Assembly (NCBI GenBank): GCA_026417995.1 | Contig: JAOACF010000003.1 | Coordinates: 1,737 to 65,736 of the forward strand | Direction of reading: 5' to 3' | Source: Negativicutes bacterium | GTDB taxonomy: Bacteria; Bacillota; Negativicutes; Sporomusales; JAOACF01 | Length of the DNA stretch: 64,000 nucleotides | Shown: positions 1 to 64,000 of the stretch, piece by piece | How positions within the stretch are numbered: the first letter of the stretch is position 1 | Layout: each line of letters opens with the position of its first letter | Made by a program: the position numbers and the translations under genes | Notes under the pieces: generated by a model | The model's database searches: none | What the model saw: only the letters and a program-made list of their open reading frames with translations | What the model was told of the DNA's origin: nothing

Positions 1-673
1 CGCCTTCGTAATGGAATTCTTCGCGGGTATCGGTACGCTTGTCCTCCAGCGAAATATAAATACCTTTATTAAGAAAAGCCAATTCGCGTAGTCGGTGCTT
101 TAATATATCGTAGTCGTAAACAGTTTCTTCAAAAATTTCGGCGTCCGGCTTAAAGGTCACCTTGGTACCGGTTTCGTTTGTTGCGCCGACCACCGTGATG
201 CCTTGTACGGTATTGCCGCGCGCAAAGCGCATCTGATATATTTTGCCGTCGCGCTTTACCTCTACTTCCAATTTCTCGCTGAGCGCATTGACGACCGATA
301 CGCCGACACCGTGCAAACCGCCTGATACTTTATAGCCTTCGCCGCCGAACTTGCCGCCGGCATGCAGAACGGTCATAACGACCTCCAGCGCCGATTTGCC
401 GATCTCATGCATGTCCACCGGAATACCGCGGCCATTATCCTCCACCGTTATACTGTTGTCAGAATGAATGGTAACTGCGACCCTGTCGCAGTAACCGGCC
501 AAAGCTTCGTCGATGCTGTTGTCGACAACTTCATATACCAGGTGATGCAGTCCCCGCGACGAGGTGCTGCCGATATACATGCCGGGACGTCTTCTGACTG
601 CTTCGAGCCCCTCGAGTACTTGAATCTGTTCGGCGCCATAATTGCCATTCACGGCCGTTTCATTGCTATTCAT
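1..673 (-). CDS. gyrB: DNA gyrase subunit B, N-terminal ~224 aa (gene continues beyond the left edge)
   Basis: Own translation of the minus strand from ATG (rc) at 671-673: [61 protein letters not shown]...[18 protein letters not shown]. It is absent from the ORF track because there is no stop inside the window. Confidence 0.95.
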
Positions 674-729
674 AAAAACCTCCCACCATTTTCGCCAAAA
701 CACAAAGAAGACTTGGCGAAGGCCAAGCC

Positions 730-987
730 TTACTCTTCATAATCATCTTCCGGTATGGACCCTGCCCTTTTTTTCAGGGTCATGGAGGATATGGCCGAAA
801 AATATACATAATCATCAGTGACAACGAAGCTTTTCGGATGCCCTTCCGACACATCGATGACTTTGTTGGCCTTCCTCACTCTTTTTAAAAATTCATTATC
901 AATCCCGGCTTTTACCGACTTGATGTCCGCAATGGATATTACTTTCTTCATGGGAATAACGGTGCTGGCTCCCAGGTGCAGAAACAT
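730..987 (-). CDS. remB: DUF370 / RemB-like small protein
   Basis: [22 protein letters not shown]... resembles the DUF370 N-terminus. It holds the conserved position between recF and gyrB in Firmicutes. Confidence 0.75.
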
Positions 988-1816
988 ATTTTTTCCTCCT
1001 GAGCGATTGTAAAGTGTAGGCCACTAGCTCGGCGCCAATCTGTTCGGGTTTTTTTTGGTGCCTGAGCATGATATATGTATAAATTTCAATCCCATCTTCA
1101 CCGCTTTGGCTTATTTTTTGCGCCAATTCTGCCATTAATTCTTGTTTGACAAAATGAAAATTTTTTTCGCTGCAAGCAACAAAGCTGCACATACCCGCAT
1201 AATCGAGCCAGGGAACTTCGCTCAAAATCTGACGGATTTTTTGGCGTTCCCGTATTTTTTGCTCTAAGCTGCAAGCCGCGCACATTTTTTCGCCGGGAGG
1301 GCACAGCACCGTGCAGCAAGCGCATTGCTGCCAGTTTTCATTCGCCTTAATTTTGCGCAGCTTAAGCTCTTTTTTCAATACGGAATTAATTTTGCGCTTA
1401 AGCGCCTGATTTTTTACCAGGCCGGCCATTTGCTGTGCATACTGTTGTTCCGCTGTGCTAAGCTTTATCGCGTTTAGCTTGGCCGCGGCGTCGATTTTAT
1501 CCCCAACATTTTCTTCATTCTGGCAATTTTGTAAATATCCTGCTTTGAAGCGGATATCGGTAATATGTTTTTCCTCCAGAAAGGCGTTAACTTTATGGAT
1601 AATTTCCTGTTTTATGATTGACAGATGATGGCACCACGCCGAGTTATCAACCGCCACCAGGAGTACTCCCCGGTTTACCGCGATAACCCGCGCATGAGCG
1701 TAAATTTCTTCACCGGCTATCTCCCGCCAGTGAGCTGCCACCGATTTTTCCTGATACTGCTTGCGAATGCCCAGTTGCCCTAAAGCGTGCGGCAAAATAT
1801 CACTGAACTTTTTCAT
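899..1816 (-). CDS. DUF721-domain protein with a long C-terminal extension carrying a CxxC...CxxC zinc-ribbon-like motif
   Basis: Start chosen at MKKFSDILPHALGQLGI (ATG rc 1814-1816, SD GGAGTGAGG upstream). The N-terminal ~100 aa look DUF721-like. QQCACCTVLCPPGEKMCAACS is the Cys motif. The 3' end overlaps remB by 89 nt. Confidence 0.7.
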   Translation of the reverse strand: MKKFSDILPHALGQLGIRKQYQEKSVAAHWREIAGEEIYAHARVIAVNRGVLLVAVDNSAWCHHLSIIKQEIIHKVNAFLEEKHITDIRFKAGYLQNCQNEENVGDKIDAAAKLNAIKLSTAEQQYAQQMAGLVKNQALKRKINSVLKKELKLRKIKANENWQQCACCTVLCPPGEKMCAACSLEQKIRERQKIRQILSEVPWLDYAGMCSFVACSEKNFHFVKQELMAELAQKISQSGEDGIEIYTYIMLRHQKKPEQIGAELVAYTLQSLRRKKYVSAPGSQHRYSHEESNIHCGHQVGKSRD

Positions 1817-1820
1817 AGCC

Positions 1821-2918
1821 TCACTCCAGAATATTTCCTTGCGACACCCGGTAAAACTTGGCATATTTTATTTCCGGAAAGGCAGTAATATCCGTTGCGG
1901 TGATAAAGGTTTGGATCTTGTCCCGGATAAAAGACAACAAGTATTCGCGGCGGGAAGCATCCAACTCGCTCATGACGTCATCCAGCAGCAGAACAGGGTA
2001 TTCGCCTGTTTCTGACTTGATAAACTCCAGTTCCGCCAGCTTGAGCGCCAAAACGCCTGTGCGCTGCTGCCCCTGCGAGCCAAACACCCTTAGATTTTGA
2101 CCGTTTACCGACAGATAGATATCGTCACGATGCGGGCCGCTGCCGGTACTGCCCCGGGCAATATCGGCCAAGCGCTGCGAACTGAAGCTATCTTTAAAAA
2201 AAAGACAGAGATCGTCCGGGATTTTGCCCTCAGAACCCTGCAGCACATACTGCACTGACAAGTTCTCTTTGTTGCCTGTCAGTTTCCGGTGCATAAGGTT
2301 GGCCAGCATATTAAATTTTTTAACCGCTTCCAGACGCTTTTTAACAATTACTGCCGCCGTTGGGGCAAGCTGTTCGTCCCAGGCGTCCAATAATTCCGGA
2401 CCGGCTTTTTTTTCCCGGATTTTTTTGAGCAGGTGGTTGCGCTGCTGCAACATCCGGTTATATTGGCTAAGTTGCCGGTAATAGGCCGGGTTTGCCTGCG
2501 AGATTTCCACGTCCAAAAAACGCCGTCGCAGCGCCGGCGCGCCTTTGACCAGCAGCAGATCTTCCGGCGAAAACAGCACGACATTCAAAGTGCCGACAAT
2601 TTCCCGCGCTTTAATTGGATTGCCGTTCCATAGTATTTCCTTATTTTGGTCTTTTATAAACTTAAACATCAGGCTATGGTCAATATCCTGGCGTTGGAAG
2701 GCAATTTCCACAAGCGCCGCGCTTTGTTCCCAACGGATCAGATCGTCATCCGCATGCGTGCGGTGGGAGCGTCCCATCGCCCCGGTGTATATCGCTTCGA
2801 GGATATTGGTTTTACCCTGGGCGTTGGCACCGGTGAAAATGACAATATTATGGTTAAATGGCAGCGTAAGCGCATGGTAATTGCGAAAATTGCGGAGCGT
2901 CAGCCTGGTTACGCGCAT
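1821..2918 (-). CDS. recF: DNA replication/repair protein RecF
   Basis: MRVTRLTLRNFRNYHALTL...FTGANAQGKTNILEAIY (Walker A); dnaN-recF synteny. Confidence 0.95.
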   Translation of the reverse strand: MRVTRLTLRNFRNYHALTLPFNHNIVIFTGANAQGKTNILEAIYTGAMGRSHRTHADDDLIRWEQSAALVEIAFQRQDIDHSLMFKFIKDQNKEILWNGNPIKAREIVGTLNVVLFSPEDLLLVKGAPALRRRFLDVEISQANPAYYRQLSQYNRMLQQRNHLLKKIREKKAGPELLDAWDEQLAPTAAVIVKKRLEAVKKFNMLANLMHRKLTGNKENLSVQYVLQGSEGKIPDDLCLFFKDSFSSQRLADIARGSTGSGPHRDDIYLSVNGQNLRVFGSQGQQRTGVLALKLAELEFIKSETGEYPVLLLDDVMSELDASRREYLLSFIRDKIQTFITATDITAFPEIKYAKFYRVSQGNILE

Positions 2919-2922
2919 GCTT

Positions 2923-3141
2923 TCACCCCGCGGCAGTAACGGTCCATTTCCCGACTCCTTTTAGTTCCACCACATCGCCGGGGAAAATCTTTTTGCGACG
3001 CTCGGTCACGACAGCTCCGTTCACTGTCAGCTGTTTTTCTGCCAGCATGGGTTTAACCTGGCCGCCGGTCTCAATAATTCCGGCCCATTTCAGCAATTGA
3101 TCAAGTTGGATGGATGGCGAGTGGATCGCGATTTCGTCCAT
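2923..3141 (-). CDS. yaaA: S4-domain RNA-binding protein YaaA
   Basis: 72 aa, S4-like fold signature (LDQLLKWAGIIETGGQVKPML...V.VNG), located between dnaN and recF. Confidence 0.85.
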   Translation of the reverse strand: MDEIAIHSPSIQLDQLLKWAGIIETGGQVKPMLAEKQLTVNGAVVTERRKKIFPGDVVELKGVGKWTVTAAG

Positions 3142-3152
3142 AATTATAGCTC

Positions 3153-4265
3153 CTAATTAGTCCGCACCGGTGTAATGATATATGTATAGTTTTCATCGTC
3201 TACCGGTTTTATTAAGGCCGGGCTCAGCGGCGTATTCAGCGAAAAATAAAGGTCGTCGCTGTCAATATTCTTGAGGATGTCGGTTACATAGCGCGCATTG
3301 AAGGCAATTTCAATATCGTTGCCGGAGATTTCTCCCGGCACTGTCTCAAAGGCTTTGCCGATATCCGGATTGTTGGAGGTAATAGTTATCGTCTGATTGG
3401 CAAAATTGAATTTGATAACATTATATTCGCCTTCGCGGGCAAGCAGGGATACGCGCTCAACCGCAGCGAGGAAATCGCGGGTATTTACTTTGACTACGGT
3501 GTTGAAGCTGGCGGGAATGACCTTGTTGTAATCGGGGAACTGGCCTTCGATCAGGCGGGAAATAATATAAATGTCATCAAAAGCAAACATAACCTGATTT
3601 TTGAGCCAATATACGCTAACATTCATCGGTTCTTCATAATTTAGCACCCGGGCTAATTCGTTTAAAATTTTGGCGGGGATGATCATCTTGACCGGGCTGT
3701 CCACATTGCTTTCCAAAGACGCCTTCTTGAGCGCTAGCCGGTGCGTGTTGGTAGCGACAAGGCGTATGCCGTTTTCGTCCGCCTCCAGCAGACCGCCGGT
3801 GAAAATAGGTCGTGCTTCATCGGTTGAGCAGGCGAAAATTGTTTTGCGGATTAAATCACGCATGACTTCGTCTTTGACGGAGAGCAAATTATCGCCGACA
3901 GGACGTCTTAAAACAGGAAACTCTTCTGCCGGCAGACTTAAAAGGTTAAACTGCGACATGCCGGCGGTAATTTTGATGGTGCGGTCTTCTTTACTTGATT
4001 CAATATTTACTATGTCACCGGGCATTCTTCTTACCATTTCTTGGAAATATTTACCAGATAATACAATTTCTCCTGGTTCGTGCACGGCAGCGTCAATGGT
4101 GCAGCTAATACCGATCTCATAGTCGGTCGCCTGCAGTTCTACTTTATTATTGTGCGCCGCTAAATAGATACCCGTCAATATCGGCAGCGGCGTTTTTGCG
4201 GCAACTGCTTTTTGCACCGCTTGCACGGCATAGTTAAGCTTGTCTTTGGCACAGGTAATTTTCAT
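3153..4265 (-). CDS. dnaN: DNA polymerase III beta sliding clamp
   Basis: Start trimmed to MKITCAKDKLNYAVQAVQKAV (ATG rc 4263-4265, SD GGAGGT upstream). The track ORF extends 27 codons further upstream. Confidence 0.95.
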   Translation of the reverse strand: MKITCAKDKLNYAVQAVQKAVAAKTPLPILTGIYLAAHNNKVELQATDYEIGISCTIDAAVHEPGEIVLSGKYFQEMVRRMPGDIVNIESSKEDRTIKITAGMSQFNLLSLPAEEFPVLRRPVGDNLLSVKDEVMRDLIRKTIFACSTDEARPIFTGGLLEADENGIRLVATNTHRLALKKASLESNVDSPVKMIIPAKILNELARVLNYEEPMNVSVYWLKNQVMFAFDDIYIISRLIEGQFPDYNKVIPASFNTVVKVNTRDFLAAVERVSLLAREGEYNVIKFNFANQTITITSNNPDIGKAFETVPGEISGNDIEIAFNARYVTDILKNIDSDDLYFSLNTPLSPALIKPVDDENYTYIITPVRTN

Positions 4266-4339
4266 TTTGTGTGTACCTCCGTGACATAGTATTACGTTAG
4301 AAAGCATAAAATAAAATTTAGTCGTAATAGCCGTAGGGC

Positions 4340-4501
4340 CTGTCAATATGTGAATATGCGCCGCCGGCCGTGTCGAATCATAAGGAGCGGTTGTGCATAA
4401 CTTGTCGATAAGTAACTGTTTTTTATGCTATGATTCCACATTTTTTCGCAATGCCCTTTATTCACAAAAGTATCTACAGAATATTAAGGGGGTTATCAAC
4501 A
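4340..4501. promoter_or_regulatory. DnaA-box cluster in the dnaA-dnaN spacer (second half of a bipartite oriC)
   Basis: Matches to TTATNCACA: 4392-4400 TGTGCATAA (rc perfect) and 4458-4466 TTATTCACA (perfect). One-mismatch boxes lie at 4349-4357, 4403-4411 and 4493-4501. An AT-rich tract sits at 4295-4325. Confidence 0.7.
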
Positions 4502-5917
4502 GGAATTTTCGATTTTCTTGATTAATTCTTTGAGCGTATTGTTAAGTTTGTTGTCTTCATTGCGTTCGCGGCTGATTTTTTCATGTGCATGAATGACTGT
4601 TGTATGGTCGCGGCCGCCGAATAGTTCGCCAATACGCGGCAGTGATGCTTCGGTAAGCTCGCGGCACAAATACATTGCGATTTGGCGAGGATAAGCGACA
4701 TTGCGCGTCCTTTTTTTAGCGAGTAGTTCGTCCCTTTTAATTTTAAAATACGCGGCGACAACCTCTTGAATGATTTCGGTGGTGATTTGCTTGGGACGGC
4801 TGTTAGGAAAAATATCTTTCAGCGCTTCAGTCGCCAGGTCCATGTCGATGGGCTGGTTGATGAGCGAGGCATAAGCGATTACCCGGATCAGTGCGCCTTC
4901 GAGCTCGCGGATATTATTGTCGATCCGGCTGGCGATGTATACCATCACTTCGTTAGGAATATTCAGGTTTTCCAACATTGCTTTTTTGCGGAGGATGGCA
5001 ATCCGCGTCTCCAGGTCGGGCGCTTGGATGTCGGTGATGAGGCCCCATTCAAAACGGGAGCGCAGCCTGTCTTCAAGCAGCGGAATTTCCCGCGGCGGCC
5101 GGTCGCTGGAAATTACGATTTGCTTATTGGCCTCATGCAGTGTATTGAAAGTGTGGAAAAATTCTTCCTGCGTATGTTCTTTTTTCGACAAAAACTGGAT
5201 GTCGTCAATTAAGAGAACATCAATTGTCCGGTATCGCTGGCGAAAATTTTCGGGGTTGCCGTCCCGGATGGAGTTAATCAGGTCGTTTGTGAATTTTTCG
5301 CTTGAGATATACATAACTTTGGTATTGGGATGGCTTTGCAAAATACGGTGGCCGATGGCATGCATGAGATGGGTCTTGCCCAGACCGACGCCGCCGTAAA
5401 TAAAGAAAGGATTGTAAACTTTTGCCGGAACTTCGGCTACGGCCAGCGAAGCGGCATGGGCGAAACGGTTGGAGTTGCCGATGACAAAGGTCTCAAATTT
5501 ATATTTGGGATTGAGCGTGGCGCAGGGGTCGTCAAACAGCGATTTAGCAAGCGAAACCGTTTTGTTTTCCTGTTTGGTTGCCGCTTGTTGCGGCTGCGTT
5601 TCTGCCGGAACGGGAACGGGTTCCGCAGCTTTGGCGGACGATGCCGGTTCCTCGAGATCCAGGTTGATAAATTTAACGGTTACTTGTTTTTGCGTTACAT
5701 ATTGCACGGTATTTTGAATTATTCCCGTGTAGCGTGTTTCCAGCCAGTCTTTGATAAACTTCTTGGGAGTACCGATTTCCATCGTGGTATCTGTAAGCGA
5801 AAGGGGGATGGTGGATTTAATCCAGGTGTCAAATATGGGCTTAATAGTCTCTTTTTCCAGGATTGACAGTACTTGTTCCCAGACGTCGGCGATGCTGGCG
5901 TTAGCCATTGGTGTCAT
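4496..5917 (-). CDS. dnaA: Chromosomal replication initiator DnaA
   Basis: AAA+ motifs [26 protein letters not shown], and the C-terminal DnaA-box-binding domain. An alternative start is the second ATG at 5908 ([13 protein letters not shown]). Confidence 0.97.
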
Positions 5918-6383
5918 CCTTTCCTAAAACCAATTTCGGGGAAGAAATCAACATAACTTATCCACAATATAATTCACACTTGTGAATAATTATGGTAAAT
6001 TTAGGGTATTTAAGCGAAAAAAAAATACAATAGCGGCTCGGGTGAATGCCGCCCTGTTGTATTTTCTCTGTAAAGTTATGATATTGGGTAAATTGGGGAT
6101 AACTTTGTGGATAAATCAAAATTATGTGAATAACTTTTAGATTTATGTAGATAATAAACAGAATTAATGCTTTGAATTTTGTCTAATTCTCTTTAATCTT
6201 AGCAAAAGGCGGCAAAGTTATCAACAAATATTTCGGTCAAATTTTAATGATTTACTTATTTATCCACAGGTGTGAATTGCCAATCTTCTTGACTCTCTCC
6301 GACTCCTAGTCTATAATCTTGATAGTAAAGGCTTAATGCTTATAATGGGTTTTTCCGCTTTGCCGCAAGGAGGTGTGAAATAG
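5918..6383. promoter_or_regulatory. oriC: oriC, dnaA-upstream DnaA-box cluster
   Basis: Perfect boxes: 5958-5966 TTATCCACA, 5981-5989 TGTGAATAA, 6106-6114 TGTGGATAA, 6125-6133 TGTGAATAA, 6260-6268 TTATCCACA. One-mismatch boxes: 5970-5978, 6146-6154, 6218-6226. The region is strongly AT-rich and non-coding, between divergent dnaA and rpmH. Confidence 0.85.
6289..6317 (+). promoter_or_regulatory. sigmaA-type promoter of rpmH
   Basis: TTGACT (6289-6294), 17 nt spacer, TATAAT (6312-6317). Confidence 0.6.
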
Positions 6384-6518
6384 ATGAAAAGAACTTATCA
6401 ACCCAATACACTGTGGAGAAAAAGAACGCATGGTTTTCGTGAGCGCATGAAAACGCTCGGTGGTCGTCTCGTTCTTAAGCGGAGACGTGCCAAAGGCAGA
6501 AAGAAGCTATCTGCATAG
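6384..6518 (+). CDS. rpmH: 50S ribosomal protein L34
   Basis: Own translation: [44 protein letters not shown] (44 aa). SD AAGGAGGTG upstream. Below the length cut-off of the ORF track. Confidence 0.95.
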
Positions 6519-6546
6519 TAGGCCGCTAGACGTGGCCTATTTTTGC
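6519..6546 (+). terminator. Intrinsic terminator/attenuator after rpmH
   Basis: AGGCCGC-TAGA-CGTGGCCT stem (one G-U pair) followed by ATTTTTG. Confidence 0.55.
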
Positions 6547-6731
6547 ATATTACCGGACAATGGGATATTCCCGCGCGATCGCGATTTAGGAAAATAACAG
6601 AATTCCTTTGCTTGTAAAACGGGGCCGGTGTCCGGACAGTCAGGCAAGGCGGCGTTTTGCACCGCTGCGGCGGTGAGATCGACGTGAACTAGGTTTTTTC
6701 CTCATTCAGGATACAGGCTTATGCTGAATAA

Positions 6732-7121
6732 GTGCAATGTGATGAAGGGCTGAAACGCCGGGTGAAGGTACAAAGCTTCAAATTCAGCAAGGATAATATT
6801 TTACGCCAGAACCGTCAGTTCCAGGCGGTATATAAATCCGGCAAATCGTACGCTAACCGCTTTTTAGTTCTATATGTGCTTCCCCGCCCGTCGGCGAAGC
6901 GCCAAGTTGGCTTTGCCGTAGGCAAGCGTCTGGGCGGCGCTGTGGTGCGGAACCGGGTGAAGCGTCTGTTGCGCGAAGCTTTCCGGCTTAATCAGCACCG
7001 CTTTAAAAGCGGCATGGATTTAGTGCTTATCGCCCGGCAGCCTGTTTTGCACTTGGAATTTGCCGATGTAGTCAAGGCGCTGCTGGACGTAGCCGGCAAG
7101 GCCAATATTCTTGCGGAGTAG
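6732..7121 (+). CDS. rnpA: RNase P protein component
   Basis: LRQNRQFQAVYKSGKSYANRFLVLYV...VGFAVGKRLGGAVVRNRVKRLLREAF (RNase P protein signature). The start is uncertain: GTG 6732 or GTG 6762, and neither has a good SD. Confidence 0.85.
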   Translation: MQCDEGLKRRVKVQSFKFSKDNILRQNRQFQAVYKSGKSYANRFLVLYVLPRPSAKRQVGFAVGKRLGGAVVRNRVKRLLREAFRLNQHRFKSGMDLVLIARQPVLHLEFADVVKALLDVAGKANILAE

Positions 7122-7124
7122 TAT

Positions 7125-7331
7125 ATGAAACGCATAGTCATCGGGTTAATCTTGTTTTATCGCCATTTCCTGTCTCCGCTGAAACCGCCGACATGCCGCT
7201 TTGTTCCGACATGTTCGGAGTATGCTTTGCTTGCGGTTGAGAAATTCGGGGTAGCCCAGGGAATCAAACTCGCTGTCAGGCGCGTTTTGCGCTGTCATCC
7301 GTTTCATCCCGGCGGCTATGATCCTATTTGA
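7125..7331 (+). CDS. yidD: Membrane protein insertion efficiency factor YidD
   Basis: 68 aa, ...[23 protein letters not shown]...[12 protein letters not shown]. Confidence 0.9.
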
Positions 7332-7367
7332 GTTTCGGTGCAGGATATAAACGAGGAGTGATTTTTT

Positions 7368-8018
7368 TTGTTTGATTGGTTTATCAGTATTATGGCATCG
7401 GCCCTAACCTTTTTTTATAACCTGACGGCGACACTCGGCTTTGCCAACTATGGTGTAGCCATTATCCTCCTGACAATAGCGATTAAAATGGCCATATACC
7501 CGTTAACTGCGAAATCCGTCCGGTCGATGAAAGCGATGCAGGAAATTCAGCCAAAAATGAAAGCCCTGCAGGAAAAATATAAGGGAAATCCGGAAAAACT
7601 AAATAAAGAATTGGCTGCGCTTTATAAAGAATCAGGGGTAAACCCGCTTTCGGGATGTTTGCCCATGCTGCTGCAGATGCCGATACTGATTGCGATTTTC
7701 TTCGCTATCCGCGACTTTCAGTATTTGCACCAGCCTTCTTTCCTGATTTGGACTAATTTAGGCCAGCCTGATACTACGTACATACTGCCGGTGCTGGCGG
7801 CGCTGACCACATACTACCAATCCAAACAAACGACCACCGACATGACTTCACAGCAAAACAAAATGATGCTGTATATGATGCCGCTGTTTATTGGCTATAT
7901 TACGACGCAATTCCCGGCCGGGCTGGGATTATATTGGGTTGTCAGCAACTTAGTCCAGATAGCGCAGCAATGGTGGATGTACCGCAAGCCGGCGGCAGCC
8001 ACAGGGGAGGCTAAATAA
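7368..8018 (+). CDS. yidC: YidC/OxaA/SpoIIIJ membrane insertase
   Basis: YPLTAKSVRSMKAMQEIQPKMKALQEKYKGNPEKLNKELAALYKESGVNPLSGCLPMLLQMPI. TTG start in the track; ATG 7392 is an alternative. Confidence 0.9.
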   Translation: MFDWFISIMASALTFFYNLTATLGFANYGVAIILLTIAIKMAIYPLTAKSVRSMKAMQEIQPKMKALQEKYKGNPEKLNKELAALYKESGVNPLSGCLPMLLQMPILIAIFFAIRDFQYLHQPSFLIWTNLGQPDTTYILPVLAALTTYYQSKQTTTDMTSQQNKMMLYMMPLFIGYITTQFPAGLGLYWVVSNLVQIAQQWWMYRKPAAATGEAK

Positions 8019-8021
8019 TCC

Positions 8022-8714
8022 ATGACACCGCTTGAAAAAACCGGTAAGACTGTTGAGGACGCGGTTAATTCGGCTCTGGCCGAATTAGGCGTGTCGCTTG
8101 AACGCGTGGAAGTTGAGGTACTCGAGGAACCCAGTAAAGGGTTGTTTGGTTTTCTTGGCTCGAAACCTGCCAGAGTCAGAGTTACGCTCAAGCCGGAAGC
8201 TCCCAAAATGACGGAGGCAGTTAAGCAGACCGTGAAAACAGCCGGAGCGAAACCTGCTGCCGGCACAGACGCGGTTCAGGTGGCTAAAAACTTGCTCACG
8301 GACATCTTCCGGACAATGAAGCTCAAGGTCATGATTGAAAAAATGACGCAGGAAGACCATGTGGTGCTTAATTTGCGGGGCAATGACTTGGGCGTATTAA
8401 TCGGCAAACATGGCCAAACGCTTGATGCACTCCAGTATTTAGTCAATCTGGCGGCGAATAAGGACGCAGATACGCGGGTGCGCATCGTGCTCGATGTGGA
8501 AAATTATCGCAAGCGCCGCGCCGCAACGCTAACCCAACTGGCTGAGCGGTTGGCGGACAGGGTTAAGCGCCGCGGTGAGCGTGTCGTGCTTGAGCCGATG
8601 AGTCCGCATGAGCGCAAGATTATTCACATGGCCCTGCAGCAGGATCCCCGGATCAGCACCTACAGTGAAGGGGAAGAACCTTTCCGCAAGGTTGTCATTG
8701 CGTTAAAAAAATAG
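8022..8714 (+). CDS. jag: Jag/KhpB RNA-binding protein (Jag_N, KH, R3H)
   Basis: Conserved position after yidC. The C-terminal R3H-like segment is EPMSPHERKIIHMALQ. Confidence 0.85.
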   Translation: MTPLEKTGKTVEDAVNSALAELGVSLERVEVEVLEEPSKGLFGFLGSKPARVRVTLKPEAPKMTEAVKQTVKTAGAKPAAGTDAVQVAKNLLTDIFRTMKLKVMIEKMTQEDHVVLNLRGNDLGVLIGKHGQTLDALQYLVNLAANKDADTRVRIVLDVENYRKRRAATLTQLAERLADRVKRRGERVVLEPMSPHERKIIHMALQQDPRISTYSEGEEPFRKVVIALKK

Positions 8715-8728
8715 TTTTTGGTAATGAT

Positions 8729-8758
8729 AAAACCCAGTAAAAAGTTACTGGGTTTTTC
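8729..8758 (+). terminator. Intrinsic terminator after jag
   Basis: AACCCAGTAA-AAAG-TTACTGGGTT followed by TTTT. Confidence 0.75.
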
Positions 8759-8778
8759 AGCATATTGAGGTGGAATGC

Positions 8779-10164
8779 ATGGTTATTGATGATACGATAA
8801 GCGCCATTGCTACCGCAATTGGCGAGGGCGGCATCGGCATTATCCGTATGAGCGGGAGCCGGGCGGTGGCGATTGCCGACGGTTTTTTCCAGGGGGCTGG
8901 GGGGCGTAAGGTTCGAGATATCCAGCCTTTTCGGGCGGCCTATGGCAAGATTGTCGAACCGGATACCGGTCAGATGATTGATGAAGCGCTGATTTTAGTC
9001 ATGCGTGCCCCTCGCTCCTATACCCGCGAGGATGTTGTGGAAATACACTGTCACGGCGGTCCGGTTCCGCTGCGCCGGATTTTGGAGCTTACGCTGCGGG
9101 GCGGCGCCAGACTGGCTGAGCCGGGGGAATTTACTAAGCGAGCTTTTCTCAACGGCCGGCTTGATTTAACCCAGGCAGAAGCGGTTATTGATATTATCCG
9201 CTCTAAGACTGATGCATCGCTGAAAATGGCTGTCAGTCATTTATCAGGCCGTTTAGCGGCTAAAATAAATGATCTCCGGCAGCAAATCCTGGGCATGATT
9301 GCCCATTTAGAGGCGGCAATCGATTTTCCGGAAGAAGATATTGAGCAGATTGCGGCGGCAGAGGTGGCCGAACGAATAAGACCCGTGCTGGACGAAATTT
9401 CGCGGCTGCTGGCTTCTGCCCAGACCGGCCGCATTTTGCGCGAGGGCCTGGCAACAGTTATAATTGGCAAGCCCAATGTGGGTAAATCCAGTTTGCTCAA
9501 CGCCCTGCTCAGAGAAAAGAGGGCGATTGTTACCGACATACCCGGAACTACGCGGGATATAATAGAAGAATACGTCAATATCCGGGGAGTTCCGCTTAAA
9601 ATAGTCGATACCGCCGGTATCCGGGAAACAGCTGATATTGTGGAAAAAATCGGCGTGGAAAAAGCGCGTGAATTTGTCGCTAGCGCCGACCTTTTGCTGC
9701 TGCTGCTGGATGCATCGGCGCCGCTTACGCCGGAGGACAGGGAAGTGCTGGCGTTGCTGCCGGGCAAAGAGGCGCTGGTGCTTGTCAATAAAAGCGACTT
9801 GCCGGCAAGGTTGGAAATTGAGGAAGTGGAGCGACTGATTGGCGGCAGACAGATGATCCGTATTTCCGTGTTGGAAGGAACCGGCCTCGATGAGCTGGAG
9901 CAAAGCATTGTCGACCGGGTATACAGCGGCCAGATTACGCAGGGTGAAGGGGCTTTTGTCAATAATGTGCGGCACGGCAATCTTTTGCGTCAGGCCAAAG
10001 AACGCCTGGAAGAGGCGCTGAACTCGATCGCTGCGGCAATGCCGCTGGATTGCTTCGTCGTCGATCTCCGTGCTGCCTGGGAAAAACTGGGAGAAATAAC
10101 CGGCGACACGGTGAGTGAGGATATTGTGGATCGGATATTTGCCGATTTCTGCATCGGCAAGTAA
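8779..10164 (+). CDS. mnmE: tRNA modification GTPase MnmE
   Basis: ATG at 8779 preceded by GAGGTGG. GKPNVGKSSLLN, DTAGIR, C-terminal CIGK. Confidence 0.95.
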   Translation: MVIDDTISAIATAIGEGGIGIIRMSGSRAVAIADGFFQGAGGRKVRDIQPFRAAYGKIVEPDTGQMIDEALILVMRAPRSYTREDVVEIHCHGGPVPLRRILELTLRGGARLAEPGEFTKRAFLNGRLDLTQAEAVIDIIRSKTDASLKMAVSHLSGRLAAKINDLRQQILGMIAHLEAAIDFPEEDIEQIAAAEVAERIRPVLDEISRLLASAQTGRILREGLATVIIGKPNVGKSSLLNALLREKRAIVTDIPGTTRDIIEEYVNIRGVPLKIVDTAGIRETADIVEKIGVEKAREFVASADLLLLLLDASAPLTPEDREVLALLPGKEALVLVNKSDLPARLEIEEVERLIGGRQMIRISVLEGTGLDELEQSIVDRVYSGQITQGEGAFVNNVRHGNLLRQAKERLEEALNSIAAAMPLDCFVVDLRAAWEKLGEITGDTVSEDIVDRIFADFCIGK

Positions 10165-10348
10165 TGTAGGTGTTTGATAAGCGTTGGCTAGCATTGTCTC
10201 TTTTACTCGGCGCATCCTCGACGTATAAAAAGAGTGCGCCGCCGGTGCGCTGAGCTTGGTTTTGAGCTATCTCCGCTTCGGAAACGCTTACGGTCTACCA
10301 CGCTGTTTCGAATTTATTGGATGCTTGCTATCAGGAGTGTGATTCTAT
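10165..10348. repeat. Structured, non-coding mnmE-mnmG spacer (possible degenerate REP-like element)
   Basis: 184 nt with nested complementary segments: TAAGCGTT 10182-10189 / AACGCTTA 10293-10300, CTCTTTTA / TAAAAGAG, GGCGCA / TGCGCC. No ORF with an SD. Confidence 0.3.
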
Positions 10349-12229
10349 TTGTATTCCGCAGGTTCTTACGATGTGGTCGTCATCGGCGCCGGGCATGCCG
10401 GGTGCGAAGCGGCTTTGGCCGCTGCCCGCATGGGTTGTCGCACGCTGCTCACGACATTGAATATGGATAATATTGCGATGATGCCGTGCAATCCGGCTGT
10501 AGGCGGACCGGCCAAAGGGCACTTGGTACGGGAAATTGACGCCCTGGGCGGCGAGATGGGTATCAATACTGACCGGACGGCTATTCAGGCGCGCATGCTG
10601 AATACTGGCAAAGGCCCGGCCGTTCACGCGCTGCGGGCACAGGCTGACAAAAAATTGTATCAGCAGACAATGAAAGAGACGCTGGAGCATCAGGCCCGGC
10701 TGGATGTCAAGCAACTGCTCGTCGATAAGGTGATTGTCCGAAACGGCTGCGTCGAGGGAGTCGAGACCGAAACCGGCGAGGTCTATCGTTGCCAGACGGT
10801 CATTATTGCCACAGGCACCTATTTAAGAGGAAAAATTATCATGGGCGATGTGGCGTACTCCGGCGGGCCTAACGGTCAGCGGGCTGCTGAGAAGCTGACG
10901 TTATCTCTCAAGGAGGCCGGCATTAGGCTGATGCGGTTTAAAACAGGAACGCCGGCGAGGGTGGATGCCAAATCTCTGGATTACGCGAAAATGATCATTC
11001 AGCCCGGGGATGAAACGGTACACAATTTTTCGTTTATGAGCGATATTAAAACACGGGTGCAAGTGCCCTGCTGGCTTACATACACTAACGAAAAAACCCA
11101 TCAGATCATCCGGGACAACCTGCACCGTGCACCGCTGTATACCGGGATGATCGAGGGAACAGGGCCGCGTTACTGTCCGTCGATTGAAGATAAGGTAGTT
11201 CGTTTTGCCGAAAAACAGTCGCACCAGCTGTTTATTGAGCCGGAGGGGCTAAATACTGTTGAAATGTACGTACAGGGAATGTCGACCAGCCTGCCGGCAG
11301 ATGTGCAGTATGCCTTTTTGCGGACAATTCCCGGACTGGAAAACGTTCAGATCATGCGCTACGGCTACGCTATCGAATATGACTGCGTCGACCCGACACA
11401 ACTTAAACCCACGCTGGAGTTTAAGCAAATCAAAGGATTGTTCTCAGCCGGACAGGCCAACGGAACCTCAGGCTACGAGGAGGCGGCCGCGCAGGGACTT
11501 ATCGCCGGTATCAACGCCGCGTTGCTGATACAAGAAAAAGACCCGTTTATTTTATCCCGCGCGGACGCGTATATCGGCGTCCTGATTGATGATCTGGTAA
11601 CAAAGGGGACGAATGAACCTTACCGGATTATGACTTCGCGCGCCGAATACCGGCTGATATTGCGTCAGGATAATGCCGATTTACGTCTTACCGAAAAGGG
11701 GTATAAGATCGGCTTGGTTTCACAGGAGCGTTATTTTCGCTTTACGGTTAAGCGCGATGCGATTGAACGCACGCTGACCCTGCTTAGAGTCACACCGCTT
11801 ACGCCCGCACCGGAAATACAAGCGAAACTCCGGGCTTTGGGCACTGCGGAGCTGCGTACCGGCATCAGCCTCTATGACCTGCTGCGCCGGGTGGAGGTTG
11901 ATTATGATGGGCTGCGGCAGCATTTCGCTATTTTGCCTGAACTTGATCCCATTGTACGCGAACAAATCGAAATAGCCATTAAATACGAAGGTTATATCCA
12001 AAAGCAGTTTGAGCAGGTGGAACGGGCCGGCAAGCTGGAGGCAAAAACAATACCCGCTGATATTGATTATGCGGCAATTAGCGGCCTTTCCCGGGAAGCG
12101 CGGCAGAAGCTCGAACAAATACGTCCGCTGTCTGTTGGCCAAGCTTCCCGTATCTCGGGAGTCTCGCCGGCGGATATATCCATCTTGATGGTTTATCTCG
12201 AACAGCGGCGGCGCAAGGGGGAAGAGTAG
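10349..12229 (+). CDS. mnmG: tRNA uridine 5-carboxymethylaminomethyl modification enzyme MnmG (GidA)
   Basis: [26 protein letters not shown]-binding motif; 626 aa; TTG start. Confidence 0.95.
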
Positions 12230-12946
12230 ATGGAATTTCTGCAGGCGCTGCAAGGCGCACTTGCTGCCTACGGCCTTAAGGTTACGGATGAGCAGTGTGC
12301 GGCGATGAATCGCTACTATGAGCTTTTGCTTGCATGGAATGAAAAAATGAACTTGACGGCTATTACCCAGCCACAAGAGGTTGCTGTCAAGCATATGGTA
12401 GATTCCCTGTCTTGTCTTGATCCGGAATTTATACCGCCGGACAGTGCCCTGATCGATGTGGGTACAGGCGCCGGCTTCCCCGGCCTTCCGCTCAAAATTG
12501 TTCGACCGGATATTAGGCTGACCCTCCTTGATTCCCTCAATAAGCGGCTGAACTTTTTGCAAGAAGTCACATCCGCGCTAAAGCTTAAGCATGTGGATAT
12601 TGTGCATGGGCGGGCAGAGGAAACGGGAAAGTCCAAGCAGTACCGCGAGCGCTTTCAGGTTGCCACTGCCCGGGCAGTCGCGCGTCTGAATGTCCTTTGT
12701 GAGTTATGCCTGCCGTTTGTGGCAGTAGGTGGCTATTTTATCGCTTTAAAAGGGGCTCAATACCAGGAAGAGCTTGGCGAAGCCCAAAATGCCCTCCGCC
12801 TGCTGGGTGGGGACGTGGCGCACATACGACCGGTAAAGCTGCCGGGACTTGATGATGTGCGCGCCGTTATATATATTCGCAAAATTGCCGCTACCCCCGG
12901 GGAATACCCTCGCCGCCCGGGAATGCCGGAAAAAAAGCCGCTCTAA
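12230..12946 (+). CDS. rsmG: 16S rRNA (guanine527-N7)-methyltransferase RsmG
   Basis: LIDVGTGAGFPGLPLKI SAM motif. ATG abuts the mnmG stop. Confidence 0.92.
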   Translation: MEFLQALQGALAAYGLKVTDEQCAAMNRYYELLLAWNEKMNLTAITQPQEVAVKHMVDSLSCLDPEFIPPDSALIDVGTGAGFPGLPLKIVRPDIRLTLLDSLNKRLNFLQEVTSALKLKHVDIVHGRAEETGKSKQYRERFQVATARAVARLNVLCELCLPFVAVGGYFIALKGAQYQEELGEAQNALRLLGGDVAHIRPVKLPGLDDVRAVIYIRKIAATPGEYPRRPGMPEKKPL

Positions 12947-13009
12947 TATGGAGGAACTTGTCTTTAGTGCGCCGAATCAGAGAAAGAATATGGTGTAAGG
13001 GGTGTCTGT

Positions 13010-13891
13010 ATGAAAAGCTTCGCCAGATTTCTTGGGATCGGCTCTGATGAAGATCAGGCAGCGCAAGTTGTTATAGATAATGTCGCGGTCACGGGGGAAG
13101 AAAAAGCGGGTTTCAAACAGGTGCCTGTCGGCGAGATAGTTCCCAATCCGTATCAGCCGCGGAAACTTTTTTATGATGAGGCTCTGCAGGAGTTAGCCGA
13201 TTCCATCCGTGAGCACGGCGTTATTCAGCCGCTGTTAGTGCGGCGCAAAGAGGGACGGTTTGAACTGATTGCGGGGGAAAGACGCCTCCGTGCATCGAAA
13301 ATTGCCGGTTTGCAGGAAGTACCGGTCATTATCAAAGAGATTGACGATAAAGAAATGGCCGAACTGGCCATGCTGGAAAACCTGCAGCGGGAAGACCTGC
13401 ATTTTCTTGAGGAAGCGCAGGGATTTCAGCATCTTATTTCCCAATTTGGTTTCACGCAGGAAGAACTCGCCAGGCGCCTCGGCAAAAAGCAGTCGACGAT
13501 TGCCAATAAGCTGCGGCTGCTCAAGCTGTCCGGTGACGTGCAGACGATTTTGGTGGACGAAAATCTTACTGAACGCCATGCGCGGGCGCTGCTCAAGGTG
13601 GAAGACGAGCAGAAACAAAAGGAAATACTGAACACCATTCGGCAAAAAAACTTAAATGTGCGGGAAACGGAAGAGCTTATCGAGGAAATTATTGAAGATA
13701 TTTCCCGGGAAATGTCGAAAAAGGGCCCAAAACAGAGTGTCGTCCGGGTGATCCGGGATATCCGCATCTTTGTTAATACCATTAACTCGGTTGTCGCCGA
13801 AATGAAGAAGGCGGGACTGAAAGTAAAAGTTACGCAAAATCAGGATGACGATTATATTACAATTAATTTGCGCATACCTAAAAGACGATAA
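13010..13891 (+). CDS. noc: Nucleoid occlusion protein Noc (ParB paralog)
   Basis: N-terminal amphipathic MKSFARFLGIG. ParB box GERRLRAS, HTH segment. Noc-type C-terminus (IRIFVNTINSVV...YITINLRIPK). Follows rsmG as in Bacillus. Confidence 0.85.
   Translation: MKSFARFLGIGSDEDQAAQVVIDNVAVTGEEKAGFKQVPVGEIVPNPYQPRKLFYDEALQELADSIREHGVIQPLLVRRKEGRFELIAGERRLRASKIAGLQEVPVIIKEIDDKEMAELAMLENLQREDLHFLEEAQGFQHLISQFGFTQEELARRLGKKQSTIANKLRLLKLSGDVQTILVDENLTERHARALLKVEDEQKQKEILNTIRQKNLNVRETEELIEEIIEDISREMSKKGPKQSVVRVIRDIRIFVNTINSVVAEMKKAGLKVKVTQNQDDDYITINLRIPKRR
13700..13713. promoter_or_regulatory. Perfect Noc-binding-site palindrome inside noc
   Basis: ATTTCCCGGGAAAT at 13700-13713 is an exact match to the 14-bp B. 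subtilis NBS consensus. Confidence 0.8.
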
Positions 13892-13901
13892 TTGCCGCAC
13901 A

Positions 13902-13928
13902 ATACCGCCGCCGGGCGGTATTTTTTTG
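13902..13928 (+). terminator. Intrinsic terminator after noc
   Basis: ATACCGCC-GCCG-GGCGGTAT followed by T7. Confidence 0.85.
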
Positions 13929-13949
13929 TTATGCTAGGAGACTATAAGT

Positions 13950-14062
13950 TTCGTGTCAGCGTGAGCGCTAGCGTGGCGATCTCCAGACGAGATTGCTTCA
14001 CGCCGCTGGGCTTCGTTCGCAATGACACAACACTAAATAGACCGCGTCAGCGGTTTTTTTAT
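13950..14062 (+). repeat. Long imperfect hairpin element followed by its own terminator
   Basis: Nested pairings: GTGTCA/TGACAC (outer), AGCG/CGCT, GCGTGGCGATCTC-CAGAC-GAGATTGCTTCACGC (inner). Then ACCGC-GTCA-GCGGT plus T7 (14039-14060). The sequence resembles a widespread short intergenic repeat that ORF callers translate as ...RRDCFTPLGFVRND.... Confidence 0.45.
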
Positions 14063-14137
14063 GTCGCATGCTTACACCGTTTTATTATGAAAAACATATT
14101 ATGTAGCAAAAGTCCTTTAGTACCGGGGGGATTGAAT

Positions 14138-14953
14138 ATGGATGTCTTCTGCAAAGAGTTTACGCCTTTTGGGCAGCTTTCCCTGCATGAAGTCTGCTTT
14201 TGGCTGCATATTATGCGGGATCATGCTTTGTTTATTAAAATGGCGCTGGATTGCGACAATCAGGAATTACGGCAGGAAGCCGATACAATCTATCAGGCGT
14301 TTGCCGACTTGGAAAATAGTGCGCAGGAGATTGGCTGCGACGATGATTTAATGGTATTGATCGAAAGGGCTATTCCTGTAGTGAAGCGGTTTTTTGCTTT
14401 TAAACGCCATCTGCTGCATCTGGTCATGGAATGTCGCATTCATAGCCATAATCCGGCTGCATTTTACGATCATGTATCACGGGAGGCGCTGTATTTTCTC
14501 AAAGTGATGCAAAGAATAGATGATTGCCGGAAAAACCCTGCTGAGGCAATGACCGGCGAGATGGTGTTCTGGACGAAAATTCTGTTTGAGCATATTATGT
14601 TTTTTCTGAACATGCTGGATCTGTCCGAGCGCCAGACGGCGGCTAAGGCGGTAGAAATGAGCAAGCAAATGGAAGAACTGCATTTTGCGGCGCATGACTA
14701 TAATCATATGCTGTGGCGTTTTCATCCGGCTTCCAGTTTTAGCCGCTATACCGGGGAGGTGGCAGCCGCGACAGAAGAGTTGCGCGACTTTAAGGCAGCG
14801 GTGTCGGCGTTGATCAGCGAGTGCTGCCTGAATTCCACCATGCCGCCGGAAATGGCTGAGCATGTTTTGCATGAAGCGGAACATTTCCTGCACGTAATTG
14901 AATTGATTGCAGGCCAGTTGGTGCCGTCCCCGGCAGCTAAATGTGAAGACTGA
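14138..14953 (+). CDS. DUF2935-family protein (two helical repeats)
   Basis: Start trimmed to MDVFCKEF (ATG 14138, SD GGGGGGA). LHEVCFWLHIMRDHALFIKMAL and a second ...WTKILFEHIMFFLNML repeat resemble DUF2935. Confidence 0.6.
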   Translation: MDVFCKEFTPFGQLSLHEVCFWLHIMRDHALFIKMALDCDNQELRQEADTIYQAFADLENSAQEIGCDDDLMVLIERAIPVVKRFFAFKRHLLHLVMECRIHSHNPAAFYDHVSREALYFLKVMQRIDDCRKNPAEAMTGEMVFWTKILFEHIMFFLNMLDLSERQTAAKAVEMSKQMEELHFAAHDYNHMLWRFHPASSFSRYTGEVAAATEELRDFKAAVSALISECCLNSTMPPEMAEHVLHEAEHFLHVIELIAGQLVPSPAAKCED

Positions 14954-15025
14954 GCGGGAGGGTATGTATATTCTGGATCTCCTTTCACAAAACTAACAGT
15001 AATACCAAAAGAAGGGGGATCGAAG

Positions 15026-15229
15026 ATGGATAAACTGGCACTGATTCTGGTCATTGTAGGTGCGTTAAACTGGCTGCTGGTGGGGGTAATGCAATTTGAC
15101 CTGGTAGCTTCGTTATTTGGAGGACAAGGCTCCCTTATTAGCCGGGCAGTATATACGCTGGTCGGATTGGCCGGAATTTGGTCGATTTCGCTTTTGATGC
15201 GCGACTGGGGAAGCCGGGTGCGACGCTGA
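15026..15229 (+). CDS. DUF378 small membrane protein
   Basis: 67 aa, LILVIVGALNWLLVGVMQFDLVASLFGG signature. Confidence 0.75.
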   Translation: MDKLALILVIVGALNWLLVGVMQFDLVASLFGGQGSLISRAVYTLVGLAGIWSISLLMRDWGSRVRR

Positions 15230-15270
15230 CTAATAAGACCTGCGGAATTGTGCCGCAGGTCTTATTAGTC
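15228..15270. terminator. Perfect 18-bp inverted repeat after the DUF378 gene (no U-tract)
   Basis: GACTAATAAGACCTGCGG-AATTGTG-CCGCAGGTCTTATTAGTC. Confidence 0.5.
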
Positions 15271-15364
15271 ACATAGCCGAAAATATGCTGCAATCAGGCG
15301 GAGGAAGCGTGCTTTCGCCAAGATTCTGTATCCGCCTCCTGCTTCAAAAACCTAGTTGGTGTTT

Positions 15365-16105
15365 TTAGCTGGCACGCTTCTTGTTTTTATTGCCTGGCGG
15401 CGCCAGCGGCGGTTTGGTCTGAGCCGTCTTGGCGCCAGGAAGTGGCAGCGGCTGGAGCTGTCGCAGCGTACCTAGTTTAATTTCCCGGACATCTTCTAAG
15501 TCTGCGCTAAAATCTATTGCTGCGCCGTTCACAATTTCATACCGCTTCGTGTATGGCGCCAGCAGCAGACTGAGCTGTTCGGCGTTGTTCGTTTGCCGGC
15601 GGTAGATATCCGGATATATCTTGAGATACAGGCCATCGGCTTTTTCCACGATTTCCATGGTCTGATAGCGGATAATCACCGGCGTCCCCAAGGGGACTTT
15701 GTCATATAGCTCACGGGCGTCGGCATCTTGCATGCGTATACAGCCGCCGGAGACAGGATAACTGATATCCCAGCCTTTATTGGTGCCATGAATGCCATAG
15801 TTAGGACTAAATTCCATCCAGCGTGAGCCGAGCGGGTTCTCCGGTCCCGGCGGAACGGGCGTCCGGTCGGTAAAATTAGTGCCGGGATACCAGGTCGGAT
15901 ATTCTTGCTTCATAAATATTTGAAAGGAACCGGTGGGGGTTTGTTCGTAAGGTGTGCCGACGGCGATGCTGTATGTTTTTACAATCTGACCGTTGTCAAT
16001 AAGGTTTAAGGCATAGGCGGGGATGTTGATGTGAATTTCGGGACTTGCGAGTGCGGAGGATAGGGCAATAAAGTAGATGACGATTAAGCTGCATAGTATG
16101 CGCAT
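15365..16105 (-). CDS. L,D-transpeptidase (YkuD domain), secreted
   Basis: Start trimmed to MRILCSLIVIYFIALSSALA (signal peptide; SD GGGAGG). Catalytic HGT...SGGCIRM motif. Confidence 0.85.
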   Translation of the reverse strand: MRILCSLIVIYFIALSSALASPEIHINIPAYALNLIDNGQIVKTYSIAVGTPYEQTPTGSFQIFMKQEYPTWYPGTNFTDRTPVPPGPENPLGSRWMEFSPNYGIHGTNKGWDISYPVSGGCIRMQDADARELYDKVPLGTPVIIRYQTMEIVEKADGLYLKIYPDIYRRQTNNAEQLSLLLAPYTKRYEIVNGAAIDFSADLEDVREIKLGTLRQLQPLPLPGAKTAQTKPPLAPPGNKNKKRAS

Positions 16106-16234
16106 ATTGTGCCTCCCTGTCAAATTTAGGCGCTTCTTCCCATATTTTTTATATCCGGGAAAACTATATCCCCGGTATATTCAGGAAAGAGAGCAAGACA
16201 TTGGTTTTTAAGGAAGGAAGGCACAGGTTTGCTA

Positions 16235-16345
16235 TAGTTTTCAGGAATTCAGAATACAGAAGTCAGGATTCAGCATAAAGAGTCTTAGAATACATCGGGA
16301 TTCGCCGGTTCCCCATCCTGAATTCTGCAACTTGAATCCCGTGCG
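16235..16345. repeat. Imperfect inverted repeat built from TCAGGA/TTCAGAA-type short motifs
   Basis: Left arm ATTCAGAATACAGAAGTCAGGAT versus the rc of the right arm ATTCAAGTTGCAGAATTCAGGAT (18/23 identical), in the ldt/GT divergent spacer. Confidence 0.4.
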
Positions 16346-16424
16346 GGAAATTTTTGTGCTCACACCGGCTTTATGGTACTATATAGTATGAGCTGAGGAT
16401 TATTCTGGTTTGGAGGTGAGGCTT

Positions 16425-17537
16425 ATGGCGCGCAAACACCGTATCCTGATAATAACTGCTTCGGTCGGCAGCGGACATACGCAGGCGGCGCTGGCAATTA
16501 AACAAGCTTTGAAAAAAGAGTACGGCCATAATGCCTCAATCGTTGACTTCTTGTCAGGCGGCGGCAGGTATATTGGCAAGGTGGTCAAGTCCACTTATTT
16601 TCAAGCGTTAAAGATTTTTCCGGAAATCTGGGATTATGTTTACCGGTACAGCAATGAACCGCGTTATGGCGACAAAATCAAGAGCGTACTGCAGCTGGCA
16701 TCGGAACGTTATATGCAGCGGATTATCCGCCGTTATTCGCCGGATGTTATTTTATTTACGCATCCTTTTCCCTGTGCGGCTGCGGCCGGCCTGAAAAAGG
16801 ATGGGGAGCTAGCCGCGCCGCTTATCGGCGTTGTAACCGACTATGCCGTTCACCGGCTATGGGAGTATCCCGAAATCGACCATTACTGCGTAGCTACTGA
16901 TGAGGCTGCGCAGGAACTTTTGAGCCAGGGATTTTCGCCTGCGGTAATTCATAATGTGGGCATTCCGGTGCGCGAGCCGTTTTGGGAAAGGCCGGACGTT
17001 TCGCCGCAGAAGGGCAATGTTCTGATTATGGGCGGAGGCATGGGTATGGGACTGACCGCTGAGGCCATCCGCGCCGTGAGCGGCATACCCGGTGTACAGA
17101 GCGTAAAAGCGGTTTGCGGCAGCAATTCCCGGCTTTATCAAATTTTGAAAGCGTCGGAAGCAAGGGTGTCCCGGCTTCATGTATACGGTTTTACGCAAAA
17201 AGTGCCGCAGCTTATGGCGGAGGCCGAACTTTTAGTTACCAAGCCGGGAGGCCTTACCGCCAGCGAGGCGCTGGCCCTGGGCCTGCCGATGGTGCTGATT
17301 GATGCCATTGGCGGACAGGAGGAAGATAACGCCGCTTTTCTGGTAGAGCGCGGCGCGGCACGGATTGCCCGCAGCATGGCGGAGCTGGAGATGCATGTCG
17401 CCGAGCTGTTGGCTGCGCCGGATACGCTGCAGGCTATGCGCCGGCAGGCGCAAAGCCTGGGAAAGCCGAAAGCCGCCCAAGCCGTGGCAGAAATTATTAT
17501 GCAGTCATTGACAGTAAAAGAGCGCCCGTTAGCTTAA
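16425..17537 (+). CDS. Glycosyltransferase family 28, MGDG-synthase/UgtP-like diacylglycerol glycosyltransferase
   Basis: Start trimmed to MARKHRILIITASVGSGHTQAA (SD GGAGGTG). C-terminal GT-B motif KPGGLTASEALALGLPMV. Confidence 0.75.
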   Translation: MARKHRILIITASVGSGHTQAALAIKQALKKEYGHNASIVDFLSGGGRYIGKVVKSTYFQALKIFPEIWDYVYRYSNEPRYGDKIKSVLQLASERYMQRIIRRYSPDVILFTHPFPCAAAAGLKKDGELAAPLIGVVTDYAVHRLWEYPEIDHYCVATDEAAQELLSQGFSPAVIHNVGIPVREPFWERPDVSPQKGNVLIMGGGMGMGLTAEAIRAVSGIPGVQSVKAVCGSNSRLYQILKASEARVSRLHVYGFTQKVPQLMAEAELLVTKPGGLTASEALALGLPMVLIDAIGGQEEDNAAFLVERGAARIARSMAELEMHVAELLAAPDTLQAMRRQAQSLGKPKAAQAVAEIIMQSLTVKERPLA

Positions 17538-17555
17538 CGGACGCTCTTTTACTGT
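17511..17555. terminator. 45-nt near-perfect palindrome spanning both stop codons of convergent genes (bidirectional terminator candidate)
   Basis: ACAGTAAAAGAGCGCCCGTTA-GCT-TAACGGACGCTCTTTTACTGT, 20 of 21 positions paired. TAA of the GT gene is at 17535-17537 and the metH stop (rc) is at 17529-17531. Confidence 0.6.
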
Positions 17556-19922
17556 CTTTATGTAATTTTTCGCGAGGCGGACGGCGGCGACTGCGTCCGG
17601 CGCATAGAGGTCGGCGCCGGACGAGCGGGCATATTCGGGCGTGAGCACTGCGCCGCCCACCATCACGCAGGGTCGGAGACCGGCTTGGCGCAGCGCAGCG
17701 ATAGTGCTGTCAATATAGGGAAGGGTGGTGGTCATGAGAGAGCACAAGCCGACAATATCGGGCTGATGTTCTTTTGCGGCTGCAACTACTTGCTCCGGGG
17801 CCACGTCTTTGCCCAGATCGATCACTTTAAAACCGCTGTTTTCCATAAGCGCGGCGACAATATTTTTGCCGAGATCATGAATATCGCCCTTAACGGTGGC
17901 CAGCAGCACTTTGCCGGCGTTTGCCGGTTGCCCGGCGGGGAGAAAACTGCGCAGAGCCTGGAACCCAATGCGCATGGTTTCGGCGGCCAGCATTACCTGC
18001 GGCAAGTAGCATCGGCCCGCGCCAAAGGCTTCGCCGACTTCATTCATTGCCTGGGTAAAGCCGTTTTCGACAATTGTCAGCGAATCCTTGCCGGAGTTAA
18101 GCGCCGCTTGCACAAGCGGCAGTACGGCTTCCTTGCCGCCTTTGACGACAATATCCCGGATTTGACCTATGATATCCGCAGAGTTAAGCGGCGCGGAAGA
18201 CTGCGGGCTGTGCGGCTGCCGGGCGGCATAGCGGGCGCTGTACCCTGCGCCGTTGGCGTCATGCCCTAATAGCGCGGCTGACGCTGCCAGCGCGTCTTGC
18301 ATAAGTTGGTCGAAAGGATTGAGAATGGGCGCATCCAGCCCCGCGGCGAGCGCCATGCCCAGAAACGCGCTGTTCATTATATCTCGGCGGGGTAAGCCGT
18401 AGGATATATTGCTTAATCCCATTACGGTGGGATAACCGAACATTTCACGATAGAGGCGGAGCGTCTTGAGCGTTTCCTGTCCGGCCGAGGCATCGGCGGC
18501 AACGGTGAGCACCAGCGGATCGAGCAGCAAATCGCCTGGCTTAAGTCCGGCGGCGAAAGCGGCGGCGATGATATCCGCGGCGACCGCGACGCGTTCGGCG
18601 GCTGTATGCGGTACGCCGCTGCCGGCAAGCGGCAGGCAGAGTACAGCAGCTCCATACTTTTTGGCGAGAGGCAAAAACTCCTCCAGTCGCTCCCGCTCGG
18701 CGCTGACCGAATTAATCAGCGCCCTGCCGGGATATGTTCGCAGCCCTGCCTCCAGCGCGGCGGCGTCGGTGGTGTCGATTGACAGCGGCACTTGCACCAG
18801 TACAGATAAATCGGCAACGGCTTGCTTCATCGCTTTGGCCTGGTCGATGCCGGGAACGCCCATATTCACGTCTAAAATCATGGCGCCTGCTTCGACCTGG
18901 GCCAGAGCTTCTTTTTTTACCTGGCTGAAATCATGGGAGCGGATGCTTTCTGCCAGTGCTTTCCGGCCGCTGGGATTTATTCTTTCGCCAATTACGGCGG
19001 TAGGGAAGCCCTGGCCAAGCCAGATGGTCTGCGTGCGGCTGGAGAGTCTGACGGCATGAGCGGGAGGTTCTGCCGGCACGGGCGGAAGATGGCCTGCGGC
19101 CGCCTGGCTTATTGCCCGAATGTGGGCAGGCGTCGTGCCGCAGCAGCCGCCTAAATAACCGGCGCCTGCCGCAATGAGCCGTGGAACCCATTCGGCCATT
19201 TCCGCCGGGCTCATCGGGAAAACGGTCTTCCCGTTGACTAATTGCGGCATGCCGGCATTGGGCTGAACGCTTACCGGTATCCGGACACTTTTGGCTAATG
19301 TTGCGATAACCGGCAGCAATTGGGCCGGACCGAGCGAACAATTCGCGCCGATAATGTCCGCGCCGAGCGCTTCTAGTGTGGTTGCGGCCGTCACGGCGTC
19401 CGTGCCGGTCAATGTGCGCCCATCGCCGCTAAATGACAGCTGGCAGACGACCGGGCGTTTGGATGCCGCTTTGGCGGCGAGAAGCGCGGCGCGCATTTCC
19501 TGGATATCAATAATCGTTTCAATGATCAGCATATCTACGCCCGCTTTATCCAGGGCGGCAATCTGTTCATAGTATATGTCATAGACTTCGTCAAACTCGA
19601 GGTCGCCCAGCGGGCTGATAAATTTGCCGGTTGGCCCGACAGAGCCGGCAATCAGCGCCCGTTCGCCGACTGCGCGCGCGGCCTTGACCCCGGCCTGGTT
19701 AATTGCTTCGACTTGTTTTTCCAAGCCGTAATGCGACAGCTTAATCCGGTTGGCGCCAAAGGTATTTGTTTCAATAATATGGGCCCCGGCCTCTAGATAA
19801 GCGCGATGGACGGCGCTTATCTTGGCGGGCTGTTCGAGGTTCCATAGTTCCGGGCACTGCCCGGCCGTCAGGCCGGCTTCCTGCAGCATCGTGCCCATTG
19901 CTCCGTCAAAGATGTAAATCAT
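17529..19922 (-). CDS. metH: Methionine synthase core (Hcy S-methyltransferase + pterin-binding + B12-binding domains), lacking the activation domain
   Basis: 797 aa. N-terminal IFDGAMGTMLQ, GGCCGTTP, and the cobalamin-binding DIHDLGKNIV region. Confidence 0.9.
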   Translation of the reverse strand: MIYIFDGAMGTMLQEAGLTAGQCPELWNLEQPAKISAVHRAYLEAGAHIIETNTFGANRIKLSHYGLEKQVEAINQAGVKAARAVGERALIAGSVGPTGKFISPLGDLEFDEVYDIYYEQIAALDKAGVDMLIIETIIDIQEMRAALLAAKAASKRPVVCQLSFSGDGRTLTGTDAVTAATTLEALGADIIGANCSLGPAQLLPVIATLAKSVRIPVSVQPNAGMPQLVNGKTVFPMSPAEMAEWVPRLIAAGAGYLGGCCGTTPAHIRAISQAAAGHLPPVPAEPPAHAVRLSSRTQTIWLGQGFPTAVIGERINPSGRKALAESIRSHDFSQVKKEALAQVEAGAMILDVNMGVPGIDQAKAMKQAVADLSVLVQVPLSIDTTDAAALEAGLRTYPGRALINSVSAERERLEEFLPLAKKYGAAVLCLPLAGSGVPHTAAERVAVAADIIAAAFAAGLKPGDLLLDPLVLTVAADASAGQETLKTLRLYREMFGYPTVMGLSNISYGLPRRDIMNSAFLGMALAAGLDAPILNPFDQLMQDALAASAALLGHDANGAGYSARYAARQPHSPQSSAPLNSADIIGQIRDIVVKGGKEAVLPLVQAALNSGKDSLTIVENGFTQAMNEVGEAFGAGRCYLPQVMLAAETMRIGFQALRSFLPAGQPANAGKVLLATVKGDIHDLGKNIVAALMENSGFKVIDLGKDVAPEQVVAAAKEHQPDIVGLCSLMTTTLPYIDSTIAALRQAGLRPCVMVGGAVLTPEYARSSGADLYAPDAVAAVRLAKNYIKTVKERPLS

Positions 19923-20605
19923 TGTTCAGGCTCCTTTCTGGCGATACAGCGCCGGTGCGGGCAGTTTTGGCAGTTTCGCGGCTGCCGCTGCGGCGAAGCA
20001 GCTGCCGGGATTGTGGGATATAACCCGATGACGGCGGTAATTGACTTGCGGGGTGTGAGCATGAGGGAGGCGGTTATATTCACGCCGATTTCGCCGGCAT
20101 GGGCAAGGCGCAGCATTTCCGGCTGGATGGATATTGCCCAATCGCCATAGCCCGGGCTAAACCGGGGGGTGGCGCCATATCCCTGCTGTGCCCCGTTATT
20201 TACAATCAGCCTTTCCAGACTATCTGCGACTTCTTCCACGGCGGCCGAGCCGGCGGCGTCCAGCAATAAGCCGCTCGTATATTCGCCTTTGCCAAACAGC
20301 GCCGCGGCGCGTTCCTCCACGCCAGGGCCGATTGTTGCGGCAAGTATGGCCACGCTGACGCAGCCCGCAAGATGGCGCCGAATATGCTGTCCTTCCAGTG
20401 TAACCGGCTGGCAGGAATGGATTTCGCCGCTTGCGCAGGAGTAATCGTACACTTGCCATATGCCCCGCGGTGAAGCCAGGCATTGCGCCTCAAGGCAGGC
20501 CGCGGCAACCAATTCGGCCGGAAAATCGCCGCTGTTTTTTAATCCGGCGTAGCGGGCCGTTTCCTTTGGATTTATCCGGCGGAGCGCCGCATTGTAAACC
20601 GGCAT
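19919..20605 (-). CDS. Stand-alone methionine synthase activation (AdoMet-binding) domain protein
   Basis: Start trimmed to MPVYNAALRRINPKETARYAGL (SD GGAGGG). 4-nt ATGA overlap with the metH start. Confidence 0.7.
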   Translation of the reverse strand: MPVYNAALRRINPKETARYAGLKNSGDFPAELVAAACLEAQCLASPRGIWQVYDYSCASGEIHSCQPVTLEGQHIRRHLAGCVSVAILAATIGPGVEERAAALFGKGEYTSGLLLDAAGSAAVEEVADSLERLIVNNGAQQGYGATPRFSPGYGDWAISIQPEMLRLAHAGEIGVNITASLMLTPRKSITAVIGLYPTIPAAASPQRQPRNCQNCPHRRCIARKEPEQ

Positions 20606-20671
20606 AATTCCCTCCATAAACAAAATGCCCATCCCTCGGCAGGGGGGCGACGATCTTACATAATTGTCAAT

Positions 20672-20701
20672 ACTATAGCGCAGTATTTTATTGCCTGTCA
20701 A
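20672..20701 (-). promoter_or_regulatory. sigmaA-type promoter of the metH operon
   Basis: Minus strand: TTGACA (rc of 20696-20701), 18 nt spacer, TATAGT (rc of 20672-20677). Confidence 0.5.
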
Positions 20702-20837
20702 GACATAAGATTCCAATTATTATGTTAACTTTACAGCACTCTTTTTTACGTCCGACTTTATTATTCGCAGGAGATTATTATTTTAGTGTGGAATGTTTCC
20801 ATTTACTGATGCAAAGACTGGTTATGAGGTGAAATTT

Positions 20838-21599
20838 GTGGTTAAAGTTATTGCCATTGCCAATCAGAAAGGCGGGGTCGGCAAGACAACGACATCGGTT
20901 AACTTAAGCGCCTGCCTGGCTGAACTTGGCAGGAAGGTATTGTTGGTTGATATTGATCCCCAGGGTAACACTACCAGTGGTCTGGGAATAAATAAATCTA
21001 CCATTAAACGCTGTGTTTATGATGCTCTTGTTAACGATGTCCCGGTGGAATCGATTATTCTGCCGACGCAAGTGGACAACCTGTGGTTGTTGCCGGCCAC
21101 CATTCAACTGGCCGGAGCGGAAATCGAATTGGTATCGGTTATGTCGCGCGAAACGAAATTTAAACGGATGCTGGACAAAGTAAAGTATGCTTACGATTTT
21201 GTGATTATCGATTGTCCGCCGTCACTGGGGCTCTTGACGATAAATTCGCTGACTGCCGCCAATTCTGTCTTGGTGCCGATCCAATGTGAGTTTTACGCGC
21301 TGGAAGGATTATCTCAGCTCATGAACACTATCGCGCTGGTGCAAAAAAATCTCAACCCTGCCTTGTCGCTGGAGGGGGTTGTTCTCACTATGTTTGACGC
21401 TCGTACCAATTTGTCCATTCAAGTGGTGGATGAAGTGAAAAATCATTTCCGCAGCAAAGTGTATCAAACCATTATTCCCCGCAATGTCCGCTTAAGCGAG
21501 GCCCCCAGCCACGGACAGCCGGTGATTAAATACGACCCCAAATCAAAGGGGTCGGAAGTGTATTTCGACTTAGCCAAAGAGGTGATTGGTGATGAATAA
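20838..21599 (+). CDS. soj: Chromosome partitioning ATPase ParA/Soj
   Basis: GTG 20838 after GAGGTG. VIAIANQKGGVGKTTT deviant Walker A. Confidence 0.92.
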   Translation: MVKVIAIANQKGGVGKTTTSVNLSACLAELGRKVLLVDIDPQGNTTSGLGINKSTIKRCVYDALVNDVPVESIILPTQVDNLWLLPATIQLAGAEIELVSVMSRETKFKRMLDKVKYAYDFVIIDCPPSLGLLTINSLTAANSVLVPIQCEFYALEGLSQLMNTIALVQKNLNPALSLEGVVLTMFDARTNLSIQVVDEVKNHFRSKVYQTIIPRNVRLSEAPSHGQPVIKYDPKSKGSEVYFDLAKEVIGDE

Positions 21600-22485
21600 G
21601 CGTGGTCTGGGACGCGGCCTGAATGCAATTATCCCGACGGTAGTCGCGCAAGATGCTGAGGCAGCAAGCGAAATTGCCATTAGCGACATAGTGCCTAATC
21701 GATTTCAGCCCAGGCGGGTATTCGATCCCGAAAAACTGGCCGAGCTGGCCGATTCTATCAGGCAATACGGTGTGCTGCAGCCTGTCGTAGTGCGCAAGAC
21801 AGTAACGGGTTATGAGCTGGTTGCGGGGGAGCGCCGCTTGCGCGCGTCGCAGATGGCCGGGCGCAAAACCATCCCAGCGGTCATCCGCGAATATACCGAT
21901 GCGGAAATGACCGAGATCGCGCTGATTGAAAATCTTCAGCGACATGACCTCAACCCTATTGAAGAGGCAATGGCCTTTCGCAAGCTTATGACTGAATTTG
22001 GCCTTACGCAGGAAGAGGTGGCGATAAAGATTGGCCGCAGTCGGTCGCTGATAGCCAATATTGTGCGGATGCTCAATCTGCATCCGGCAGTGCAAGAACA
22101 TGTTTCACGTGGAACATTAACTATTGGTCAGGCACGGCCGCTTCTAGCGCTAGAGCAGGGAGAACAGCAGGTGGAAGCGGCCACAATGATCATCGAAGGC
22201 GACTTGTCTGCCCGGGATGCCGAAGAATTGGTGCGCCGGATGCTGGCGGCGCCCAAAAGCAAGCGCAAGGCCAAGGCGCAGGAGCGGCAAGAGGTTTTCC
22301 TGGCCGAAGCGGAGGATCGCCTAAAGCTCCTGCTGGGGGCCCAGGTCAAAATAAAACCGGGCAAACTAAAGAGTAAAATTGAAATCGAATTTAATTCAAT
22401 GGACGACATTGAGCGTCTGATTGAAACTTTAGCAGCACCGCTGCAGGCTGCTGCAACCAAGCCGGTCAAAGCGCTGATCGTGTAA
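21589..22485 (+). CDS. spo0J: Chromosome partitioning protein ParB/Spo0J
   Basis: MNKRGLGRGLNAIIP, GERRLRAS. The start overlaps the end of soj. Confidence 0.92.
   Translation: MMNKRGLGRGLNAIIPTVVAQDAEAASEIAISDIVPNRFQPRRVFDPEKLAELADSIRQYGVLQPVVVRKTVTGYELVAGERRLRASQMAGRKTIPAVIREYTDAEMTEIALIENLQRHDLNPIEEAMAFRKLMTEFGLTQEEVAIKIGRSRSLIANIVRMLNLHPAVQEHVSRGTLTIGQARPLLALEQGEQQVEAATMIIEGDLSARDAEELVRRMLAAPKSKRKAKAQERQEVFLAEAEDRLKLLLGAQVKIKPGKLKSKIEIEFNSMDDIERLIETLAAPLQAAATKPVKALIV
22101..22116. promoter_or_regulatory. parS: parS site inside spo0J (one mismatch)
   Basis: TGTTTCACGTGGAACA versus consensus TGTTNCACGTGAAACA. Confidence 0.75.
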
Positions 22486-22486
22486 T

Positions 22487-22502
22487 TGTTTCACGTGAAA
22501 CA
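22487..22502. promoter_or_regulatory. parS: Perfect parS site 2 nt after the spo0J stop
   Basis: TGTTTCACGTGAAACA, a perfect 16-bp palindrome. Confidence 0.9.
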
Positions 22503-22524
22503 CGCGTGGTGATGAGGTGGAATA

Positions 22525-23925
22525 GTGCGTATAGAAAGAGATTTGCTGGGAGAATATCCTGTTCCCCGGGATGCTTACTATGGTATACATACCGCAAGGG
22601 CACGGGATAATTTTAGGCTTACAGGCGCACCGGTTCATCCGCGATTAATAGCGGCGATTGCTTTGATCAAAAAGGCAGCGGCCGCTATTAATGCTGAACT
22701 GGGGTATCTTTCGCGGGATATTGCCGCTGCTATCAGTACCGCAGCAGATGAAATAAGGGCCGGTAAGTGGGCGGAGCAGTTTCCGGTTGATGCGCTGCAG
22801 GGCGGCGCCGGGACGTCTACCAACATGAATGTCAATGAAGTGATTGCCAATCGCGCTATTGAACTGCTTGGCGGTGAACGCGGCGACTATCGGTTGGTGC
22901 ATCCGGTCAACCATGTCAATATGCATCAGTCAACCAACGATGTTTATCCCACGGCGCTGCGCATTGCCGCCATCGAACTGCTGCAGCCGCTGAGCGCAAA
23001 TTGCGCCAGGCTTCAGGCGGCGCTGCAGGAAAAAGAAGCGGAGTTTGCCGATGTGATTAAGGTCGGACGAACCCAACTTCAGGACGCCGTGCCCATTATG
23101 CTGGGGCAGGAGTTCAGTGCGTACGCGCAAGCCATTGCGCGTGACCGCTGGCGGCTCTATAAAGTGGAAGAACGTCTGCGGCAGATTAACCTTGGCGGCA
23201 CAGCTGTGGGGACAGGATTAAACGCCGACCAAAAGTACATATATATGGTCAATGACCGCGTTAGGGAATATGCGCGACTGGGCTTGGCCAGAGCGGAGAA
23301 TATGATCGATATAACGCAAAATGCGGATGTATTTGTGGAAGTTTCCGGCTTACTCAAAGCCCTTGCGGTTAACCTGACGAAAATAGCTAACGACTTAAGA
23401 TTAATGTCATCCGGGCCGCGCGCCGGTTTTGGCGAAATACGGCTGCCCGAAATGCAGGCCGGATCGTCGATAATGCCCGGTAAGGTCAACCCGGTAATTC
23501 CGGAGGCCGTCAATCAGGCCGCTTATCATATTATGGCTTCCGATATGGCCGTAACCCTGGCGGCGCAGGCCGGACAACTGGAACTTAATGCTTTTCTGCC
23601 GCTGCTGGCGCATCACTTGCTGCACGGCATAGAAACGCTTACGCGAGCGGCAGAACTGTTGGCAGAGCGCTGCATCAGCGGGATTAGCGCCAACCGGGAA
23701 CACTGTCTGGCGCTGCTCAACGAGAGTTTGGCGGTGGCGGCGGCGCTAACCCCTTATCTCGGATATGACCTGGCGAGCGAAGTGGCACATGCCGCGAGCG
23801 AGCAAGGAAGATCGGTAACCGATGTTGTTTTGGCCAAAGAGCTGCTGCCCGAAGTACGGTTGCGGGCGATTACTAATCCGGTTGCGATGACAAGACCGGG
23901 CATACATGAGCATAAGCAAAGTTAA
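22525..23925 (+). CDS. aspA: Aspartate ammonia-lyase
   Basis: QGGAGTSTNMNVNEV and GSSIMPGKVNPVIPE are aspartase-type rather than fumarase-type signatures. GTG start after GAGGTGG. Confidence 0.88.
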   Translation: MRIERDLLGEYPVPRDAYYGIHTARARDNFRLTGAPVHPRLIAAIALIKKAAAAINAELGYLSRDIAAAISTAADEIRAGKWAEQFPVDALQGGAGTSTNMNVNEVIANRAIELLGGERGDYRLVHPVNHVNMHQSTNDVYPTALRIAAIELLQPLSANCARLQAALQEKEAEFADVIKVGRTQLQDAVPIMLGQEFSAYAQAIARDRWRLYKVEERLRQINLGGTAVGTGLNADQKYIYMVNDRVREYARLGLARAENMIDITQNADVFVEVSGLLKALAVNLTKIANDLRLMSSGPRAGFGEIRLPEMQAGSSIMPGKVNPVIPEAVNQAAYHIMASDMAVTLAAQAGQLELNAFLPLLAHHLLHGIETLTRAAELLAERCISGISANREHCLALLNESLAVAAALTPYLGYDLASEVAHAASEQGRSVTDVVLAKELLPEVRLRAITNPVAMTRPGIHEHKQS

Positions 23926-23939
23926 CGGGAGGAAAGGAC

Positions 23940-25163
23940 ATGCAAGAGACGCCGAAAGGCTCGCGCCTGCATATTGCCATCTTCGGACGGCGCAATGCCG
24001 GAAAGTCGAGCTTAATCAATGCTTTGACCAACCAGGATATAGCGCTTGTTTCCCCTGTGCCGGGCACAACGACCGATCCGGTGTACAAAGCGATGGAAAT
24101 ATTGCCGGTGGGGCCGGTAATGCTGATAGATACGGCCGGTATTGACGACGAGGGCGAACTTGGACAGCTCAGGGTGGAGCGAACGCTGCAGGTCCTTGCT
24201 AAAACTGATCTGGCGATTTTGCTGCTTGAACCGGAAAAAGGGGTCAGCGAGTTTGAGCTGTCGCTGGCACAGGCAATACGCCGACGCACGCTGCCGCTCA
24301 TCGCCGCCGTCAATAAAACCGACCTAGTCCAGCCGGAAAAGGAAAAAATGTCCGAATGGGCGGCAGAACTGGGAGTGCAGTTGCTGCCAGTAAGCGCCAA
24401 AACAGGCGCGGGAATCGAAGAATTAAAGCGCTTAATTATCCGGAATGCGCCTGATGACTGGGAGGGACCGCCGATAATCGGCGATTTGCTGCTGCCCGGC
24501 GACACCGTCGTGCTGGTGGTCCCAATCGATTTGGCCGCACCCAAAGGGCGGCTGATACTGCCGCAAGTCCAGACCATTCGCGATATACTAGATCATGACG
24601 CTTACTGCGTGGTAACCAAAGAGCGGGAGCTGCGGGCGGTTTTGGCGAACCTAAACCAGCCGCCCCGTATCGTGGTCACTGACTCGCAGGAGTTTCTTAA
24701 AGTGGCGGCCGATACGCCGCCTGAGGTGCAGTTAACGTCATTTTCGATCCTGATGGCGCGGCACAAAGCGGATTTGCCCACGCTTGCCGCCGGCGCGAAA
24801 GCTATCAGCAGCCTTAAACCCGGCGACAGGGTGCTGATTGCCGAGGGATGCACCCATCACCGGCAGGCAGATGATATTGGGCAGGTAAAAATACCCCGCT
24901 GGCTGCGGCAACAAGTGGGCGGCGATTTGCAATTCGATTGGGTTTCCGGCGGCAGCTTTCCCCAGGATCTGACACCGTATAAGCTCATTGTGCACTGCGG
25001 CGCATGCATGCTTAACCGGCGGGAGATGCTGCATCGGTTATCGGTAGCGCGGGAGCAAGGGGTGCCAATCGTGAATTACGGTGTTTTAATCGCGCATGTG
25101 CACGGCATTTTGCACCGCGCCCTGGCACCATTTCCGCTGGCCCGCATGGCGCTTGAGGAGTAG
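23940..25163 (+). CDS. hydF: [FeFe]-hydrogenase H-cluster maturation GTPase HydF
   Basis: GRRNAGKSSLINAL, DTAGID, and the C-terminal cluster-binding EGCTHH...HCGACM (CxH...HCxxC). Confidence 0.88.
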   Translation: MQETPKGSRLHIAIFGRRNAGKSSLINALTNQDIALVSPVPGTTTDPVYKAMEILPVGPVMLIDTAGIDDEGELGQLRVERTLQVLAKTDLAILLLEPEKGVSEFELSLAQAIRRRTLPLIAAVNKTDLVQPEKEKMSEWAAELGVQLLPVSAKTGAGIEELKRLIIRNAPDDWEGPPIIGDLLLPGDTVVLVVPIDLAAPKGRLILPQVQTIRDILDHDAYCVVTKERELRAVLANLNQPPRIVVTDSQEFLKVAADTPPEVQLTSFSILMARHKADLPTLAAGAKAISSLKPGDRVLIAEGCTHHRQADDIGQVKIPRWLRQQVGGDLQFDWVSGGSFPQDLTPYKLIVHCGACMLNRREMLHRLSVAREQGVPIVNYGVLIAHVHGILHRALAPFPLARMALEE

Positions 25164-25250
25164 GCCGGTCCGGAAATGTCCGGAAGAGGCAATGCAGATA
25201 AATAATTGGTAGCACCAGAGATACTCACCTAGGAGACGGGGAATACGAAC

Positions 25251-26402
25251 GTGATTTATCTTGATAACGCGGCAACGACCTGGCCCAAACCCGAAAGTGT
25301 TTATCAGGCGGTCGAGCAGTACATGCGGCACCTGGGCGCAAGCCCCGGCCGAGGAGGGCACAGCAAGGCGCGCGCGGCCGGGTATATACTATATGAGGCA
25401 CGGGAACTGCTGGCGCAATTATTTGGCATTCAAGACCCCAACCGAATAAGTTTTATGCACAATGCCACTGACGCAATCAATACCGCGTTATTTGGTCTGC
25501 TGTCTGCCGGCGATACCGTGGTTACCACGGCGATGGAGCACAATGCGGTGGCCAGGCCGCTCCGCGCGCTGGAAAAGCAAGGCGTTGTCGTGCGGGTGGC
25601 AAAATGCGGCAGGGACGGCAGGGTCGATCTGGCAGACATGGAGCGCTTGCTAGCCGCTGGCGCCAAAGCAGTTGTCATGACTCATGCCTCCAATGTTACC
25701 GGTACGCTGATGCCGGTGCAGGCTGCCGGAGAATTAGCGCGGCGGCACGGTGCGGTTATGATTGTCGATGCCGCGCAAACAGCCGGGATAGAGCCTATCG
25801 ACGTGGCAAGCATGGCAATCGATGTCTTGGCGTTCAGCGGGCATAAAGGCCTTCTGGGGCCGCAAGGCACCGGCGGGCTTTATGTAAGACCGGGCCTTAA
25901 CATAAAACCGCTTCGCTTTGGCGGTACCGGCAGTTTGTCGGAAAGCGACCGGCAGCCGGATTTTTTGCCGGATTGCCTGGAAAGCGGCACGGCAAATACG
26001 CCGGGAATCGCCGGCTTGGCGGCCGGCGTGCGGTTTATTCTGGCTACGGGTATAGAAGCGATTTGCGCCTGGGAAAGGCGGCTTGCCGGGATGCTTTTTC
26101 AGGGGCTGGCCGAAATTCCGGGCGTGTCGGTATTGGGGCCGACTGACCCCAATTTACGCACGGCGGTAGTCGCTTTTACGCTGGGCAATATGGATAGCTC
26201 GCTGCTCAGTTACCGGTTGGACGAGGAGTACGGGATTATCAGCCGGGGCGGACTGCACTGCGCGCCTTGGGCCCATCAAACGCTGGGAACAACGGCGACA
26301 GGCGCGGTGCGGTTAAGTCCGGGCTGGTTTACAACCGAAGCGGAGATTGCGGCGGCGCTCAAGGCAGTGCGCGCTCTTGCCCGGGAGGGGGTGAGCACAT
26401 GA
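25251..26402 (+). CDS. Class V aminotransferase, cysteine desulfurase/selenocysteine lyase family
   Basis: MIYLDNAATTWPKP, SGHKGLLGPQGTGGLY (PLP lysine), GGLHCAPWAH. Confidence 0.85.
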   Translation: MIYLDNAATTWPKPESVYQAVEQYMRHLGASPGRGGHSKARAAGYILYEARELLAQLFGIQDPNRISFMHNATDAINTALFGLLSAGDTVVTTAMEHNAVARPLRALEKQGVVVRVAKCGRDGRVDLADMERLLAAGAKAVVMTHASNVTGTLMPVQAAGELARRHGAVMIVDAAQTAGIEPIDVASMAIDVLAFSGHKGLLGPQGTGGLYVRPGLNIKPLRFGGTGSLSESDRQPDFLPDCLESGTANTPGIAGLAAGVRFILATGIEAICAWERRLAGMLFQGLAEIPGVSVLGPTDPNLRTAVVAFTLGNMDSSLLSYRLDEEYGIISRGGLHCAPWAHQTLGTTATGAVRLSPGWFTTEAEIAAALKAVRALAREGVST

Positions 26403-27082
26403 AGGGAACGATAATGAATGCCGCCGCCGTGATCGCGGGCTGCGGCGTGGGGTTGATTCTCCGCCGGGGTATTCCGGCGCGTTATCAGCAGACCCTGATG
26501 CAAGGGTTGGGGCTGGCTGTTTTTTTGATAGGTTTACAAATGGCCGTAAAGACGCAGAATATATTGGTGGTAATCATCAGTATGTCGGTAGGCGCCCTTG
26601 CCGGAGAAGCGCTGGATATTGACCGGGCTCTGAAGCGTTTCAGCGAAAATATTGCGGACAAGCTTGGCGGCAACCACGGCAAAGTGGCAGAAGGCTTTAT
26701 GACGGCAAGTCTGATGTTCTGTATCGGCGCCATGGCGGTAGTGGGATCCATTCAGGATGGCCTCACCGGAGATACCAGCACGCTGTATGCCAAATCGCTG
26801 CTAGATGCGATTGTTTCGGTAGTCCTGACTTCCAGTTTGGGTATCGGCGTGGGCATATCCAGTGTGGCGGTTCTTGTCTACCAGGGAACCATTACGCTCC
26901 TGGCGGGATTTTTCAGTACGCTGCTTTCAGAGGCGGCAGTAAAGGAACTGACTGCGGTGGGCGGCTTGCTGATCATGGGAATTGGCATGATGATGCTGGA
27001 AATTAAAACAATTAAAGTCGCCAATCTACTGCCGGCAATACCTGCGGCAGCAGTCATCACATATATAGTAAGCTTAGTGTAG
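26399..27082 (+). CDS. DUF554 family membrane protein
   Basis: Start trimmed to MKGTIMNAAAVIAGCGVG. ATGA overlap with the preceding stop. Polytopic hydrophobic profile. Confidence 0.7.
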   Translation: MKGTIMNAAAVIAGCGVGLILRRGIPARYQQTLMQGLGLAVFLIGLQMAVKTQNILVVIISMSVGALAGEALDIDRALKRFSENIADKLGGNHGKVAEGFMTASLMFCIGAMAVVGSIQDGLTGDTSTLYAKSLLDAIVSVVLTSSLGIGVGISSVAVLVYQGTITLLAGFFSTLLSEAAVKELTAVGGLLIMGIGMMMLEIKTIKVANLLPAIPAAAVITYIVSLV

Positions 27083-27098
27083 GAAGGATGTATAAACT

Positions 27099-27617
27099 GT
27101 GGACTTACTAACGCAAGCCAATGCGATCATTATGGGCAATCTCCAGTATATATTGCTGGCTATGACCGCTATGATTCTTCTGGCACTAATCGTGTTTATC
27201 AATATTAATCTGAAATTAAACCGCTTGAATAAGCGTTACCGTACTATGATGCAGGGGATGGATGGGCGAAACCTGGAAGATTTGCTGCTTACCCACATTG
27301 AAGATGTCAGGCATGCCCTGAAAAAAGTGGATGCATTGGCGAAAGAGCAGCAGCGGCTGGCGGCCATAAGCGCGACTTGCATCCAGCGGGTGGGTATCGT
27401 GCGTTTCAACGCTTTCGATGATACCGGCAGCGACCTCAGTTTTGCCGTGGCCATGCTGGACGCACAAAATAACGGCGTGGTCGTTTCCAGCATTTTCGGG
27501 CGCAGCGAATCCCGCACCTATGCAAAACCGATCGTTGCGGGCCAGTCCGCCTACTTTCTGACCGAAGAGGAAAGACAAGCCTTGTCGAAAGCACAGGAAA
27601 AATGTTCTAAACCGTAG
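27099..27617 (+). CDS. DUF4446 family protein
   Basis: N-terminal TM helix, ...VGIVRFNAFDDTGSDLSFAVAMLD...GVVVSSIFGR. Confidence 0.7.
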   Translation: MDLLTQANAIIMGNLQYILLAMTAMILLALIVFININLKLNRLNKRYRTMMQGMDGRNLEDLLLTHIEDVRHALKKVDALAKEQQRLAAISATCIQRVGIVRFNAFDDTGSDLSFAVAMLDAQNNGVVVSSIFGRSESRTYAKPIVAGQSAYFLTEEERQALSKAQEKCSKP

Positions 27618-27729
27618 GCAGGATATTAATGCCAAATGCCGAATAAAAATAAGACCAAGCTCAAAAACTACGTTGTATATTCTGTAGGAGCTTTCTTGAG
27701 CAGTTTCGTGGCGAAAGGAAGGTGAAGGT

Positions 27730-28665
27730 GTGGCATCAACACTGCCAATACCGGAAAAAAAACCGGACAAACGCGAGTATACAATTATGGTCGTACCCCA
27801 TCACGGGCAATCTGTGAGGAGTATACGCATCCCGATCAGCGCCATCAAATGCGGCGTTGGCATCCTGTCAGTAGCGGCGCTGATTTTAGGCGGCATGTTT
27901 ATCAACTACCGGCATACGGTGCATACAGCTAACGCCGAGAAGGCGGAACTGGAGAAGCTGCGGCAGGTTAACAATTTCCAGGTCAAACAGATTGAGCAGC
28001 TGGCGAAGGCAACAAGCGTCCTGCAAGAGGACATGGCCCGTCTCAATAAGCTTGACGCGGAAGTTCGACGCATGCTGAATAATGAAGAAACCGGCGTATC
28101 CCGGTCAGGCAGCGCGCGGCCCGGCAGCAATGCATCGGGCGGACAGGGAGGGCCTACAGCGCCGCCCAAAGTTGACGAATTGCTTGCTTTGGTGAATGAT
28201 TTACAGGCAAACGCCAAGGCGCGCGAGCAAAGCCTTAAGAATCTGCGGGATGCATTGTCGGAACGCAACGCAAGGCTGGCGGCTACACCCTCAATATGGC
28301 CGGCAAGCGGCGAAGTCACCTCCCGTTTTGGCTGGCGCAGCTCACCTTGGGGCTGGGGAAGCGACTGGCATCCCGGTATTGATATTGCCAATGATTATGG
28401 CACGCCGATTGCAGCTACCGCGGCCGGAGAGGTTGTATTCAGCGGCTGGTATGGCGGATACGGCCAAATGATCCGCATTGACCATGGCAATGGCATTGAA
28501 ACTGTCTACGCCCATAATGCCGAAAATCTAGTAAGACCGGGACAATATGTAAAGAAAGGCGACGTAATCGCTTATATGGGAAGTACCGGTGCCAGCACCG
28601 GCACGCATCTTCATTACGAAGTGCGGGTGAACGGCACGGCGGTCAACCCGGCTAATTTTCTGTAA
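27730..28665 (+). CDS. M23 family metallopeptidase
   Basis: HPGIDIA...GYGQMIRIDHGNGIETVYAH...GSTGASTGTHLHYEV. Confidence 0.88.
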   Translation: MASTLPIPEKKPDKREYTIMVVPHHGQSVRSIRIPISAIKCGVGILSVAALILGGMFINYRHTVHTANAEKAELEKLRQVNNFQVKQIEQLAKATSVLQEDMARLNKLDAEVRRMLNNEETGVSRSGSARPGSNASGGQGGPTAPPKVDELLALVNDLQANAKAREQSLKNLRDALSERNARLAATPSIWPASGEVTSRFGWRSSPWGWGSDWHPGIDIANDYGTPIAATAAGEVVFSGWYGGYGQMIRIDHGNGIETVYAHNAENLVRPGQYVKKGDVIAYMGSTGASTGTHLHYEVRVNGTAVNPANFL

Positions 28666-28686
28666 TCGCTGAGGGGAGAGGAAACG

Positions 28687-29097
28687 ATGTTTGGCGGCAA
28701 AAAGGTTACCGCGTCTTTTGGTGAACAAATCGAAACAATTATCGGCAAAGATACACAGCTTAAAGGGTCCTTAACTTCCTCCGGGACAATTCGGTTAGAC
28801 GGTCATTTTGAAGGCGAAGTCGCAACAACGGGCGATATTATTGTGGGTGAGGCCGGCAACCTCAAAGTCCAAGTTAAAGCCCGCAACGCCACAATCGCCG
28901 GTATTGTCAACGGCAACATGGATATTGCGGAAAAACTGGAACTGCTCCCAACAGCCAAACTGTATGGCGATATCAAAGTTGGCACGCTGATTATCGGTGA
29001 AGGCGCCACATTTAAGGGCGCATGCGAAATGCGCCGCGAAAGCGCGGGCCCCGTGCCGAAAGAAGCTGACAAGGCGGCAGCCACGCTAAAGTCGTAA
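28687..29097 (+). CDS. Bactofilin (polymer-forming cytoskeletal protein)
   Basis: Beta-helical repeat pattern GSLTSSGTIRLDGHFEGEVATTGDIIVGEAGNLKVQV.... Confidence 0.85.
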   Translation: MFGGKKVTASFGEQIETIIGKDTQLKGSLTSSGTIRLDGHFEGEVATTGDIIVGEAGNLKVQVKARNATIAGIVNGNMDIAEKLELLPTAKLYGDIKVGTLIIGEGATFKGACEMRRESAGPVPKEADKAAATLKS

Positions 29098-29114
29098 AGA
29101 TTTATAGTAAGAAT

Positions 29115-29165
29115 AAGCACCTCTGCGCAAACTAGATTCATCTAGCTGCAGGAGGTGCTTTTTAT
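29115..29165 (+). terminator. Intrinsic terminator after the bactofilin gene
   Basis: AAGCACCTCTGC...GCAGGAGGTGCTT stem (12 bp with one bulge, and an inner CTAGA-TTCA-TCTAG hairpin) followed by TTTTT. Confidence 0.7.
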
Positions 29166-29442
29166 ATTCGGCGTAATTTCGGTTGAAACAGGTCTGGACG
29201 AGATTAAGGCGCACTTGGAAAAGGCAGGCTATACCGTAGTCGATATGTCGGAAGCCCCGGGCGCTGTCGAGGCAGTCATTTATACCGGTCCGGAAAGTGG
29301 CTGTGCGGAACCGGGCATTAGTTCCTGCAAGGAGCTTTATACCGTCATGATTAACGCAGCCGGACTGACGCCTGAGGAAGTGGCCGCTAAGCTGGCTTTC
29401 CGCCTGAACGAACGTAATGTGCAGGACCTGTCGTTAAGCTAG
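29155..29442 (+). CDS. YkuS (UPF0180)-family small protein, paralog 1; start codon unresolved
   Basis: ...ISVETGLDEIKAHLEKAGYTVVDM aligns with paralog 2. The track start GTG 29155 lies inside the terminator stem/SD-like GGAGGTG. See findings. Confidence 0.55.
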   Translation: MLFIFGVISVETGLDEIKAHLEKAGYTVVDMSEAPGAVEAVIYTGPESGCAEPGISSCKELYTVMINAAGLTPEEVAAKLAFRLNERNVQDLSLS

Positions 29443-29496
29443 GCCTGCATAGACAAAAGAAAAAACTGCAATACTAAAACCCGGAGGTGACTGATC

Positions 29497-29733
29497 ATGT
29501 ATGGTCTGGTAGCGGTGGAAAAAAACTTGTCTAATATCGTAGATTTATTGGAGGCACAAGGATACGACGTGGTAGCGATCGATGAGGCCGATCTTGCCGA
29601 AGTTGACGCCATTGTCATCAGCGGCGCAGATGCAAATCTGATGAATATTCAGGATGTTGCCGCCGAAGTTCCGGTAATCAATGCAGCAGGCAAAACATCG
29701 GATGAAATTTTGCAAGAGTTAAACCGCATATAA
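29497..29733 (+). CDS. YkuS (UPF0180)-family small protein, paralog 2
   Basis: MYGLVAVEKNLSNIVDLLEAQGYDVVAID; SD GGAGGTG. Confidence 0.75.
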   Translation: MYGLVAVEKNLSNIVDLLEAQGYDVVAIDEADLAEVDAIVISGADANLMNIQDVAAEVPVINAAGKTSDEILQELNRI

Positions 29734-29747
29734 AAATATATAAAAAT

Positions 29748-29785
29748 GAAAGTCAGAACCGGTAAGCTAGGTTCTGACTTTTTAA
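29748..29785 (+). terminator. Intrinsic terminator
   Basis: AAGTCAGAACC-GGTAAGCTA-GGTTCTGACTT followed by TTT. Confidence 0.8.
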
Positions 29786-29902
29786 ATATAGGATAGCATA
29801 AGTTTTCCGGCTTCGGCGATCGTCATGCGCGCTTAATGGTGCCGCGTAACCTCCGCTTTACATAACGTTCTGCTCCGCTCAAGTGTTGTCATAAGGCTGT
29901 GC

Positions 29903-29925
29903 GGCCCGCGTCCGCGGGTTTTTAA
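29903..29925 (+). terminator. Plus-strand GC hairpin plus T5 with no annotated gene upstream
   Basis: GGCCCGCG-TC-CGCGGGTT followed by TTT. The orientation fits the plus strand, not yyaC. Confidence 0.45.
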
Positions 29926-29933
29926 AATTCCGC

Positions 29934-30506
29934 TTAATGTAGCCTTAAGCAGTAGGAAAGGCCTTGCGCGATGGTTTCCGCCATGCGCATTACCAGATTG
30001 AGGCGCGTGCTTTGTAAAACGAGATGTTCCATGAAGCCGCCGACATTGACGATTCCGGTAATATAGATATCGCCGACAGGCGGCAGATCTTTGTTAACTG
30101 CGGCGCCGGGCTTTAACGACCCGCGCCCGATGGAAACATAGCCGATATTTTCCATTCGTCCCAGGCAGGCATCCACGGCAACAATGAACGGATTATGATA
30201 ATTTTCGCGGATGCGGTCAAGTGTAGCCGGAAGATTGGTGGCGTGCACCGGATCGTCCAGAGTGCCTAAGATATGCGGATATGCAACCAGTGTTTGCAGT
30301 TTTGTGCCTGTGAGCGGACCAAGCGAATCGCCTGTAGAGCGGTCCGTGCCGATACACAGGATAATGATTTCCCGGCCGTATGCTTTGGCCTCTAAAGCAT
30401 GCCTGCGGAAGGTAAGCGCAATTTCCTGCGTCGCCTGGGGATGAGCGGTATTAATTTTCGCTTCTTGCGGCTGCGCGGACTCAAGGGAAAATAATTTGCT
30501 TAGCAT
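29934..30506 (-). CDS. yyaC: Spore protease YyaC (DUF1256)
   Basis: ILCIGTDRSTGDSLGPLTG...VDACLG...ITGIVNVGGFMEH. Confidence 0.85.
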   Translation of the reverse strand: MLSKLFSLESAQPQEAKINTAHPQATQEIALTFRRHALEAKAYGREIIILCIGTDRSTGDSLGPLTGTKLQTLVAYPHILGTLDDPVHATNLPATLDRIRENYHNPFIVAVDACLGRMENIGYVSIGRGSLKPGAAVNKDLPPVGDIYITGIVNVGGFMEHLVLQSTRLNLVMRMAETIAQGLSYCLRLH

Positions 30507-30678
30507 GCGTCACCCCTAATTTGGCGCTAGTAGTTAGCTTGATTAGATATTATTACCATTATGCGCAAATTAGCCGGGAACTATTCATTGCTGACAGGAG
30601 ATACGGCGGGCTGATGGGAATTATATAAATAAGACTGACAATCAATGCGATATCGGTATGGAATGATGGAGGATCTGT

Positions 30679-32076
30679 ATGGCAGAGTTTAAGGCAGCAC
30701 TGCGAGAAATTCCGGCGATTGACAAACTGCTTCAGGCCGCTGCCGGCGATGATGGTTTCGCCGGATTGGAGCGCAAAGCGGTCACTGAGGCCTTGCGCGC
30801 GGCGGTGGACGAAGCACGCAAGGCAATTATGAGCGGCGGCGATAGGGATGTATCCATTAAGGGAATATTGGATGCGGCCAGGCGCAAGCTGGCAGTGATG
30901 CTGCGGCCAACGCTGCGGCGAGTGATCAATGCTACCGGCGTCGTGCTGCATACCAACCTCGGCCGCGCTCCTTTAAGCGCGCGCGCCCAGGCGTCGGTAG
31001 TCGAAGTCATGAACGGATACAGCACGCTGGAATATGATCTGGTAACAGGGGAGAGAGGCAGCCGTTACTCGCACATACGCGAGCTCATTTGCCGTTTGAC
31101 CGGCGCGGAAGACGCGCTTGCGGTAAACAACAATGCGGCGGCGGTTGTCCTGGCGGTTTCGGCCGTCGGCGCGGGGCGCGAAGTAATTGTCAGCCGGGGC
31201 GAACTGGTAGAAGTAGGCGGCAGCTTTCGCATTCCCGACGTAATAAGCCAAAGCGGCGCCCGCCTGGTGGAAGTGGGAACAACCAATAAAACACATATTG
31301 CCGACTACCGGGCAGCCATTACGCCGGACACGGCAGCGCTGCTGAAGGTGCATACCAGCAATTACCGGATCGTTGGTTTTACCGCCCAGCCGGACGCCGC
31401 CGAACTGGTTGCCCTAGGCGAGGAGTTCGGTCTGCCGGTGATTGAAGACCTGGGCAGCGGCACGTTGTTGCCAGTAGAGGCGGGAGACTGGCGCGAACCT
31501 TCGGTTGCGGAACGGGTGGCGGCTGGTTTCAGCATCGTAACCTTTAGCGGCGATAAGCTGTTCGGCGCGGGGCAGGCCGGGATTATCGCCGGTAAAAAGG
31601 TTTACATTGATAAAATGAAAAAACATCCGCTGCTTAGGGCCTTCCGTATTGATAAGCTTTCGCTCGCCTCGCTGGAAGGGACGCTTATAGACTATGCCTG
31701 GGGCAACCCAGTATGTGATATCCCGGTGCAGCGCATGCTAAGAGCTGACCCGGAAGTTCTTAAAACCAGTGCGGCAAGGCTTGCCGCCATACTAAAGGAA
31801 CAGGCGCCGGATTGGTCCGTTCGGGTTACGCCTACGGCCTCCCCTGCCGGCGGCGGCTCGCTGCCGGCCGTCAATCTGGCTGGCTATGGCGTCAGTGTGT
31901 CGCCGCGGACGGTGTCGGCCGCGGCCGCGGAGATAATGCTGCGCAAGCGGGATGTTCCGGTGATTGCCAGAATACAGGATAACCGGCTGTTGTTTGATGT
32001 CCGCTGCCTGCGGGAGGAAGACTTTGCGGAGATTGGCCTGGCCTGCGCAGAAATAGCGAAAGGGGAAAGCATGTGA
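30679..32076 (+). CDS. selA: L-seryl-tRNA(Sec) selenium transferase
   Basis: VINATGVVLHTNLGRAPLS, FSGDKLFGAGQAGII (PLP lysine). Confidence 0.93.
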   Translation: MAEFKAALREIPAIDKLLQAAAGDDGFAGLERKAVTEALRAAVDEARKAIMSGGDRDVSIKGILDAARRKLAVMLRPTLRRVINATGVVLHTNLGRAPLSARAQASVVEVMNGYSTLEYDLVTGERGSRYSHIRELICRLTGAEDALAVNNNAAAVVLAVSAVGAGREVIVSRGELVEVGGSFRIPDVISQSGARLVEVGTTNKTHIADYRAAITPDTAALLKVHTSNYRIVGFTAQPDAAELVALGEEFGLPVIEDLGSGTLLPVEAGDWREPSVAERVAAGFSIVTFSGDKLFGAGQAGIIAGKKVYIDKMKKHPLLRAFRIDKLSLASLEGTLIDYAWGNPVCDIPVQRMLRADPEVLKTSAARLAAILKEQAPDWSVRVTPTASPAGGGSLPAVNLAGYGVSVSPRTVSAAAAEIMLRKRDVPVIARIQDNRLLFDVRCLREEDFAEIGLACAEIAKGESM

Positions 32077-33950
32077 AGTATATTATTATCGGCACCGCCG
32101 GACATGTGGATCATGGAAAATCGGCCCTGATCAAGGCGCTGACCGGCACAGACACCGACAGGCTTAAAGAGGAAAAAGAACGGGGCATATCCATTGATCT
32201 TGGTTTTGCCTCGCTCAGTCTGTCAGAGGACATTGCCGCCGGTATTGTCGATGTGCCGGGACATGAACGGTTTCTGAAAAATATGCTCGCCGGCACCGGC
32301 GGCATTGATCTTGCCTTGTTGACAATCGCCGCCGATGAAGGTGTCATGCCGCAGACGCGTGAACATTTAGCCATGCTGCAGCTTTATGGCGTCAAGCACG
32401 GCGTGGTGGTTATCAACAAAATTGACAAGGTTGATCAGGAATGGCTGGCTCTTGTCAGGGAAGAAGCGGCGGATGTTCTGCGGGATACATTTTTGGCGAA
32501 CGCGCCGGTTTGTTATGTTTCGGCAATTACCGGCGCAGGCTTGCCAGAGCTGAGAAATGTTCTCGCCGCCACTGCCCGCCAAATTTCACCGCGCGACGCC
32601 AGGGCGCCTTTTCGCATGTGGCTTGACCGGGTATTTTCGGTTAAAGGCCACGGTGCGGTTGTGACCGGCTCGGTTCTCAGCGGCCAAGCCAAAGTCGGCG
32701 ATACGCTGACGCTCCTCCCGTCCGGCAAGCCGGTCAAAGTGCGCGGCCTGGAAACGCACGGCCGCAAAGTAGATGTGATTTACGCCGGGCAGCGTGCTGC
32801 TTTCAACTTGAGCGGCGTTGACAAGGAAGAAATGGGGCGCGGCATGGCCCTGACCGCAGCCGGACGCGGGCAGGTTGCCAGGGTCTGGGATGTTGCGGTC
32901 GAGTGGCGGCAAAAGATGGAGAACGTCCGGGGGCGCCTGCATTTGGGGACAGGGGAATTTATCGGTAGAATTTACAAACCGCAGCGCAGTCCGGCAGGGC
33001 AATACCGACTGGCGCTGGAGGAGCCTATAGGCGCAGGTGCGGGCGATAAGGGAATTTTGCGATTGTATTCGCCGCAGCACTTGCTGGGAGGAGTGGTGAT
33101 GCTGGGGGCGGTCCTGGGACAAGGGCGGGAATATCCAAATCGCCTGCCGCTTGCCGCCGCGCTGGACAAAGCTGACGGGCGTGCGGCGGCGGCCGCCATT
33201 CTATCCTGGCAAAAGCGGCCGGTGACGGCGGATGAAATCAGGCAGGAGGCAGGCTATTTGCCTGATGACATTCTGGAAAGCGGCATTGCCGGGCTTGTTG
33301 CCGACGGGCAAGTGATCAAACTGGAACGGTTTTATCTGACAAAAGTGCTGCTGACGACGCTGGGCAGCCATCTGTTTAGCATGCTTGACAGTTACCACCG
33401 TCTTAATCCCAGTCGGTTCGGCGCGCCGAAAGAGGAGCTGAGGCAAAAGCTGGGCATTGAGGACAAAGTGTTTGAAGTGCTGCTGCAGCATTTTATCCAG
33501 GATAACCAGATCACTGCCCAGGGAGCGGAGGTGGCGCTACCCGCTCATGCCGGCAAGCATCAGGACTGGCAGCGCGATATAACGGGCGAAGTGGAACGCG
33601 CGCTCGCGGGCAGCGGCCTGATTGATGTCAGTCCGGCGCTGCTGGCAGAAAAGCTGGGCTTGTCGCCGGCTAACGCCCAAAAAGTTTGGGGGGCGCTAGT
33701 CAAGGAAAAGGTAATCATTCGCCTGGGAGAAATTCATGTATACAGAAAAACAATTCAAAACATTGTGGAGCTTATACAACGTCATTTCCGGAGTCATCCA
33801 GGCATTACCGTGGCGGAACTGCGTGATATGCTTAACACCACCCGCAAATTTGCTTTGCCGGTGCTTGAGTATATGGATGTGAATAAATATACAGTAAGAG
33901 ACGGCGACATACGAAGGCCTGGGCCGAAAATAAGGGATTTGTCAGAATAA
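32073..33950 (+). CDS. selB: Selenocysteine-specific elongation factor
   Basis: IIGTAGHVDHGKSALIKALTG, DVPGHERF, and a long winged-helix C-terminus. GTGA overlap with selA. Confidence 0.93.
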   Translation: MKYIIIGTAGHVDHGKSALIKALTGTDTDRLKEEKERGISIDLGFASLSLSEDIAAGIVDVPGHERFLKNMLAGTGGIDLALLTIAADEGVMPQTREHLAMLQLYGVKHGVVVINKIDKVDQEWLALVREEAADVLRDTFLANAPVCYVSAITGAGLPELRNVLAATARQISPRDARAPFRMWLDRVFSVKGHGAVVTGSVLSGQAKVGDTLTLLPSGKPVKVRGLETHGRKVDVIYAGQRAAFNLSGVDKEEMGRGMALTAAGRGQVARVWDVAVEWRQKMENVRGRLHLGTGEFIGRIYKPQRSPAGQYRLALEEPIGAGAGDKGILRLYSPQHLLGGVVMLGAVLGQGREYPNRLPLAAALDKADGRAAAAAILSWQKRPVTADEIRQEAGYLPDDILESGIAGLVADGQVIKLERFYLTKVLLTTLGSHLFSMLDSYHRLNPSRFGAPKEELRQKLGIEDKVFEVLLQHFIQDNQITAQGAEVALPAHAGKHQDWQRDITGEVERALAGSGLIDVSPALLAEKLGLSPANAQKVWGALVKEKVIIRLGEIHVYRKTIQNIVELIQRHFRSHPGITVAELRDMLNTTRKFALPVLEYMDVNKYTVRDGDIRRPGPKIRDLSE

Positions 33951-33970
33951 ACTATCTTTCTGTATGCATA

Positions 33971-33999
33971 TTGACAGCATAAGTTTTCGTTTTTATAAT
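33971..33999 (+). promoter_or_regulatory. Consensus sigmaA promoter of the glutamate synthase operon
   Basis: TTGACA, 17 nt spacer, TATAAT. Confidence 0.7.
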
Positions 34000-34061
34000 T
34001 AGGATTATCAAGAACATTGTAATCTAGAAGTGTTTAACAGAAGAACATTTGTTTTAGGGGA

Positions 34062-34222
34062 GTGTGCCTAGGGTTCCGCATGACCAACGTCGTTCATGCC
34101 AGCGACACGCCGGTCATGGCTGCGACCGAGCGGCACTGGCGTTATGCGCTACACCGTGGGGATAAAAGACCCTGGCGGAAGGTCCCGGAGATATCCGGTA
34201 TTTTCCGCCAGAGGTCTTTTTA
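34062..34222 (+). promoter_or_regulatory. ykkC-family riboswitch with terminator expression platform (subtype 2a/ppGpp suggested by gene context)
   Basis: CTAGGGTTCCG (34068-34078). P1a CATGACC/GGTCATG. GCTGCGACCGAGCGG (34119-34133). ACACCGTGGGGATAAAAGACCCTGGCGGAAGGTCCCGGAGA (34151-34191). Terminator AGACCCTGGCGGAA / TTCCGCCAGAGGTCT plus T5 (34167-34221). Confidence 0.8.
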
Positions 34223-34254
34223 TTTTATTTTATTATGGTGGAGAGGTGAGAATT

Positions 34255-35361
34255 TTGTGCAGGATCGGCGCGCTTAAAAGCAAGCAGTATTTGCATCCGG
34301 CTCAGGCGCTGCGGTTGATGATCCCGCAGCAGGAAGGCCACGATAATTCGGGCTTTGCCATGGTGATTCAAGATCTCGGCGGCGTGTTTGGCAAGTATAA
34401 AGATAAGCCGCTCATGTCGCTGGCATGTACGCAAAAAGGGGCAAATCTGGTAGAAAACTATATGGAAACGCGCGGGTTTATCCAGATATTTGAATGGGTT
34501 CCGCCGGTTAATAAAGTCGCGGGTCTGGATATTAAAGCAATGCCCCACTATATTTACCGGGCTTATGATTATCCGGAGCACTATCGGAAAGCGTCCCCGG
34601 CGGCGAAGGAAGACCTTTTGCTTGATACCCGCCTGGCTGTCCGGGCGCTGCTGGAAAAAGATGAACAAGGCTATGTCTATTCCTTCTGGCCTGACGTCCT
34701 GACCTTAAAAGAAATCGGCGACCCGCGCGATATTGCGGTATACTTTCGCCTATGGGACGAGACCGGCGATATGATCGCCAAAAATATTGTTGTGCAGTGC
34801 CGTCAGAACACGAACTATGAAATTGTCCGCTATGCGGCGCATCCGTTCTTTATCCAGGGCTACACGCTGTGTGCCAACGGTGAAAACACGTTTTACACCA
34901 AGAACAAAGAGTATCAGCGTTCGCTGAACAAAGGCTATATTGGCTTTGAATCCGATTCGCAGAACTTTCTCTATTCCTTGCACTATGTGCTCAGGACTTT
35001 GAAGTGGCCGATCAAGTATTACAAGCACGTGATTACACCGCTGCCTTTTGCCGAAATTGAAAAACGCCCGGACCGTGACGTCCTGACGCTCATCCGCCAA
35101 ACATTGGGCCACCTGGAGATCAACGGGCCCAATACCATTATTGCCATGCTGCCGGACAGCAGCATGATGACCTGCTGCGATTCGAAAAAATTGCGCCCGG
35201 TAATCGTCGGCGGCGACGGCGAAACGATGGCAATCTCTTCGGAAGTGTGCGGCCTTAATACCATCTTGCCGCACCGCAACAAGGAACTGGATGTTTACCC
35301 GGGTGAGCGCGAAATTGTGGTAGTAACGCCGGAACTGGAGGTGCAGCGATGGAAACAGTAA
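34255..35361 (+). CDS. Glutamate synthase, class II glutamine amidotransferase domain protein (archaeal-type split GltB, part 1)
   Basis: Start trimmed to TTG 34255 giving M-CRIGAL... (N-terminal nucleophile Cys). SD GGAGAGGTGA. The upstream part of the track ORF is the riboswitch. Confidence 0.8.
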   Translation: MCRIGALKSKQYLHPAQALRLMIPQQEGHDNSGFAMVIQDLGGVFGKYKDKPLMSLACTQKGANLVENYMETRGFIQIFEWVPPVNKVAGLDIKAMPHYIYRAYDYPEHYRKASPAAKEDLLLDTRLAVRALLEKDEQGYVYSFWPDVLTLKEIGDPRDIAVYFRLWDETGDMIAKNIVVQCRQNTNYEIVRYAAHPFFIQGYTLCANGENTFYTKNKEYQRSLNKGYIGFESDSQNFLYSLHYVLRTLKWPIKYYKHVITPLPFAEIEKRPDRDVLTLIRQTLGHLEINGPNTIIAMLPDSSMMTCCDSKKLRPVIVGGDGETMAISSEVCGLNTILPHRNKELDVYPGEREIVVVTPELEVQRWKQ

Positions 35362-36983
35362 GGACGCAAGACGTAAGTGTCAATGACTTGCCGTGGAAAA
35401 TTGACTGGCGTGATGAGCGCTGCACCATGTGCGGCAGTTGTGTGGCGGCCTGTACGTTCACAGCAATCGAGGCGGCCATGGAGCGGAGGTCTGTAACCAT
35501 ATCGACCGGCCATCAGCCCGAACCGGCGCAGCGGCACAGCGCCGTACCGGTAATTCGGCAGCGTTCCGGCACGGCGCATATTTGCGTAGGCTGCGGCATG
35601 TGCGAGAAAGTATGCCCCAACAAGGCCATCAGGCCGGTGCGCAATGAAGATAACCGCGTTAACCTGCTGACCCGGGCAGGCGGTGTCGCCATCAAGCGCG
35701 GCGGCCGCAACAATATCATGGCCGACCGGGTTTTAGACAAGGTTATTGTTGGCCGCATTTCGCAAATGACTGACCCTTCGCTGGATTCGGAACGCCATAC
35801 TTTTGATGTTTTGGCCCCGTTTGGCCGGGTATTGCTGCCGGGCGAGCTTCCCTTCACCGTAAATGGCGACAATCTGGAACTGACGGCGAAAACGCCGCCG
35901 GTGCATTGGATTTACCCCCTGATTTTCAGCGATATGTCGGTCGGCGCTTTATCCACGCGGGCTTGGGAAGCAATCGCCCTGGCCACGGCGTATTTGAATG
36001 AGAAATGCAATATACCGGTGCGTATGTCTTCGGGGGAAGGCGGCATGCCGGTCAAACTGCTTAAGTCGGAATACCTGAAATATATGATCATCCAAATTGC
36101 TTCCGGCCATTTCGGCTGGAACCGGATCATTAAAGCCATGCCGCACATGGTAACAGATCCTGCCGGCATACTCATCAAGATCGGCCAGGGCGCAAAACCA
36201 GGCGACGGCGGTCTTTTGCCGGCGGCGAAAGTCGCCGAGCACATACAAGCAATTCGCGGCGTGCCTAAAGCCGACCTATTGTCGCCGCCCAACCATCAAG
36301 GGCTGTATTCGATTGAGGAATCAGTGCAAAAAATGCATATGTCGCTCAACGCCGCTTTCAAATTCCGGGTGCCTGTCGCCATCAAGTGTGCGGCGTCGGC
36401 AACGTCGGTTTCGGTTTACAATAATCTTCTGCGGGACCCGTACTATATCTGCGGCGGCTTCTTTATCGACGGCCTGCAGGGAGGCACAGGCGCAGCGAAC
36501 GAAGTTTCGCTTGACCACACCGGGCATCCGGTGGTTTCTAAAGTGCGCGAATGCTATTTAGCCGCCGTCAAGCAAGGCCGTCAGGGGCAAATCCCGCTAT
36601 GGGCGGGTGGCGGTATCGGCATGACAGGCAATGCCGCCGCCGATGCCTTCAAATTGATCTGCCTGGGCGCCAACGGCGTGTTTATCGGCAAAATCCTGAT
36701 CCAACTGCTCGGGTGCGTGGGCAATGAGCGGGGCCGCTGCAATGCTTGCAACACCGGTTTGTGCCCCACCGGAATTTGCACTCAGGATCCCCGCCTGGTT
36801 AAACGCCTGGATATTGACAAAGGAGCGCAGGCAATCGTCGACTATATGGTAGCTTTCGACCAGGAACTGAAGAAACTCATGGCGCCCATCGGCAACAGCT
36901 CTCTGCCTGTCGGCCGCTCGGACGCGCTGGTTACCACCGATAAGGCAGTTGCCGACAAACTGGCAATTCAGTACGCATGTTAG
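35349..36983 (+). CDS. Glutamate synthase FMN-binding domain protein with N-terminal 2x[4Fe-4S] ferredoxin motifs
   Basis: CTMCGSCVAACT, CVGCGMCEKVCP, GQGAKPGDGGLLP, SPPNHQGLYSIE. Confidence 0.85.
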   Translation: METVRTQDVSVNDLPWKIDWRDERCTMCGSCVAACTFTAIEAAMERRSVTISTGHQPEPAQRHSAVPVIRQRSGTAHICVGCGMCEKVCPNKAIRPVRNEDNRVNLLTRAGGVAIKRGGRNNIMADRVLDKVIVGRISQMTDPSLDSERHTFDVLAPFGRVLLPGELPFTVNGDNLELTAKTPPVHWIYPLIFSDMSVGALSTRAWEAIALATAYLNEKCNIPVRMSSGEGGMPVKLLKSEYLKYMIIQIASGHFGWNRIIKAMPHMVTDPAGILIKIGQGAKPGDGGLLPAAKVAEHIQAIRGVPKADLLSPPNHQGLYSIEESVQKMHMSLNAAFKFRVPVAIKCAASATSVSVYNNLLRDPYYICGGFFIDGLQGGTGAANEVSLDHTGHPVVSKVRECYLAAVKQGRQGQIPLWAGGGIGMTGNAAADAFKLICLGANGVFIGKILIQLLGCVGNERGRCNACNTGLCPTGICTQDPRLVKRLDIDKGAQAIVDYMVAFDQELKKLMAPIGNSSLPVGRSDALVTTDKAVADKLAIQYAC

Positions 36984-36995
36984 GAGGGCGAGCGA

Positions 36996-39323
36996 ATGTT
37001 TAAGATCAGCACTTTAAACGGCAACGAGCGCATGTCGACGCAGGAGCTGCTGCAGGCGATCAATGCGGCGCTCGCCGCCGGCGAAACCGAATATGAGATA
37101 GAAGCCTCCGGACAGCACGATATCGGCGGGCCGCTGTGGCATCCGGAAGGCAAGCCGCTCAAATTTATCATCACAAACCCCGGCCAACGGGTCGGCTCTA
37201 TGTGCCTGGAAGGCACGGAAATTATTGTGGAAGGCCCGGCGCCGGCGGACGTAGGTTGGCTTAACGCCGGCGGCAAGATTATCGTGCGCGGCGACGGCGG
37301 CGACACGGCGGGACATTGCGCCGCTTCCGGCAAGATCTATATCGGCGGCCGCGCCGGCACGCGCTCAGGGTCGCTGATGAAGCACGACCCGCTGTATGAA
37401 CCGCCTGAACTGTGGATATTGAAAAATACCGGCAGCTTTTCCTTTGAGTTTATGGGCGGCGGCATTGCCGTTGTTTGCGGCTATGACAGCGAACAGTTCG
37501 ATTCCGTTTTGGGCGACCGTTCCTGTGTGGGTATGGTAGGCGGCAAGCTGTATGTGCGCGGCCCTATTCAGGGCATATCCGCCAAAGACGTCAAAATCAT
37601 GCCGCTTTGCGACAGCGATATAGCGTGGCTTGCGGCCAATATGCCGCAGTTTCTCAACGAAATCGGGCGTGCGGACCTCGGAGAAACGCTTACTAGGTGG
37701 GAAGAGTGGCGCAAAGTGCTGCCGCTTACCTATGATGAACGCCCGAAAAAACTAAGCGCCGATATCCGGTCTTTTCGCCTGCGCGAATGGGTGCAGGGCG
37801 GCATATTCAGCGATGTCTGCCAGGATGATTATGCCGTCATGGGGCTGGTGGCCAAAGGGCTGTACCGGCAGCGTATTCCGGTATGGGAGAATGCCCGGTA
37901 CAATGCGCCCTGCGAATTTAACTGCACGGCATCCATTCCGACACAGCAGCGTTTTAACCTGCTGCGGGAAGGAAAAATTGAAGAAGCATACCGCCTGGTG
38001 CTTGACTATACGCCGTTTCCCGGCTCGGTTTGCGGCGCGGTTTGTCCCAATCCCTGCATGGAAAGCTGCACGCGCGGCGAAATTGACTATCCGGCGCAGA
38101 TCAATGCCCTAGGCGCTTATTCGGCCGGCATACCGGCTCCCACGCCGGCGGCAAATACCGGCAAAAAAGTAGCGGTGATCGGCGGAGGCCCGGCCGGATT
38201 AACAGCCGCCTGGCAGCTGGCGCGCAAGGGTCATCAAGTCACTGTTTATGAAGCGGATGATGTTGTGGGCGGTAAGTTGGAACAAGCAATTCCCCGCTCG
38301 CGGCTGCCGCGCGAAGTGCTGCTTGCCGAAATAAACCGCATACGCGACATCGGGGTTGCTTTTCAGACCGGCGTTAAAGTGGATCGGGAAATGTTCGCCC
38401 AAATAAAAGCAGGTTATGATGCGGTCGTAGTAGCGACCGGCGCGCATGTGCCCCGCGTGTTTCCCTGGCCCGGCCATGAACGCATTGTGAAAGGGTTGGA
38501 CTTCCTCAAGGCAATCAACCGCGGTGAGCGGCCCCAAGTCGGCCGGCGCGTTGTCGTCATCGGCTGCGGCAACTCGGGTATGGACGCCGCCGTAGGGGCC
38601 TATCAGCTGGGGGCTGAGCAGGTTGTCTTAATCGACGTGCAGCAGCCCGCCGCCTTCCCCAAGGAAATTGCCCATGTCGAAGCGATGGGCGGTGTGCTGA
38701 TGTGGCCGGTAATTGCCAAAGAAATTACCGAACAGGGCGTTGTAACGGCAACAGGGGATTTGATACCCGCCGATACCGTTATCATTACCGTCGGCGAAAC
38801 ACCTGACTTAAGCTTTTTGCCGGAAGGAGCGCCCCTCGAAAAGGGCCTCCTAAAGCCGGATCATGCGTATCGGATTGCTGACGGGGTATTTACCGCCGGC
38901 GATACCATCCGTCCCGGCCGCCTGGTCGACGCTATCGGAACCGGACGCGAAGCCGCGCTGGCTGTTGACGCCTATCTGAAAGGCGAAACGTTTGCGGCGG
39001 AGGCGAAGAACAAGATAGCGCTGACAAGAATATCCAAGGCTTATTTCAAGCGCTTAAGCGAGACGGAAATCCCGGCGGCGGGCGAAGATTATCAGCGCTG
39101 CATAAGTTGCGGTTCCTGCCGGGATTGTCATATGTGCATGAAATCTTGTCCGGAAAACGCTATAACCAGAATCGTCAAGCCTGACGGAACGTTCGCCTAT
39201 GTCTCGGATGACAATCGCTGTATTGGCTGCGGCATCTGCGCGGGAGTGTGCCCGTGCGGCGTCTGGGCCATGCACGCCAACGCCAAGCCTATTCCGATGT
39301 ATACTATGGCCGGCATTTCCTAG
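36996..39323 (+). CDS. Fusion of the GltB C-terminal GXGXG domain, a GltD-like NAD(P)H:FAD oxidoreductase and a C-terminal ferredoxin
   Basis: GGDTAGHCAASGKIYIGGRAG repeats, VAVIGGGPAGLTAAWQLARKG Rossmann motif, CISCGSCRDCHMC...CIGCGICAGVCPC. Confidence 0.85.
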   Translation: MFKISTLNGNERMSTQELLQAINAALAAGETEYEIEASGQHDIGGPLWHPEGKPLKFIITNPGQRVGSMCLEGTEIIVEGPAPADVGWLNAGGKIIVRGDGGDTAGHCAASGKIYIGGRAGTRSGSLMKHDPLYEPPELWILKNTGSFSFEFMGGGIAVVCGYDSEQFDSVLGDRSCVGMVGGKLYVRGPIQGISAKDVKIMPLCDSDIAWLAANMPQFLNEIGRADLGETLTRWEEWRKVLPLTYDERPKKLSADIRSFRLREWVQGGIFSDVCQDDYAVMGLVAKGLYRQRIPVWENARYNAPCEFNCTASIPTQQRFNLLREGKIEEAYRLVLDYTPFPGSVCGAVCPNPCMESCTRGEIDYPAQINALGAYSAGIPAPTPAANTGKKVAVIGGGPAGLTAAWQLARKGHQVTVYEADDVVGGKLEQAIPRSRLPREVLLAEINRIRDIGVAFQTGVKVDREMFAQIKAGYDAVVVATGAHVPRVFPWPGHERIVKGLDFLKAINRGERPQVGRRVVVIGCGNSGMDAAVGAYQLGAEQVVLIDVQQPAAFPKEIAHVEAMGGVLMWPVIAKEITEQGVVTATGDLIPADTVIITVGETPDLSFLPEGAPLEKGLLKPDHAYRIADGVFTAGDTIRPGRLVDAIGTGREAALAVDAYLKGETFAAEAKNKIALTRISKAYFKRLSETEIPAAGEDYQRCISCGSCRDCHMCMKSCPENAITRIVKPDGTFAYVSDDNRCIGCGICAGVCPCGVWAMHANAKPIPMYTMAGIS

Positions 39324-39331
39324 CTCCACCG

Positions 39332-39371
39332 CTCCCTGGCGCATGTCTTTATGCGTTGGGGAGTTTTTTTG
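39332..39371 (+). terminator. Intrinsic terminator after the glutamate synthase operon
   Basis: CTCCCTGGCGCAT-GTCTTT-ATGCGTTGGGGAG (with G-U pairs) followed by T7. Confidence 0.8.
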
Positions 39372-39588
39372 CTGTATTGGCGTGCAGTGTTATGCCGGTG
39401 GTTTCACAGCCGAAAGCCGCCGTATCCGAAAATAAAACAGAGCGCTATCTGCTAAATGCCGTGGTACATATACAATATTCGTGCAAAATCCATCAGCCGG
39501 TAACAAGCGCACACGGCCACGCGCGCCGGCGGCAACGGGTGTACTTTGAATACAAACACGGGCAGCACAAAATTACAAATTAACACTA

Positions 39589-39617
39589 TTGACGCAGAGT
39601 GAACGCGTACTTATAAT
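39589..39617 (+). promoter_or_regulatory. sigmaA promoter of livJ paralog 1
   Basis: TTGACG, 17 nt spacer, TATAAT. Confidence 0.65.
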
Positions 39618-39722
39618 TATATCCATAGACAAACATACTTGCGTGAGGGACGTAACCGGTCGGCGCAGGCGGTTTGTCGAAAGGCTTTGTTTTTAAACGA
39701 AAAGGGGATAGGGGGAAACAAC

Positions 39723-40886
39723 GTGTCTAAAAAATGGAGAACATTCTTAGGGCTGGCAGTAGCGCTGACCATGCTTACCGGGCTGGTTGCCGGCTGCGGC
39801 GGACAAACGGAATCGAAGGATATCAAAGTAGGCGGCAATCTTGAGTTAACAGGCGGCATTGCGACTTTCGGCCAGTCAACGGCAAACGGCATCAAGCTGG
39901 CTTTTAAAGAAATCAACGCAGCCGGCGGCGTTCTCGGCAAACAGCTCACGTTTATTGCGGCTGACAATAAGTCGGAGCCTTCTGAATCCACTAATGCGAT
40001 TACCAAGCTGATTACCCAGGACAAAGTGGTGGCCGTGCTTGGCGCCGTAGCCAGCTCGAATACCCTGGCGGCCTCGCAGGTGGCGCATGACAACAAGATC
40101 CCGTTCATCAGCACGAGTTCGACCAATCCGAAGGTTACTGTCGATGGCGGCAAGGTTAAAGAATATGCGTACCGCATCTGTTTCATTGATCCCTTCCAGG
40201 GCACGGTAATGGCCAATTTTGCTACTAACAGCCTTAAAGCGAAAACTGCAGCCGTCTATATTGATAATAGCTCCGATTATTCTAAGGGTTTGGCTCAGTT
40301 TTTCGAAGAAGCATTTGTTAAAAACGGCGGCAAGATAGTAGCTAAAGAAGCGTTTCTCCAGAAAGACCAGGATTTTAAAGCTACGCTGACCAAGATTAAG
40401 GCGACCAATCCGGATGTTATCTTTATCCCCGGTTATTATGAAGAAGTTGGCAAAATCGTCAAGCAAGCCCGTGAATTAGGCATTACGGTTCCGCTGCTGG
40501 GCGGCGATGGCTGGGATTCGCCGAAACTTGTTGAGATTGCCGGCGCGGCAGCGCTGAACAACGGCTATTTCAGCAATCACTATTCGCCGGAAGACAAAGA
40601 TCCCCGCGTAACCAAATTTGTCGAAGCATATAAGAAAGAATACGGCCAGGTGCCTGATGCTCTGGCAGCGCTCGGCTATGATGCGGCACTGATGCTTGTT
40701 GACGCGATCAAGCGCGCAAACAGCGCTGAACCCGGCAAGATCAAGGACGCTCTGGCGCAGACCAAAAACCTGCAAGTCGTAACCGGCGTGGTTTCGCTTG
40801 ATGCCAATCATAACCCTGTGAAAAGCGCAGTTGTAATCGAAATGAAAGATGGCAAGCAAACCTTCAAAGAAAAAGTTAATCCCTAA
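39723..40886 (+). CDS. Branched-chain amino acid ABC transporter substrate-binding lipoprotein (LivJ/K family), paralog 1
   Basis: GTG 39723 gives MSKKWRTFLGLAVALTMLTGLVAGCGG (lipobox). Type I PBP. Confidence 0.88.
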   Translation: MSKKWRTFLGLAVALTMLTGLVAGCGGQTESKDIKVGGNLELTGGIATFGQSTANGIKLAFKEINAAGGVLGKQLTFIAADNKSEPSESTNAITKLITQDKVVAVLGAVASSNTLAASQVAHDNKIPFISTSSTNPKVTVDGGKVKEYAYRICFIDPFQGTVMANFATNSLKAKTAAVYIDNSSDYSKGLAQFFEEAFVKNGGKIVAKEAFLQKDQDFKATLTKIKATNPDVIFIPGYYEEVGKIVKQARELGITVPLLGGDGWDSPKLVEIAGAAALNNGYFSNHYSPEDKDPRVTKFVEAYKKEYGQVPDALAALGYDAALMLVDAIKRANSAEPGKIKDALAQTKNLQVVTGVVSLDANHNPVKSAVVIEMKDGKQTFKEKVNP

Positions 40887-40904
40887 TTAGTACAATGCAG
40901 TGCA

Positions 40905-40936
40905 GGGGGATAAGGCGCTAGTCTTATCCCTTTTGT
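40905..40936 (+). terminator. Intrinsic terminator after livJ paralog 1
   Basis: GGGATAAG-GCGCTAGT-CTTATCCC followed by TTTT. Confidence 0.75.
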
Positions 40937-41023
40937 TCTGGAACCAAGACGACAGGTAACAAATTGTGTTTGCGCATGTACTTTCCACGCGCACAACAAT
41001 ACAAAATATCCTCCCCAGAAACA

Positions 41024-41052
41024 TTGACATGTTGATACATTGTCACTATAAT
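41024..41052 (+). promoter_or_regulatory. sigmaA promoter of livJ paralog 2 / livHMGF
   Basis: TTGACA, 17 nt spacer, TATAAT. Confidence 0.7.
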
Positions 41053-41249
41053 ATACACTGTAGGAAGCACAAATATTTTCCGTGTGCGCACAGGGTGGCG
41101 CTGTTGTTACGGCCTACGTGTATGGGACTGGTACAGGCACGTGTCTGATCAGTCTTTTTATCTTTAAGGCATGATAACTGCCTGGTGCGTAGTTGTGGCA
41201 TACGGCAAGTACAAGGTGCAATATACTCTGTTGGTGGAGGAGAGACAAC

Positions 41250-42413
41250 ATGTTGAGAAAGATTCTGTCACAAGCACTGGTTATTATGCTGATAGCGGCC
41301 CTGGCCGCCGGCTGCGGCGGTGGCCAGCCAAAAGCCGATGTGATCAAACTGGGTGCTAACCTGGAGATGACAGGCGGCAACGCGACGTTTGGCGCATCTG
41401 CGGCCAACGGCGCCAAACTGGCGATTAAAGAAGTCAACGCCAAAGGCGGCGTACTGGGCAAACAACTCACGCTTACGGTAGCGGACAACAAGAGCGAAGC
41501 GGCGGAAGCGGCTAACGCCATGCAAAAGCTTATTACCCAGGATAAAGTGGTGGCCGTAATCGCGCCGATCGCATCTTCCAGCGTGATTGCCGGCGCTCAG
41601 GTCAACCAGGACAACAAAGTGCTGGCCATCAGCCCGACGGCATCCAACCCGAAGGTTACGGTTGACCCGGCAACAGGCAAGGTAAGGGACTTCCTGTTCC
41701 GCGCCGCGTTCATTGATCCTTTCCAGGGTTCGGTAATGGCTAATTTCGCGGCCAAAACGCTGAAAGCCAAGACAGCGGCCTTATATATCGACAACTCCAG
41801 CGACTATGCCAAGGGCTTGGGGCAATTCTTCAAGGAAACCTTTGTAAAAAGTGGCGGCAAGATTGTAGCGGAAGAAGCTTATCTGCAAAAAGACACCGAT
41901 TTTAAAGCAACTCTGACTAAGATCAAAGCACAAAATCCGGATGTGCTGTTTGTGCCTGGCTATTATCAGGAAGTGGGCATGATCGTTAAACAAGCCCGCG
42001 AACTGGGGCTCAATATGCCGATTATGGGCGGCGACGGCTGGGATTCGGCCAAACTGCCGGAAATCGCCGGCACTCAGGCGCTCAACAACACATTCTTCAG
42101 CAACCACTACTCGCCTGATGATAACAGCCCAGCTGTAAAAGCCTTTGTCGAGGCGTATAAAAAAGAGTACAACCAAATTCCCGACGCTTTTGCCGCGCTG
42201 GCTTACGACGCCACCATGATGGTGATTGAAGCCATCAAACGCGCCAACAGCGCCGATCCAGTTAAAATCAAGGATGAACTGGCAAAGACCAAAGACTTCC
42301 AGGCAGTTTCCGGCCTGATTACCCTGAATGCAACTCATGACCCGGTTAAGAGCGCCGTTATTATTGAGATGAAGGACGGCAAGCAGACATTCCGCGAAAA
42401 GGTAAATCCGTAG
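41250..42413 (+). CDS. Branched-chain amino acid ABC transporter substrate-binding lipoprotein, paralog 2
   Basis: MLRKILSQALVIMLIAALAAGCGGG (lipobox). Collinear with paralog 1 along its whole length. Confidence 0.88.
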   Translation: MLRKILSQALVIMLIAALAAGCGGGQPKADVIKLGANLEMTGGNATFGASAANGAKLAIKEVNAKGGVLGKQLTLTVADNKSEAAEAANAMQKLITQDKVVAVIAPIASSSVIAGAQVNQDNKVLAISPTASNPKVTVDPATGKVRDFLFRAAFIDPFQGSVMANFAAKTLKAKTAALYIDNSSDYAKGLGQFFKETFVKSGGKIVAEEAYLQKDTDFKATLTKIKAQNPDVLFVPGYYQEVGMIVKQARELGLNMPIMGGDGWDSAKLPEIAGTQALNNTFFSNHYSPDDNSPAVKAFVEAYKKEYNQIPDAFAALAYDATMMVIEAIKRANSADPVKIKDELAKTKDFQAVSGLITLNATHDPVKSAVIIEMKDGKQTFREKVNP

Positions 42414-42420
42414 TGACGAT

Positions 42421-42456
42421 AATCCGGCTGCCGGGCAACTTGCCGGCAGCCGGAAT
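42421..42456 (+). other. Strong intercistronic hairpin between the SBP and permease genes
   Basis: AATCCGGCTGCCGGGCAACTTGCCGGCAGCCGGAATT. The stem is TCCGGCTGCCGG / CCGGCAGCCGGA, and no U-tract follows. Confidence 0.6.
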
Positions 42457-42478
42457 TTAAAAGATGGGAGGAGAGCGC

Positions 42479-43366
42479 ATGGAATTTACGCATCAGTTGA
42501 TTCAGCAGTTGATCAACGGAGTTTCTTTAGGCAGTATATATGCGCTCATAGCGCTGGGCTATACGATGGTATACGGCATCATCCGCCTGATAAATTTCGC
42601 GCATGGCGACATTTATATGTTGGGGGCGTATGTAGGCTTTTTTGCTACTACCACGTTTAAGATGCCTTTCCTGCCGGCTTTGATTATGGCCATGGCAGTA
42701 GCTGCCGTCGTCGGCATCGTTATTGAGCGTGCGGCATACAGGCCGTTACGGCAGGCGCCCAAGATCGCAGTTCTGATCACGGCAATCGGCGTTTCGCTGC
42801 TGCTGGAGTATGGTGGCATGATCTTGGTAACGCCACAGCCCAGAACCTTCCCCGCGGTTTTTCCTGCTCATACGTACAATATTGGCGGCATTATCGTCAA
42901 TAATCAGCAGATTGTTATATTAGCCGTGTCCATTGCCCTAATGGTGCTGTTGACGTACATCGTTCACCGGACTAAGACCGGCAAGGCGATGCGGGCGGTA
43001 TCCTTCGATACTGACGCAGCGCGGCTGATGGGCATTGACGTTGACCGCATCATCTCCATCACGTTTGCCATCGGTTCCGGCTTAGCGGCCGCCGCCGGTG
43101 TGCTTGTCGGCATTTACTACAATTCCATAGACCCGCTGATGGGCATTATGCCCGGCCTTAAAGCATTTGTCGCAGCCGTGCTTGGCGGTATCGGCATTAT
43201 TCCCGGGGCGATGCTCGGCGGCATTATCCTCGGCGTGATCGAAGCGCTGGTCAGCGGCTTCATTTCTTCCACCTTCCGGGATGCTGCGGCGTTTGCTATA
43301 CTGATAGTCATTCTGCTCTTTAGGCCTTCCGGGCTTTTGGGCAAAAATGTTCGCGAGAAAGTGTAG
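42479..43366 (+). CDS. livH: Branched-chain amino acid ABC transporter permease LivH
   Basis: MEFTHQLIQQLINGVSLGSIYALIALGYTMVYG. Confidence 0.9.
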   Translation: MEFTHQLIQQLINGVSLGSIYALIALGYTMVYGIIRLINFAHGDIYMLGAYVGFFATTTFKMPFLPALIMAMAVAAVVGIVIERAAYRPLRQAPKIAVLITAIGVSLLLEYGGMILVTPQPRTFPAVFPAHTYNIGGIIVNNQQIVILAVSIALMVLLTYIVHRTKTGKAMRAVSFDTDAARLMGIDVDRIISITFAIGSGLAAAAGVLVGIYYNSIDPLMGIMPGLKAFVAAVLGGIGIIPGAMLGGIILGVIEALVSGFISSTFRDAAAFAILIVILLFRPSGLLGKNVREKV

Positions 43367-44329
43367 GTGACAGCCATGCGAGATTTAACCAAACGCGATC
43401 TTCTATCCCTGGCTGCCTGCCTTGTCATATACGCCGCAGTGCAAGGGTTGATTACGCTGGATGTTATCGGCCCGTTTTGGCAGCTTAATATTGTCTTAAT
43501 CTGCATTAATATTATTTTGGCGGTCAGCTTAAACCTCATCAACGGTTTTACCGGCCAGTTTTCAATCGGGCACGCCGGATTTATGGCCGTTGGCGCGTAT
43601 TTATCGGCGGTTATGACAGTCAAGCTGCAGCTGCCCTTTCCTGTGGCCATTGCCGCAGGCGCAGTCGCCGCTGGTGTCCTGGGATTTATCATTGGGCTTC
43701 CCACGCTTAGGCTCAAGGGCGACTATCTTGCCATCGCCACGCTGGGGCTGGGCGAAATTATTCGCATCACCATTCTCAACATTCCATATGTCGGCGGCGC
43801 TTCCGGGTTTATGGGCATTCCGCGCTACACCAATTTTACCTGGGTGTTCCTGCTGATGGTATTTACCGTCTTCGTCATTAAGAATTTTATCAACTCCAGT
43901 CATGGCCGCGCCTGCATCTCAGTGCGCGAAAACGAGATTGCCGCTGAAGCCATGGGGGTCGATACCACCAAGTATAAAGTGCTGGCTTTCACCCTGGGTG
44001 CGGCCTTTGCCGGCGTGGCCGGGGCGCTGTTCTCCCATTATTTCTACATCGCTCATCCCGCGTCGTTTACCTTTATGCGGTCATTTGACATTCTTACCAT
44101 GGTGGTTTTAGGGGGCCTCGGCAGTATTTCCGGGTCGATTACCGGAGCGATTCTGCTGACGTTTATTTCGGCGGCGCTTGCCAGCTATCCCGAGTGGCGA
44201 ATGGTTATCTATTCGATTGCGCTGATCGTGCTGATGCTGTATCGTCCGCAGGGGCTGTTCGGCAACAAGGAATTGAGCCTGAAAATGTTTAGCCGGGTAA
44301 CGGGAGGTGGTCAGCGTGGCGCTGCTTAA
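43367..44329 (+). CDS. livM: Branched-chain amino acid ABC transporter permease LivM
   Basis: NLINGFTGQFSIGHAGFMAVGAY. An alternative ATG start is at 43376. Confidence 0.9.
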   Translation: MTAMRDLTKRDLLSLAACLVIYAAVQGLITLDVIGPFWQLNIVLICINIILAVSLNLINGFTGQFSIGHAGFMAVGAYLSAVMTVKLQLPFPVAIAAGAVAAGVLGFIIGLPTLRLKGDYLAIATLGLGEIIRITILNIPYVGGASGFMGIPRYTNFTWVFLLMVFTVFVIKNFINSSHGRACISVRENEIAAEAMGVDTTKYKVLAFTLGAAFAGVAGALFSHYFYIAHPASFTFMRSFDILTMVVLGGLGSISGSITGAILLTFISAALASYPEWRMVIYSIALIVLMLYRPQGLFGNKELSLKMFSRVTGGGQRGAA

Positions 44330-45083
44330 AGCGACTAAGCTTGCAAAAGTGTTCGGTGGACTGCGGGCCGTTTCCAATTTTTCCATAGAGATACACGAGG
44401 GAGAATTAGTGGGGCTGATTGGTCCTAACGGCGCGGGCAAAACCACCGTATTTAACTTGCTGACAGGCGTTTATGAGCCAACCGAGGGCGAAATCGAGTT
44501 TGACGGCAAAAGCCTGATCGGGCTGAAGCCATATCAGGTAACGCAGCGTGGCATTGCGCGTACTTTCCAGAACATACGCTTGTTTTCCGATCTTTCCGTG
44601 CTGGATAACGTTAAAATCGCCTATCACTTCCATGTAAAATACGGCTTATTAGAATCAATACTCCGTTTTGGCCGCTATCATAACGAGGAATACGAGATTG
44701 AGCAGAAAGCGCTCAGGTTTCTGGAAATTTTCAAACTGGATCACAAAAAAGATGAAATAGCAAAAAATCTGCCTTATGGCGAACAGCGGCGGCTGGAAAT
44801 TGCCCGGGCTCTGGCGGCGCAGCCGCGCCTTTTGCTGCTGGATGAGCCGGCGGCCGGCATGAACCCGCAGGAAACCCAGCAACTGATGGAAATGATCCGC
44901 TGGATCCGCAAAGAGTTTAATCTCACCATCCTGCTCATTGAGCATGACATGAGTTTGGTTATGGGCGTTTGCGAGCGCATTTACGTGCTGGAATACGGCA
45001 GTATTATCGCACACGGCACGCCTTATGAAATCAAGAATAACCCGCGGGTCATCGAGGCCTACCTCGGCGAGGAGGTGCACTGA
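44316..45083 (+). CDS. livG: Branched-chain amino acid ABC transporter ATP-binding protein LivG
   Basis: GTG 44316 after GGGAGG. GPNGAGKTT Walker A. The YGEQRRLEIARAL segment stands in place of the ABC signature motif. Confidence 0.9.
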   Translation: MALLKATKLAKVFGGLRAVSNFSIEIHEGELVGLIGPNGAGKTTVFNLLTGVYEPTEGEIEFDGKSLIGLKPYQVTQRGIARTFQNIRLFSDLSVLDNVKIAYHFHVKYGLLESILRFGRYHNEEYEIEQKALRFLEIFKLDHKKDEIAKNLPYGEQRRLEIARALAAQPRLLLLDEPAAGMNPQETQQLMEMIRWIRKEFNLTILLIEHDMSLVMGVCERIYVLEYGSIIAHGTPYEIKNNPRVIEAYLGEEVH

Positions 45084-45787
45084 TGCTAAAAGTTGACAGC
45101 ATAAACGTATATTATGGCGGCATACATGCACTCAAAGGCGTCAGCCTCGAGGTTCGGGAAGGGGAGATTGTGACGCTGATTGGCGCTAACGGCGCCGGCA
45201 AAAGCACAACGCTGCGCACGATTTCCGGACTGATAAAGCCGAAAAACGGGCAAATTGAGTTTGAGGGCAAGAATATTACCGGGGTTCCCGCTCATCACAT
45301 TGTGTCGCTGGGCATCTCGCAAGTGCCTGAAGGGCGCCGGGTTTTTGCCAACATGTCGGTGCTGGAAAACTTGGAATTGGGCGCCTACCTTCGCCAAGAC
45401 GCCAAAGGCGTTGAGGCGGATATGGCGCAGGTTTTTGAGCGTTTCCCGCGCCTGGCTGAGCGGAAATCCCAGCTTGCCGGCACCTTGTCGGGCGGGGAGC
45501 AGCAAATGCTGGCGATGGGGCGCGCGCTCATGAGCCGGCCGCGCCTCCTGCTCTTGGATGAGCCGTCCATGGGTTTGGCACCTCTTTTGGTAAAAGAGAT
45601 TTTTGCGATTATCAAGGACATCAACGCCGGCGGTACGACCATTCTCTTGGTTGAACAGAATGCCAACATGGCGCTCTCGATCGCCGATACCGCCTATGTG
45701 CTCGAAACCGGACGGATTACCTTGTCAGGAACGGCAAAAGAACTGAGCCAGAGCGAGGCAATCCGCAAAGCATATCTCGGGGGCTAA
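45083..45787 (+). CDS. livF: Branched-chain amino acid ABC transporter ATP-binding protein LivF
   Basis: GANGAGKSTT, LSGGEQQMLAMGRAL. Confidence 0.92.
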   Translation: MLKVDSINVYYGGIHALKGVSLEVREGEIVTLIGANGAGKSTTLRTISGLIKPKNGQIEFEGKNITGVPAHHIVSLGISQVPEGRRVFANMSVLENLELGAYLRQDAKGVEADMAQVFERFPRLAERKSQLAGTLSGGEQQMLAMGRALMSRPRLLLLDEPSMGLAPLLVKEIFAIIKDINAGGTTILLVEQNANMALSIADTAYVLETGRITLSGTAKELSQSEAIRKAYLGG

Positions 45788-45811
45788 TTTTTCCGGTGAC
45801 TGAAAGGAGAG

Positions 45812-46465
45812 ATGGATATGTTTGTGGCTAAACGTATGACCGCCAACCCTACGACAATCCACCCCAATACTACGATTGCCGACGCTTCGGAAATCATGCG
45901 CACGAAAAAATTTCGCCGCCTGCCGGTCGTCGACGATAGCGGAAAACTCTTAGGCATCGTAACCGACCGGGACTTGCGGGAGGTTTCCCCGTCGCCGGCG
46001 ACGACGCTGTCGATCTTTGAGCTCAACTATTTGCTGGCCAAAATGCAGGTGAAAGACATTATGAAAAGAAATGTCGTCACCATCGGCACGGACGCCACCA
46101 TTGAAGAAGCGGCCCTCCTGATGTACAATCACAAAATCGGCGGCCTGGTTGTCGTGGGTCAGGACGGCCGTGTCGCCGGGATTATTACCGAAACGGACAT
46201 TTTTAAATGCTTTGTTGACGTCATGGGGCTGACGGAAGGCAAAACGCGCCTCACGCTGGTGGTGCCTGACCATGTCGGCGTACTGCACGATATTACCGGC
46301 GTATTCAAAAAGCACGGCGTAAGCATAGGTAGCCTGGCGCTTCACCCCGGCGGCGACGGGGAAAAGGAGCTGGTCATCCGGGCTGATATCGCCGACGCGA
46401 AAGCACTGCTGCGCGACCTTGCGGCCGCAGGGTATCCGGTGCAGCACAGCGTGCAGATTGGGTAA
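45812..46465 (+). CDS. CBS-pair plus ACT domain protein (AcuB-like)
   Basis: Two CBS motifs (RRLPVVDDSGKLLGIVTDRDL; IGGLVVVGQDGRVAGIITETDI) followed by an ACT-like C-terminus. 24 nt after livF. Confidence 0.75.
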   Translation: MDMFVAKRMTANPTTIHPNTTIADASEIMRTKKFRRLPVVDDSGKLLGIVTDRDLREVSPSPATTLSIFELNYLLAKMQVKDIMKRNVVTIGTDATIEEAALLMYNHKIGGLVVVGQDGRVAGIITETDIFKCFVDVMGLTEGKTRLTLVVPDHVGVLHDITGVFKKHGVSIGSLALHPGGDGEKELVIRADIADAKALLRDLAAAGYPVQHSVQIG

Positions 46466-46480
46466 AAGAAGCCGGAATAT

Positions 46481-46509
46481 TTGACTTTTCGTTGTTGGCT
46501 GCATATAAT
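46481..46509 (+). promoter_or_regulatory. sigmaA promoter of the CDF transporter gene
   Basis: TTGACT, 17 nt spacer, TATAAT. Confidence 0.65.
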
Positions 46510-46514
46510 AATTT

Positions 46515-46604
46515 AAGGTCAGGCATAAAGCAAACGTGCCGGGCAATAGCAGCAGGAAGACCTGCGGGACCTTTCGGGGCGCCGCAGGTCTTAATTTTCT
46601 TCTT
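46515..46604 (+). promoter_or_regulatory. Structured 5' leader with intrinsic terminator (unclassified riboswitch/attenuator candidate)
   Basis: Three-way fold AAGGTC/GACCTT, GGCA/TGCC, GCAGG-AAGA-CCTGC. It is mutually exclusive with the terminator AAGACCTGCGG(46557-46567)/CCGCAGGTCTT(46582-46592) plus AATTTTCTTCTT. Confidence 0.45.
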
Positions 46605-46618
46605 GGGGGGTAGCAATT

Positions 46619-47515
46619 TTGGAAGCGCAGGCAAAGCTGAAACAGCGAGCAGCCGCTTTATCGGTACTGGCCAGCAGTATGCTGGTTATTGCCAAGCTGG
46701 CTGTCGGCGCTTTAACCGGCTCGGTCAGCATCATATCGGAAGCGGCTCATTCGGGGGTTGACCTGATGGCTGCGATTATCGCCTGGGTAGCCGTGCGACG
46801 CTCGGCGAAGCCGCCGGATCAAAGCCATGCCTACGGGCACGGCAAGATTGAGAATATCTCGGGCGCGGTGGAAGCGCTCTTAATCATCGGCGCGGCCTTG
46901 TGGATCATTTACGAAGCAGTAGAAAAACTGCTCCGCGGCGGAGAACTGCAGCATCTTGATTACGGCATCGCGGTCATGTGCCTTTCGGTAGCGGTCAACT
47001 ACTTTGTTTCGCGCCGTCTCATTCAGGTCGCCACGCTTACTGGCTCGCACGCGCTTGAAGCTGACGCGCTGCATCTTAGAACCGATATGTGGACATCGCT
47101 GGGCGTTATCGGCGGTTTGGCGGCGGTAAAATTAACCGGCCTGGTCTGGCTTGACCCGGCCATTGCCATCGCCGTTTCCTTCCTGATCTTCAAGGCGGGG
47201 TTTGAAATGACGCGCAAGAGCGTTTACGAGCTGATGGATGTCAGCCTGCCGCCGGAGGAGGAAGATTTAATCATCGAGATTATTCTTAGCCATCCAGCGG
47301 TCATTAACTGCCATGACCTGAGAACACGCCGTTCCGGCTCGCTCAGGATGATTGACGTTCATCTCATTCTGCACAAAGATATGCATCTCGACAAAGCGCA
47401 CGCGATATGCGACGCTATCGAAAAGTCGCTGTGCGAAAGACTTGGGCATTGCGATGTGGTGATTCACTTAGAGCCGTGCGGGTATCATGAGGAATTTGGC
47501 CAATGCCCATATTGA
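46619..47515 (+). CDS. Cation diffusion facilitator family metal exporter
   Basis: SEAAHSGVDLMA...HAYGHGKIENISG...HLRTDMWTS; TTG start. Confidence 0.88.
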   Translation: MEAQAKLKQRAAALSVLASSMLVIAKLAVGALTGSVSIISEAAHSGVDLMAAIIAWVAVRRSAKPPDQSHAYGHGKIENISGAVEALLIIGAALWIIYEAVEKLLRGGELQHLDYGIAVMCLSVAVNYFVSRRLIQVATLTGSHALEADALHLRTDMWTSLGVIGGLAAVKLTGLVWLDPAIAIAVSFLIFKAGFEMTRKSVYELMDVSLPPEEEDLIIEIILSHPAVINCHDLRTRRSGSLRMIDVHLILHKDMHLDKAHAICDAIEKSLCERLGHCDVVIHLEPCGYHEEFGQCPY

Positions 47516-47590
47516 GAAAGGCCTAATGATAATAGCCTCCTAGCGCTGTTCCCTAGCTATACTTGACTTTGAACGGCCCTTGAGCTTTTC

Positions 47591-47634
47591 GTAATAATAA
47601 AAGACGCCGCCCGGTTATTTCGGAGCGGCGTCTT
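47591..47634 (-). terminator. Intrinsic terminator of the GntR gene (5' arm inside the coding end)
   Basis: Minus strand: AAGACGCCGC...GCGGCGTCTT followed by TTATTATT. Confidence 0.7.
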
Positions 47635-48295
47635 GTTCATGTTGACAAATATTGGTGTAAGCGTTTTTTACATGTTCGGTAAGCGCTTTTTCAGCTGCGT
47701 CCGGATCTTTGGCGGCAAGCGCTTCCAAAATTGACCGGTGCTCGGCGATGGTATGAGGCAAGCGGTTTTTCATCCGCAGCGATTCCATGCGAGCAAGCTG
47801 CACATACTGGTGGAGATTGCTTAACGTCAGATTGAGTATTTTGCTGCCGGAAGCTTCGTAGATAAGCTGATGAAAGCGGTTGTCAAGCTCGGCGATTTCG
47901 TCGACATCGTTTCGTTGTGCATAAAATTCCATCAGGTCGAAGGTTTTTTGCAGTTCCTTGAGATCGGCCGGGGTAATGTGCTCCGCGGCCCAGCGGGCGG
48001 CTAGGCCTTCGACCAGTTGACGGATGGCGTAAATATCCTGAACGTCTTTCCGGGAGATGCCCAGGACGACAGCGCCTTTTTTGGTGGTGGTTTCAATTAG
48101 GCCCTCCACTTCCAGCAGCCGGATTGCTTCACGAATGGGAGTGCGGCTGACTCCGAGTTCGTCGGCCAGTTTCAACTCCAGCAGCGTTTCGCCGGGGCCA
48201 TATACGCCGTTTATAATCTGCGATTTGATATACTTGAAAACCTTATTACGCAGAGAAGCGTCGCTTGACGGGATAAAATCCTGATCCTTCGACAT
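47615..48295 (-). CDS. GntR family transcriptional regulator (FadR/FCD subfamily)
   Basis: Start trimmed to MSKDQDFIPS (SD AAGGAGGA). ELKLADELGVSRTPIREAIRLLEVEGLI wHTH. Confidence 0.88.
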   Translation of the reverse strand: MSKDQDFIPSSDASLRNKVFKYIKSQIINGVYGPGETLLELKLADELGVSRTPIREAIRLLEVEGLIETTTKKGAVVLGISRKDVQDIYAIRQLVEGLAARWAAEHITPADLKELQKTFDLMEFYAQRNDVDEIAELDNRFHQLIYEASGSKILNLTLSNLHQYVQLARMESLRMKNRLPHTIAEHRSILEALAAKDPDAAEKALTEHVKNAYTNICQHEQDAAPK

Positions 48296-48482
48296 TGGTG
48301 CATCCTCCTTTGGATTATGCTGACCATGTATTATTGTATTATAACTTGCAACGCAAAACAAGCCGTAGCAGCATTGCGAAGCGTAAAGTGCTTACAAATA
48401 TTTTACAAAAGTATATAGCGTTTTACTTTAGGCAATGCTATAATAAATACAAAAATACATGTATTAATGAGGGGTGGTATTC

Positions 48483-48590
48483 ATGGATACATTAATACAA
48501 TTTTTGCAGCGTAGTGGCCAGGACTGGGAAAAAATCTTGGAAGAGCAGCGATTACTCGAACTGGAGCAATCGCTTGCCGCCGAAGATTAA
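48483..48590 (+). CDS. Candidate 35-aa acidic small protein
   Basis: Own translation: MDTLIQFLQRSGQDWEKILEEQRLLELEQSLAAED. SD GAGGGGTGG, an extended -10 TGCTATAAT upstream, and a terminator downstream. Confidence 0.3.
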   Translation: MDTLIQFLQRSGQDWEKILEEQRLLELEQSLAAED

Positions 48591-48610
48591 GGCATAAAAG
48601 CATAAAAGTA

Positions 48611-48646
48611 AAAAAGCAGGAACGCTAGTTGTTCTTGCTTTTTTTG
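48611..48646. terminator. Bidirectional terminator
   Basis: A5-AGCAGGAAC-GCTAGTT-GTTCTTGCT-T8. Confidence 0.75.
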
Positions 48647-49257
48647 TTTATTGCGGCGCCTTTTTGGTAGTGCTTGCGTCGTATCCTCTCATTTTCCTGC
48701 GATCTTGGTACGGCAGGGCTGCCGGTTATATCGGTAATGATAGTCGGTGCGACTTCGCTGAGTAAGTCCTGTACATCCTCGCTTTCCGTGCCGTCCGGCT
48801 CGCCGGCCGGGGGCTTTGCAGTCTGCTGCGGGTAGCCGATACCGGGTGGCGGCGGCCCGAAGCAAGGACTCTCTTCACCGGCCGATGATAAAATTAGCCG
48901 CAGCAGTTCGATGAGCAAAATCTGTTCCGCCGTGCGCTGCGGGGTGTCGGCCGCATCGGAAGAATTAGCCGCATAACGGGCTAAATCAATTGGCGCGCAC
49001 ACCGTTCCCAAAAACCGACTGGCAAAAATTATCTTGCAACAGAGGAGTTCCAGCAACACGTCAATTAACGTGCCGGCGCGGTCGTAACGCAAAACCGCCC
49101 GCTGGAAAATTTCGGCAGGAACACGGGGAGTACGCTGAATTTCTTCCGCCGCTCCGACCAGCAGGCGGTAAGAACTCACTAAAGATGAGAAGTTCGGTAT
49201 TACTGCGTTTATATCCGCCAATATCACGTCAATAATAGGATTGTCATCCTGCGGCAT
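48625..49257 (-). CDS. Hypothetical protein, no recognisable domain; helical N-half, Pro/Gly/acidic linker, basic tail
   Basis: Start trimmed to MPQDDNPIIDV (SD GGGGGG). I recognise no family. Confidence 0.5.
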   Translation of the reverse strand: MPQDDNPIIDVILADINAVIPNFSSLVSSYRLLVGAAEEIQRTPRVPAEIFQRAVLRYDRAGTLIDVLLELLCCKIIFASRFLGTVCAPIDLARYAANSSDAADTPQRTAEQILLIELLRLILSSAGEESPCFGPPPPGIGYPQQTAKPPAGEPDGTESEDVQDLLSEVAPTIITDITGSPAVPRSQENERIRRKHYQKGAAINKKSKNN

Positions 49258-49405
49258 GGAACCCCCCCTTGCAGAACTACTGACAGTATATGCAGCGATA
49301 TGCGCGCGGGTCATTCGGCGGAAAAAAGGAATTTAGCGGCGAAAGTATAATAAGAATTAGATACGGAATAATGAATTTATCTATGATAGCGGGAGGGGAG
49401 ATGAC

Positions 49406-50434
49406 ATGGTAAAACTTACTGCCTATACCCAGCGCGGCGGCTGAGCGTCAAAGATAGGGCCGGGCGCCCTGGCGCACGTGCTGCGCCAATTGCCAAAACC
49501 TGCTGACCCCAATTTGCTTGTGGGCATAGATACCGTCGATGATGCGGGCGTGTACCGCATTCAGGATAACTTGGCCTTAATCCAAACAGTTGATTTTTTT
49601 ACGCCTATTGTCGATGATCCTTATACATTCGGCCAGATTGCCGCCGCTAACAGCTTAAGCGATGTCTATGCCATGGGCGGTAAGCCGCTAACGGCGATGA
49701 ACATCGTCGGGTTTCCCCTGGGTTGTCTTGCTGGCGAAGTGCTGCGAGATATTCTTAGGGGCGGCTATGATAAGGTTGCCGAGGCCGGCGCGGTGATCGT
49801 CGGCGGGCATACTGTCGAGGATCAGGAACCGAAGTATGGTCTAAGTGTAACCGGCATCGTTCACCCGGATGAAGTTTGGGCGAACGCGGGAGCGCGTCCC
49901 GGCGATGTATTGGTACTGGCCAAACCCTTGGGAACAGGCATCCTGGCGACGGCAGCCAAAGCCGACATGTACGCGGCAGGCTGGGCGGCAGCAATTAAAA
50001 GCATGAGTACGCTCAATAAAATGGCGGCAGAAGTATTCAGGCAATATGATGTGCATGCCTGTACCGATATTACCGGTTTTGGCCTCTTAGGCCATTTGTC
50101 GGAAATGGCCGGGGCCAGCCGGGTTAAGGTCCGAGTTCAAAGTTTAGCGCTGCCGCTCCTGCCGTATGCCGCTGAGGCCGCAGCCATGGGGCTGGTGCCC
50201 GGCGGCGCCTACGCCAACCGGGAGTATCTAGCGAAAGTCAGTTTTGCCGCTGCCGTGCCTGAGAATATCCGGGATATCTGCTATGATCCCCAAACCTCGG
50301 GAGGGCTCTTGGTCAGCCTGCCATCACAGCAAGGCAAGGCGGCGGTTGAGGCGCTCCGGGCAGCGGGAATAGAAGACGCTGCCGTAATCGGCGAAGTTAC
50401 AGCAACAGGCGAGGGGGAGATTTATGTCTACTGA
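49406..50434 (+). CDS. selD: Selenide, water dikinase SelD with in-frame UGA (selenocysteine) at codon 13
   Basis: Own translation from ATG 49406: MVKLTAYTQRGG-U-ASKIGPGALAHVLRQLPKP.... TGA at 49442-49444 sits where SelD has its catalytic Cys/Sec. The track only shows the part from 49478. Confidence 0.92.
49442..49487 (+). promoter_or_regulatory. Sec UGA plus candidate SECIS stem-loops
   Basis: AGGGC-CGGGC-GCCCT (49456-49470) and GGCGCA-CGTGC-TGCGCC (49471-49487), 14-45 nt downstream of the UGA. Confidence 0.5.
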
Positions 50435-51008
50435 AATTGATGCCCGCGGCTTGGCCTGCCCGCAGCCCGTCATTCAAGCGAAAAAAGCGCTTGACAGCAT
50501 CGAGCAGGGCAGCGTGACCGTGATTGTGGACAATGCCGTGGCCAAAGAAAATGTGGCGAAGCTGGCTAGGGCCAACCGGTGCGGCCTCAGTATTGAAGAA
50601 AAAGACGGCCACTTTTATCTGCGTCTGACGAAAGACAGCGGCCGGCAAACGCCGGACGGCATACCGGCGGCAAGGACTGTTTATCTGATCGCCAAGAATA
50701 CGCTGGGACATGGCAATGATGAATTAGGCGCCGTGTTAATGAAGTCGTTCTTTTTTACGTTGCAGGCAGGTGACAGCGTTCCCGCAGCGGTCATGTTTAT
50801 CAATGCGGGGGTTGAACTGGCCGTTGACAGTTCGCCCGTATTAGACCACCTCAAGGCGCTAAGCGCCAAAGGAACGGAGATCATGTCCTGCGGCACTTGC
50901 CTGGATTACTTTGGCCTCAAGGAGCGCCTGGCCATCGGCGAGATCAGCAATATGTACGATATTTTAGCGCGGCTTGAGGGCGCGGGGAAAGCGATTACGC
51001 TGTCATGA
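50424..51008 (+). CDS. yedF: Selenium metabolism protein YedF (TusA/SirA-like N-domain plus DsrE-like C-domain)
   Basis: IDARGLACPQPVIQAKKAL (CPxP motif). 11-nt overlap with selD. Confidence 0.85.
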   Translation: MSTEIDARGLACPQPVIQAKKALDSIEQGSVTVIVDNAVAKENVAKLARANRCGLSIEEKDGHFYLRLTKDSGRQTPDGIPAARTVYLIAKNTLGHGNDELGAVLMKSFFFTLQAGDSVPAAVMFINAGVELAVDSSPVLDHLKALSAKGTEIMSCGTCLDYFGLKERLAIGEISNMYDILARLEGAGKAITLS

Positions 51009-51277
51009 CAAGACAGTATGACCGGCTGCTTTCGTTTGTATCGGTGCACCACGCTATCCGAGCGGAGAAACTGTTAGCCGGGGAAGGAATAAAGGTCATG
51101 CCACTGCCAACGCCCCGCGAGATTGCCATAAGCTGCGGGCAGTGCCTATTGCTTCGCTCGGGAGAAGAGGCAAGGGCGCTTGCCGTTTTGAAGACCGCCG
51201 GCGTTGAGTGGTCAAAGCTCTACAGCCGAGATGAAACAGGCCGCGCTTACGAAAAACTGGCCGAATACGAGGGATAG
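51005..51277 (+). CDS. DUF3343 protein (putative Se/S carrier)
   Basis: 90 aa, LLSFVSVHHAIRAEKLL...PTPREIAISCGQCL. ATGA overlap with yedF. Confidence 0.8.
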   Translation: MTRQYDRLLSFVSVHHAIRAEKLLAGEGIKVMPLPTPREIAISCGQCLLLRSGEEARALAVLKTAGVEWSKLYSRDETGRAYEKLAEYEG

Positions 51278-51279
51278 CC

Positions 51280-52098
51280 ATGCAGGAATTTTTGTCATCT
51301 GAGTTTTGGCTTTATGCCGCCAACAAGCTGCTCAGAATAGTTGCCATCAGTATTGGCGCCATGACTGTGCTGCGTTTTTTCGGGCCTGTCATCGACCGTT
51401 TTTTTCAGGCGCAGACCGGCAGCAAGAAGTTTTATCTGGAAGAAAAGCGGGCGCGGACGCTCAGCAGCCTTTTTAAAAGCGTTATCCGTTATACGGTGTA
51501 TTTTATCACGCTGGTGCTGGTGCTGCAGGAATTTAAGATCGACACAACCTCGCTAATTGCCGGCGCCGGCATCGTCGGCCTGGCAATCGGCGTGGGGGCG
51601 CAAAGCCTGGTTAAAGACGTAATCACCGGCTTTTTTGTCATTCTTGAGGATCAGTACTCGGTAGGGGACTATATCGTTATTGACAGTATGGCCGGGCATG
51701 TGGAGGATATTGGCTTTCGCGTGACGGTGCTGCGCGATGCGAACGGCGTGCGGCATATCATTCCCAATGGCGCGATCGGCAAAGTCAGCAATTATACCCG
51801 CGGGCACATGCAGGCGGTTATCAATATACCGGTAGCCTATGAAGCAGATATCGGCAAAGTGCTGCAAATATTGGAAGAAATTTGCGCCGGTGCGGCGGAT
51901 ATGCCTGAAGTGCTGGAGCGGCCCAAAGTAATCGGCGTGGTCGACTTTCGCACTGCCGAAATTATTGTCCGCATTGCAGCGAAAACGGTGCCGCTGGAGC
52001 AGGTAAAAGTTGAGACGGCGATCCGCCGCAGAATAAAGGAACGCTTTGACGCCGAACACATTCCGCCACCGGCCGCATTCGTTCGTCCCGGCGCATAA
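51280..52098 (+). CDS. MscS-family mechanosensitive channel
   Basis: GAGIVGLAIGVGAQSLVKDVITGFFVILEDQYSVGDYI. Confidence 0.85.
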   Translation: MQEFLSSEFWLYAANKLLRIVAISIGAMTVLRFFGPVIDRFFQAQTGSKKFYLEEKRARTLSSLFKSVIRYTVYFITLVLVLQEFKIDTTSLIAGAGIVGLAIGVGAQSLVKDVITGFFVILEDQYSVGDYIVIDSMAGHVEDIGFRVTVLRDANGVRHIIPNGAIGKVSNYTRGHMQAVINIPVAYEADIGKVLQILEEICAGAADMPEVLERPKVIGVVDFRTAEIIVRIAAKTVPLEQVKVETAIRRRIKERFDAEHIPPPAAFVRPGA

Positions 52099-52110
52099 GG
52101 GGGAGAGAGA

Positions 52111-52320
52111 TTGGTGATTGTTCGCTACCAAATTGGCGATATTGTAAGGATGAAGAAAGAGCACCCCTGTGGCTCTGACCAGTGGGAGATCACGCGGACG
52201 GGGATTGATTTCGGCCTCAAATGCCTCGGGTGCGGGCGGCGGGTTATGGTTCCCCGACCGAAGTTTGAAAAAGCGGTGAAAACAATCGTCAAACGCGCCG
52301 AACCCCAACCGCCTGCCTGA
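52111..52320 (+). CDS. DUF951 small protein
   Basis: YQIGDIVRMKKEHPCGSDQWEITRTGIDFGLKCLGCGRRVMVPR. Confidence 0.75.
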   Translation: MVIVRYQIGDIVRMKKEHPCGSDQWEITRTGIDFGLKCLGCGRRVMVPRPKFEKAVKTIVKRAEPQPPA

Positions 52321-52379
52321 CAACGGCATTTGGCTAAAAATTCGCCGTACCGCCATCGGGCAGACCTCCGGGCAGCCTC

Positions 52380-52408
52380 TTGACTGTGTCCGCTACAGCC
52401 GGTATAAT
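52380..52408 (+). promoter_or_regulatory. sigmaA promoter of pflBA
   Basis: TTGACT, 17 nt spacer, TATAAT. Confidence 0.65.
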
Positions 52409-52427
52409 AACGCTATAGTAAAAATCG

Positions 52428-52527
52428 CAATACAGGACTGGCGGATCAGTGGAGTTAACCACGTGGACTGTATTGTTGGAAAGCCGACCGCCTGGGCGCA
52501 TTTTGAATTTTGCCCAGGCGGTTTTTA
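52428..52527 (+). promoter_or_regulatory. ZTP riboswitch (pfl motif) with terminator
   Basis: P1 CAATACAG/CTGTATTG (8 bp). GACTGGCGG. P2 GTGG-AGTTAA-CCAC. P3 TTGG-AAAG-CCGA. Conserved CCGCCTGGGC (52488-52497), whose CCGCC pairs with GGCGG (pseudoknot). Terminator GACCGCCTGGGC/GCCCAGGCGGT plus T5. Confidence 0.85.
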
Positions 52528-52583
52528 TTTTGCGGCGGCAGCGGCACAACCTCCTGGGAAGTAAAAATACCGGAGGGTGGAAA

Positions 52584-54809
52584 ATGAACGAATGGTACGG
52601 CTTTCAGCAGGGTTTGTGGCAAAGGGAAATCAACGTCAGAGACTTTATTCAGCGTAATTACCGGCCTTATACAGGGGACGGCGCTTTTTTAGCGCCGCCG
52701 ACAGAAAAAACGAAGCGTTTGTGGCGGCGCTGCCTTGACCTTTTAGCTGCCGAACGCGCCCGGGGCGGGGTACTCGACATTGATACATCGGTGGTGTCGA
52801 CAATCACAGCTCACGGCGCCGGCTATATTCAACCGGAAGATGAAATCATTGTCGGCCTGCAAACCGACCAGCCGTTAAAGCGCAGCATTATTGCCAGCAC
52901 CGGCATCCGCTTGGCGGAGCAGGCGTGCGAGGCATATGGCTATCAGCTTGATCCGGCAATCAGTGAAATTTATCATAAGCACCGGATAACGCATAATAGC
53001 GCCGTGTTCAGCGCTTATACCGAGGAGATGCGGCAAGCGCGCCGGCTGGGCTTGATCACCGGCCTGCCGGATGCTTACGGCCGGGGGCGGATTATCGGTG
53101 ATTACCGCCGTGTGGCGCTATACGGCATTGACCTGCTTGCGGCGAATAAGCGACAGGATTTGCAGGAATTGGCTGCACGGCCGATGTCGGAAGAGGTTAT
53201 CCGGCAGCGTGAAGAATTGGCGATGCAGCTGGCGGCGCTTGATGATATGGCGGCGATGGCGGACGGATACGGGTTTAACATCCGGCGGCCGGCCCAAACG
53301 GCCCGCGAAGCCGTTCAATGGCTGTATTTTGCATATTTGGCGGCAATTAAGGAACAAAACGGCGCCGCAATGTCTTTGGGCCGGGTAGCTACATTTCTTG
53401 ATATTTACCTGGAACGTGATTTGCGGGCCGGTCTCATTGACGAAGAAACAGCGCAAGAGCTGATTGATCAACTGGTAATTAAGCTGCGTCTTGCCCGGCA
53501 CCTGCGCACGCCCGATTATAACGAGCTTTTTGCCGGCGATCCGCTATGGATAACCGAAGCGCTTGGCGGCATGGGAATAGACGGACGTCCTCTTGTAACC
53601 CGGACATCTTTTAGGGTTTTAAATACTTTGTACAACTTGGGGCCTGCGCCCGAGCCCAACCTGACTGTATTGTGGTCGGACAAACTGCCGGAGGGCTTCA
53701 AAAAGTTCTGCGCCAAGGTATCCGTTGATACCAGCGCGATCCAATATGAGAACGATGAGTTGATGCGCCCGCTGTATGGGGATGATTATGGCATCGCCTG
53801 TTGCGTTTCTGCCATGCGGCTGGGAGGGCAAATGCAATTTTTCGGCGCCCGCGTCAATTTACCCAAAGCGTTGCTGTTGGCAATTAATGGCGGGCGTGAC
53901 GAAATTACCGGCGAGAGGATCGGGCCGGCGTTGCCTGTGCCGGCAGGGGAGTATCTTGACTATGCGACAATACGGCGAAACTATTCTGCGGTATTACAAT
54001 GGCTGGCCGGTCTTTATGTAAATACTATGAATCTAATTCACTACATGCATGATAAATATTCCTACGAGCGCGCGCAAATGGCGCTGCACGATACGGCGGT
54101 TGAACGCCTAATGGCGTTCGGTGTGGCCGGGTTATCGGTGGTGGCCGATTCGCTCAGCGCCATTCGGTATGGACAGGTGAAGGCGCTGCGCGACGAGAGG
54201 GGCATTGCCGTCGGCTTTGCTGCCGAGGGGGAGTTTCCTTGCTACGGCAACAATGATGCGCGGGTTGACGGCATGGCCGCTGAACTTGTCGCCGAGTTCT
54301 CGCAGAAGCTTAAGCAATACCCTGTCTACCGGGGGGCGCAGCATACTCTGTCAGTGCTGACGATCACTTCGAATGTCATGTATGGCCAAAAGACCGGCGC
54401 AACACCCGATGGCCGGAAAGCCGGCCAGGCGTTCGCTCCGGGCGCAAATCCCATGCATGGCCGGGATCGCCTGGGAGCGCTGGCGGCTATGAGTTCGCTA
54501 ACCAAACTGTCCTATCAGGATTGCCGGGACGGCATTTCCTATACATTTTCTATTATTCCCGATGCATTGGGAAAATCGGCAGAACAGCGCTCCGGTAACT
54601 TGATTGCGCTGCTGGACGGCTATGTTAAGCTGGGAGGACACCATATCAATGTCAATGTGCTGGATCGGTCGCTGCTGGAAGACGCCATGCGTAATCCCGA
54701 GAGTTATCCCCAGCTTACGGTAAGGGTATCCGGCTATGCGGTCAACTTTATCAAACTTTCGCCGGAGCATCAAAGGGAAGTGATTAGCCGCACCTTTTAT
54801 GCGGGCTAA
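52584..54809 (+). CDS. pflB: Formate C-acetyltransferase (pyruvate formate-lyase)
   Basis: Start trimmed to [29 protein letters not shown]. Active-site IACCVS. Glycyl radical motif RVSGYAV. Confidence 0.93.
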
Positions 54810-54834
54810 ATCCGGCTGTAGCGGAGGTAATACT

Positions 54835-55560
54835 TTGAACGGCTACTGTCATTCACGCGAAACTTTCGGCACGGTTGATGGCCGGGGCATTCGCTATGTA
54901 TTGTTTCTGGCGGGATGTTCTTTGGGATGCGTTTTTTGCCATAATCCGGATACATGGCATCAGGGCGGGCAGAGGATCACCGTGCAGGAAGTGCTTGCAG
55001 ATTATGCCAGCTACCGGATTTTTTACGATGCGTCGGGCGGCGGCATCACGGCGAGCGGCGGCGAGCCGCTTAAGCAAGCGGAGTTTGTTGCGGCGTTGTT
55101 TGCCGCGTGCCGCCGGGAGAATATTCATACTACGCTTGATACCGCAGGCTATGCCGATGCCGGACAAGTAAAAATGGTGCTTGAGGTAACCGATGAGGTG
55201 TTGTTTGGGTTAAAGGCCGTATGCCCCGAGGTTCACCGGCGAATTACCCGCGCCGATAATGCGCGCATTCTGCAAAACCTGCGCGATATTGCCGCAAGCG
55301 GCGTTCCGCTGCGTATTCGCTATATTCTTCTGCCGGGAATTAATAACCGGGCCGAAGATCTGGCAGCGCTTGCCGCGCTAATTACGGAAATTTCCGGCTG
55401 CCTGTCGCTAGAACTGCTGCCGTATCATACCATGGGCCGCCAGAAATGGCAGCGGCTTGGCATGCCTTATCGCCTTGCGGCTACGGCCGCCGCAACCGCA
55501 GATGATGTTGAACGGGCGAAAGAAGAGCTGCGCCGGCTTGGTATCGGAAACTTGCAATAA
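54835..55560 (+). CDS. pflA: Pyruvate formate-lyase activating enzyme (radical SAM)
   Basis: TTG 54835 after GGAGGT. GCSLGCVFCHNPDTW (CX3CX2C). Confidence 0.9.
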   Translation: MNGYCHSRETFGTVDGRGIRYVLFLAGCSLGCVFCHNPDTWHQGGQRITVQEVLADYASYRIFYDASGGGITASGGEPLKQAEFVAALFAACRRENIHTTLDTAGYADAGQVKMVLEVTDEVLFGLKAVCPEVHRRITRADNARILQNLRDIAASGVPLRIRYILLPGINNRAEDLAALAALITEISGCLSLELLPYHTMGRQKWQRLGMPYRLAATAAATADDVERAKEELRRLGIGNLQ

Positions 55561-55623
55561 TAATCCGGATACTCTACAATATAAAGGTTAATAACTATAT
55601 CAAAACACAAGGTGGATAGATAC

Positions 55624-56730
55624 ATGAGCACTAATCTGGAGGTCGGCATTGTCGGTCTGCCCAATGTCGGTAAAAGCACTCTTTTCAATGCGATTACCAA
55701 AGCAGGCGCGGAAGCCGCCAATTATCCGTTCTGCACAATCGAGCCCAATGTCGGGGTTGTGGAGGTGCCGGACGAGCGTTTGGACAAACTGGCCGAAATG
55801 TATAAGTCCAAACGGATTGTGCCGGCGGCCATGCGGTTTGTCGATATTGCCGGGCTGGTCAAAGGAGCGGCGCAGGGAGAAGGTTTAGGCAACAAGTTTT
55901 TGGCGCATATCCGGGAAGTGGACGCCATCGCGCAAGTGGTGCGTTGTTTTGCCGATGACAATATTACCCACGTAGAGGGCGGGCTTAACCCTTTGCGCGA
56001 TATTGAGATCATTAATACTGAATTGTGCCTTGCTGACCTTGAGACGCTGGAAAAACGCATTGACCGGGCCCATAAGCAAATCAAAGGCGGCGACAAAAAG
56101 GCGCAGGCGGAAATTGCCGTGCTCCTCAGGATTAAAGAAGTGCTGGAGCAGGCGCAGTCGGCGCGCCGCACCGAGATGACGGCGGAAGAGGCCGAACTGA
56201 TCAAGGATTTGAATTTGATGACGCTTAAGCCGGTTATTTTTGTCGCCAATGTCAGCGAGGAGGAAGTTGCCAATCCTGACGCCAATCCCTACGTGCAGAC
56301 GGTCAAGGCGTACGCCGCCCAGGAAGGCGCGGAGGTTGTGGTCGTCAGCGCCAAGGTTGAGGCTGAAATCGCCGAGCTCAGCCCGGAGGAGGCGGCCGAA
56401 TTCTTAGCGGCTTTGGGCCTTAGTGAATCAGGCTTGGATAAACTTATTAGAGCATCCTTTAAATTATTGGGCCTGATGACCTTCCTTACCGCCGGGGAGC
56501 AGGAAACACGGGCATGGACGATCCGCAAGGGAACCAAAGCGCCGCAGGCCGGCGGCAAGATTCATAGCGACATTGAGCGGGGCTTTATCCGGGCGGAAAT
56601 CATCTCGTACGATGGCCTGATGCGCGCCGGCAGTCCTGCCGCCGCCCGCGAGCAGGGATTGGTGCGCCTGGAAGGGAAGGACTATATAATGCAGGACGGC
56701 GATGTGACGTATTTTCGCTTTAATGTGTAA
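55624..56730 (+). CDS. ychF: Ribosome-binding ATPase YchF
   Basis: VGIVGLPNVGKSTLFNAIT...ANYPFCTIEPN. Confidence 0.95.
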   Translation: MSTNLEVGIVGLPNVGKSTLFNAITKAGAEAANYPFCTIEPNVGVVEVPDERLDKLAEMYKSKRIVPAAMRFVDIAGLVKGAAQGEGLGNKFLAHIREVDAIAQVVRCFADDNITHVEGGLNPLRDIEIINTELCLADLETLEKRIDRAHKQIKGGDKKAQAEIAVLLRIKEVLEQAQSARRTEMTAEEAELIKDLNLMTLKPVIFVANVSEEEVANPDANPYVQTVKAYAAQEGAEVVVVSAKVEAEIAELSPEEAAEFLAALGLSESGLDKLIRASFKLLGLMTFLTAGEQETRAWTIRKGTKAPQAGGKIHSDIERGFIRAEIISYDGLMRAGSPAAAREQGLVRLEGKDYIMQDGDVTYFRFNV

Positions 56731-56859
56731 TTACTGGGCTGAGGCTAAGCGTTGTCTAGCCGTCCGCCCATAAAGGCAGGCTGCATTTCTGAACGCAAAA
56801 GCATAAGAACTGCGCACTTGCCGGCCTATTTATTGTTCGAATAAAGACTTACTAAACCG

Positions 56860-56889
56860 TTGCATTTTCCAGCCTGTCAGTGGTATAAT
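56860..56889 (+). promoter_or_regulatory. Extended -10 sigmaA promoter of rpsF-ssb-rpsR
   Basis: TTGCAT, 18 nt spacer, TGgTATAAT. Confidence 0.6.
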
Positions 56890-56985
56890 ATATCAGTCTA
56901 GGACAATCTAGAGTACCGGCTCTATTTTGAACCTTCCCTGCCCCTGATGCCGGGGGCCATAAGTCCATAGGAGGAGGTGATTTCG

Positions 56986-57270
56986 TTGAGAAAGTACGAA
57001 GTCATATTCATCGTGAAGCTGATGGAAGAAGAGGCTATCAACGAGGTTGTTGCCAAGTTTGAGAACCTCATCAAGAACAATGGCGGTAACGTTGAGAAGA
57101 TCGACCGTTGGGGCAAAAAGCGCCTGGCCTACGAAATTAAAGATGTGAACGACGGCTATTACGTTCTGTTCAACATCACAGCCGAACCGAAAACGGTGGC
57201 TGAGATCGACCGGGTTATGAAGATTACCGACGAGATCTTAAAGCATATGATTATTAAATTGGACGATTAA
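56986..57270 (+). CDS. rpsF: 30S ribosomal protein S6
   Basis: TTG 56986 after AGGAGGAGGTG. RKYEVIFIV...IDRWGKKRLAYEI. Confidence 0.93.
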   Translation: MRKYEVIFIVKLMEEEAINEVVAKFENLIKNNGGNVEKIDRWGKKRLAYEIKDVNDGYYVLFNITAEPKTVAEIDRVMKITDEILKHMIIKLDD

Positions 57271-57287
57271 GGCCAGGGGGAATCACC

Positions 57288-57686
57288 ATGAACAAGGTTA
57301 TATTGGTCGGCAGGCTCACCCAGGATCCCGAAATTCGCTATACGCAGACCGGTAAAGCGGTAGCATCCTTCACTGTCGCAGTGAACCGTTTCGTTAGCCA
57401 GGGCAGGAGCGAAGCCGATTTTATCCCGGTTGTGGTCTGGGATAAACTGGCCGAAGTTTGCGGTAATAATCTTACCAAAGGACAGCGTGTATTAGTCGAA
57501 GGCCGGCTGCAAATCCGTTCGTATGAGGGAAATGACGGCCAAAAGCGCCGCGTGGCCGAAGTGGTCGCCCAGAACATCGAGTTTTTGGAGCGCAAGCAGG
57601 CCGCTGAAGGCGGCGGAGGCAATAAAGACTTTAACGTCAATACCTTTGGCCCTGATGTCTTCCCTGAAGAAGAGATTCCATTTTAA
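57288..57686 (+). CDS. ssb: Single-stranded DNA-binding protein
   Basis: MNKVILVGRLTQDPEIRYT, C-terminal EEEIPF tail. Confidence 0.93.
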   Translation: MNKVILVGRLTQDPEIRYTQTGKAVASFTVAVNRFVSQGRSEADFIPVVVWDKLAEVCGNNLTKGQRVLVEGRLQIRSYEGNDGQKRRVAEVVAQNIEFLERKQAAEGGGGNKDFNVNTFGPDVFPEEEIPF

Positions 57687-57702
57687 GGGAGGTTAGGACA
57701 CG

Positions 57703-57933
57703 GTGAAACGTGAAAGAGGCAGAAAACCGAAGAAAAAAGTCTGCAGCTTCTGCGTCGATAAAGTAGAAGCCATTGACTATAAAGACGTTCCCAAACTGCG
57801 CCGTTACACCACCGAACGCGGCAAGATCCTTCCCCGCCGCATTTCGGGCAACTGCGCCAAGCATCAACGCCAATTGACGCTTGCCATCAAACGTGCCCGC
57901 AACATCGCGTTGCTGCCGTTTACAGCGGAATAA
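57703..57933 (+). CDS. rpsR: 30S ribosomal protein S18
   Basis: [45 protein letters not shown]. Confidence 0.93.
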
Positions 57934-57950
57934 AGATACTGCTGCATTGA

Positions 57951-57984
57951 AGAGACGCCAATAAACCGGCGTCTTTTTATTTTG
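57951..57984 (+). terminator. Intrinsic terminator after rpsR
   Basis: AGAGACGCC-AATAAACC-GGCGTCTTT followed by TTATTTT. Confidence 0.8.
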
Positions 57985-58063
57985 CCTGATAACAGCGACT
58001 GAGAGGGTTTTTGTTCAATTCATGGAATATTTGTTTAATGAACAATAATATAAGGAGAGAGCG

Positions 58064-59095
58064 ATGATGGCAAAATGGGTATCTTGGGCGCTTATTGCTT
58101 TGCTGGCGGTCATGGCCGCGCTGGTCGGCGGCTGCGGTTCGGGCCAGCCAGCTGGGTCGGGCCAGCCGCAGAAGCTGACGCTGTACTGTGGCCTTATGGA
58201 AGATCACATGGTCAAAGCGATTAAACAGTTCGAAAAGGAAACCGGCATCAAGGTTGAGGCCGTACGGATGAGTTCGGGCGAAATTCTGGGTCGCATCCAA
58301 GCCGAGAAAAACAATCCCAAGGCTTCGGTGTGGTTTGGCGGACCGGCCGACGGCTTTATCCAAGCCAAAGAATTCGGTCTTTTGGAGAAGTACGTGTCGC
58401 CCAACGCAGGCAAAATTCCTGCACAGTTTAAGGATGCAGAAGGATACTGGACGGGAATTTATGTAGGGTATCTCGGCTTTGTTTCTAACCAAAAGCTTCT
58501 GGGCGAGAAAGGCGTACAGGCGCCGCAAAGCTGGGAAGATCTGCTGAAGCCTGAGTTTAAAGGACAAGTCGTTATGGCCAATCCGGGTTCCTCGGGCACG
58601 GCGTATACCATGCTGGCCTCGATCGTGCAGATGATGGGCGAGGAAAAAGGACTTGAATATATGAAAAAACTAAACGGCCAAATCAAGACCTATCCCAAAT
58701 CCGGCACGGCGCCGGGACGGATGGTGGGGCAGGGCGAGGCTACCGTAGGCATTACCTTCTTGCATGACGCCATTAAATACCGCGAGGAAGGCATGAAGGA
58801 CATCGTTCTGTCAGCGCCGAAGGAAGGAACCGGCTACGAAATCGGCGCGGTCGCCATTATCAAGGGCGGACCGGATCAGGCGGCTGCCAAAAAGTTCATC
58901 GACTGGTGTCTGACCAAGCAGGGACAGGAAATCGGCCAACAGGCCGGCTCGTACCAGTTCCTGACGAACCCTGAAGCCGCTCCGCCCAAGCAGGCGGCCG
59001 AAATCAAGGACACCAAACTGATTAACTACAATCTCGACTGGGCGGGCAAAAATCGCAACGCGCTGGTGGAGAAGTGGAGCAACGCGATTAAGTAA
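58064..59095 (+). CDS. ABC transporter substrate-binding lipoprotein, Fbp/Pot (family 1) type; substrate unknown
   Basis: Lipobox LVGGCGSG. LTLYCGLMEDHMVKAIKQFEKETGIKVE.... Confidence 0.8.
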   Translation: MMAKWVSWALIALLAVMAALVGGCGSGQPAGSGQPQKLTLYCGLMEDHMVKAIKQFEKETGIKVEAVRMSSGEILGRIQAEKNNPKASVWFGGPADGFIQAKEFGLLEKYVSPNAGKIPAQFKDAEGYWTGIYVGYLGFVSNQKLLGEKGVQAPQSWEDLLKPEFKGQVVMANPGSSGTAYTMLASIVQMMGEEKGLEYMKKLNGQIKTYPKSGTAPGRMVGQGEATVGITFLHDAIKYREEGMKDIVLSAPKEGTGYEIGAVAIIKGGPDQAAAKKFIDWCLTKQGQEIGQQAGSYQFLTNPEAAPPKQAAEIKDTKLINYNLDWAGKNRNALVEKWSNAIK

Positions 59096-59101
59096 GTAAA
59101 A

Positions 59102-59130
59102 AGAAAGTCCATCGCTATGATGGACTTTCT
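59102..59130 (+). other. Intercistronic hairpin between the SBP and permease genes
   Basis: AGAAAGTCCATC-GCTAT-GATGGACTTTCT (12-bp perfect stem). Confidence 0.6.
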
Positions 59131-59155
59131 ATATGCACTACGTGGAGGTGAAGCC

Positions 59156-60799
59156 ATGCAGGCTGTCCGGAGAGATCCTGTCCTGGCCGGAACGATTGCT
59201 ATTGTTATTGTGTCGCTGCTCTTGTTCATTGTATGGCCTATTTATGCGGTCTTAAAAGAAAGCTTTATCAGCCAGCAAGGGCTATTCACGCTGGATTATT
59301 ACCGTGAGGCCTTTCGCCAGTCGGAAAATGTACGGGTGCTGGTCAATACGCTCTGGATTGGCTTATTTGTCAGCTTGTTCAGCACGGCGATCGGCTTTCT
59401 CTTTGCCTACGCCGATGCGTACCTAAAAATCCGCTTTAAAAGCATCTTTAACATATTGGCAATACTGCCGATCATTTCGCCGCCGTTCGCCCTATCTATG
59501 TCTTTCATTATGCTGTTCGGGCAGCGCGGCTTCATCACGTATCACTTGCTGGGAATTAAGGATGCCAACGTCTATGGCTTTGCCGGACTGGCGGCCGTGC
59601 AAATTCTCACCTTTTTTCCCATAGCCTATCTAGTGCTGGCCGGCCTTTTGCGTCAGATTGATCCGTCCTACGAAGAAGCGGCACAAAACATGGGGGCATC
59701 GCGCTGGCGAATCTTTCGCACGGTTACGCTGCCGCTGGTTGTACCGGGGATTGCCAACAGCTTTTTGCTGGTATTTATTCAGACGGTGGCCGATTTTGGC
59801 AATGCGATGGTTATCGGCGGCAACTACACTACGCTCGCGGCCAAGATTTATCTGCAGGCGATGGGAAACTACGATGTCAAAGGCGGAACGGCGCTGGCAA
59901 CCATCCTGCTCAGCATCTCGGTCATTATGTTTGTTATGCAGAAATATTGGGTGGGAGAAAAGTCCTACGTAACGGTTACCGGCAAGCCTTCACGCGAGCG
60001 GCAGCTTATTAGCGACGGCAAAGTGGTTTGGCCGGTCGGGCTGGCGTGTTTTTTCATCAGCGCTTTTATCTTGCTGCTGTACATCCTCATTCCGTACGGT
60101 TCGGTTGTCAATCTGTGGGGCATCGACTTCACCCCTACGCTGAAGCACTATGAATATGTATTTTCCCTGGGCCTGAAGCCAATTATTGACACCACCTATC
60201 TTTCGCTGCTCTCCATGCCGATCACCGGCATTCTCAGCATGATTATCGCTTTTCTGATAGTCCGGAAAAAGTTTTTCGGCCGGTCAATGGTGGAGTTCAC
60301 CTCGATGCTGTCGATGGCGGTTCCAGGCACAGTTATCGGCATGGGCTATATCCTGGCTTACAACGGGCCGCCGCTGGTGCTGACAGGCACGGCGACAATC
60401 ATTGTCTTCTCCTTCATTTTCCGGAATATGCCGGTGGGCATTCGGGCCGGCGTGGCTTCGCTCCGGCAGATTGATCCTGCCATTGAGGAAGCGGCGCAGG
60501 ATCTGGGGGCCAGTTCTTATAAAGTTTTTACTTCCGTGACCATCCCCTTGATTAAGTCCGCCTTCTTCAGCGGGCTGGTGTATAGCTTTGTCCGCAGCAT
60601 GACGGCGGTCAGCGCGGTTATCTTTCTGGTGTCGGCAAGCTACAACCTGCTGACGGTTGCGATCATGGGACAGGTGGATGTCGGGCGTATCGGGGTAGCC
60701 GCAGCGTATTCGACCATTTTGATTATTATTGTACTGGCGGTAACCGGAGCACTTAAACTCATTCTCGGACGGATGGGCATAGCGGTTGCCGATATGTAA
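59156..60799 (+). CDS. ABC transporter permease, duplicated (two MetI-like halves)
   Basis: ATG 59156 after GGAGGTG. Two EAA-type loops (YEEAAQNMGASRWRIFRTVTLP and IEEAAQDLGASSYKVFTSVTIP). Confidence 0.85.
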   Translation: MQAVRRDPVLAGTIAIVIVSLLLFIVWPIYAVLKESFISQQGLFTLDYYREAFRQSENVRVLVNTLWIGLFVSLFSTAIGFLFAYADAYLKIRFKSIFNILAILPIISPPFALSMSFIMLFGQRGFITYHLLGIKDANVYGFAGLAAVQILTFFPIAYLVLAGLLRQIDPSYEEAAQNMGASRWRIFRTVTLPLVVPGIANSFLLVFIQTVADFGNAMVIGGNYTTLAAKIYLQAMGNYDVKGGTALATILLSISVIMFVMQKYWVGEKSYVTVTGKPSRERQLISDGKVVWPVGLACFFISAFILLLYILIPYGSVVNLWGIDFTPTLKHYEYVFSLGLKPIIDTTYLSLLSMPITGILSMIIAFLIVRKKFFGRSMVEFTSMLSMAVPGTVIGMGYILAYNGPPLVLTGTATIIVFSFIFRNMPVGIRAGVASLRQIDPAIEEAAQDLGASSYKVFTSVTIPLIKSAFFSGLVYSFVRSMTAVSAVIFLVSASYNLLTVAIMGQVDVGRIGVAAAYSTILIIIVLAVTGALKLILGRMGIAVADM

Positions 60800-60811
60800 G
60801 GGGGATGGCGG

Positions 60812-61879
60812 ATGAGTTCGAAAAACGTGCTTTTAAAAAATGTGGTAAAAATATATAAAGGCCAGGGGAAAAAGGATGTCGTAGCCGTCAACAATGTCTC
60901 GCTGGAGATTAAGGCAGGGGAGTTTGTAACACTCTTAGGCCCGTCTGGCTGCGGCAAGACGACGCTACTGCGCATAATCGCCGGGTTTGAGACACCAACT
61001 GGCGGTGAAGTGTATATCGGCGGCGAAAATGTGACCCAAATTACGCCCGACCGGCGGGATACGGCGATGGTGTTCCAAAGCTACGCCCTGTTCCCGCACC
61101 TGACCGTATACGAAAATGTTGCCTATGGCCTGCGCGTCAAAAAGCAGAGCGAGAGCCGCATTCGGCAAAGTGTGGCCGAAATGCTGGAACTGGTAGGGCT
61201 GACAGGCATGGAATCTCGCTACCCCAATCAACTGTCCGGTGGCCAGCAGCAGCGGGTGGCCTTGGCGCGTTCAATCGTCATGCGGCCGTCGGTGCTGCTG
61301 TTTGATGAACCGCTGAGCAACTTAGACGCCAAGCTCCGGGTGCATATGCGCGGTGAAATTCGGCGGTTGCAGCGGCAGGTGGGTATTACCGGCATTTATG
61401 TTACGCATGATCAGGCAGAAGCCATGAGCATGTCTGACCGGATCATTGTTATGAACAATGGCGTTGTAGAGCAAAGCGGTACGCCCCAAGAAATCTATTT
61501 AACGCCTGCTTCCGAGTTTGTCGCTGATTTTATCGGCATGGCCAACCTGGTGGACGCCGTTGTGGCCGAGGCAGGGGAAGGACAGGGCATCATTGATTTG
61601 TTGGGCGCCAAGTTCCGCATTTCCAGTCGCGGAGATCTCCGGTCCGGGGAAAAAGTCAGGGTTGTTATTCGCCCCGAGGCGGTGGCGCTTGCCGGTGACG
61701 GCGGTATCCCGGCCGTGGTTGAAACCTCAGTCTATATGGGCAGTTCGCAGGATTACCGGGTGCGTATTGACGGGCAGACAATCTCGGTTGTTGCCTATAA
61801 CCCGGATGAAAGCTTCCGGGAAGGCGACCGGGTGTACCTTCGCATTGATGAGCGGAAACTGCATGTTGTCCGGAAATAG
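60812..61879 (+). CDS. ABC transporter ATP-binding protein (PotA/FbpC-like)
   Basis: GPSGCGKTT, LSGGQQQRVALARS, and a C-terminal TOBE-like domain. Confidence 0.9.
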   Translation: MSSKNVLLKNVVKIYKGQGKKDVVAVNNVSLEIKAGEFVTLLGPSGCGKTTLLRIIAGFETPTGGEVYIGGENVTQITPDRRDTAMVFQSYALFPHLTVYENVAYGLRVKKQSESRIRQSVAEMLELVGLTGMESRYPNQLSGGQQQRVALARSIVMRPSVLLFDEPLSNLDAKLRVHMRGEIRRLQRQVGITGIYVTHDQAEAMSMSDRIIVMNNGVVEQSGTPQEIYLTPASEFVADFIGMANLVDAVVAEAGEGQGIIDLLGAKFRISSRGDLRSGEKVRVVIRPEAVALAGDGGIPAVVETSVYMGSSQDYRVRIDGQTISVVAYNPDESFREGDRVYLRIDERKLHVVRK

Positions 61880-61882
61880 CGG

Positions 61883-61916
61883 AACAAGCGAGAGGCGCGC
61901 CTCTCGCTTGTTTTCT
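61883..61916 (+). terminator. Intrinsic terminator after the ABC operon
   Basis: AACAAGCGAGAGGCG/CGCCTCTCGCTTGTT followed by TTC. Confidence 0.8.
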
Positions 61917-62006
61917 TGTCCTGCAAAATATGCCGGAGCGGTCAGGCAGGAAACAGCCGGACATATTTAGAATATATACCGTTACCGTTATGGGGAGGGA
62001 TTGCCT

Positions 62007-62315
62007 TTGAGTTCCCATGAATCAGAGATCGTGCGCAAACTGCGGCTTATTGAGTGGCTGAAGGCCGAGCTTGTCGGCAGCGTTGGCCGGGTTTTTTACG
62101 CTTTGGCGAAAAGCGGCGAGCACTCGATTGCCGAAGCTCTGGCGGCAGTTGTCGTCAACTGTTTTGCGCTGGGTAAACGGCTGGGTATTGATTATGCACA
62201 ACTGGATGAAGCAATTCAGGCTCGTTTGGAGCAAACTATAAGGCAGGAAACAGAAGTCGAAAAATGGTACGGAGATATGAGCGAACTGAGGCGCCATCTC
62301 CGCCAAAAGAGGTGA
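62007..62315 (+). CDS. Small helical protein, possibly MazG-like
   Basis: 102-104 aa. TTG 62007 is better spaced from GGGGAGGG than the track start at 62001. The family assignment is weak. Confidence 0.45.
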   Translation: MSSHESEIVRKLRLIEWLKAELVGSVGRVFYALAKSGEHSIAEALAAVVVNCFALGKRLGIDYAQLDEAIQARLEQTIRQETEVEKWYGDMSELRRHLRQKR

Positions 62316-62319
62316 ACCA

Positions 62320-63276
62320 ATGCAGCAGCAAAACCGTGTAAAAGCAATGGTAGAGGGCGGCGTACTGGCCGCGATCGCCATCATTTTTGCCATGATAAGC
62401 GCCTATCTGCCGCTTATCGGTCCGTTTATCAATCTAATCTGGCCTGTTCCCATCATTTTGCTCGGTGTCCGGCATGGGTATCAATGGAGTATTATGGCTA
62501 CGGCGGTGGCCGGCATTCTTATCGCTGTTTTGATGCACCCGCTGCACGCACTGGCAGTAGTGGTAGGATTCGGGTTAATCGGCATTACTCTTGGCCACGC
62601 CTTTCGCCATAAGTTTAGCCCGGTGAAGACACTGGCCTGGGGCGCGGCGGCCTCACTGGTATCGAAGGCCGCATCGCTGGCCATCACTATGGCGGTCGTT
62701 GGCGTAAATCCGCTGAACATGCAGGGTGATGTCATGGTCAAAGCAGCAGAGCAGGCCATCTCGTTCTACCGCAGCATGGGAATGCAGGAAGAAGATCTGG
62801 CGAAAATGTCCGAGACGATGAAGATGGCGCTTGAGCTTATGCAGGTCATTTTGCCGATCGGCTTTGTCGGCGCGGCGGTCGTGGATACCTATTTGAACTT
62901 CTGGGTTGCGCGGGCGGTGCTTCGCCGGATGGGGCAGTATATTGAAGGGTTTCCGCCGCTTAAGGAATGGAATCTCCCCCGTGCCACGATATATGTATAT
63001 ATCACGGCGATGGCAGCGGTATACTTAGGCAAAAGCCAAGATATCATACTATTATATAATATAGGTATAAATATGTATATCGCGGCGACACTTATCCTCG
63101 GCTTACAGGGGCTGGCGTTATTTTACTTCGTTGCCGAGAAATACAATTTGTCAAAGTTTGTGCGGGCCATTATACTGGTTTTGGTATTTGGCAACGGTTT
63201 TATGACGCAGGTGCTGATATTCGAAGCTATCTATGACATGATTACCGACTACCGCCGCTTGCGCGCGCCTCGCTGA
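62320..63276 (+). CDS. yybS: YybS family membrane protein (DUF2232)
   Basis: Polytopic membrane protein directly upstream of gdpP, as in Bacillus. Confidence 0.75.
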   Translation: MQQQNRVKAMVEGGVLAAIAIIFAMISAYLPLIGPFINLIWPVPIILLGVRHGYQWSIMATAVAGILIAVLMHPLHALAVVVGFGLIGITLGHAFRHKFSPVKTLAWGAAASLVSKAASLAITMAVVGVNPLNMQGDVMVKAAEQAISFYRSMGMQEEDLAKMSETMKMALELMQVILPIGFVGAAVVDTYLNFWVARAVLRRMGQYIEGFPPLKEWNLPRATIYVYITAMAAVYLGKSQDIILLYNIGINMYIAATLILGLQGLALFYFVAEKYNLSKFVRAIILVLVFGNGFMTQVLIFEAIYDMITDYRRLRAPR

Positions 63277-63297
63277 TGGCGCAGGAGGTATAGCGAC

Positions 63298-64000
63298 ATG
63301 GCTCAGGGACCTTCCTTCTGGTTTGATACCCGCATTTATTTGGCAGTGTCTGCCGCACTTCTGGTCGTTATTGGGTTTTACAATCATTATGCTGCCGTTT
63401 TAGGGGCGATTTTGCTGTATGTCCTGTATCTGTACGGACGCGAACGGCAGCTCGAGCGTCAGAAAGCCCTGACGGCTTACCTTGAGTCCATGACTCACCA
63501 TATTGACCAGGCCAGTTATTATGCTTTGCAAAATCTGCCGCTGGCGATTGCCATTGTTGATCAGACCGGGGCAATTCACTGGAGCAACAGCGTCCTGTCA
63601 GACTGGGCCGACCAGGAAATACTCCCCGGCCAAGCGATACAGGACATCTGGCCGGAGATGCCGCTGGCCAAGATGCAGGACCAGGCAGGCATGGAAATTG
63701 TGCATTTCGGACCGAAGCATTACCAGATCATCTTTAAGCCGGTGGTTGACTATCACGCCGAGCAAAAACTGATGATTCTGTACATCACCGACATTACCAG
63801 CACGGAGACGGTGCGGGAGGAGTGCCTGGGAGCCCGCCCGGTTATCGCGCATATACAAATTGATAATTATGATGATGTGCTCAAGGGCCTGAGCGAGAGC
63901 CAGCGCACCGCGATACCGGCCGAAGTCAATCAGAAGCTGGTGGAATGGGTGACCGGCCTGGACGGATATTTGAAGAAGTACGGCGAAGATATCTACATCG
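63298..64000 (+). CDS. gdpP: c-di-AMP phosphodiesterase GdpP (YybT), N-terminal part; continues beyond the right edge
   Basis: Own translation from ATG 63298: MAQGPSFWFDTRIYLAVSAALLVVIGFY... (2 TM helices), a PAS-like segment, then VIAHIQIDNYDDVLKGLSES (degenerate GGDEF start). No stop in the window. Confidence 0.85.
   Translation, partial: MAQGPSFWFDTRIYLAVSAALLVVIGFYNHYAAVLGAILLYVLYLYGRERQLERQKALTAYLESMTHHIDQASYYALQNLPLAIAIVDQTGAIHWSNSVLSDWADQEILPGQAIQDIWPEMPLAKMQDQAGMEIVHFGPKHYQIIFKPVVDYHAEQKLMILYITDITSTETVREECLGARPVIAHIQIDNYDDVLKGLSESQRTAIPAEVNQKLVEWVTGLDGYLKKYGEDIYI

Follow-up and report, generated by a model that had tools for sequence, protein, structure and literature searches.

The 4.6-kb stretch discussed here, four genes placed just behind parB, is in our reading two functional units (aspA–hydF and a selenium-type PLP enzyme) with a DUF554 membrane protein added, and not one module dedicated to supplying the H cluster; we would put the probability of that reading at roughly 0.6. 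In other words, the four genes amount to a published aspA–hydF pairing set beside a PLP enzyme of the selenium set, and the finding is therefore largely ordinary. The first-pass annotation had imagined something more unified: an aspartase and a desulfurase-like enzyme both acting as dedicated suppliers for H-cluster assembly on HydF, with DUF554 as an unknown partner.

The window (the whole stretch of DNA analysed, 64,000 nucleotides) is an origin-proximal region from a Negativicutes MAG of the Sporomusaceae type, and its features are collected in Table 1. The layout first described was found in the sequence in every detail: parS, aspA, a 14-nt gap with a Shine–Dalgarno, hydF, an 87-nt gap, a class V PLP enzyme and then DUF554, whose start ATG at 26399 overlaps the PLP gene's stop TGA at 26400–26402 (ATGA). 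The 16-bp parS consensus, TGTTNCACGTGAAACA, is matched exactly at two sites by parB, one of them on the reverse strand. The four genes lie head to tail in a co-directional array that runs parA–parB–...–DUF4446–M23 peptidase–bactofilin. This surrounding resembles the Bacillota origin array noc–soj–spo0J–(yyaB-like)–yyaC (we take the array genes here to be the counterparts of the B. subtilis genes of those names) in having a noc-like parB (about 13.0–13.9 kb), parA, parB with parS, DUF4446 and, on the opposite strand, a DUF1256 gene of the yyaC type, an order kept across Sporomusaceae loci. It differs by a metH-like pair inserted between noc and parA and by aspA–hydF–PLP–DUF554 inserted between parB and DUF4446.

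Table 1. Features of the origin-proximal region, in window coordinates.
Feature	Position	Strand	Evidence or remark
parA	20793–21599		precedes parB
parB/spo0J	21586–22485	+	Pfam ParB_N, HTH_ParB, ParB_C; TIGR00180
parS within parB, TGTTCCACGTGAAACA	22101–22116		shuffled sequence: 0 matches
parS, exact, TGTTTCACGTGAAACA	22487–22502		one base past parB stop (22485); shuffled sequence: 0 matches
aspA	22525–23925	+	aspartate ammonia-lyase, hydF-linked type; NF008909
hydF	23940–25163	+	[FeFe]-hydrogenase H-cluster maturation GTPase/scaffold; TIGR03918
Group II NifS-like PLP enzyme	25251–26402	+	TIGR01977, cysteine desulfurase/selenocysteine lyase family
DUF554 membrane protein (YqgA/YdfK family)	26399–27082	+	PF04474
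DUF4446	27099–27617	+	PF14584
selA–selB (selenocysteine synthase and Sec-specific elongation factor)	30679–33950	+	Pfam SelA; GTP_EFTU and SelB winged-helix domains
selD–yedF–DUF3343 selenium operon	49407–51277	+	SelD TIGR00476 368.6 bits; YedF TIGR03527 211.3 bits; DUF3343 ORF 51005–51277

Is this arrangement simply an accident of one genome? It is no chance juxtaposition: each Sporomusaceae-type locus that we retrieved shows it again in some variant. All four genes are present in the window and in L001, L005, L086, L087 and L172; aspA is missing from L003 and L088, the PLP gene from L007, L089 and L090, both the PLP gene and DUF554 from L006, and DUF554 from L088, which has the PLP gene. That is, aspA, the PLP gene and DUF554 have each been gained or lost independently around hydF within Sporomusaceae, in a variable slot whose conserved 3' neighbour, in all of these loci, is DUF4446. 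The idea of an inserted module is only partly borne out: aspA–hydF behaves as a cassette that turns up across many genomic contexts, and in the separate lineages L104 and L138 the PLP gene stands directly between parB and DUF4446 with hydF absent.

The aspA–hydF unit is the easier of the two to interpret. The aspA product scores 680.7 bits against the aspartate ammonia-lyase family model NF008909 (cutoff 510), although it falls below the stricter equivalog TIGR00839 (573.3 versus 681.2), and the class II fumarase model gives a much lower 460.5. Its alignment with Bacillus YM55-1 AspB (1J3U, E = 8e-146) is full-length, with GGAGTSTNMN and QSTND aligned and the SS loop GSSIMPGKVNP intact, and the protein is 45% identical to E. 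coli AspA, with an identical GRTQLQDAVP motif. HydF is equally recognisable, at 591.8 bits against TIGR03918 (cutoff 325.55), with its HydF_dimer and HydF_tetramer domains (PF18128 and PF18133). Across 68 HydF sequences there is no variation at G21, K22, C304, C353 and C356, and conservation of H306 reaches at least 90%; these residues cover the GTPase P-loop and the cluster-binding CxH...HCxxC, and the window protein has all of them. The two genes lie on the same strand, and the 14 nt between them, cgggaggaaaggac, include a GGAGG Shine–Dalgarno.

The first-pass annotation had proposed a survey of hydF neighbourhoods, and for aspA the linkage recurs. We considered 80 hydF loci, each from a different species and together spread over many phyla, and the neighbours of each within 10 kb. 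An aspA-like gene occurs in 41 of these loci, is adjacent (under 300 nt) in 36, and lies directly upstream of hydF on the same strand, as it does in the window, in 30. Unbiased clustering of the neighbours returned HydE/HydG, AspA, HydA, NuoF-like, NuoE-like and TM1266 proteins. The pairing is thus widespread, and it is also already published: Pagnier et al. (2024, J Biol Chem, PMC11736057) reported the aspA–hydF gene linkage and found that, when a defined maturation system is given E. coli AspA and 15N-aspartate, the label appears in the DTMA nitrogen, so that an aspartase is able to supply the bridgehead nitrogen of the H cluster. The notion that ammonia from the aspartase serves the azadithiolate (DTMA) bridge on HydF is supported, but it had been made in print.

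The window fits the published linkage in having a bona fide aspartase, its active-site motifs conserved, directly 5' of a bona fide hydF. It differs in three respects. Searches of the 64 kb with HydE, HydG and HydA representatives returned only weak ferredoxin-domain matches, which bears out the earlier remark that no hydE, hydG or hydrogenase structural gene is present, whereas Pagnier et al. treated as authentic only those hydF genes with an adjacent hyd gene (PMC11736057). The pair is found at the chromosome origin, with parB/parS before it and DUF4446 after it, and only Negativicutes loci place it there. And the window AspA shares only that 45% identity with the E. coli enzyme that was assayed, so nitrogen supply by this particular protein is a prediction from sequence. 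By analogy with E. coli AspA in vitro, it would deaminate aspartate to fumarate and ammonium; the ammonium would enter aminomethyl-lipoyl-H-protein by way of the glycine-cleavage T-protein, and its nitrogen would end up at the bridgehead of the dithiomethylamine ligand, for which HydF is the scaffold. The hydE, hydG and hydrogenase genes would be elsewhere in the genome, as in 16 of the 41 surveyed aspA–hydF loci, where neither hydE nor hydG lies within 10 kb.

One might instead suppose that aspA sits beside hydF for metabolic co-regulation, aspartate fermentation or fumarate production being paced with hydrogen metabolism, and not for cofactor supply. The Pelobacter carbinolicus genome paper reads aspA among hyd genes in just this way, the maturation assay used only E. 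coli AspA and no hyd-linked AspA, and cellular ammonium is normally plentiful. We nevertheless think this explanation very improbable: across many phyla aspA stands specifically by hydF, mostly directly upstream, and not by hydA, hydE or hydG; it does so even in those 16 loci that have no other hyd gene within 10 kb; and the 15N of aspartate does arrive in the DTMA ligand through AspA in vitro (PMC11736057).

What, then, is the PLP enzyme doing behind hydF? By family, it is an ordinary member of the TIGR01977 group II NifS-like enzymes (455.1 bits versus a cutoff of 377), the 'EF2568' family that includes its characterised relative, the selenocysteine lyase SclA of Enterococcus faecalis. It shares with that family RGGLHCA (the group II RxGxHCA, with the catalytic Cys) and SGHK (the PLP-binding Lys); 18 homologues show no variation at R332, G334, C337, A338, H198 and K199 and at least 90% conservation at H336. 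It differs from SclA in scoring 381.8 bits against the SclA model NF040779, under the cutoff of 525, and so do homologues linked to selD, yedE or yedF, whose scores (464–488 for TIGR01977 and 384–421 for SclA) give the same profile as the window enzyme's 455 and 382. Selenium-linked members share 118 alignment columns with conservation of at least 90%; the Sporomusaceae clade (the NJ tree carries no support values) keeps 96 of these, and only 3 of the columns show changes fixed in it, all conservative.

Gene context points the same way. In 80 loci centred on PLP-enzyme homologues at 47–67% identity, the neighbour clusters are YedF (TusA–DsrE, TIGR03527) in 17, YedE (TIGR04112) in 15, SelD in 10 and DUF3343 in at least 6. 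Where at least 1.5 kb of sequence flanks the homologue on both sides, selD, yedE, yedF or DUF3343 lies within 3 kb in 24 loci out of 38. The alternative already raised at the first reading, that the enzyme belongs to the selenium trait, is accordingly the better supported one, and Lin et al. (2015, PMC5322559) had linked a 'Sec lyase family' with YedE, YedF, DUF3343 and SelD. The genome in question has the appropriate partners: selD (itself a selenoprotein, with an in-frame Sec TGA at 49443–49445 and a GGU-ASK Sec motif read directly from the sequence), yedF, DUF3343, selA and selB. It departs from the 'Sec lyase family' arrangement in that the PLP gene follows hydF, 4 kb from selA–selB and 23 kb from selD–yedF–DUF3343, and in that its stop overlaps the start of DUF554, where the neighbouring membrane protein in other lineages is YedE. 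No PLP enzyme stands beside the window's selD operon, and the related locus L171 likewise has a selD operon with no adjoining PLP enzyme. Co-occurrence with selA–selB at the site is imperfect, L086 and L088 having the PLP gene without selAB there and L006 having selA without the PLP gene.

Extrapolating from the gene context of other lineages, we suggest that the enzyme would draw selenium from selenocysteine, or sulfur from cysteine, onto the cysteine of its active site and would then pass it to the YedF/DUF3343/SelD relay, which is encoded 23 kb downstream with no PLP enzyme of its own and which would serve selA–selB. Its position behind hydF would be lineage-specific synteny without functional coupling. 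A plainer possibility is a general-purpose cysteine desulfurase for Fe–S clusters or thio-cofactors, tied to neither selenium nor hydrogenase and placed here by an accident of origin-proximal synteny. The closest solved structures are SufS/CsdB-type cysteine desulfurases (E about 1e-49), the gene occupies the same slot without hydF in L104 and L138 and lies near parAB in L111, the remaining 14 of the 38 well-flanked loci lack any neighbour of the selenium or sulfur-relay set, and DUF3343 is not selenium-specific (PMC5322559). We hold it to be unlikely all the same, given the selenium-set neighbours in the other 24 loci, the preference of SclA, the characterised family member, for selenocysteine, and a selD operon in the window that lacks the very enzyme that accompanies selD operons elsewhere.

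A selenium role leaves the nearness to hydF to be weighed in its own right. Within Sporomusaceae the two genes overlap by 17 or 4 nt or are separated by 11, 13, 16, 35 or 87 nt, with one gap of 303 nt, and packing this tight suggests co-transcription. Overlap or close spacing of the two is seen in 8 of 9 Sporomusaceae-type loci. Every examined homologue with at least 59% identity to the enzyme directly follows hydF. Outside the Sporomusaceae clade, L168 has five consecutive genes, hydG, DUF3343::hydE, aspA, hydF and the PLP gene; L023 and L028 also encode HydE with DUF3343 fused at its N terminus, and a PLP-enzyme::DUF3343 fusion is found in L139. The L168 operon and the DUF3343::HydE fusions together make a small residual case for a sulfur- or selenium-relay link to Hyd maturation. 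One could propose that Sporomusaceae and the L168 lineage have drawn the TIGR01977 desulfurase into [FeFe]-hydrogenase maturation, its persulfide sulfur going to the [4Fe–4S] clusters of HydF, HydE or HydG or passing through the DUF3343 domain of HydE, with DUF3343-type carriers and perhaps DUF554 joining in.

We think this unlikely. The linkage seen for aspA does not extend to the other two genes: a TIGR01977-type enzyme lies within 10 kb of hydF in none of the 80 hydF loci across phyla (the sole desulfurases near hydF are NifS-type, in L027 and L045), hydF is adjacent in only 2 of the 80 enzyme-centred loci, and neither the enzyme nor DUF554 is among the clusters from the unbiased clustering of those 80 hydF loci. 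By the refuting condition set at the first reading, lack of enrichment around hydF, the desulfurase and DUF554 half of that proposal fails. Pelosinus, Dendrosporobacter, Massilibacillus and L006 have aspA–hydF in the same slot without the PLP enzyme. According to PMC11736057, it is the cysteine ligand of the HydG synthon that provides the bridging sulfurs, and the mixture used there for defined, lysate-free maturation includes no cysteine desulfurase. The sequence of the enzyme has not diverged from that of selenium-linked family members, and the gene stands in a long run of housekeeping genes that all point the same way, an arrangement in which close packing is usual.

DUF554 adds little to the case for a shared module. 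Its product matches PF04474 over profile positions 2–219 of 220 (E = 3.9e-78; 262.3 bits versus a gathering score of 25.1) and is, like YqgA of E. coli and YdfK of B. subtilis, a full-length member of that family, predicted to be a polytopic, all-helical membrane protein. The AlphaFold model is all-helical (pLDDT 75.7), and its best PDB match is a weak one to the ZIP transporter BbZIP (Foldseek E = 0.014, TM about 0.5), a resemblance to which the sequence lends no support; going by the model, the protein is probably a transporter. As a partner of hydF it disappoints: it is found within 10 kb in 1 of the 80 hydF loci, a Negativicutes genome, and outside the Sporomusaceae-type lineage DUF554 shows no link to hydF or to the PLP enzyme.

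For this stretch, then, we favor the published aspA–hydF pairing, with a selenium-type PLP enzyme and DUF554 as its lineage-specific neighbours. It is a long shot, but a more interesting arrangement may exist in Sporomusaceae and at least one unrelated metagenomic lineage (L168): there, a TIGR01977 enzyme may be plugged into [FeFe]-hydrogenase maturation through DUF3343-type carriers, in some organisms fused to the N terminus of HydE, and would deliver persulfide sulfur, conceivably selenium, to HydE or HydF, while DUF554 might import a needed ion. If that were true, these bacteria would use a PLP-dependent delivery step to HydE or HydF that no current defined maturation scheme includes.

How far can the neighbours of a gene be trusted to tell us what it does? 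The first-pass annotation suggested that an aspartase and a class V PLP enzyme, lying with hydF just after parB, could be dedicated suppliers for assembly of the H-cluster, with a DUF554 membrane protein as an unknown partner, and offered membership of the PLP enzyme in the selenium trait as the alternative. Its description of the locus, in the origin-proximal region of a metagenome-assembled genome (MAG) of a Negativicutes bacterium, was confirmed in the sequence in all its elements: the gene order, the gap of 14 nt between aspA and hydF (which bears a GGAGG Shine-Dalgarno site), the gap of 87 nt between hydF and the PLP gene, the ATGA overlap and parS. It was likewise borne out that hydE, hydG and any hydrogenase structural gene, hydA included, are missing from the whole 64-kb window. 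Judged by their profile matches, the family assignments of the four proteins are firm.

Features of the module after parB and of the selenium operon in the window
Feature	Position	Assignment	Remarks
second parS	22101-22116, reverse strand	TGTTCCACGTGAAACA, consensus match	inside the parB CDS, 386 bp upstream of the first parS
parB	stop at 22485		
parS	22487-22502	TGTTTCACGTGAAACA, exact match	after parB
aspA	22525-23925	NF008909 aspartate ammonia-lyase	680.7 bits, cutoff 510
hydF	23940-25163	TIGR03918	591.8 bits, cutoff 325.55
PLP enzyme, class V	25251-26402	TIGR01977 cysteine desulfurase family	455.1 bits, cutoff 377
DUF554	26399-27082	PF04474	E = 3.9e-78; ATG overlaps TGA of PLP gene
selD	49407-50434		
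yedF	50424-51008	TIGR03527	
DUF3343	51005-51277		

Downstream of the module come DUF4446, genes for an M23 peptidase and for bactofilin, DUF1256 in the reverse orientation, selA-selB and a glutamate-synthase-like cluster. Promoter and terminator sites between 20.5 and 30.7 kb were no commoner than in shuffled sequence, and that scan found no convincing terminator from parB to DUF4446. Rfam and tRNA scans gave no RNA element in or near the module, their sole match being a ZMP/ZTP riboswitch at 52.4 kb (52424-52504), which scores 60.2 bits (gathering score 39) and lies where a 786-aa ORF begins. In the related locus L171 the gene syntenic to this ORF encodes a pyruvate formate-lyase-like glycyl radical enzyme and precedes the gene for its activase. 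Between a noc-like gene and parA (17529-20716, minus strand) lie genes for a 797-aa MetH-like protein, with homocysteine S-methyltransferase, pterin-binding and B12-binding domains, and for a 265-aa partner that has no Pfam match, a pair kept in all Sporomusaceae loci examined.

The frame of parA, parB, a variable slot, DUF4446 and the M23 peptidase is kept in all Sporomusaceae-type loci examined, and most extend via bactofilin to DUF1256. The slot holds aspA-hydF-PLP-DUF554 in the window, Sporomusa termitida, Methylomusa and three other loci (L086, L087 and L172), hydF-PLP-DUF554 in Thermosinus, hydF-PLP in L088, aspA-hydF-DUF554 in Massilibacillus, Pelosinus and Dendrosporobacter, and aspA-hydF in L006. 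Its sole constant gene in these loci is hydF; aspA, the PLP gene and DUF554 vary independently, and the arrangement is one of synteny. The PLP gene overlaps hydF by up to 17 nt or follows it by up to 87 nt, except at one locus, where the gap is 303 nt, and this tightness occurs within an origin-proximal array that is co-directional and densely packed throughout.

The linkage of aspA to hydF is a real and previously published association. Ammonia-lyase genes lie near 79% of the hydF genes deemed authentic, that is, those with an adjacent hyd gene (Pagnier et al. 2024, PMC11736057), and in the defined maturation system of the same study E. coli AspA supplied with 15N-aspartate placed 15N in the dithiomethylamine bridge, as detected by ENDOR; for Pelobacter, aspA between hydG and hydF was already noted in a 2012 genome paper. 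Following the check that the first-pass annotation had proposed, we surveyed 80 hydF loci from 80 species (L006-L085), retrieved with an alignment of 20 HydF sequences and drawn from Bacillota, Planctomycetota, Armatimonadota, Kiritimatiellia, Bacteroidota, Myxococcota and others, with HydF proteins 53-76% identical to that of the window. An aspA-like gene lay no more than 10 kb from hydF in 41 of the 80, no more than 300 nt away in 36, and directly upstream on the same strand in 30; hydE or hydG was found within 10 kb in 45. Because 16 of the 41 aspA-positive loci have neither hydE nor hydG within 10 kb, the isolated pair, as in the window, is common, and the adjacent-gene criterion therefore undercounts and would discard many genuine hydF genes. 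The window aspartase aligns over its full length with AspB of Bacillus YM55-1, with the catalytic SS loop intact; its identity to E. coli AspA is 45%, and the GRTQLQDAVP motif is the same in both. HydF retains its P-loop and the Cys/His residues conserved as ligands of the cluster. The aspartase part of the original interpretation thus stands, right but already in print. Paenibacillus wynnii offers a curiosity (L018, 7324-11233), an aspA flanked by two hydF-like genes whose products are 44% and 58% identical to the window HydF.

The rest of that interpretation, in which a desulfurase is a hydF-linked supplier and DUF554 a partner, fails the same comparison. A TIGR01977-type enzyme was present in none of the 80 hydF loci and DUF554 in one, that of Massilibacillus, itself a member of the Negativicutes. 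Unbiased clustering of ORFs returned HydE/HydG, AspA, HydA, NuoF-like and NuoE-like proteins and TM1266 as the recurrent neighbours of hydF, and no others. Cysteine desulfurases near hydF were confined to NifS-type genes at two loci, which is about what chance would give by a rough estimate, not a computed one. Published biochemistry agrees with this: the HydG synthon contributes the bridging sulfurs through its cysteine ligand (as summarised in PMC11736057), and the defined, lysate-free maturation system of that study did not include a desulfurase among its components. We also considered whether the PLP enzyme itself donates these sulfurs and rejected the idea, which conflicts with the cysteine-synthon route.

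Where, then, does the PLP enzyme belong? The characterised member of its family is SclA, a selenocysteine lyase whose gene shares an operon with selD, and Lin et al. 2015 (PMC5322559) tied a "Sec lyase family" to the gene neighbourhood of the selenium trait. We examined 80 metagenomic loci centred on homologues at 47-67% identity, retrieved with an alignment of homologues. Neighbour clustering placed YedF, a TusA-DsrE fusion (TIGR03527), in 17 of them, the putative selenium transporter YedE (TIGR04112) in 15, SelD in 10 and the "Se/S carrier" DUF3343 in 6, with more of the last found by HMM search; where at least 1.5 kb was available on both sides, YedF, YedE, SelD or DUF3343 lay within 3 kb of the enzyme in 24 of 38 loci. 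These neighbours are the ones already in print for the selenium trait. The window enzyme misses the cutoff of 525 for the selenocysteine lyase SclA model (NF040779), with 381.8 bits, and selenium-linked homologues score 384-421 on that model and 464-488 on TIGR01977, where the window enzyme scores 455. Sporomusaceae enzymes encoded beside hydF group as a single clade within the TIGR01977 family in a neighbour-joining tree without support values. This clade keeps 96 of the 118 columns whose conservation among the selenium-linked members is 90% or more and has three fixed differences, all conservative; a diverged, neofunctionalised enzyme was rejected on that account. In sequence, the window enzyme cannot be told apart from its selenium-linked relatives.

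The window has selenium genes of its own. Its selD-yedF-DUF3343 operon is joined by 4-nt ATGA-type overlaps, and selD carries an in-frame TGA (49443-49445) in its N-terminal GGU-ASK motif, so that SelD is itself a selenoprotein; mechanical ORF calling begins only at 49478. No TIGR01977 PLP enzyme stands beside this operon, though in many other lineages it is the companion of these genes. L171 has the same operon, again without the enzyme, and a similar genome (L172) has the enzyme after hydF. Most simply, the enzyme after hydF, which lies 4 kb from selA-selB, can be read as the selenium-trait (or sulfur-relay) PLP enzyme of this genome, sited away from the operon within the same origin-proximal region. 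Among Sporomusaceae-type loci, the PLP gene and selA-selB (or selA) share the site in six, the PLP gene occurs there without selA-selB in two, selA-selB (or selA) without the PLP gene in one, and neither in three, a local association that is only suggestive. The selenium-trait alternative is thus the better explanation for this enzyme, and since the tie between TIGR01977 "Sec lyases" and the trait has been published before, like that between aspartase and HydF, the locus adds one more example of each.

Might the enzyme nonetheless have been drafted into [FeFe]-hydrogenase maturation in Sporomusaceae and in one other lineage? In the enzyme-centred survey hydF adjoins a homologue at just 2 of 80 loci, the Sporomusaceae-like L091 and the metagenomic L168 (2499-9146), which is of a different lineage and provides the only such adjacency outside the Sporomusaceae clade; in L168, hydG, a HydE with N-terminal DUF3343, aspA, hydF and the TIGR01977 enzyme follow one another. 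HydE proteins of 437-443 aa with the same N-terminal domain, a fusion of which we found no mention in the literature searched, are encoded directly upstream of hydF in Alkalithermobacter (L023, 8695-10008) and Tepidibacter (L028, 8692-10023). DUF3343 is also the most consistent partner of the enzyme family, and a 452-aa TIGR01977-type enzyme with a C-terminal DUF3343 fusion (L139, 8030-9388) supports what would be a direct partnership of enzyme and carrier. We regard such recruitment as improbable; taken together, the L168 operon, the fusions and the partnership make it possible that in some organisms a carrier of sulfur or selenium feeds HydE during H-cluster assembly, a hint that can be tested.

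DUF554 seems to belong to neither story. Besides the single hydF locus, it appeared in 2 of the 80 enzyme-centred loci, every one of these being Sporomusaceae-type or Negativicutes; it can also occupy the slot when the PLP enzyme is absent, and neither 80-locus survey tied it to hydF or the PLP enzyme outside Sporomusaceae. An AlphaFold model (pLDDT 75.7, pTM 0.74) gives an all-helical membrane protein whose best PDB match, over the full length, is the ZIP metal transporter BbZIP, a weak likeness (Foldseek E = 0.014, TM ~0.5, 17-21% identity) with no counterpart in sequence, where the DUF554 profile matched no PDB sequence and Pfam Zip gave not even a weak match. A literature search found nothing on its function. 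DUF554 is probably a transporter of small solutes or ions, outside any conserved hyd or sel system.

The place after parB is itself shared more widely. In L104 (5169-9660) and L138 (5399-9711) the gene for the TIGR01977 enzyme is flanked immediately by parB and DUF4446, and hydF, aspA and DUF554 are all missing there, so this position is not unique to Sporomusaceae; in L111 the enzyme adjoins parAB. Given these loci, and aspA-hydF pairs in dozens of unrelated contexts, an aspA-hydF cassette may have landed beside a PLP enzyme already resident after parB, which is one possibility and one that the tree does not resolve. What the locus mainly shows is that neighbours in a conserved origin-proximal array are not to be taken as a single pathway.

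Follow-up and report, generated by a model that had tools for sequence, protein, structure and literature searches.

Which ligand is read by the ykkC-like leader in front of a three-gene glutamate synthase operon in a Negativicutes bacterium, and which genes does this leader control? An earlier note, made from the sequence alone, had suggested a ppGpp-type rather than a guanidine-type ykkC riboswitch, placed in a context of glutamate synthase and branched-chain amino acid (BCAA) transport genes. The window referred to below is the whole 64-kb stretch (64,000 nucleotides) of DNA that was analysed.

Promoter, leader and regulated genes

The promoter, the genes and the terminator that closes the operon are located as follows.

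33971 to 33999, forward strand: sigma-70-type promoter, TTGACA-17-TATAAT
34255 to 35361, forward strand: ORF1, TTG start, N-terminus MCRIG, presumed GltB1 glutaminase (class II amidotransferase) subunit
35349 to 36983, forward strand: ORF2, 4Fe-4S domains and glutamate synthase FMN domain
36996 to 39323, forward strand: ORF3, GXGXG domain fused to a GltD-like NAD(P)H oxidoreductase and ferredoxin domains
39331 to 39371, forward strand: intrinsic terminator ending the regulated operon, 15-bp stem followed by T7

The consensus promoter described in the earlier note is present, agrees with the consensus at 12/12 positions and is kept in all related glx loci. Transcription probably starts near 34006. 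The leader length of about 215 nt given previously is correct as far as the terminator, but from this start to the TTG codon at 34255 the leader measures about 250 nt. In the related locus L120, approximately 225 nt of extra leader matched no family in Rfam. A conserved operator-like motif, TTRTCAGAAWAAA, is also found upstream of the promoter, as a putative protein operator at about -62.

The reading of the downstream genes as a three-ORF glutamate synthase is borne out by the domains of ORF2 (PF01645, E 3e-64) and ORF3 (PF01493, PF07992 and PF14691), the latter also matching NCBIfam models of the glutamate synthase small subunit. Through these domains, the window falls within the gene context of subtype 2a in Firmicutes (BCAA, glutamate synthase and natA-type ABC). 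ORF1 is presumed to be the glutaminase subunit from the names of its homologues in source databases ("glutamate synthase domain-containing protein 1", "GltB1" or "class II glutamine amidotransferase") and from a weak PurF-like motif (E 0.6). It had no match in Pfam or NCBIfam, even at E 10, and nothing significant in sequence and profile searches of the PDB; an exact-sequence look-up found no contig, and the AlphaFold model (28-sequence alignment, pLDDT 48.5) was too poor for a fold search. The BCAA-transport (livK-like) genes, which had been counted as part of the switch context, do not belong to it: a strong terminator separates them from the operon, and they are served by promoters of their own. 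Owing to this terminator after ORF3, they are not under the control of the switch.

Aptamer anatomy and family placement

Within the leader, the following elements of the aptamer were delineated.

34056 to 34187, forward strand: predicted ykkC subtype 2a (ppGpp-type) aptamer
34058 to 34062, forward strand: P0 5' strand GGGA, pairing with UCCC at 34183-34186, then unpaired G34062
34064 to 34136, forward strand: P1 stem-loop, with P1 at 34064-68/34132-36, the CUAGGGUUCCG block, P1a at 34071-72/34126-27 and P1b at 34076-34124
34126 to 34132, forward strand: CCGAGCG, with G34130 and C34131 as the P1/P1a bulge in the RF00442 alignment
34138 to 34150, forward strand: P2 hairpin, GGCG/CGCU
34151 to 34154, forward strand: P2-ACAC motif
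34154 to 34178, forward strand: P3 hairpin, loop GAUAAAAGA, 3' bulge U34173 and G34174
34179 to 34186, forward strand: P3-P0 single strand AAGG (NAGG type, as defined in PMC9881157), then P0 3' strand UCCC

The hallmark ykkC blocks had been recognized correctly, namely CTAGGGTTCCG at 34068-34078, GCGACCGAGCGG at 34122-34133 and ACACCGTGGGGATAAAAGACCCTGG at 34151-34175. The choice of CCCGGAGA (34184-34191) as counterpart of the guanidine-I block CCCGGGAGA was mistaken, the real counterpart being CCCUGGCGGAAGG at 34170-34182; CCCGGAGA consists of the P0 3' strand and the apical hairpin of the terminator. The ykkC fold, with CUAGGGUUCCG and GGG-NAUAAAAG-CCC, is present in full-length alignments to RF00442 and to model R1 (described below), and all pairs of P0, P1, P1a, P1b, P2 and P3 in the window are canonical. 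The minimum free energy (MFE) fold of the isolated aptamer did not recover the canonical structure and was not significant against shuffled sequences (z = -1.46), so comparative evidence was relied on instead. Compensatory changes are found in 14 of the 25 predicted pairs, P0, P1 and P1b included, across 38 independent ilv/leu-context aptamers, with P0 covarying among GC, AU and GU.

Published work (PMC9881157) ascribes to subtype 2a the P0 helix, A-G, a G-C bulge, ACAC and an NAGG linker of 4 nt, and all of these are present. P0, formed by the two ends of the aptamer, finishes in a conserved A before an unpaired G; these are A34061 and G34062 in the window, A-5 and G-6 of the literature (PMC9881157). 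Subtype 2 is marked by a pyrimidine (C49 or C-44) at the guanidine-I A46 position, directly 3' of the bulged G (PMC6031431; PMC9881157), and C34131 is this marker, guanidine-I having A there in the RF00442 alignment. P2 is a hairpin in the window and in all 113 aptamers tested among the matches listed. The ACAC motif is invariant in 38/38 subtype 2a aptamers, and its first C reads the guanine of the ligand (PMC6003355; PMC6031431; PMC9881157); C34152 is the residue expected to recognize the guanine of ppGpp by Watson-Crick pairing. The P3-P0 linker of subtype 2a is 4-5 nt long, of the form (A)NARG or NAGG (PMC9881157), and AAGG is found in 5/7 parsed glx-context aptamers. The tip of P1b is unusually long, with 26 extra nt at 34086-34111, an extension common to the window and L120; the P1 stem-loop (U34063-U34137, 75 nt) is the longest among 113 aptamers from the matches listed (median 49), and the P1-ACA motif reads ACU.

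At gathering threshold, Rfam gave no ykkC match in the whole 64-kb window. Below it, Guanidine-I (RF00442) aligned full-length at 34057-34179 with 39.1 bits against a 63-bit cut-off (E 1.1e-5, 401-nt search). No ppGpp or PRPP family was reported by Rfam 15 on control loci. Because Rfam 15 reported neither family, at least 118 ykkC subtype-2 loci were gathered from genomes, with a pattern demanding CCGAGYG that misses CCAAG variants (e.g. L119-L123), and two covariance models were built: R1 from 38 aptamers before ilv/leu genes and R2 from 12 aptamers before purine genes (PRPP type). Neither training set included the window or its glx-context relatives. R1 matched the window over the full model with 80.7 bits (E 1.1e-22), its sole match in the 64 kb, and no second ykkC element was found with it before the livK-like genes; R2 gave 47.1 bits, 33.6 bits below R1. 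Among the matches listed, the glx-context relatives favour R1 in 7/7 cases, by 19-36 bits, and purine-context aptamers favour R2 by 16-39 bits, the same set having trained R2. The ykkC match, first proposed from the sequence alone, is thus far beyond chance. With Guanidine-I the element shares the P1/P1a/P1b/P2/P3 fold and the CUAGGGUUCCG and GGGAUAAAAG..CCC blocks, whereas the pocket A is replaced by C, a P0 helix is added, the base of P3 is extended and the downstream genes are others.

The P3 bulge and competing ligands

In PRPP aptamers, a conserved G96 pairs with the ligand-reading C, and ppGpp aptamers are described as having A, C or U at this position, "but not G" (PMC6031431), or as lacking a base there. 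The window bulge reads UG: the GG doublet is absent, and its second position is occupied by G34174, at the G96-equivalent place by ungapped alignment. Among the matches listed, the GG bulge is found in 12/12 purine-context, 0/52 BCAA (ilv/leu)-context and 0/7 parsed glx-context aptamers. Bulges ending in G also occur in nine of the 52 ilv/leu-context aptamers (G seven times, AG and CTG), and a single-G bulge in three other glx-context aptamers, again among the matches listed. A bulge ending in G thus fits 2a gene contexts, and the published rule appears too strict or alignment-dependent; "not GG" is a suggested restatement of "not G at position 96". Within the same matches, a usable discriminator would be that a GG bulge points to purine contexts (12/12) and any other bulge to amino-acid contexts (0/59 GG).

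The bulge bears on the best surviving rival explanation, a 2a-derived aptamer with shifted specificity or threshold, or a non-binding one whose terminator simply attenuates. G34174 could pair in cis with C34152, as G96 does in PRPP aptamers, and such a pair would compete with ppGpp, so that much more ppGpp, or another phosphorylated ligand, would be needed. The bulge G is also found in the closest relative among the matches listed (L120), which suggests that it is maintained; the exceptional length of the P1 stem-loop and the missing P1-ACA motif fit this explanation as well, as does the failure of some predicted 2a aptamers to bind ligand, about one in six candidates tested having bound poorly or not at all (PMC9881157). 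However, the G-ended bulges of other ilv/leu- and glx-context aptamers count against it, the S-turn GG pair lacks its G95, every feature that proved essential for binding in PMC9881157 is retained in the window, and aptamer, terminator and operon have been kept together across at least 12 further loci, which leaves a shifted or non-binding aptamer unlikely. Likewise improbable is the proposal that the window and L120 carry a self-competing, raised-threshold ppGpp sensor, or one of altered ligand preference, which together with the putative operator at about -62 would provide two-input control of glutamate synthase.

A PRPP riboswitch (ykkC subtype 2b; PMC5912903; PMC6031431) is very improbable. 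Its architecture is nearly identical, with the subtype-2 scaffold, P0, C49-type marker and ACAC in common, G34174 aligns with G96, and R2 still scores 47.1 bits; yet R1 exceeds R2 by 33.6 bits, and the window lacks the GG (G95-G96) S-turn bulge of the purine-context aptamers. The P3 loop before CCC is of the 2a type, GAUAAAAGA, not the purine-context GAUAAAAG, and the P0 5' strand reads GGGAG, against GAAAG in 12/12 purine-context aptamers among the matches listed. PRPP riboswitches go with purine biosynthesis or transport genes and often stand in tandem with a guanine aptamer; here purine genes are lacking, no guanine aptamer is adjacent, and the window has no Purine riboswitch match. Least probable of all are a guanidine-I riboswitch and variants of subtype 2c (sensing nucleoside diphosphates) or 2d (orphan): Guanidine-I is the only Rfam match, but it stays below its cut-off, C34131 replaces the guanidine-pocket A and no carboxylase or efflux genes are nearby, and 2c and 2d, tied to NUDIX/HAD hydrolases and EamA/TauE transporters, respectively (PMC7266159), are set apart by gene context, with no such genes downstream.

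The earlier choice of ppGpp-type (2a) over guanidine-type is upheld by C34131, by the margin of R1 over R2 and by the lack of a GG bulge. The leader at 34006-34254 is, with high probability, a ykkC subtype 2a riboswitch sensing (p)ppGpp, with transcription ON, before a split glutamate synthase. Such riboswitches precede glutamate synthase genes in 15/105 published cases (Sherlock, Sudarsan & Breaker 2018, PMC6003355), and the Pelosinus fermentans glxB aptamer, from the same bacterial group (the relatives are Negativicutes), binds ppGpp (PMC6003355). The window has in common with the class its scaffold, subtype markers, downstream gene class and ON logic with P3 as antiterminator, the logic also of the D. 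hafniense ilvE ppGpp switch (PMC6003355). It differs in the 26 additional nt at the P1b tip, the UG bulge of P3 and the ACU in place of P1-ACA.

Proposed switching mechanism and the selB neighbourhood

The 3' part of the aptamer is shared with a terminator.

34165 to 34219, forward strand: intrinsic terminator hairpin, its outer stem using the P3 3' strand and linker (34165-34183)
34216 to 34235, forward strand: U-rich tract of the terminator, UCUUUUUAUUUUAUUUUAUU, read from the sequence

The inner hairpin of the terminator, CCGGA/UCCGG (34185-34198), overlaps P0, and TTCCGCCAGAGGTCT at 34203-34217 is followed by the T-run. That the 3' aptamer strand doubles as the 5' arm of the terminator, as had been proposed, is borne out by the MFE fold of 34050-34230, in which 34165-34219 are paired (z = -5.8). 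The terminator state is calculated at -67.3 kcal/mol and the aptamer state at -40.7 kcal/mol; the terminator hairpin alone (34160-34230) folds at -40.5 kcal/mol, and the share of P3 together with P0 is about -13.9 kcal/mol. The overlap of aptamer and terminator is kept in 8/8 related glx loci examined. This conserved sharing of the P3/linker strand supports ligand-dependent antitermination, with ppGpp as the probable ligand.

For the ligand, the kinetic competition between the two folds and the physiological role, published work on other class members suggests the following course. After transcription from the consensus promoter, the emerging aptamer (34056-34187) could fold into the P0/P1/P2/P3 four-way junction. 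With ppGpp present, the guanine of the ligand would pair with C34152 of ACAC, and its phosphates would be held by A34061/G34062, G34130/C34131, C34154 and the AAGG linker. Binding would lock P3 and P0, so that their 3' strands would not be free to pair. Without ppGpp, 34165-34183 would pair with 34200-34219, forming the much stabler terminator with its U-tract, and the polymerase would halt short of the TTG codon with which ORF1 starts at 34255. The riboswitch most likely turns on the three-gene glutamate synthase operon by blocking the terminator in this way.

At least 12 further loci combine this aptamer and terminator with the three-ORF operon, the closest relatives among the matches listed being the Negativicutes Anaerospora hongkongensis and Lucifera butyrica. 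The selA-selB genes lie immediately upstream of the aptamer in the window, in four other distinct relatives (L099, L101, L078 and L097), and in the near-identical L121-L123; L066, L073, L119 and L120 have the aptamer without selB upstream. In the window, the stop codon of selB comes before the aptamer, which is preceded by a promoter of its own and points towards the glutamate synthase operon. Two "selB aptamers" of Selenomonadales, C81 and C90, are reported to be ppGpp-specific by RNA-DRaCALA, and both the NAGG linker and a short P1 have been linked to a preference for ppGpp, in the comparison with pppGpp (PMC9881157). The window resembles C81 and C90 in the selA-selB genes upstream, shared with several of its relatives, and in its NAGG-type linker, whereas its P1 is long. 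From synteny, the published C81 and C90 may be this same element downstream of selB.

Judged by its sequence, the window element is an ordinary member of the published class of ykkC subtype 2a RNAs, which sense ppGpp, a starvation alarmone, and there is little new in kind, since ppGpp riboswitches before glutamate synthase, one of them with ppGpp binding, were already published in 2018. Standard annotation overlooks or misnames such elements, since Rfam 15 does not report the class and calls one PRPP aptamer (L005) Guanidine-I. For the organism, a switch turned ON by ppGpp with glutamate synthase as its target would mean that the cell raises glutamate synthesis in the stringent response. For the family, synteny suggests that the selB-associated aptamers may in fact regulate the glutamate synthase operon that follows selB, in which case the idea of riboswitch-based ppGpp control of SelB synthesis would fall away.

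Anatomy and class of the aptamer

What sets subtype 2 of the ykkC family apart from guanidine-I is a pyrimidine in place of A46; 2a (ppGpp) differs from 2b (PRPP) chiefly in having lost the G96 that is conserved in the P3 S-turn, and each has an extra helix, P0, formed by its two ends (PMC6031431). Binding requirements from a later screen are a P0 ending in A, an unpaired G, a P1/P1a G-C bulge, ACAC, and a P3-P0 linker of 4-5 nt of the (A)NARG type, NAGG being associated with preference for ppGpp over pppGpp (PMC9881157). The 105 published ppGpp riboswitches precede BCAA genes (78), glutamate synthase genes (15; gltS, gltB, gltD, glxB) and natA-type ABC genes (12), and ppGpp is bound by a glutamate-synthase-associated aptamer (PMC6003355). 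The sequence blocks quoted in the earlier note were all found where it had placed them, and every pair checked in P0, P1, P1a, P1b, P2 and P3 is canonical. The elements are as follows.

33971-33999, promoter TTGACA-17-TATAAT, 12/12 consensus positions
34058-61 / 34183-86, P0, GGGA/UCCC; A34061 ends its 5' strand, then unpaired G34062
34064-68 / 34132-36, P1
34068-34078, ykkC block CTAGGGTTCCG
34071-72 / 34126-27, P1a
34076-34124, P1b, tip extended
34122-34133, ykkC block GCGACCGAGCGG
G34130-C34131, bulge
34138-34150, P2
34151-54, ACAC motif
34151-34175, ykkC block ACACCGTGGGGATAAAAGACCCTGG
34154-34178, P3
34179-82, P3-P0 linker AAGG
34184-34191, block CCCGGAGA
34203-34217, block TTCCGCCAGAGGTCT, T-rich run directly 3'

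Because U34063 and U34137 are mismatched, the P1-ACA motif reads ACU in the window. Pattern scanning, with each species represented by one genome, yielded at least 118 related loci, from which aptamers were extracted and downstream ORFs called and clustered, with cluster representatives annotated with Pfam. The P3 3' side was parsed for its bulge, defined as the bases between CCC and (N)CGG. Among the matches listed, the bulge is GG in 12/12 aptamers of purine context (purL, purE, purC, pbuG), in 0/52 before BCAA biosynthesis genes (ilv/leu) and in 0/7 parsed before glutamate synthase genes, a clean split between purine and amino-acid contexts; non-purine bulges are CA, AA, GA, TA, GT, T, A, G, AG and similar. 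The P0 5' strand is GAAAG in all 12 purine-context aptamers listed and GGAAG or GGGAG in other groups, and the P3 loop of the purine group is mostly GAUAAAAG, closing straight onto CCC, with NAUAAAAGA elsewhere. At the bulge (U34173-G34174), the P0 5' strand and the P3 loop alike, the window has the non-purine pattern.

The window was also classified, held out, with two covariance models. R1 was trained on 38 non-redundant aptamers, all before ilv/leu genes, and R2 on the 12 purine-context aptamers; P0, P1, P1a, P1b and P3 were recovered from the R1 set, with compensatory changes in 14/25 pairs (RNAalifold). Window positions 34056-34187 score 80.7 bits with R1 (E 1.1e-22 window-wide, single hit) and 47.1 bits with R2. 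R1 exceeds R2 by 19-36 bits at seven glutamate synthase-context genome loci, R2 exceeds R1 by 16-39 bits at purine-context loci (R2's own training set), and guanidine-I loci score low with both. The window's P1 stem-loop (75 nt) is the longest among 113 aptamers compared (median 49), the extension being located in the variable tip and common to the closest relative, metagenomic contig L120, which also shares the window's UG bulge, promoter and terminator. G34174 in the P3 bulge and the long P1b leave some doubt about ligand specificity, but an altered one is unlikely because G-terminated bulges also occur in 9/52 of the ilv/leu-context aptamers listed. In essence the earlier note's observation and its ppGpp-type ykkC reading stand: the element adds one member to a class already published, in a gene context likewise published, and its predicted ligand is ppGpp.

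Two other arrangements were seen among the related loci. Four subtype 2 aptamers (L043, L070, L081, L082; Chloroflexi and one MAG labelled Proteobacteria) precede histidine-phosphatase-family/SerA-like dehydrogenase/class V aminotransferase operons and score higher with the PRPP-type than with the ppGpp-type model; no description of this context was found in the cited ykkC literature. In Desulfotruncus arcticus (L022), a T-box leader (261-510) lies directly 5' of a subtype 2a aptamer (575-658) before ilvE, the order of the published tandem T-box/ppGpp arrangement.

Rfam 15 at gathering thresholds reported no ykkC match in the whole window; its sole match was a ZMP/ZTP riboswitch (52424-52504, 60.2 bits, cut-off 39 bits) directly 5' of pyruvate formate-lyase and activating-enzyme genes, the classical pfl-motif setting. 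In E-value mode on 33900-34300, RF00442 (Guanidine-I) aligned over its full length at 34057-34179, where it scored 39.1 bits (E 1.1e-5) and so fell short of its cut-off of 63 bits; relative to the family, the window carries 26 inserted nt at the P1b tip and has CCGAGCG in place of CCGAGAG. No other ykkC-type family matched this interval at E up to 10. In a control scan of related loci, Rfam 15 reported no ppGpp or PRPP family, left five subtype 2a aptamers unreported (L012, L099, L050, L092, L022) and called a tandem guanine-PRPP element (L005, 5043-5161) Purine plus 'Guanidine-I' at 68.5 bits (cut-off 63); the true guanidine-I element L033 reached 84.8 bits. Elements of ykkC subtype 2 are thus missed or mislabelled by standard annotation.

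Terminator and proposed switching

The main feature of the minimum free energy fold of 34050-34230 (-84.5 kcal/mol, z = -5.8, 0/200 shuffles as stable) is a long hairpin that spans 34165-34219. The outer stem of this terminator (34165-34183) coincides with the P3 3' strand plus linker, and its inner hairpin, CCGGA/UCCGG, overlaps the P0 3' strand; a bipartite terminator overlapping P3 and linker is predicted in 8/8 glutamate synthase-context loci examined. By nearest-neighbour energies, the canonical aptamer state (-40.7 kcal/mol) is less stable than the terminator state (-67.3 kcal/mol); P3 and P0 together contribute about -13.9 kcal/mol, whereas the terminator hairpin by itself reaches -40.5 kcal/mol. 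Since the terminator state is far more stable, OFF would be the default, and ligand would have to capture P3 and P0 while transcription proceeds. In the D. hafniense ilvE element, an ON switch, P3 serves as antiterminator (PMC6003355), and the published kinetic behaviour of that switch agrees with such capture.

The regulated operon and its neighbours

The leader is followed by three ORFs. ORF2 carries Fer4 domains and a Glu_synthase FMN domain (E 3e-64), and ORF3 is GXGXG fused to a GltD-like reductase.

34255-35361, ORF1, TTG start, N-terminus MCRIG...
39331-39364, terminator 3' of ORF3, 15-bp stem, T7
39589-39617, promoter of first livK-like gene, 11/12
39639-40886, livK-like periplasmic binding-protein gene
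41024-41052, promoter of second livK-like gene, 12/12
41193-42413, livK-like periplasmic binding-protein gene

ORF1 is highly conserved, with 2562 homologues found at E<=1e-5; the closest among the genome loci listed is that of Anaerospora hongkongensis (L092, 86% identity). Neither Pfam nor NCBIfam matches ORF1 even at E 10, the PDB gave no significant match, and its AlphaFold model is poor (pLDDT 48.5). Homologues are named glutamate synthase domain 1, GltB1 or class II amidotransferase in source databases; these names, the N-terminal Met-Cys and a weak PurF-like motif make it a presumed class II amidotransferase. The earlier note's glutamate synthase context is borne out by ORF2 and ORF3, but BCAA transport neighbours the regulated unit rather than belonging to it, because the livK-like genes lie beyond the ORF3 terminator and have their own promoters, each with a short leader. 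A livK-like gene is also found 3' of the operon in L092, L097 and L073. The aptamer and three ORFs recur in L073, L092, L097, L101 and five metagenomic contigs (L119-L123); available sequence stops short of the third ORF in L099, L066 and L078. In L120 (2250-2480), about 225 extra nt with several GC-rich hairpins lie between riboswitch terminator and ribosome-binding site, with no Rfam family match.

selB and the upstream motif

The riboswitch promoter begins 20 nt after the end of the selA-selB genes (selB 32073-33950, stop codon 33948-50). There is no terminator between selB and this promoter, so the riboswitch terminator is the first 3' of selAB. The order selB-aptamer-glutamate synthase is also found in L099, L101, L078, L097 and L121-L123, and aptamer and operon occur without selB upstream in L066, L073, L119 and L120. 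A near-palindromic motif, TTRTCAGAAWAAA (TTTAT-CAGA-ATAAA), is conserved upstream of the promoter:

33939-33951, window
7542-7554, L066
1850-1862, L073
7067-7079, L078
203-215, L092
1700-1712, L097
6379-6391, L099
3243-3255, L101

It lies 31-32 nt 5' of the -35 hexamer in 7/8 glutamate synthase-context sequences (farther upstream in L078), centred at about -62 relative to the inferred transcription start, and among the matches listed it is present in 7/7 glutamate synthase-context loci versus 1/111 others. Although the window copy runs over the selB stop codon, loci lacking selB retain the motif as well. The motif is probably an operator for a protein; in our own comparison its core resembles the CodY box at 10/15 positions.

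Selenomonadales 'selB aptamers' have been described as ppGpp-specific, with ppGpp control of SelB synthesis offered as speculation (PMC9881157). These are probably the same element, facing glutamate synthase rather than selB, and the anatomy of the window argues that they would control the downstream glutamate synthase operon.

Follow-up and report, generated by a model that had tools for sequence, protein, structure and literature searches.

The leader of a CDF metal exporter gene in this Negativicutes bacterium is very probably a compact, divergent NiCo/czcD riboswitch of the transcriptional ON type. It would belong to a known class, as an unexceptional member that the standard database cut-off narrowly misses. 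The features of the leader are listed here by their positions in the window, which is the whole stretch of 64,000 nucleotides that was analysed; R2 is a model of related leaders described below.

46481-46509, plus strand: sigma-70-type promoter (-35 TTGACT 46481-86, 17-nt spacer, -10 TATAAT 46504-09)
46515-46573, plus strand: NiCo/czcD-class aptamer, predicted compact four-helix junction, 59 nt (Rfam NiCo, model R2, MFE fold)
46515-46520 with 46568-46573, plus strand: P1, AAGGUC with GACCUU (fold and model alignment)
46521, plus strand: junction A after P1 (invariant column in the aligned leaders; equivalent to A12 of the crystal construct)
46522-46540, plus strand: P2 hairpin, GGCA(U) 46522-26 with (G)UGCC 46536-40, loop of 9-11 nt
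46541-46543, plus strand: J2/3 GGG triplet (invariant in all aligned leaders; equivalent to G40-G42)
46543-46550, plus strand: predicted vestigial P3, G46543-C46550 and C46544-G46549 with an AAUA loop
46551, plus strand: junction A between P3 and P4 (conserved column; equivalent to A56)
46552-46565, plus strand: P4 hairpin, GCAGG 46552-56 with CCUGC 46561-65, AAGA loop
46566-46569, plus strand: J4/1 GGG and A (CUGCGGGAC, exact in the Rfam match; equivalent to G81-G83 and A84)
46557-46604, plus strand: intrinsic terminator, stem 46557-67 with 46582-92 (11 bp), U-rich tail 46593-46604
46605-46621, plus strand: Shine-Dalgarno GGGGGG (46605-10) and TTG start codon (46619-21)
46619-47515, plus strand: CDF metal exporter, 298 aa (Pfam Cation_efflux E 1.6e-49, ZT_dimer E 1.4e-24)

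The original prediction, made by eye, had named the promoter (TTGACT, 17 nt, TATAAT), three helices, a terminator with its U-rich tail and the CDF gene, and all of these proved to be present and correctly located. The promoter agrees with the consensus at 11 of 12 positions and is the top-scoring site within 45500-48500. Transcription probably starts near 46516, at the base of P1, and the leaders of the Sporomusa orthologues have a TATAAT box at an equal distance from P1. Most of the Sporomusa-group orthologues (L001, L004, L006-L010) also share the G-rich Shine-Dalgarno sequence and the TTG start.

Homology to the NiCo class

Searched over the whole window at the gathering threshold, Rfam gives no match at the leader. 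When a 221-nt segment was scanned, the Rfam NiCo model (RF02683) aligned over its full length, 1-96, against 46505-46574 with 28.6 bits and E 1e-4. This score lies below the curated cut-off of 37 bits, which is an operational rather than a structural criterion. Exact matches in the alignment include CAGGC, GCCGGGC, GCAGCAG and the J4/1 segment. A permissive scan of 46440-46660 (E <= 10) returned no match to yybP-ykoY, to another metal riboswitch or to any other riboswitch family. The sole gathering-threshold match in the window is a ZTP riboswitch at 52424-52504.

Further evidence comes from models built on the leaders of orthologous CDF genes. A first model, R1, included the window sequence and was therefore circular; R2 was rebuilt without it, on 16 NiCo leaders that belong to orthologous CDF genes and pass Rfam, and the match held. 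With filters off, over both strands of the 64 kb, R2 gives one strong match, at 46512-46574 (43.2 bits, E 1e-10), and the runner-up scores 15.8 bits. Given these E-values from Rfam and R2, the label "unclassified" originally attached to the leader has to be dropped, and the option of a divergent metal-responsive element, raised at the same time, is supported in the form of a divergent NiCo riboswitch. The cmscan search proposed as a check was thus positive for NiCo, though below the cut-off. The family had escaped recognition by eye because P3 is a 2-bp GC/GC stub, P2 has only 4-5 bp and the bulged A of P1 is deleted.

The closest CDF orthologues, with 60-64% amino acid identity, are found in Sporomusa, Pelosinus species and a Desulfosporosinus MAG. 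Their leaders occupy the same position and align with the window. Nine of them (L001-L008 and L010, from Sporomusa malonica, S. aerivorans, S. acidovorans, S. ovata, an uncultured Pelosinus sp. and the Desulfosporosinus MAG) pass the Rfam NiCo cut-off with 38.7-49.3 bits, because they retain the bulged P1 and a long P2. Across 30 leaders, 89.3% of the helix cells are paired and 17 of 22 pairs show compensatory changes, a result reached by none of 500 shuffles; controls in which the partner strand was slid by 1-3 columns gave 27-45% pairing. A de novo RNAalifold fold of 29 leaders, that of the window among them, recovered P1 to P4. The predicted helices P1, P2 and P4, arranged around a multi-helix junction, are backed by covariation in the relatives. 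The comparison of orthologous leaders suggested beforehand was therefore also positive, with covarying helices and leaders that pass Rfam.

A NiCo-like element is present in 64 of 161 sources (160 fetched loci and the window); it shares the strand of the CDF gene and lies directly upstream of it in most loci. Among these 64 elements, a continuous P1 and a 2-bp P3 occur together in the window alone. An exact-protein look-up gave no match, and genome and metagenome scans found no relative above 64% amino acid identity; because the closest relative found is this distant, selection on the compact version is not demonstrable. One related MAG carries a damaged-looking copy (L009), with GG for GGG and no P3. 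Second NiCo copies occur in two loci (L015 and L070), where the ORFs between copies and CDF paralogues had no informative Pfam matches.

Predicted architecture of the aptamer

Folded as a transcript of its own, the aptamer has exactly the predicted junction as its MFE structure (-20.6 kcal/mol). Taken by itself, the energy of the fold is only modestly unusual (z = -2.18), and it is homology and covariation, as read from the aligned sequences, rather than fold energy that take the structure beyond chance. The NiCo structure available for comparison is 4RUM, from an Erysipelotrichaceae bacterium (Furukawa et al. 2015, as cited in PMC9389577 and bioRxiv 10.1101/2025.08.02.668262). As described for that construct, A12 forms a non-canonical pair with the first G of J2/3, G40-G42 contact metal, A56 pairs with the first G of J4/1, and A9, the bulged A of the P1 internal loop, helps to bind a third Co2+ together with G40 (bioRxiv 10.1101/2025.08.02.668262).

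P1 of the window, which includes a U46519-A46569 pair, is a continuous helix of 6 bp. It lacks the A that bulges out in the family consensus (GGAaC), and the R2 alignment reads GG-UC at this point. In all 29 leaders with a continuous P1 of this kind the core is GUC/GAC. P2, with 4-5 bp, is far shorter than in relatives, the closest of which have about 9 pairs and a bulge, and in the relatives the helix covaries, with compensatory changes in all 9 of its pairs. P4 is 91.7% paired across the leaders and has compensatory changes in three pairs.

The fourth helix is vestigial. In the Rfam NiCo alignment all of P3 is deleted except the GC/GC stub, whose first base, G46543, is also the last G of J2/3. 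All 11 close leaders keep the stub, capped by a loop of 4-7 nt, and other relatives have 3-7 bp at P3. Since the two pairs never vary among the 11 close leaders they yield no covariation signal; the predicted pairs do appear in the aptamer-only MFE fold, and relatives with a longer P3 covary there. The segment GGGCAATAGCAGCAGGA, originally read as a joining strand, takes in the junction GG and the predicted 2-bp P3 remnant (GC-AAUA-GC, 46543-50), along with A46551 and the P4 5' arm.

The fold originally drawn was a three-way junction. Its three named helices are present, but the supposed linker contains a putative fourth, P3, as a GC/GC stub. A three-way junction was rejected on the grounds that the flanking GC...GC is invariant in the 11 closest leaders and occupies the place of the two basal P3 pairs in relatives with 3-7 bp.

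Within J4/1, G46568 closes P1 by pairing with C46520. The second G, the third G and the A are found in every leader, and the first G in all but one (L007, where it is A). The junction purines that make up the main metal pocket (G46541-43, G46566-68, A46521 and A46551) are all present and match the conserved letters of the Rfam family.

Terminator, proposed switching and the downstream gene

The terminator is formed by AAGACCTGCGG at 46557-67 pairing with CCGCAGGTCTT at 46582-92, followed by AAUUUUCUUCUU; its inner CCU/GGG stem is capped by UUCG. A scan for terminators under a rule of 3-8 nt for the loop did not list this hairpin, because its loop and internal loop exceed the rule, and it was recovered by folding. 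The nine core pairs of the stem are 99% paired in 11 leaders, with compensatory changes in four pairs, compared to 32-53% pairing in the slid controls. Aptamer and terminator are mutually exclusive, because both use 46557-67 (the P4 loop, the 3' arm of P4 and junction residues G46566 and G46567); the exclusive folds proposed at the outset were thereby confirmed, with this strand in common. The published switching strand of the NiCo crystal construct is given as C74-A84, which corresponds to the 5' arm of the terminator in the window. The MFE of the full leader is -34.2 kcal/mol, with the terminator hairpin as its core, and that of the aptamer fold is -18.8; these computed energies fit a switch that is OFF by default.

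Members of the NiCo class bind Co2+, Ni2+ or Fe2+ cooperatively, at roughly micromolar levels, and change conformation in response; the reference values are given in PMC9389577. Judging from the sequence, metal binding, the metal involved and the direction of switching would probably be as follows. The RNA would begin just past the -10 box, and its first ~60 nt (46515-46573) could fold as a four-helix junction with a core of GGG 46541-43, GGG 46566-68, A46521 and A46551, the counterparts of which form the transition-metal pocket of the NiCo crystal structure. In the absence of metal the terminator fold, being the more stable, should prevail, with 46557-67 pairing to 46582-92 and transcription stopping ahead of the exporter gene. 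As free Fe2+, Co2+ or Ni2+ rises, bound ions would lock the junction and retain 46557-67 in the aptamer. The terminator would then be blocked, and the FieF-like CDF exporter could be transcribed and made.

The CDF gene begins 46 nt past the aptamer, and its product has the transport-site positions H44/D48 and H152/D156. Against NCBIfam the protein scores 254.5 bits for the superfamily model, 204.7 for FieF, 198.1 for MntE, 151 for MamB, 73.3 for ZitB and 58.9 for DmeF, and it reaches no NCBIfam equivalog cut-off. By these scores the exporter appears closer to the FieF/MntE/MamB type than to ZitB or DmeF. The exporter had been called a czcD-like CDF protein; the family is borne out by Pfam, but "czcD-like" is loose, with FieF, MntE and MamB closer than ZitB and DmeF. 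The gene upstream of the leader is a CBS/ACT gene. Downstream of the CDF gene, convergent with it and outside the leader, is a GntR/FCD regulator gene (47615-48361, minus strand).

Relation to known RNAs, alternative readings and implications

The likeness to NiCo RF02683 extends over the whole element. Both have P1/P2 and P3/P4 in identical order around a four-helix junction, a predicted one in the window, with an A after P1, GGG after P2, an A before P4 and GGGA after P4. In both, the switching strand is the 3' arm of P4 with J4/1, which feeds an intrinsic terminator with ON logic (probable in the window), and a metal exporter lies downstream in an anaerobe-type genome. The differences are of size and of one metal contact. 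P3 has 2 bp in the window, down from about 5 bp, a U-A pair stands where P1 otherwise has a 2x1 internal loop with the metal-contacting A, and the aptamer has 59 nt rather than the 85-95 nt or so of the class.

Two groups of leaders each share part of this reduced form. The nine Rfam-passing leaders of the Sporomusa, Pelosinus and Desulfosporosinus orthologues resemble the window in their order of promoter, aptamer, terminator and Shine-Dalgarno sequence, their mostly TTG start, their GC/GC 2-bp P3 stub, their P4 (GCAGG/CCUGY) and their type of terminator; they differ in their bulged GGAAC/GAC P1 and long P2. The second group comprises 28 distinct other CDF leaders, from Desulfosporosinus, Desulfitobacterium, Thermoanaerobacteraceae and others, that are without the bulged A and have a GUC/GAC P1. 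Those run against Rfam all fall below the cut-off (19.9-31.5 bits). They share with the window the junction residues and the RNAalifold four-helix consensus, but have a normal P3 of 3-7 bp. Their P4 is mostly GCGGR/YCCGY, with a few GCAGA/UCUGU, and their terminator draws on GGGACUUCC (J4/1 and the 3' strand of P1), whereas that of the window draws on the 3' arm of P4.

Other metal-related RNAs are more distant. The Mn2+ riboswitch yybP-ykoY is likewise a four-way junction that turns on metal exporters, but it has no sequence relationship to the leader, and the Mn2+ site is described as lying far from its junction. The "Sensei" RNA was claimed to be an Fe2+-specific NiCo relative with altered metal-binding residues, a claim since retracted, with no response to Fe2+ or Co2+ (PMC9389577). 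An identity of this type was dropped on account of the retraction, and the window retains the NiCo junction guanines.

Loss of the bulged A, a ligand of site 3, and near loss of P3 are the reasoning behind the best-surviving alternative, which keeps the NiCo fold and switching logic but changes how many metal ions are bound, how cooperatively, or which metals are selected (Fe2+ alone, say, or Zn2+ or Mn2+). The consensus A is indeed deleted here, as it is in at least 28 other CDF leaders, of which those run on Rfam are all sub-threshold; the pairing of a continuous P1 with a 2-bp P3 is unique to the window among the 64 elements; the exporter is FieF/MntE/MamB-like; and the physiological ligand of the class is already disputed (PMC9389577). 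Such a change is nonetheless improbable. The main two-ion pocket, with six junction guanines and two adenines, is unchanged, and no sequence feature indicates a particular other metal. Furthermore, Xu and Cotruvo found crystallographic site 4 to be dispensable in the E. bacterium RNA (PMC9389577), and so loss of an accessory site need not alter specificity.

The same reductions could instead be signs of decay. A NiCo relic would no longer sense metal, its hairpin would act as a fixed attenuator or else terminate transcription of the CBS/ACT gene upstream, and expression of the exporter would depend on leaky read-through. The Rfam score under the cut-off, the short P2, the minimal P3, the missing bulged A and the damaged-looking copy in the related MAG (L009) are what such a relic might look like, and among the scans made there are no close relatives that would show purifying selection on the compact version. 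This reading is less likely still, given that all helices are fully Watson-Crick paired, the junction nucleotides that are universal in relatives are all intact, the near-consensus promoter is placed exactly as in the orthologues, and the terminator overlaps the switching strand precisely. Moreover, each apparent defect recurs in many leaders that have kept their terminators and CDF genes. A protein-dependent attenuator, also entertained originally, or another non-metal attenuator with a coincidental likeness to NiCo deserves hardly any credence: apart from the nearness of the GntR/FCD gene (which is downstream of the CDF gene, faces it and is outside the leader) nothing was found in its support, repeated protein-binding motifs are absent, the position is orthologous to Rfam-passing elements, and the R2 E-value was obtained against bona fide NiCo leaders.

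Read as a compact NiCo riboswitch, the leader exposes a gap in annotation, being invisible at the default Rfam threshold, where the search result taken alone would misleadingly suggest a novel element. The same threshold hides related CDF leaders of Desulfosporosinus, Desulfitobacterium, Thermoanaerobacteraceae and others, at least 13 and probably some 28 of them, and a retrained NiCo model would recover these sub-cut-off leaders. The leader also demonstrates how far the NiCo scaffold can shrink, with P3 at 2 bp, P2 at 4-5 bp and the P1 bulge gone while the six junction guanines are kept, and it is a minimal construct of natural origin in which the need for individual parts of the fold and individual metal sites can be examined. 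Finally, it links the NiCo class to FieF/MntE/MamB-like CDF exporters in anaerobes, which bears on the debate over Fe2+ versus Ni2+ or Co2+ as the physiological ligand (PMC9389577). As a speculation, the 59-nt aptamer might be a natural "minimal NiCo" that, together with the continuous-P1 leaders below the cut-off, could constitute an unrecognised subclass tied to the FieF-like CDF exporters of strict anaerobes, perhaps with fewer ions and a different cooperativity or selectivity, such as one tuned to Fe2+.

Identity of the leader

The 5' region of the CDF metal exporter gene (46481-46621) very probably carries a divergent, compact NiCo (czcD) riboswitch, whose predicted role is transcription antitermination ahead of this FieF-like exporter gene. 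The promoter, three helices, terminator and CDF gene named in the original prediction are each present.

Parts of the leader, from a reading of 46200-47900
46481-86 and 46504-09, + strand: promoter, TTGACT, 17-nt spacer, TATAAT
46515-20 / 46568-73, + strand: helix P1, AAGGUC / GACCUU
46522-25 / 46537-40, + strand: helix P2, GGCA / UGCC
46552-56 / 46561-65, + strand: helix P4, GCAGG / CCUGC
46557-67 / 46582-92, + strand: terminator hairpin, AAGACCUGCGG / CCGCAGGUCUU, then AAUUUUCUUCUU
46605-10, + strand: Shine-Dalgarno GGGGGG, preceding the TTG start
46619-46621, + strand: TTG start codon, opening a 298-aa ORF

The promoter, with 11/12 matches, outranks every other sigma-70-type site in the 3-kb neighbourhood. 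The ORF contains Pfam Cation_efflux and ZT_dimer domains and scores 198-205 bits with the FieF/MntE models, 151 with MamB, 73 with ZitB and 59 with DmeF, reaching none of their equivalog cut-offs; the FieF/MntE/MamB-like scores are compatible with an iron role but do not prove it. Between the convergent CDF and GntR/FCD regulator genes, a GC-rich hairpin at 47595-47640 (AAGACGCCGC...GCGGCGTCTT) looks like a shared bidirectional terminator.

At curated thresholds the leader has no Rfam match; the window's only match at the gathering threshold is a ZMP/ZTP riboswitch (RF01750, 52424-52504, + strand, 60.2 bits, cut-off 39). The search for NiCo and other metal classes suggested earlier was run permissively over 46440-46660. 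The Rfam NiCo model (RF02683) scores 28.6 bits on 46505-46574, aligned along its full length from position 1 to 96 (E = 1e-4; NiCo cut-off 37 bits), with CAGGC, GCCGGGC, GCAGCAG and CUGCGGGAC as exact matches, and no other metal riboswitch family appears in the interval even at E <= 10. Score is lost where P3 is mostly deleted, leaving GC-AAUA-GC, at the short P2 hairpin, and at two P1 pairs counted as mismatches. Because the training set of a first covariance model built from the leaders (R1) contained the window sequence, a second (R2) was built from 16 Rfam-passing leaders with the window left out. Searched with filters off against all 64 kb on both strands, R2 gives a single strong match at 46512-46574 (43.2 bits, E = 1e-10), the runner-up scoring 15.8 bits. 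The leader is thus no longer "unclassified", and the Rfam NiCo model and R2 both favor the divergent NiCo element that was one option of the original prediction. In the R2 alignment the P1 consensus GGAaC is matched by GG-UC in the window, which shows deletion of the conserved bulged A of P1.

Orthologous leaders and covariation

CDF relatives were sought in one genome of each species, which gave 80 loci. The nearest relatives (60-64% aa identity) are from Sporomusa malonica, S. aerivorans, S. acidovorans, S. ovata, an uncultured Pelosinus sp., a Desulfosporosinus MAG and related MAGs. The closest orthologues' leaders share the window's layout of TATAAT box, aptamer, terminator, G-rich Shine-Dalgarno and, in most, TTG. 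Nine of the closest leaders score above the Rfam NiCo cut-off (38.7-49.3 bits), and so the window leader sits where accepted NiCo riboswitches precede the orthologous gene, and aligns with these column by column. Remoter CDF loci have textbook NiCo elements (L015, 65.7 bits; L080, 64.6 bits). The weak TTG start after a G-rich Shine-Dalgarno recurs in the CDF genes of loci L001, L004 and L006-L010 (L003 has GTG, L005 ATG), and appears largely conserved between the window and its Sporomusa-group orthologues. A metagenome scan added 80 loci and 26 matches to the analysis's own covariance model. A strict pattern finds a NiCo-like element in 64 of 161 sources (the window and 160 fetched loci), on the same strand as the CDF gene and in most loci directly upstream of it.

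In a Pelosinus MAG (L070:1065-1146, 41.4 bits) and in Sporomusa ovata (L015:950-1041, 65.7 bits), CDF paralogues have a second NiCo element 0.4-2 kb upstream; the intervening 465-aa ORF of L070 has no Pfam match, and the ORFs of L015 give only short HAD-hydrolase and kinase fragments. The NiCo copy of a Sporomusaceae MAG (L009:2693-2762, ~240 nt from the CDF start) looks damaged (GCCGG-AUAC-GCAGC, P3 absent; CUGCGGACC, with GG where GGG is expected); decay of the switch or a fault in the assembly could explain this. Cobalamin riboswitches (L025:1278-1463, 106 bits; L041:1475-1657, 116 bits; Clostridia/Thermoanaerobacteraceae loci) lie ~1.2-1.4 kb upstream of NiCo-like CDF leaders, so that control related to cobalt is found next to control of metal efflux.

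The terminator hairpin dominates the leader's minimum free energy fold. With z = -2.18 the fold energy by itself stands out only slightly, and the argument for function must therefore rest on sequence comparison. The covariation test proposed for orthologous leaders bears the element out. In 30 model-fitted leaders, 89.3% of cells are paired and 17 of 22 pairs show compensatory changes (slid controls 27-45% paired); the 11 closest leaders, aligned with MAFFT only, give 89.2% and 7 of 22 (slid controls 17-47%), and 0/500 shuffles reached either result. RNAalifold recovered P1-P4 de novo from 29 leaders including the window, with 7 covarying pairs, and the optimal fold of the aptamer-only transcript (46511-46576, -20.6 kcal/mol) is exactly this four-helix junction, which is favored over the three-way junction first proposed. 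The two P3 pairs are invariant in the 11 close leaders and therefore uninformative either way. Since P3 of relatives is 3-7 bp long and covaries, the window's GC/GC most plausibly represents two pairs left at the base of a P3 that is otherwise almost gone, and a plain linker here is disfavored.

Terminator, putative metal pocket and proposed switch

The terminator takes its 5' arm (46557-67) from the loop and 3' arm of P4 and from the two leading Gs of the 3' junction, and this arm is therefore blocked while the aptamer is formed; the mutually exclusive folds of the original prediction hold, with this segment common to both. Its counterpart in the crystallised NiCo RNA is the "switching strand" C74-A84 (bioRxiv 10.1101/2025.08.02.668262). 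In the full leader the aptamer fold (-18.8 kcal/mol) is less stable than the terminator fold (-34.2 kcal/mol), so the default state should be OFF and read-through should require extra junction stabilisation. In 11 close leaders the nine core terminator pairs are 99% paired, with compensatory changes in four (e.g., CCUGU...ACAGG in some versus CCUGC...GCAGG in others).

The same paper lists G40-G42 (J2/3), G81-G83 (J4/1) and A9 (P1) as metal-site residues, and G40·A12 and G81·A56 pairs capping P2 and P4. The window counterparts of G40-G42, G81-G83, A12 and A56 are G46541-43, G46566-68, A46521 and A46551, whereas A9 has no equivalent. Because this contact is lost, the NiCo fold might have been kept with altered stoichiometry or selectivity, but this is unlikely: the main pocket is unchanged, and another crystallographic site (site 4) was found dispensable (PMC9389577). 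A sensing-dead relic is more doubtful still. No relative of the CDF protein above 64% aa identity was found by exact-protein look-up or metagenome scan. Against a relic, every helix is intact, all universally conserved junction bases are kept, and promoter and terminator line up with those of the orthologues. A protein-dependent attenuator, which no evidence supports, is scarcely credible.

In a functional NiCo riboswitch of this form, increasing free Fe2+, Co2+ or Ni2+ would lock the junction and thereby withhold 46557-67 from the terminator; with termination prevented, the exporter would be transcribed. Xu and Cotruvo found a Kd of ~1 uM for all three metals and argued that Fe2+ alone attains such levels in cells (PMC9389577); the in vivo metal of the whole class is disputed.

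A reduced scaffold and subthreshold relatives

Compared with the NiCo family, the window has a P3 of 2 bp (common to all Sporomusa-group leaders, which pass Rfam), a P2 of 4-5 bp, and a continuous P1 with no bulged A. P3 in the Sporomusaceae group (L001-L008, L010, L081-L084, L089) is always GC/GC with a 4-7-nt loop, and over all leaders its length ranges continuously from 2 to 7 bp. The continuous P1 is shared with 28 distinct CDF-orthologue leaders from Desulfosporosinus, Desulfitobacterium, Thermoanaerobacteraceae and others (L025, L034-L038, L041, L046, L050, L055, L057, L058, L061, L078, L091, L094, L097, L101, L104, L116, L128, L144, L150, L151 and others). Their four-helix junction is NiCo-like; GUC/GAC in P1 is invariant, P4 is mostly GCGGR/YCCGY, and GGGACUUCC forms the basis of the terminator. 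Thirteen of them were run against Rfam NiCo and all fall below the cut-off (19.9-31.5 bits or no match), which looks like limited sensitivity of the Rfam model or a subclass that has gone unrecognised.

Only the window, 1 of 64 elements, combines the continuous P1 with a 2-bp P3, and its 59-nt aptamer is among the smallest. The default Rfam threshold misses this riboswitch, and its analysis yields as by-products a natural minimal scaffold and a collection of related leaders overlooked by current models.
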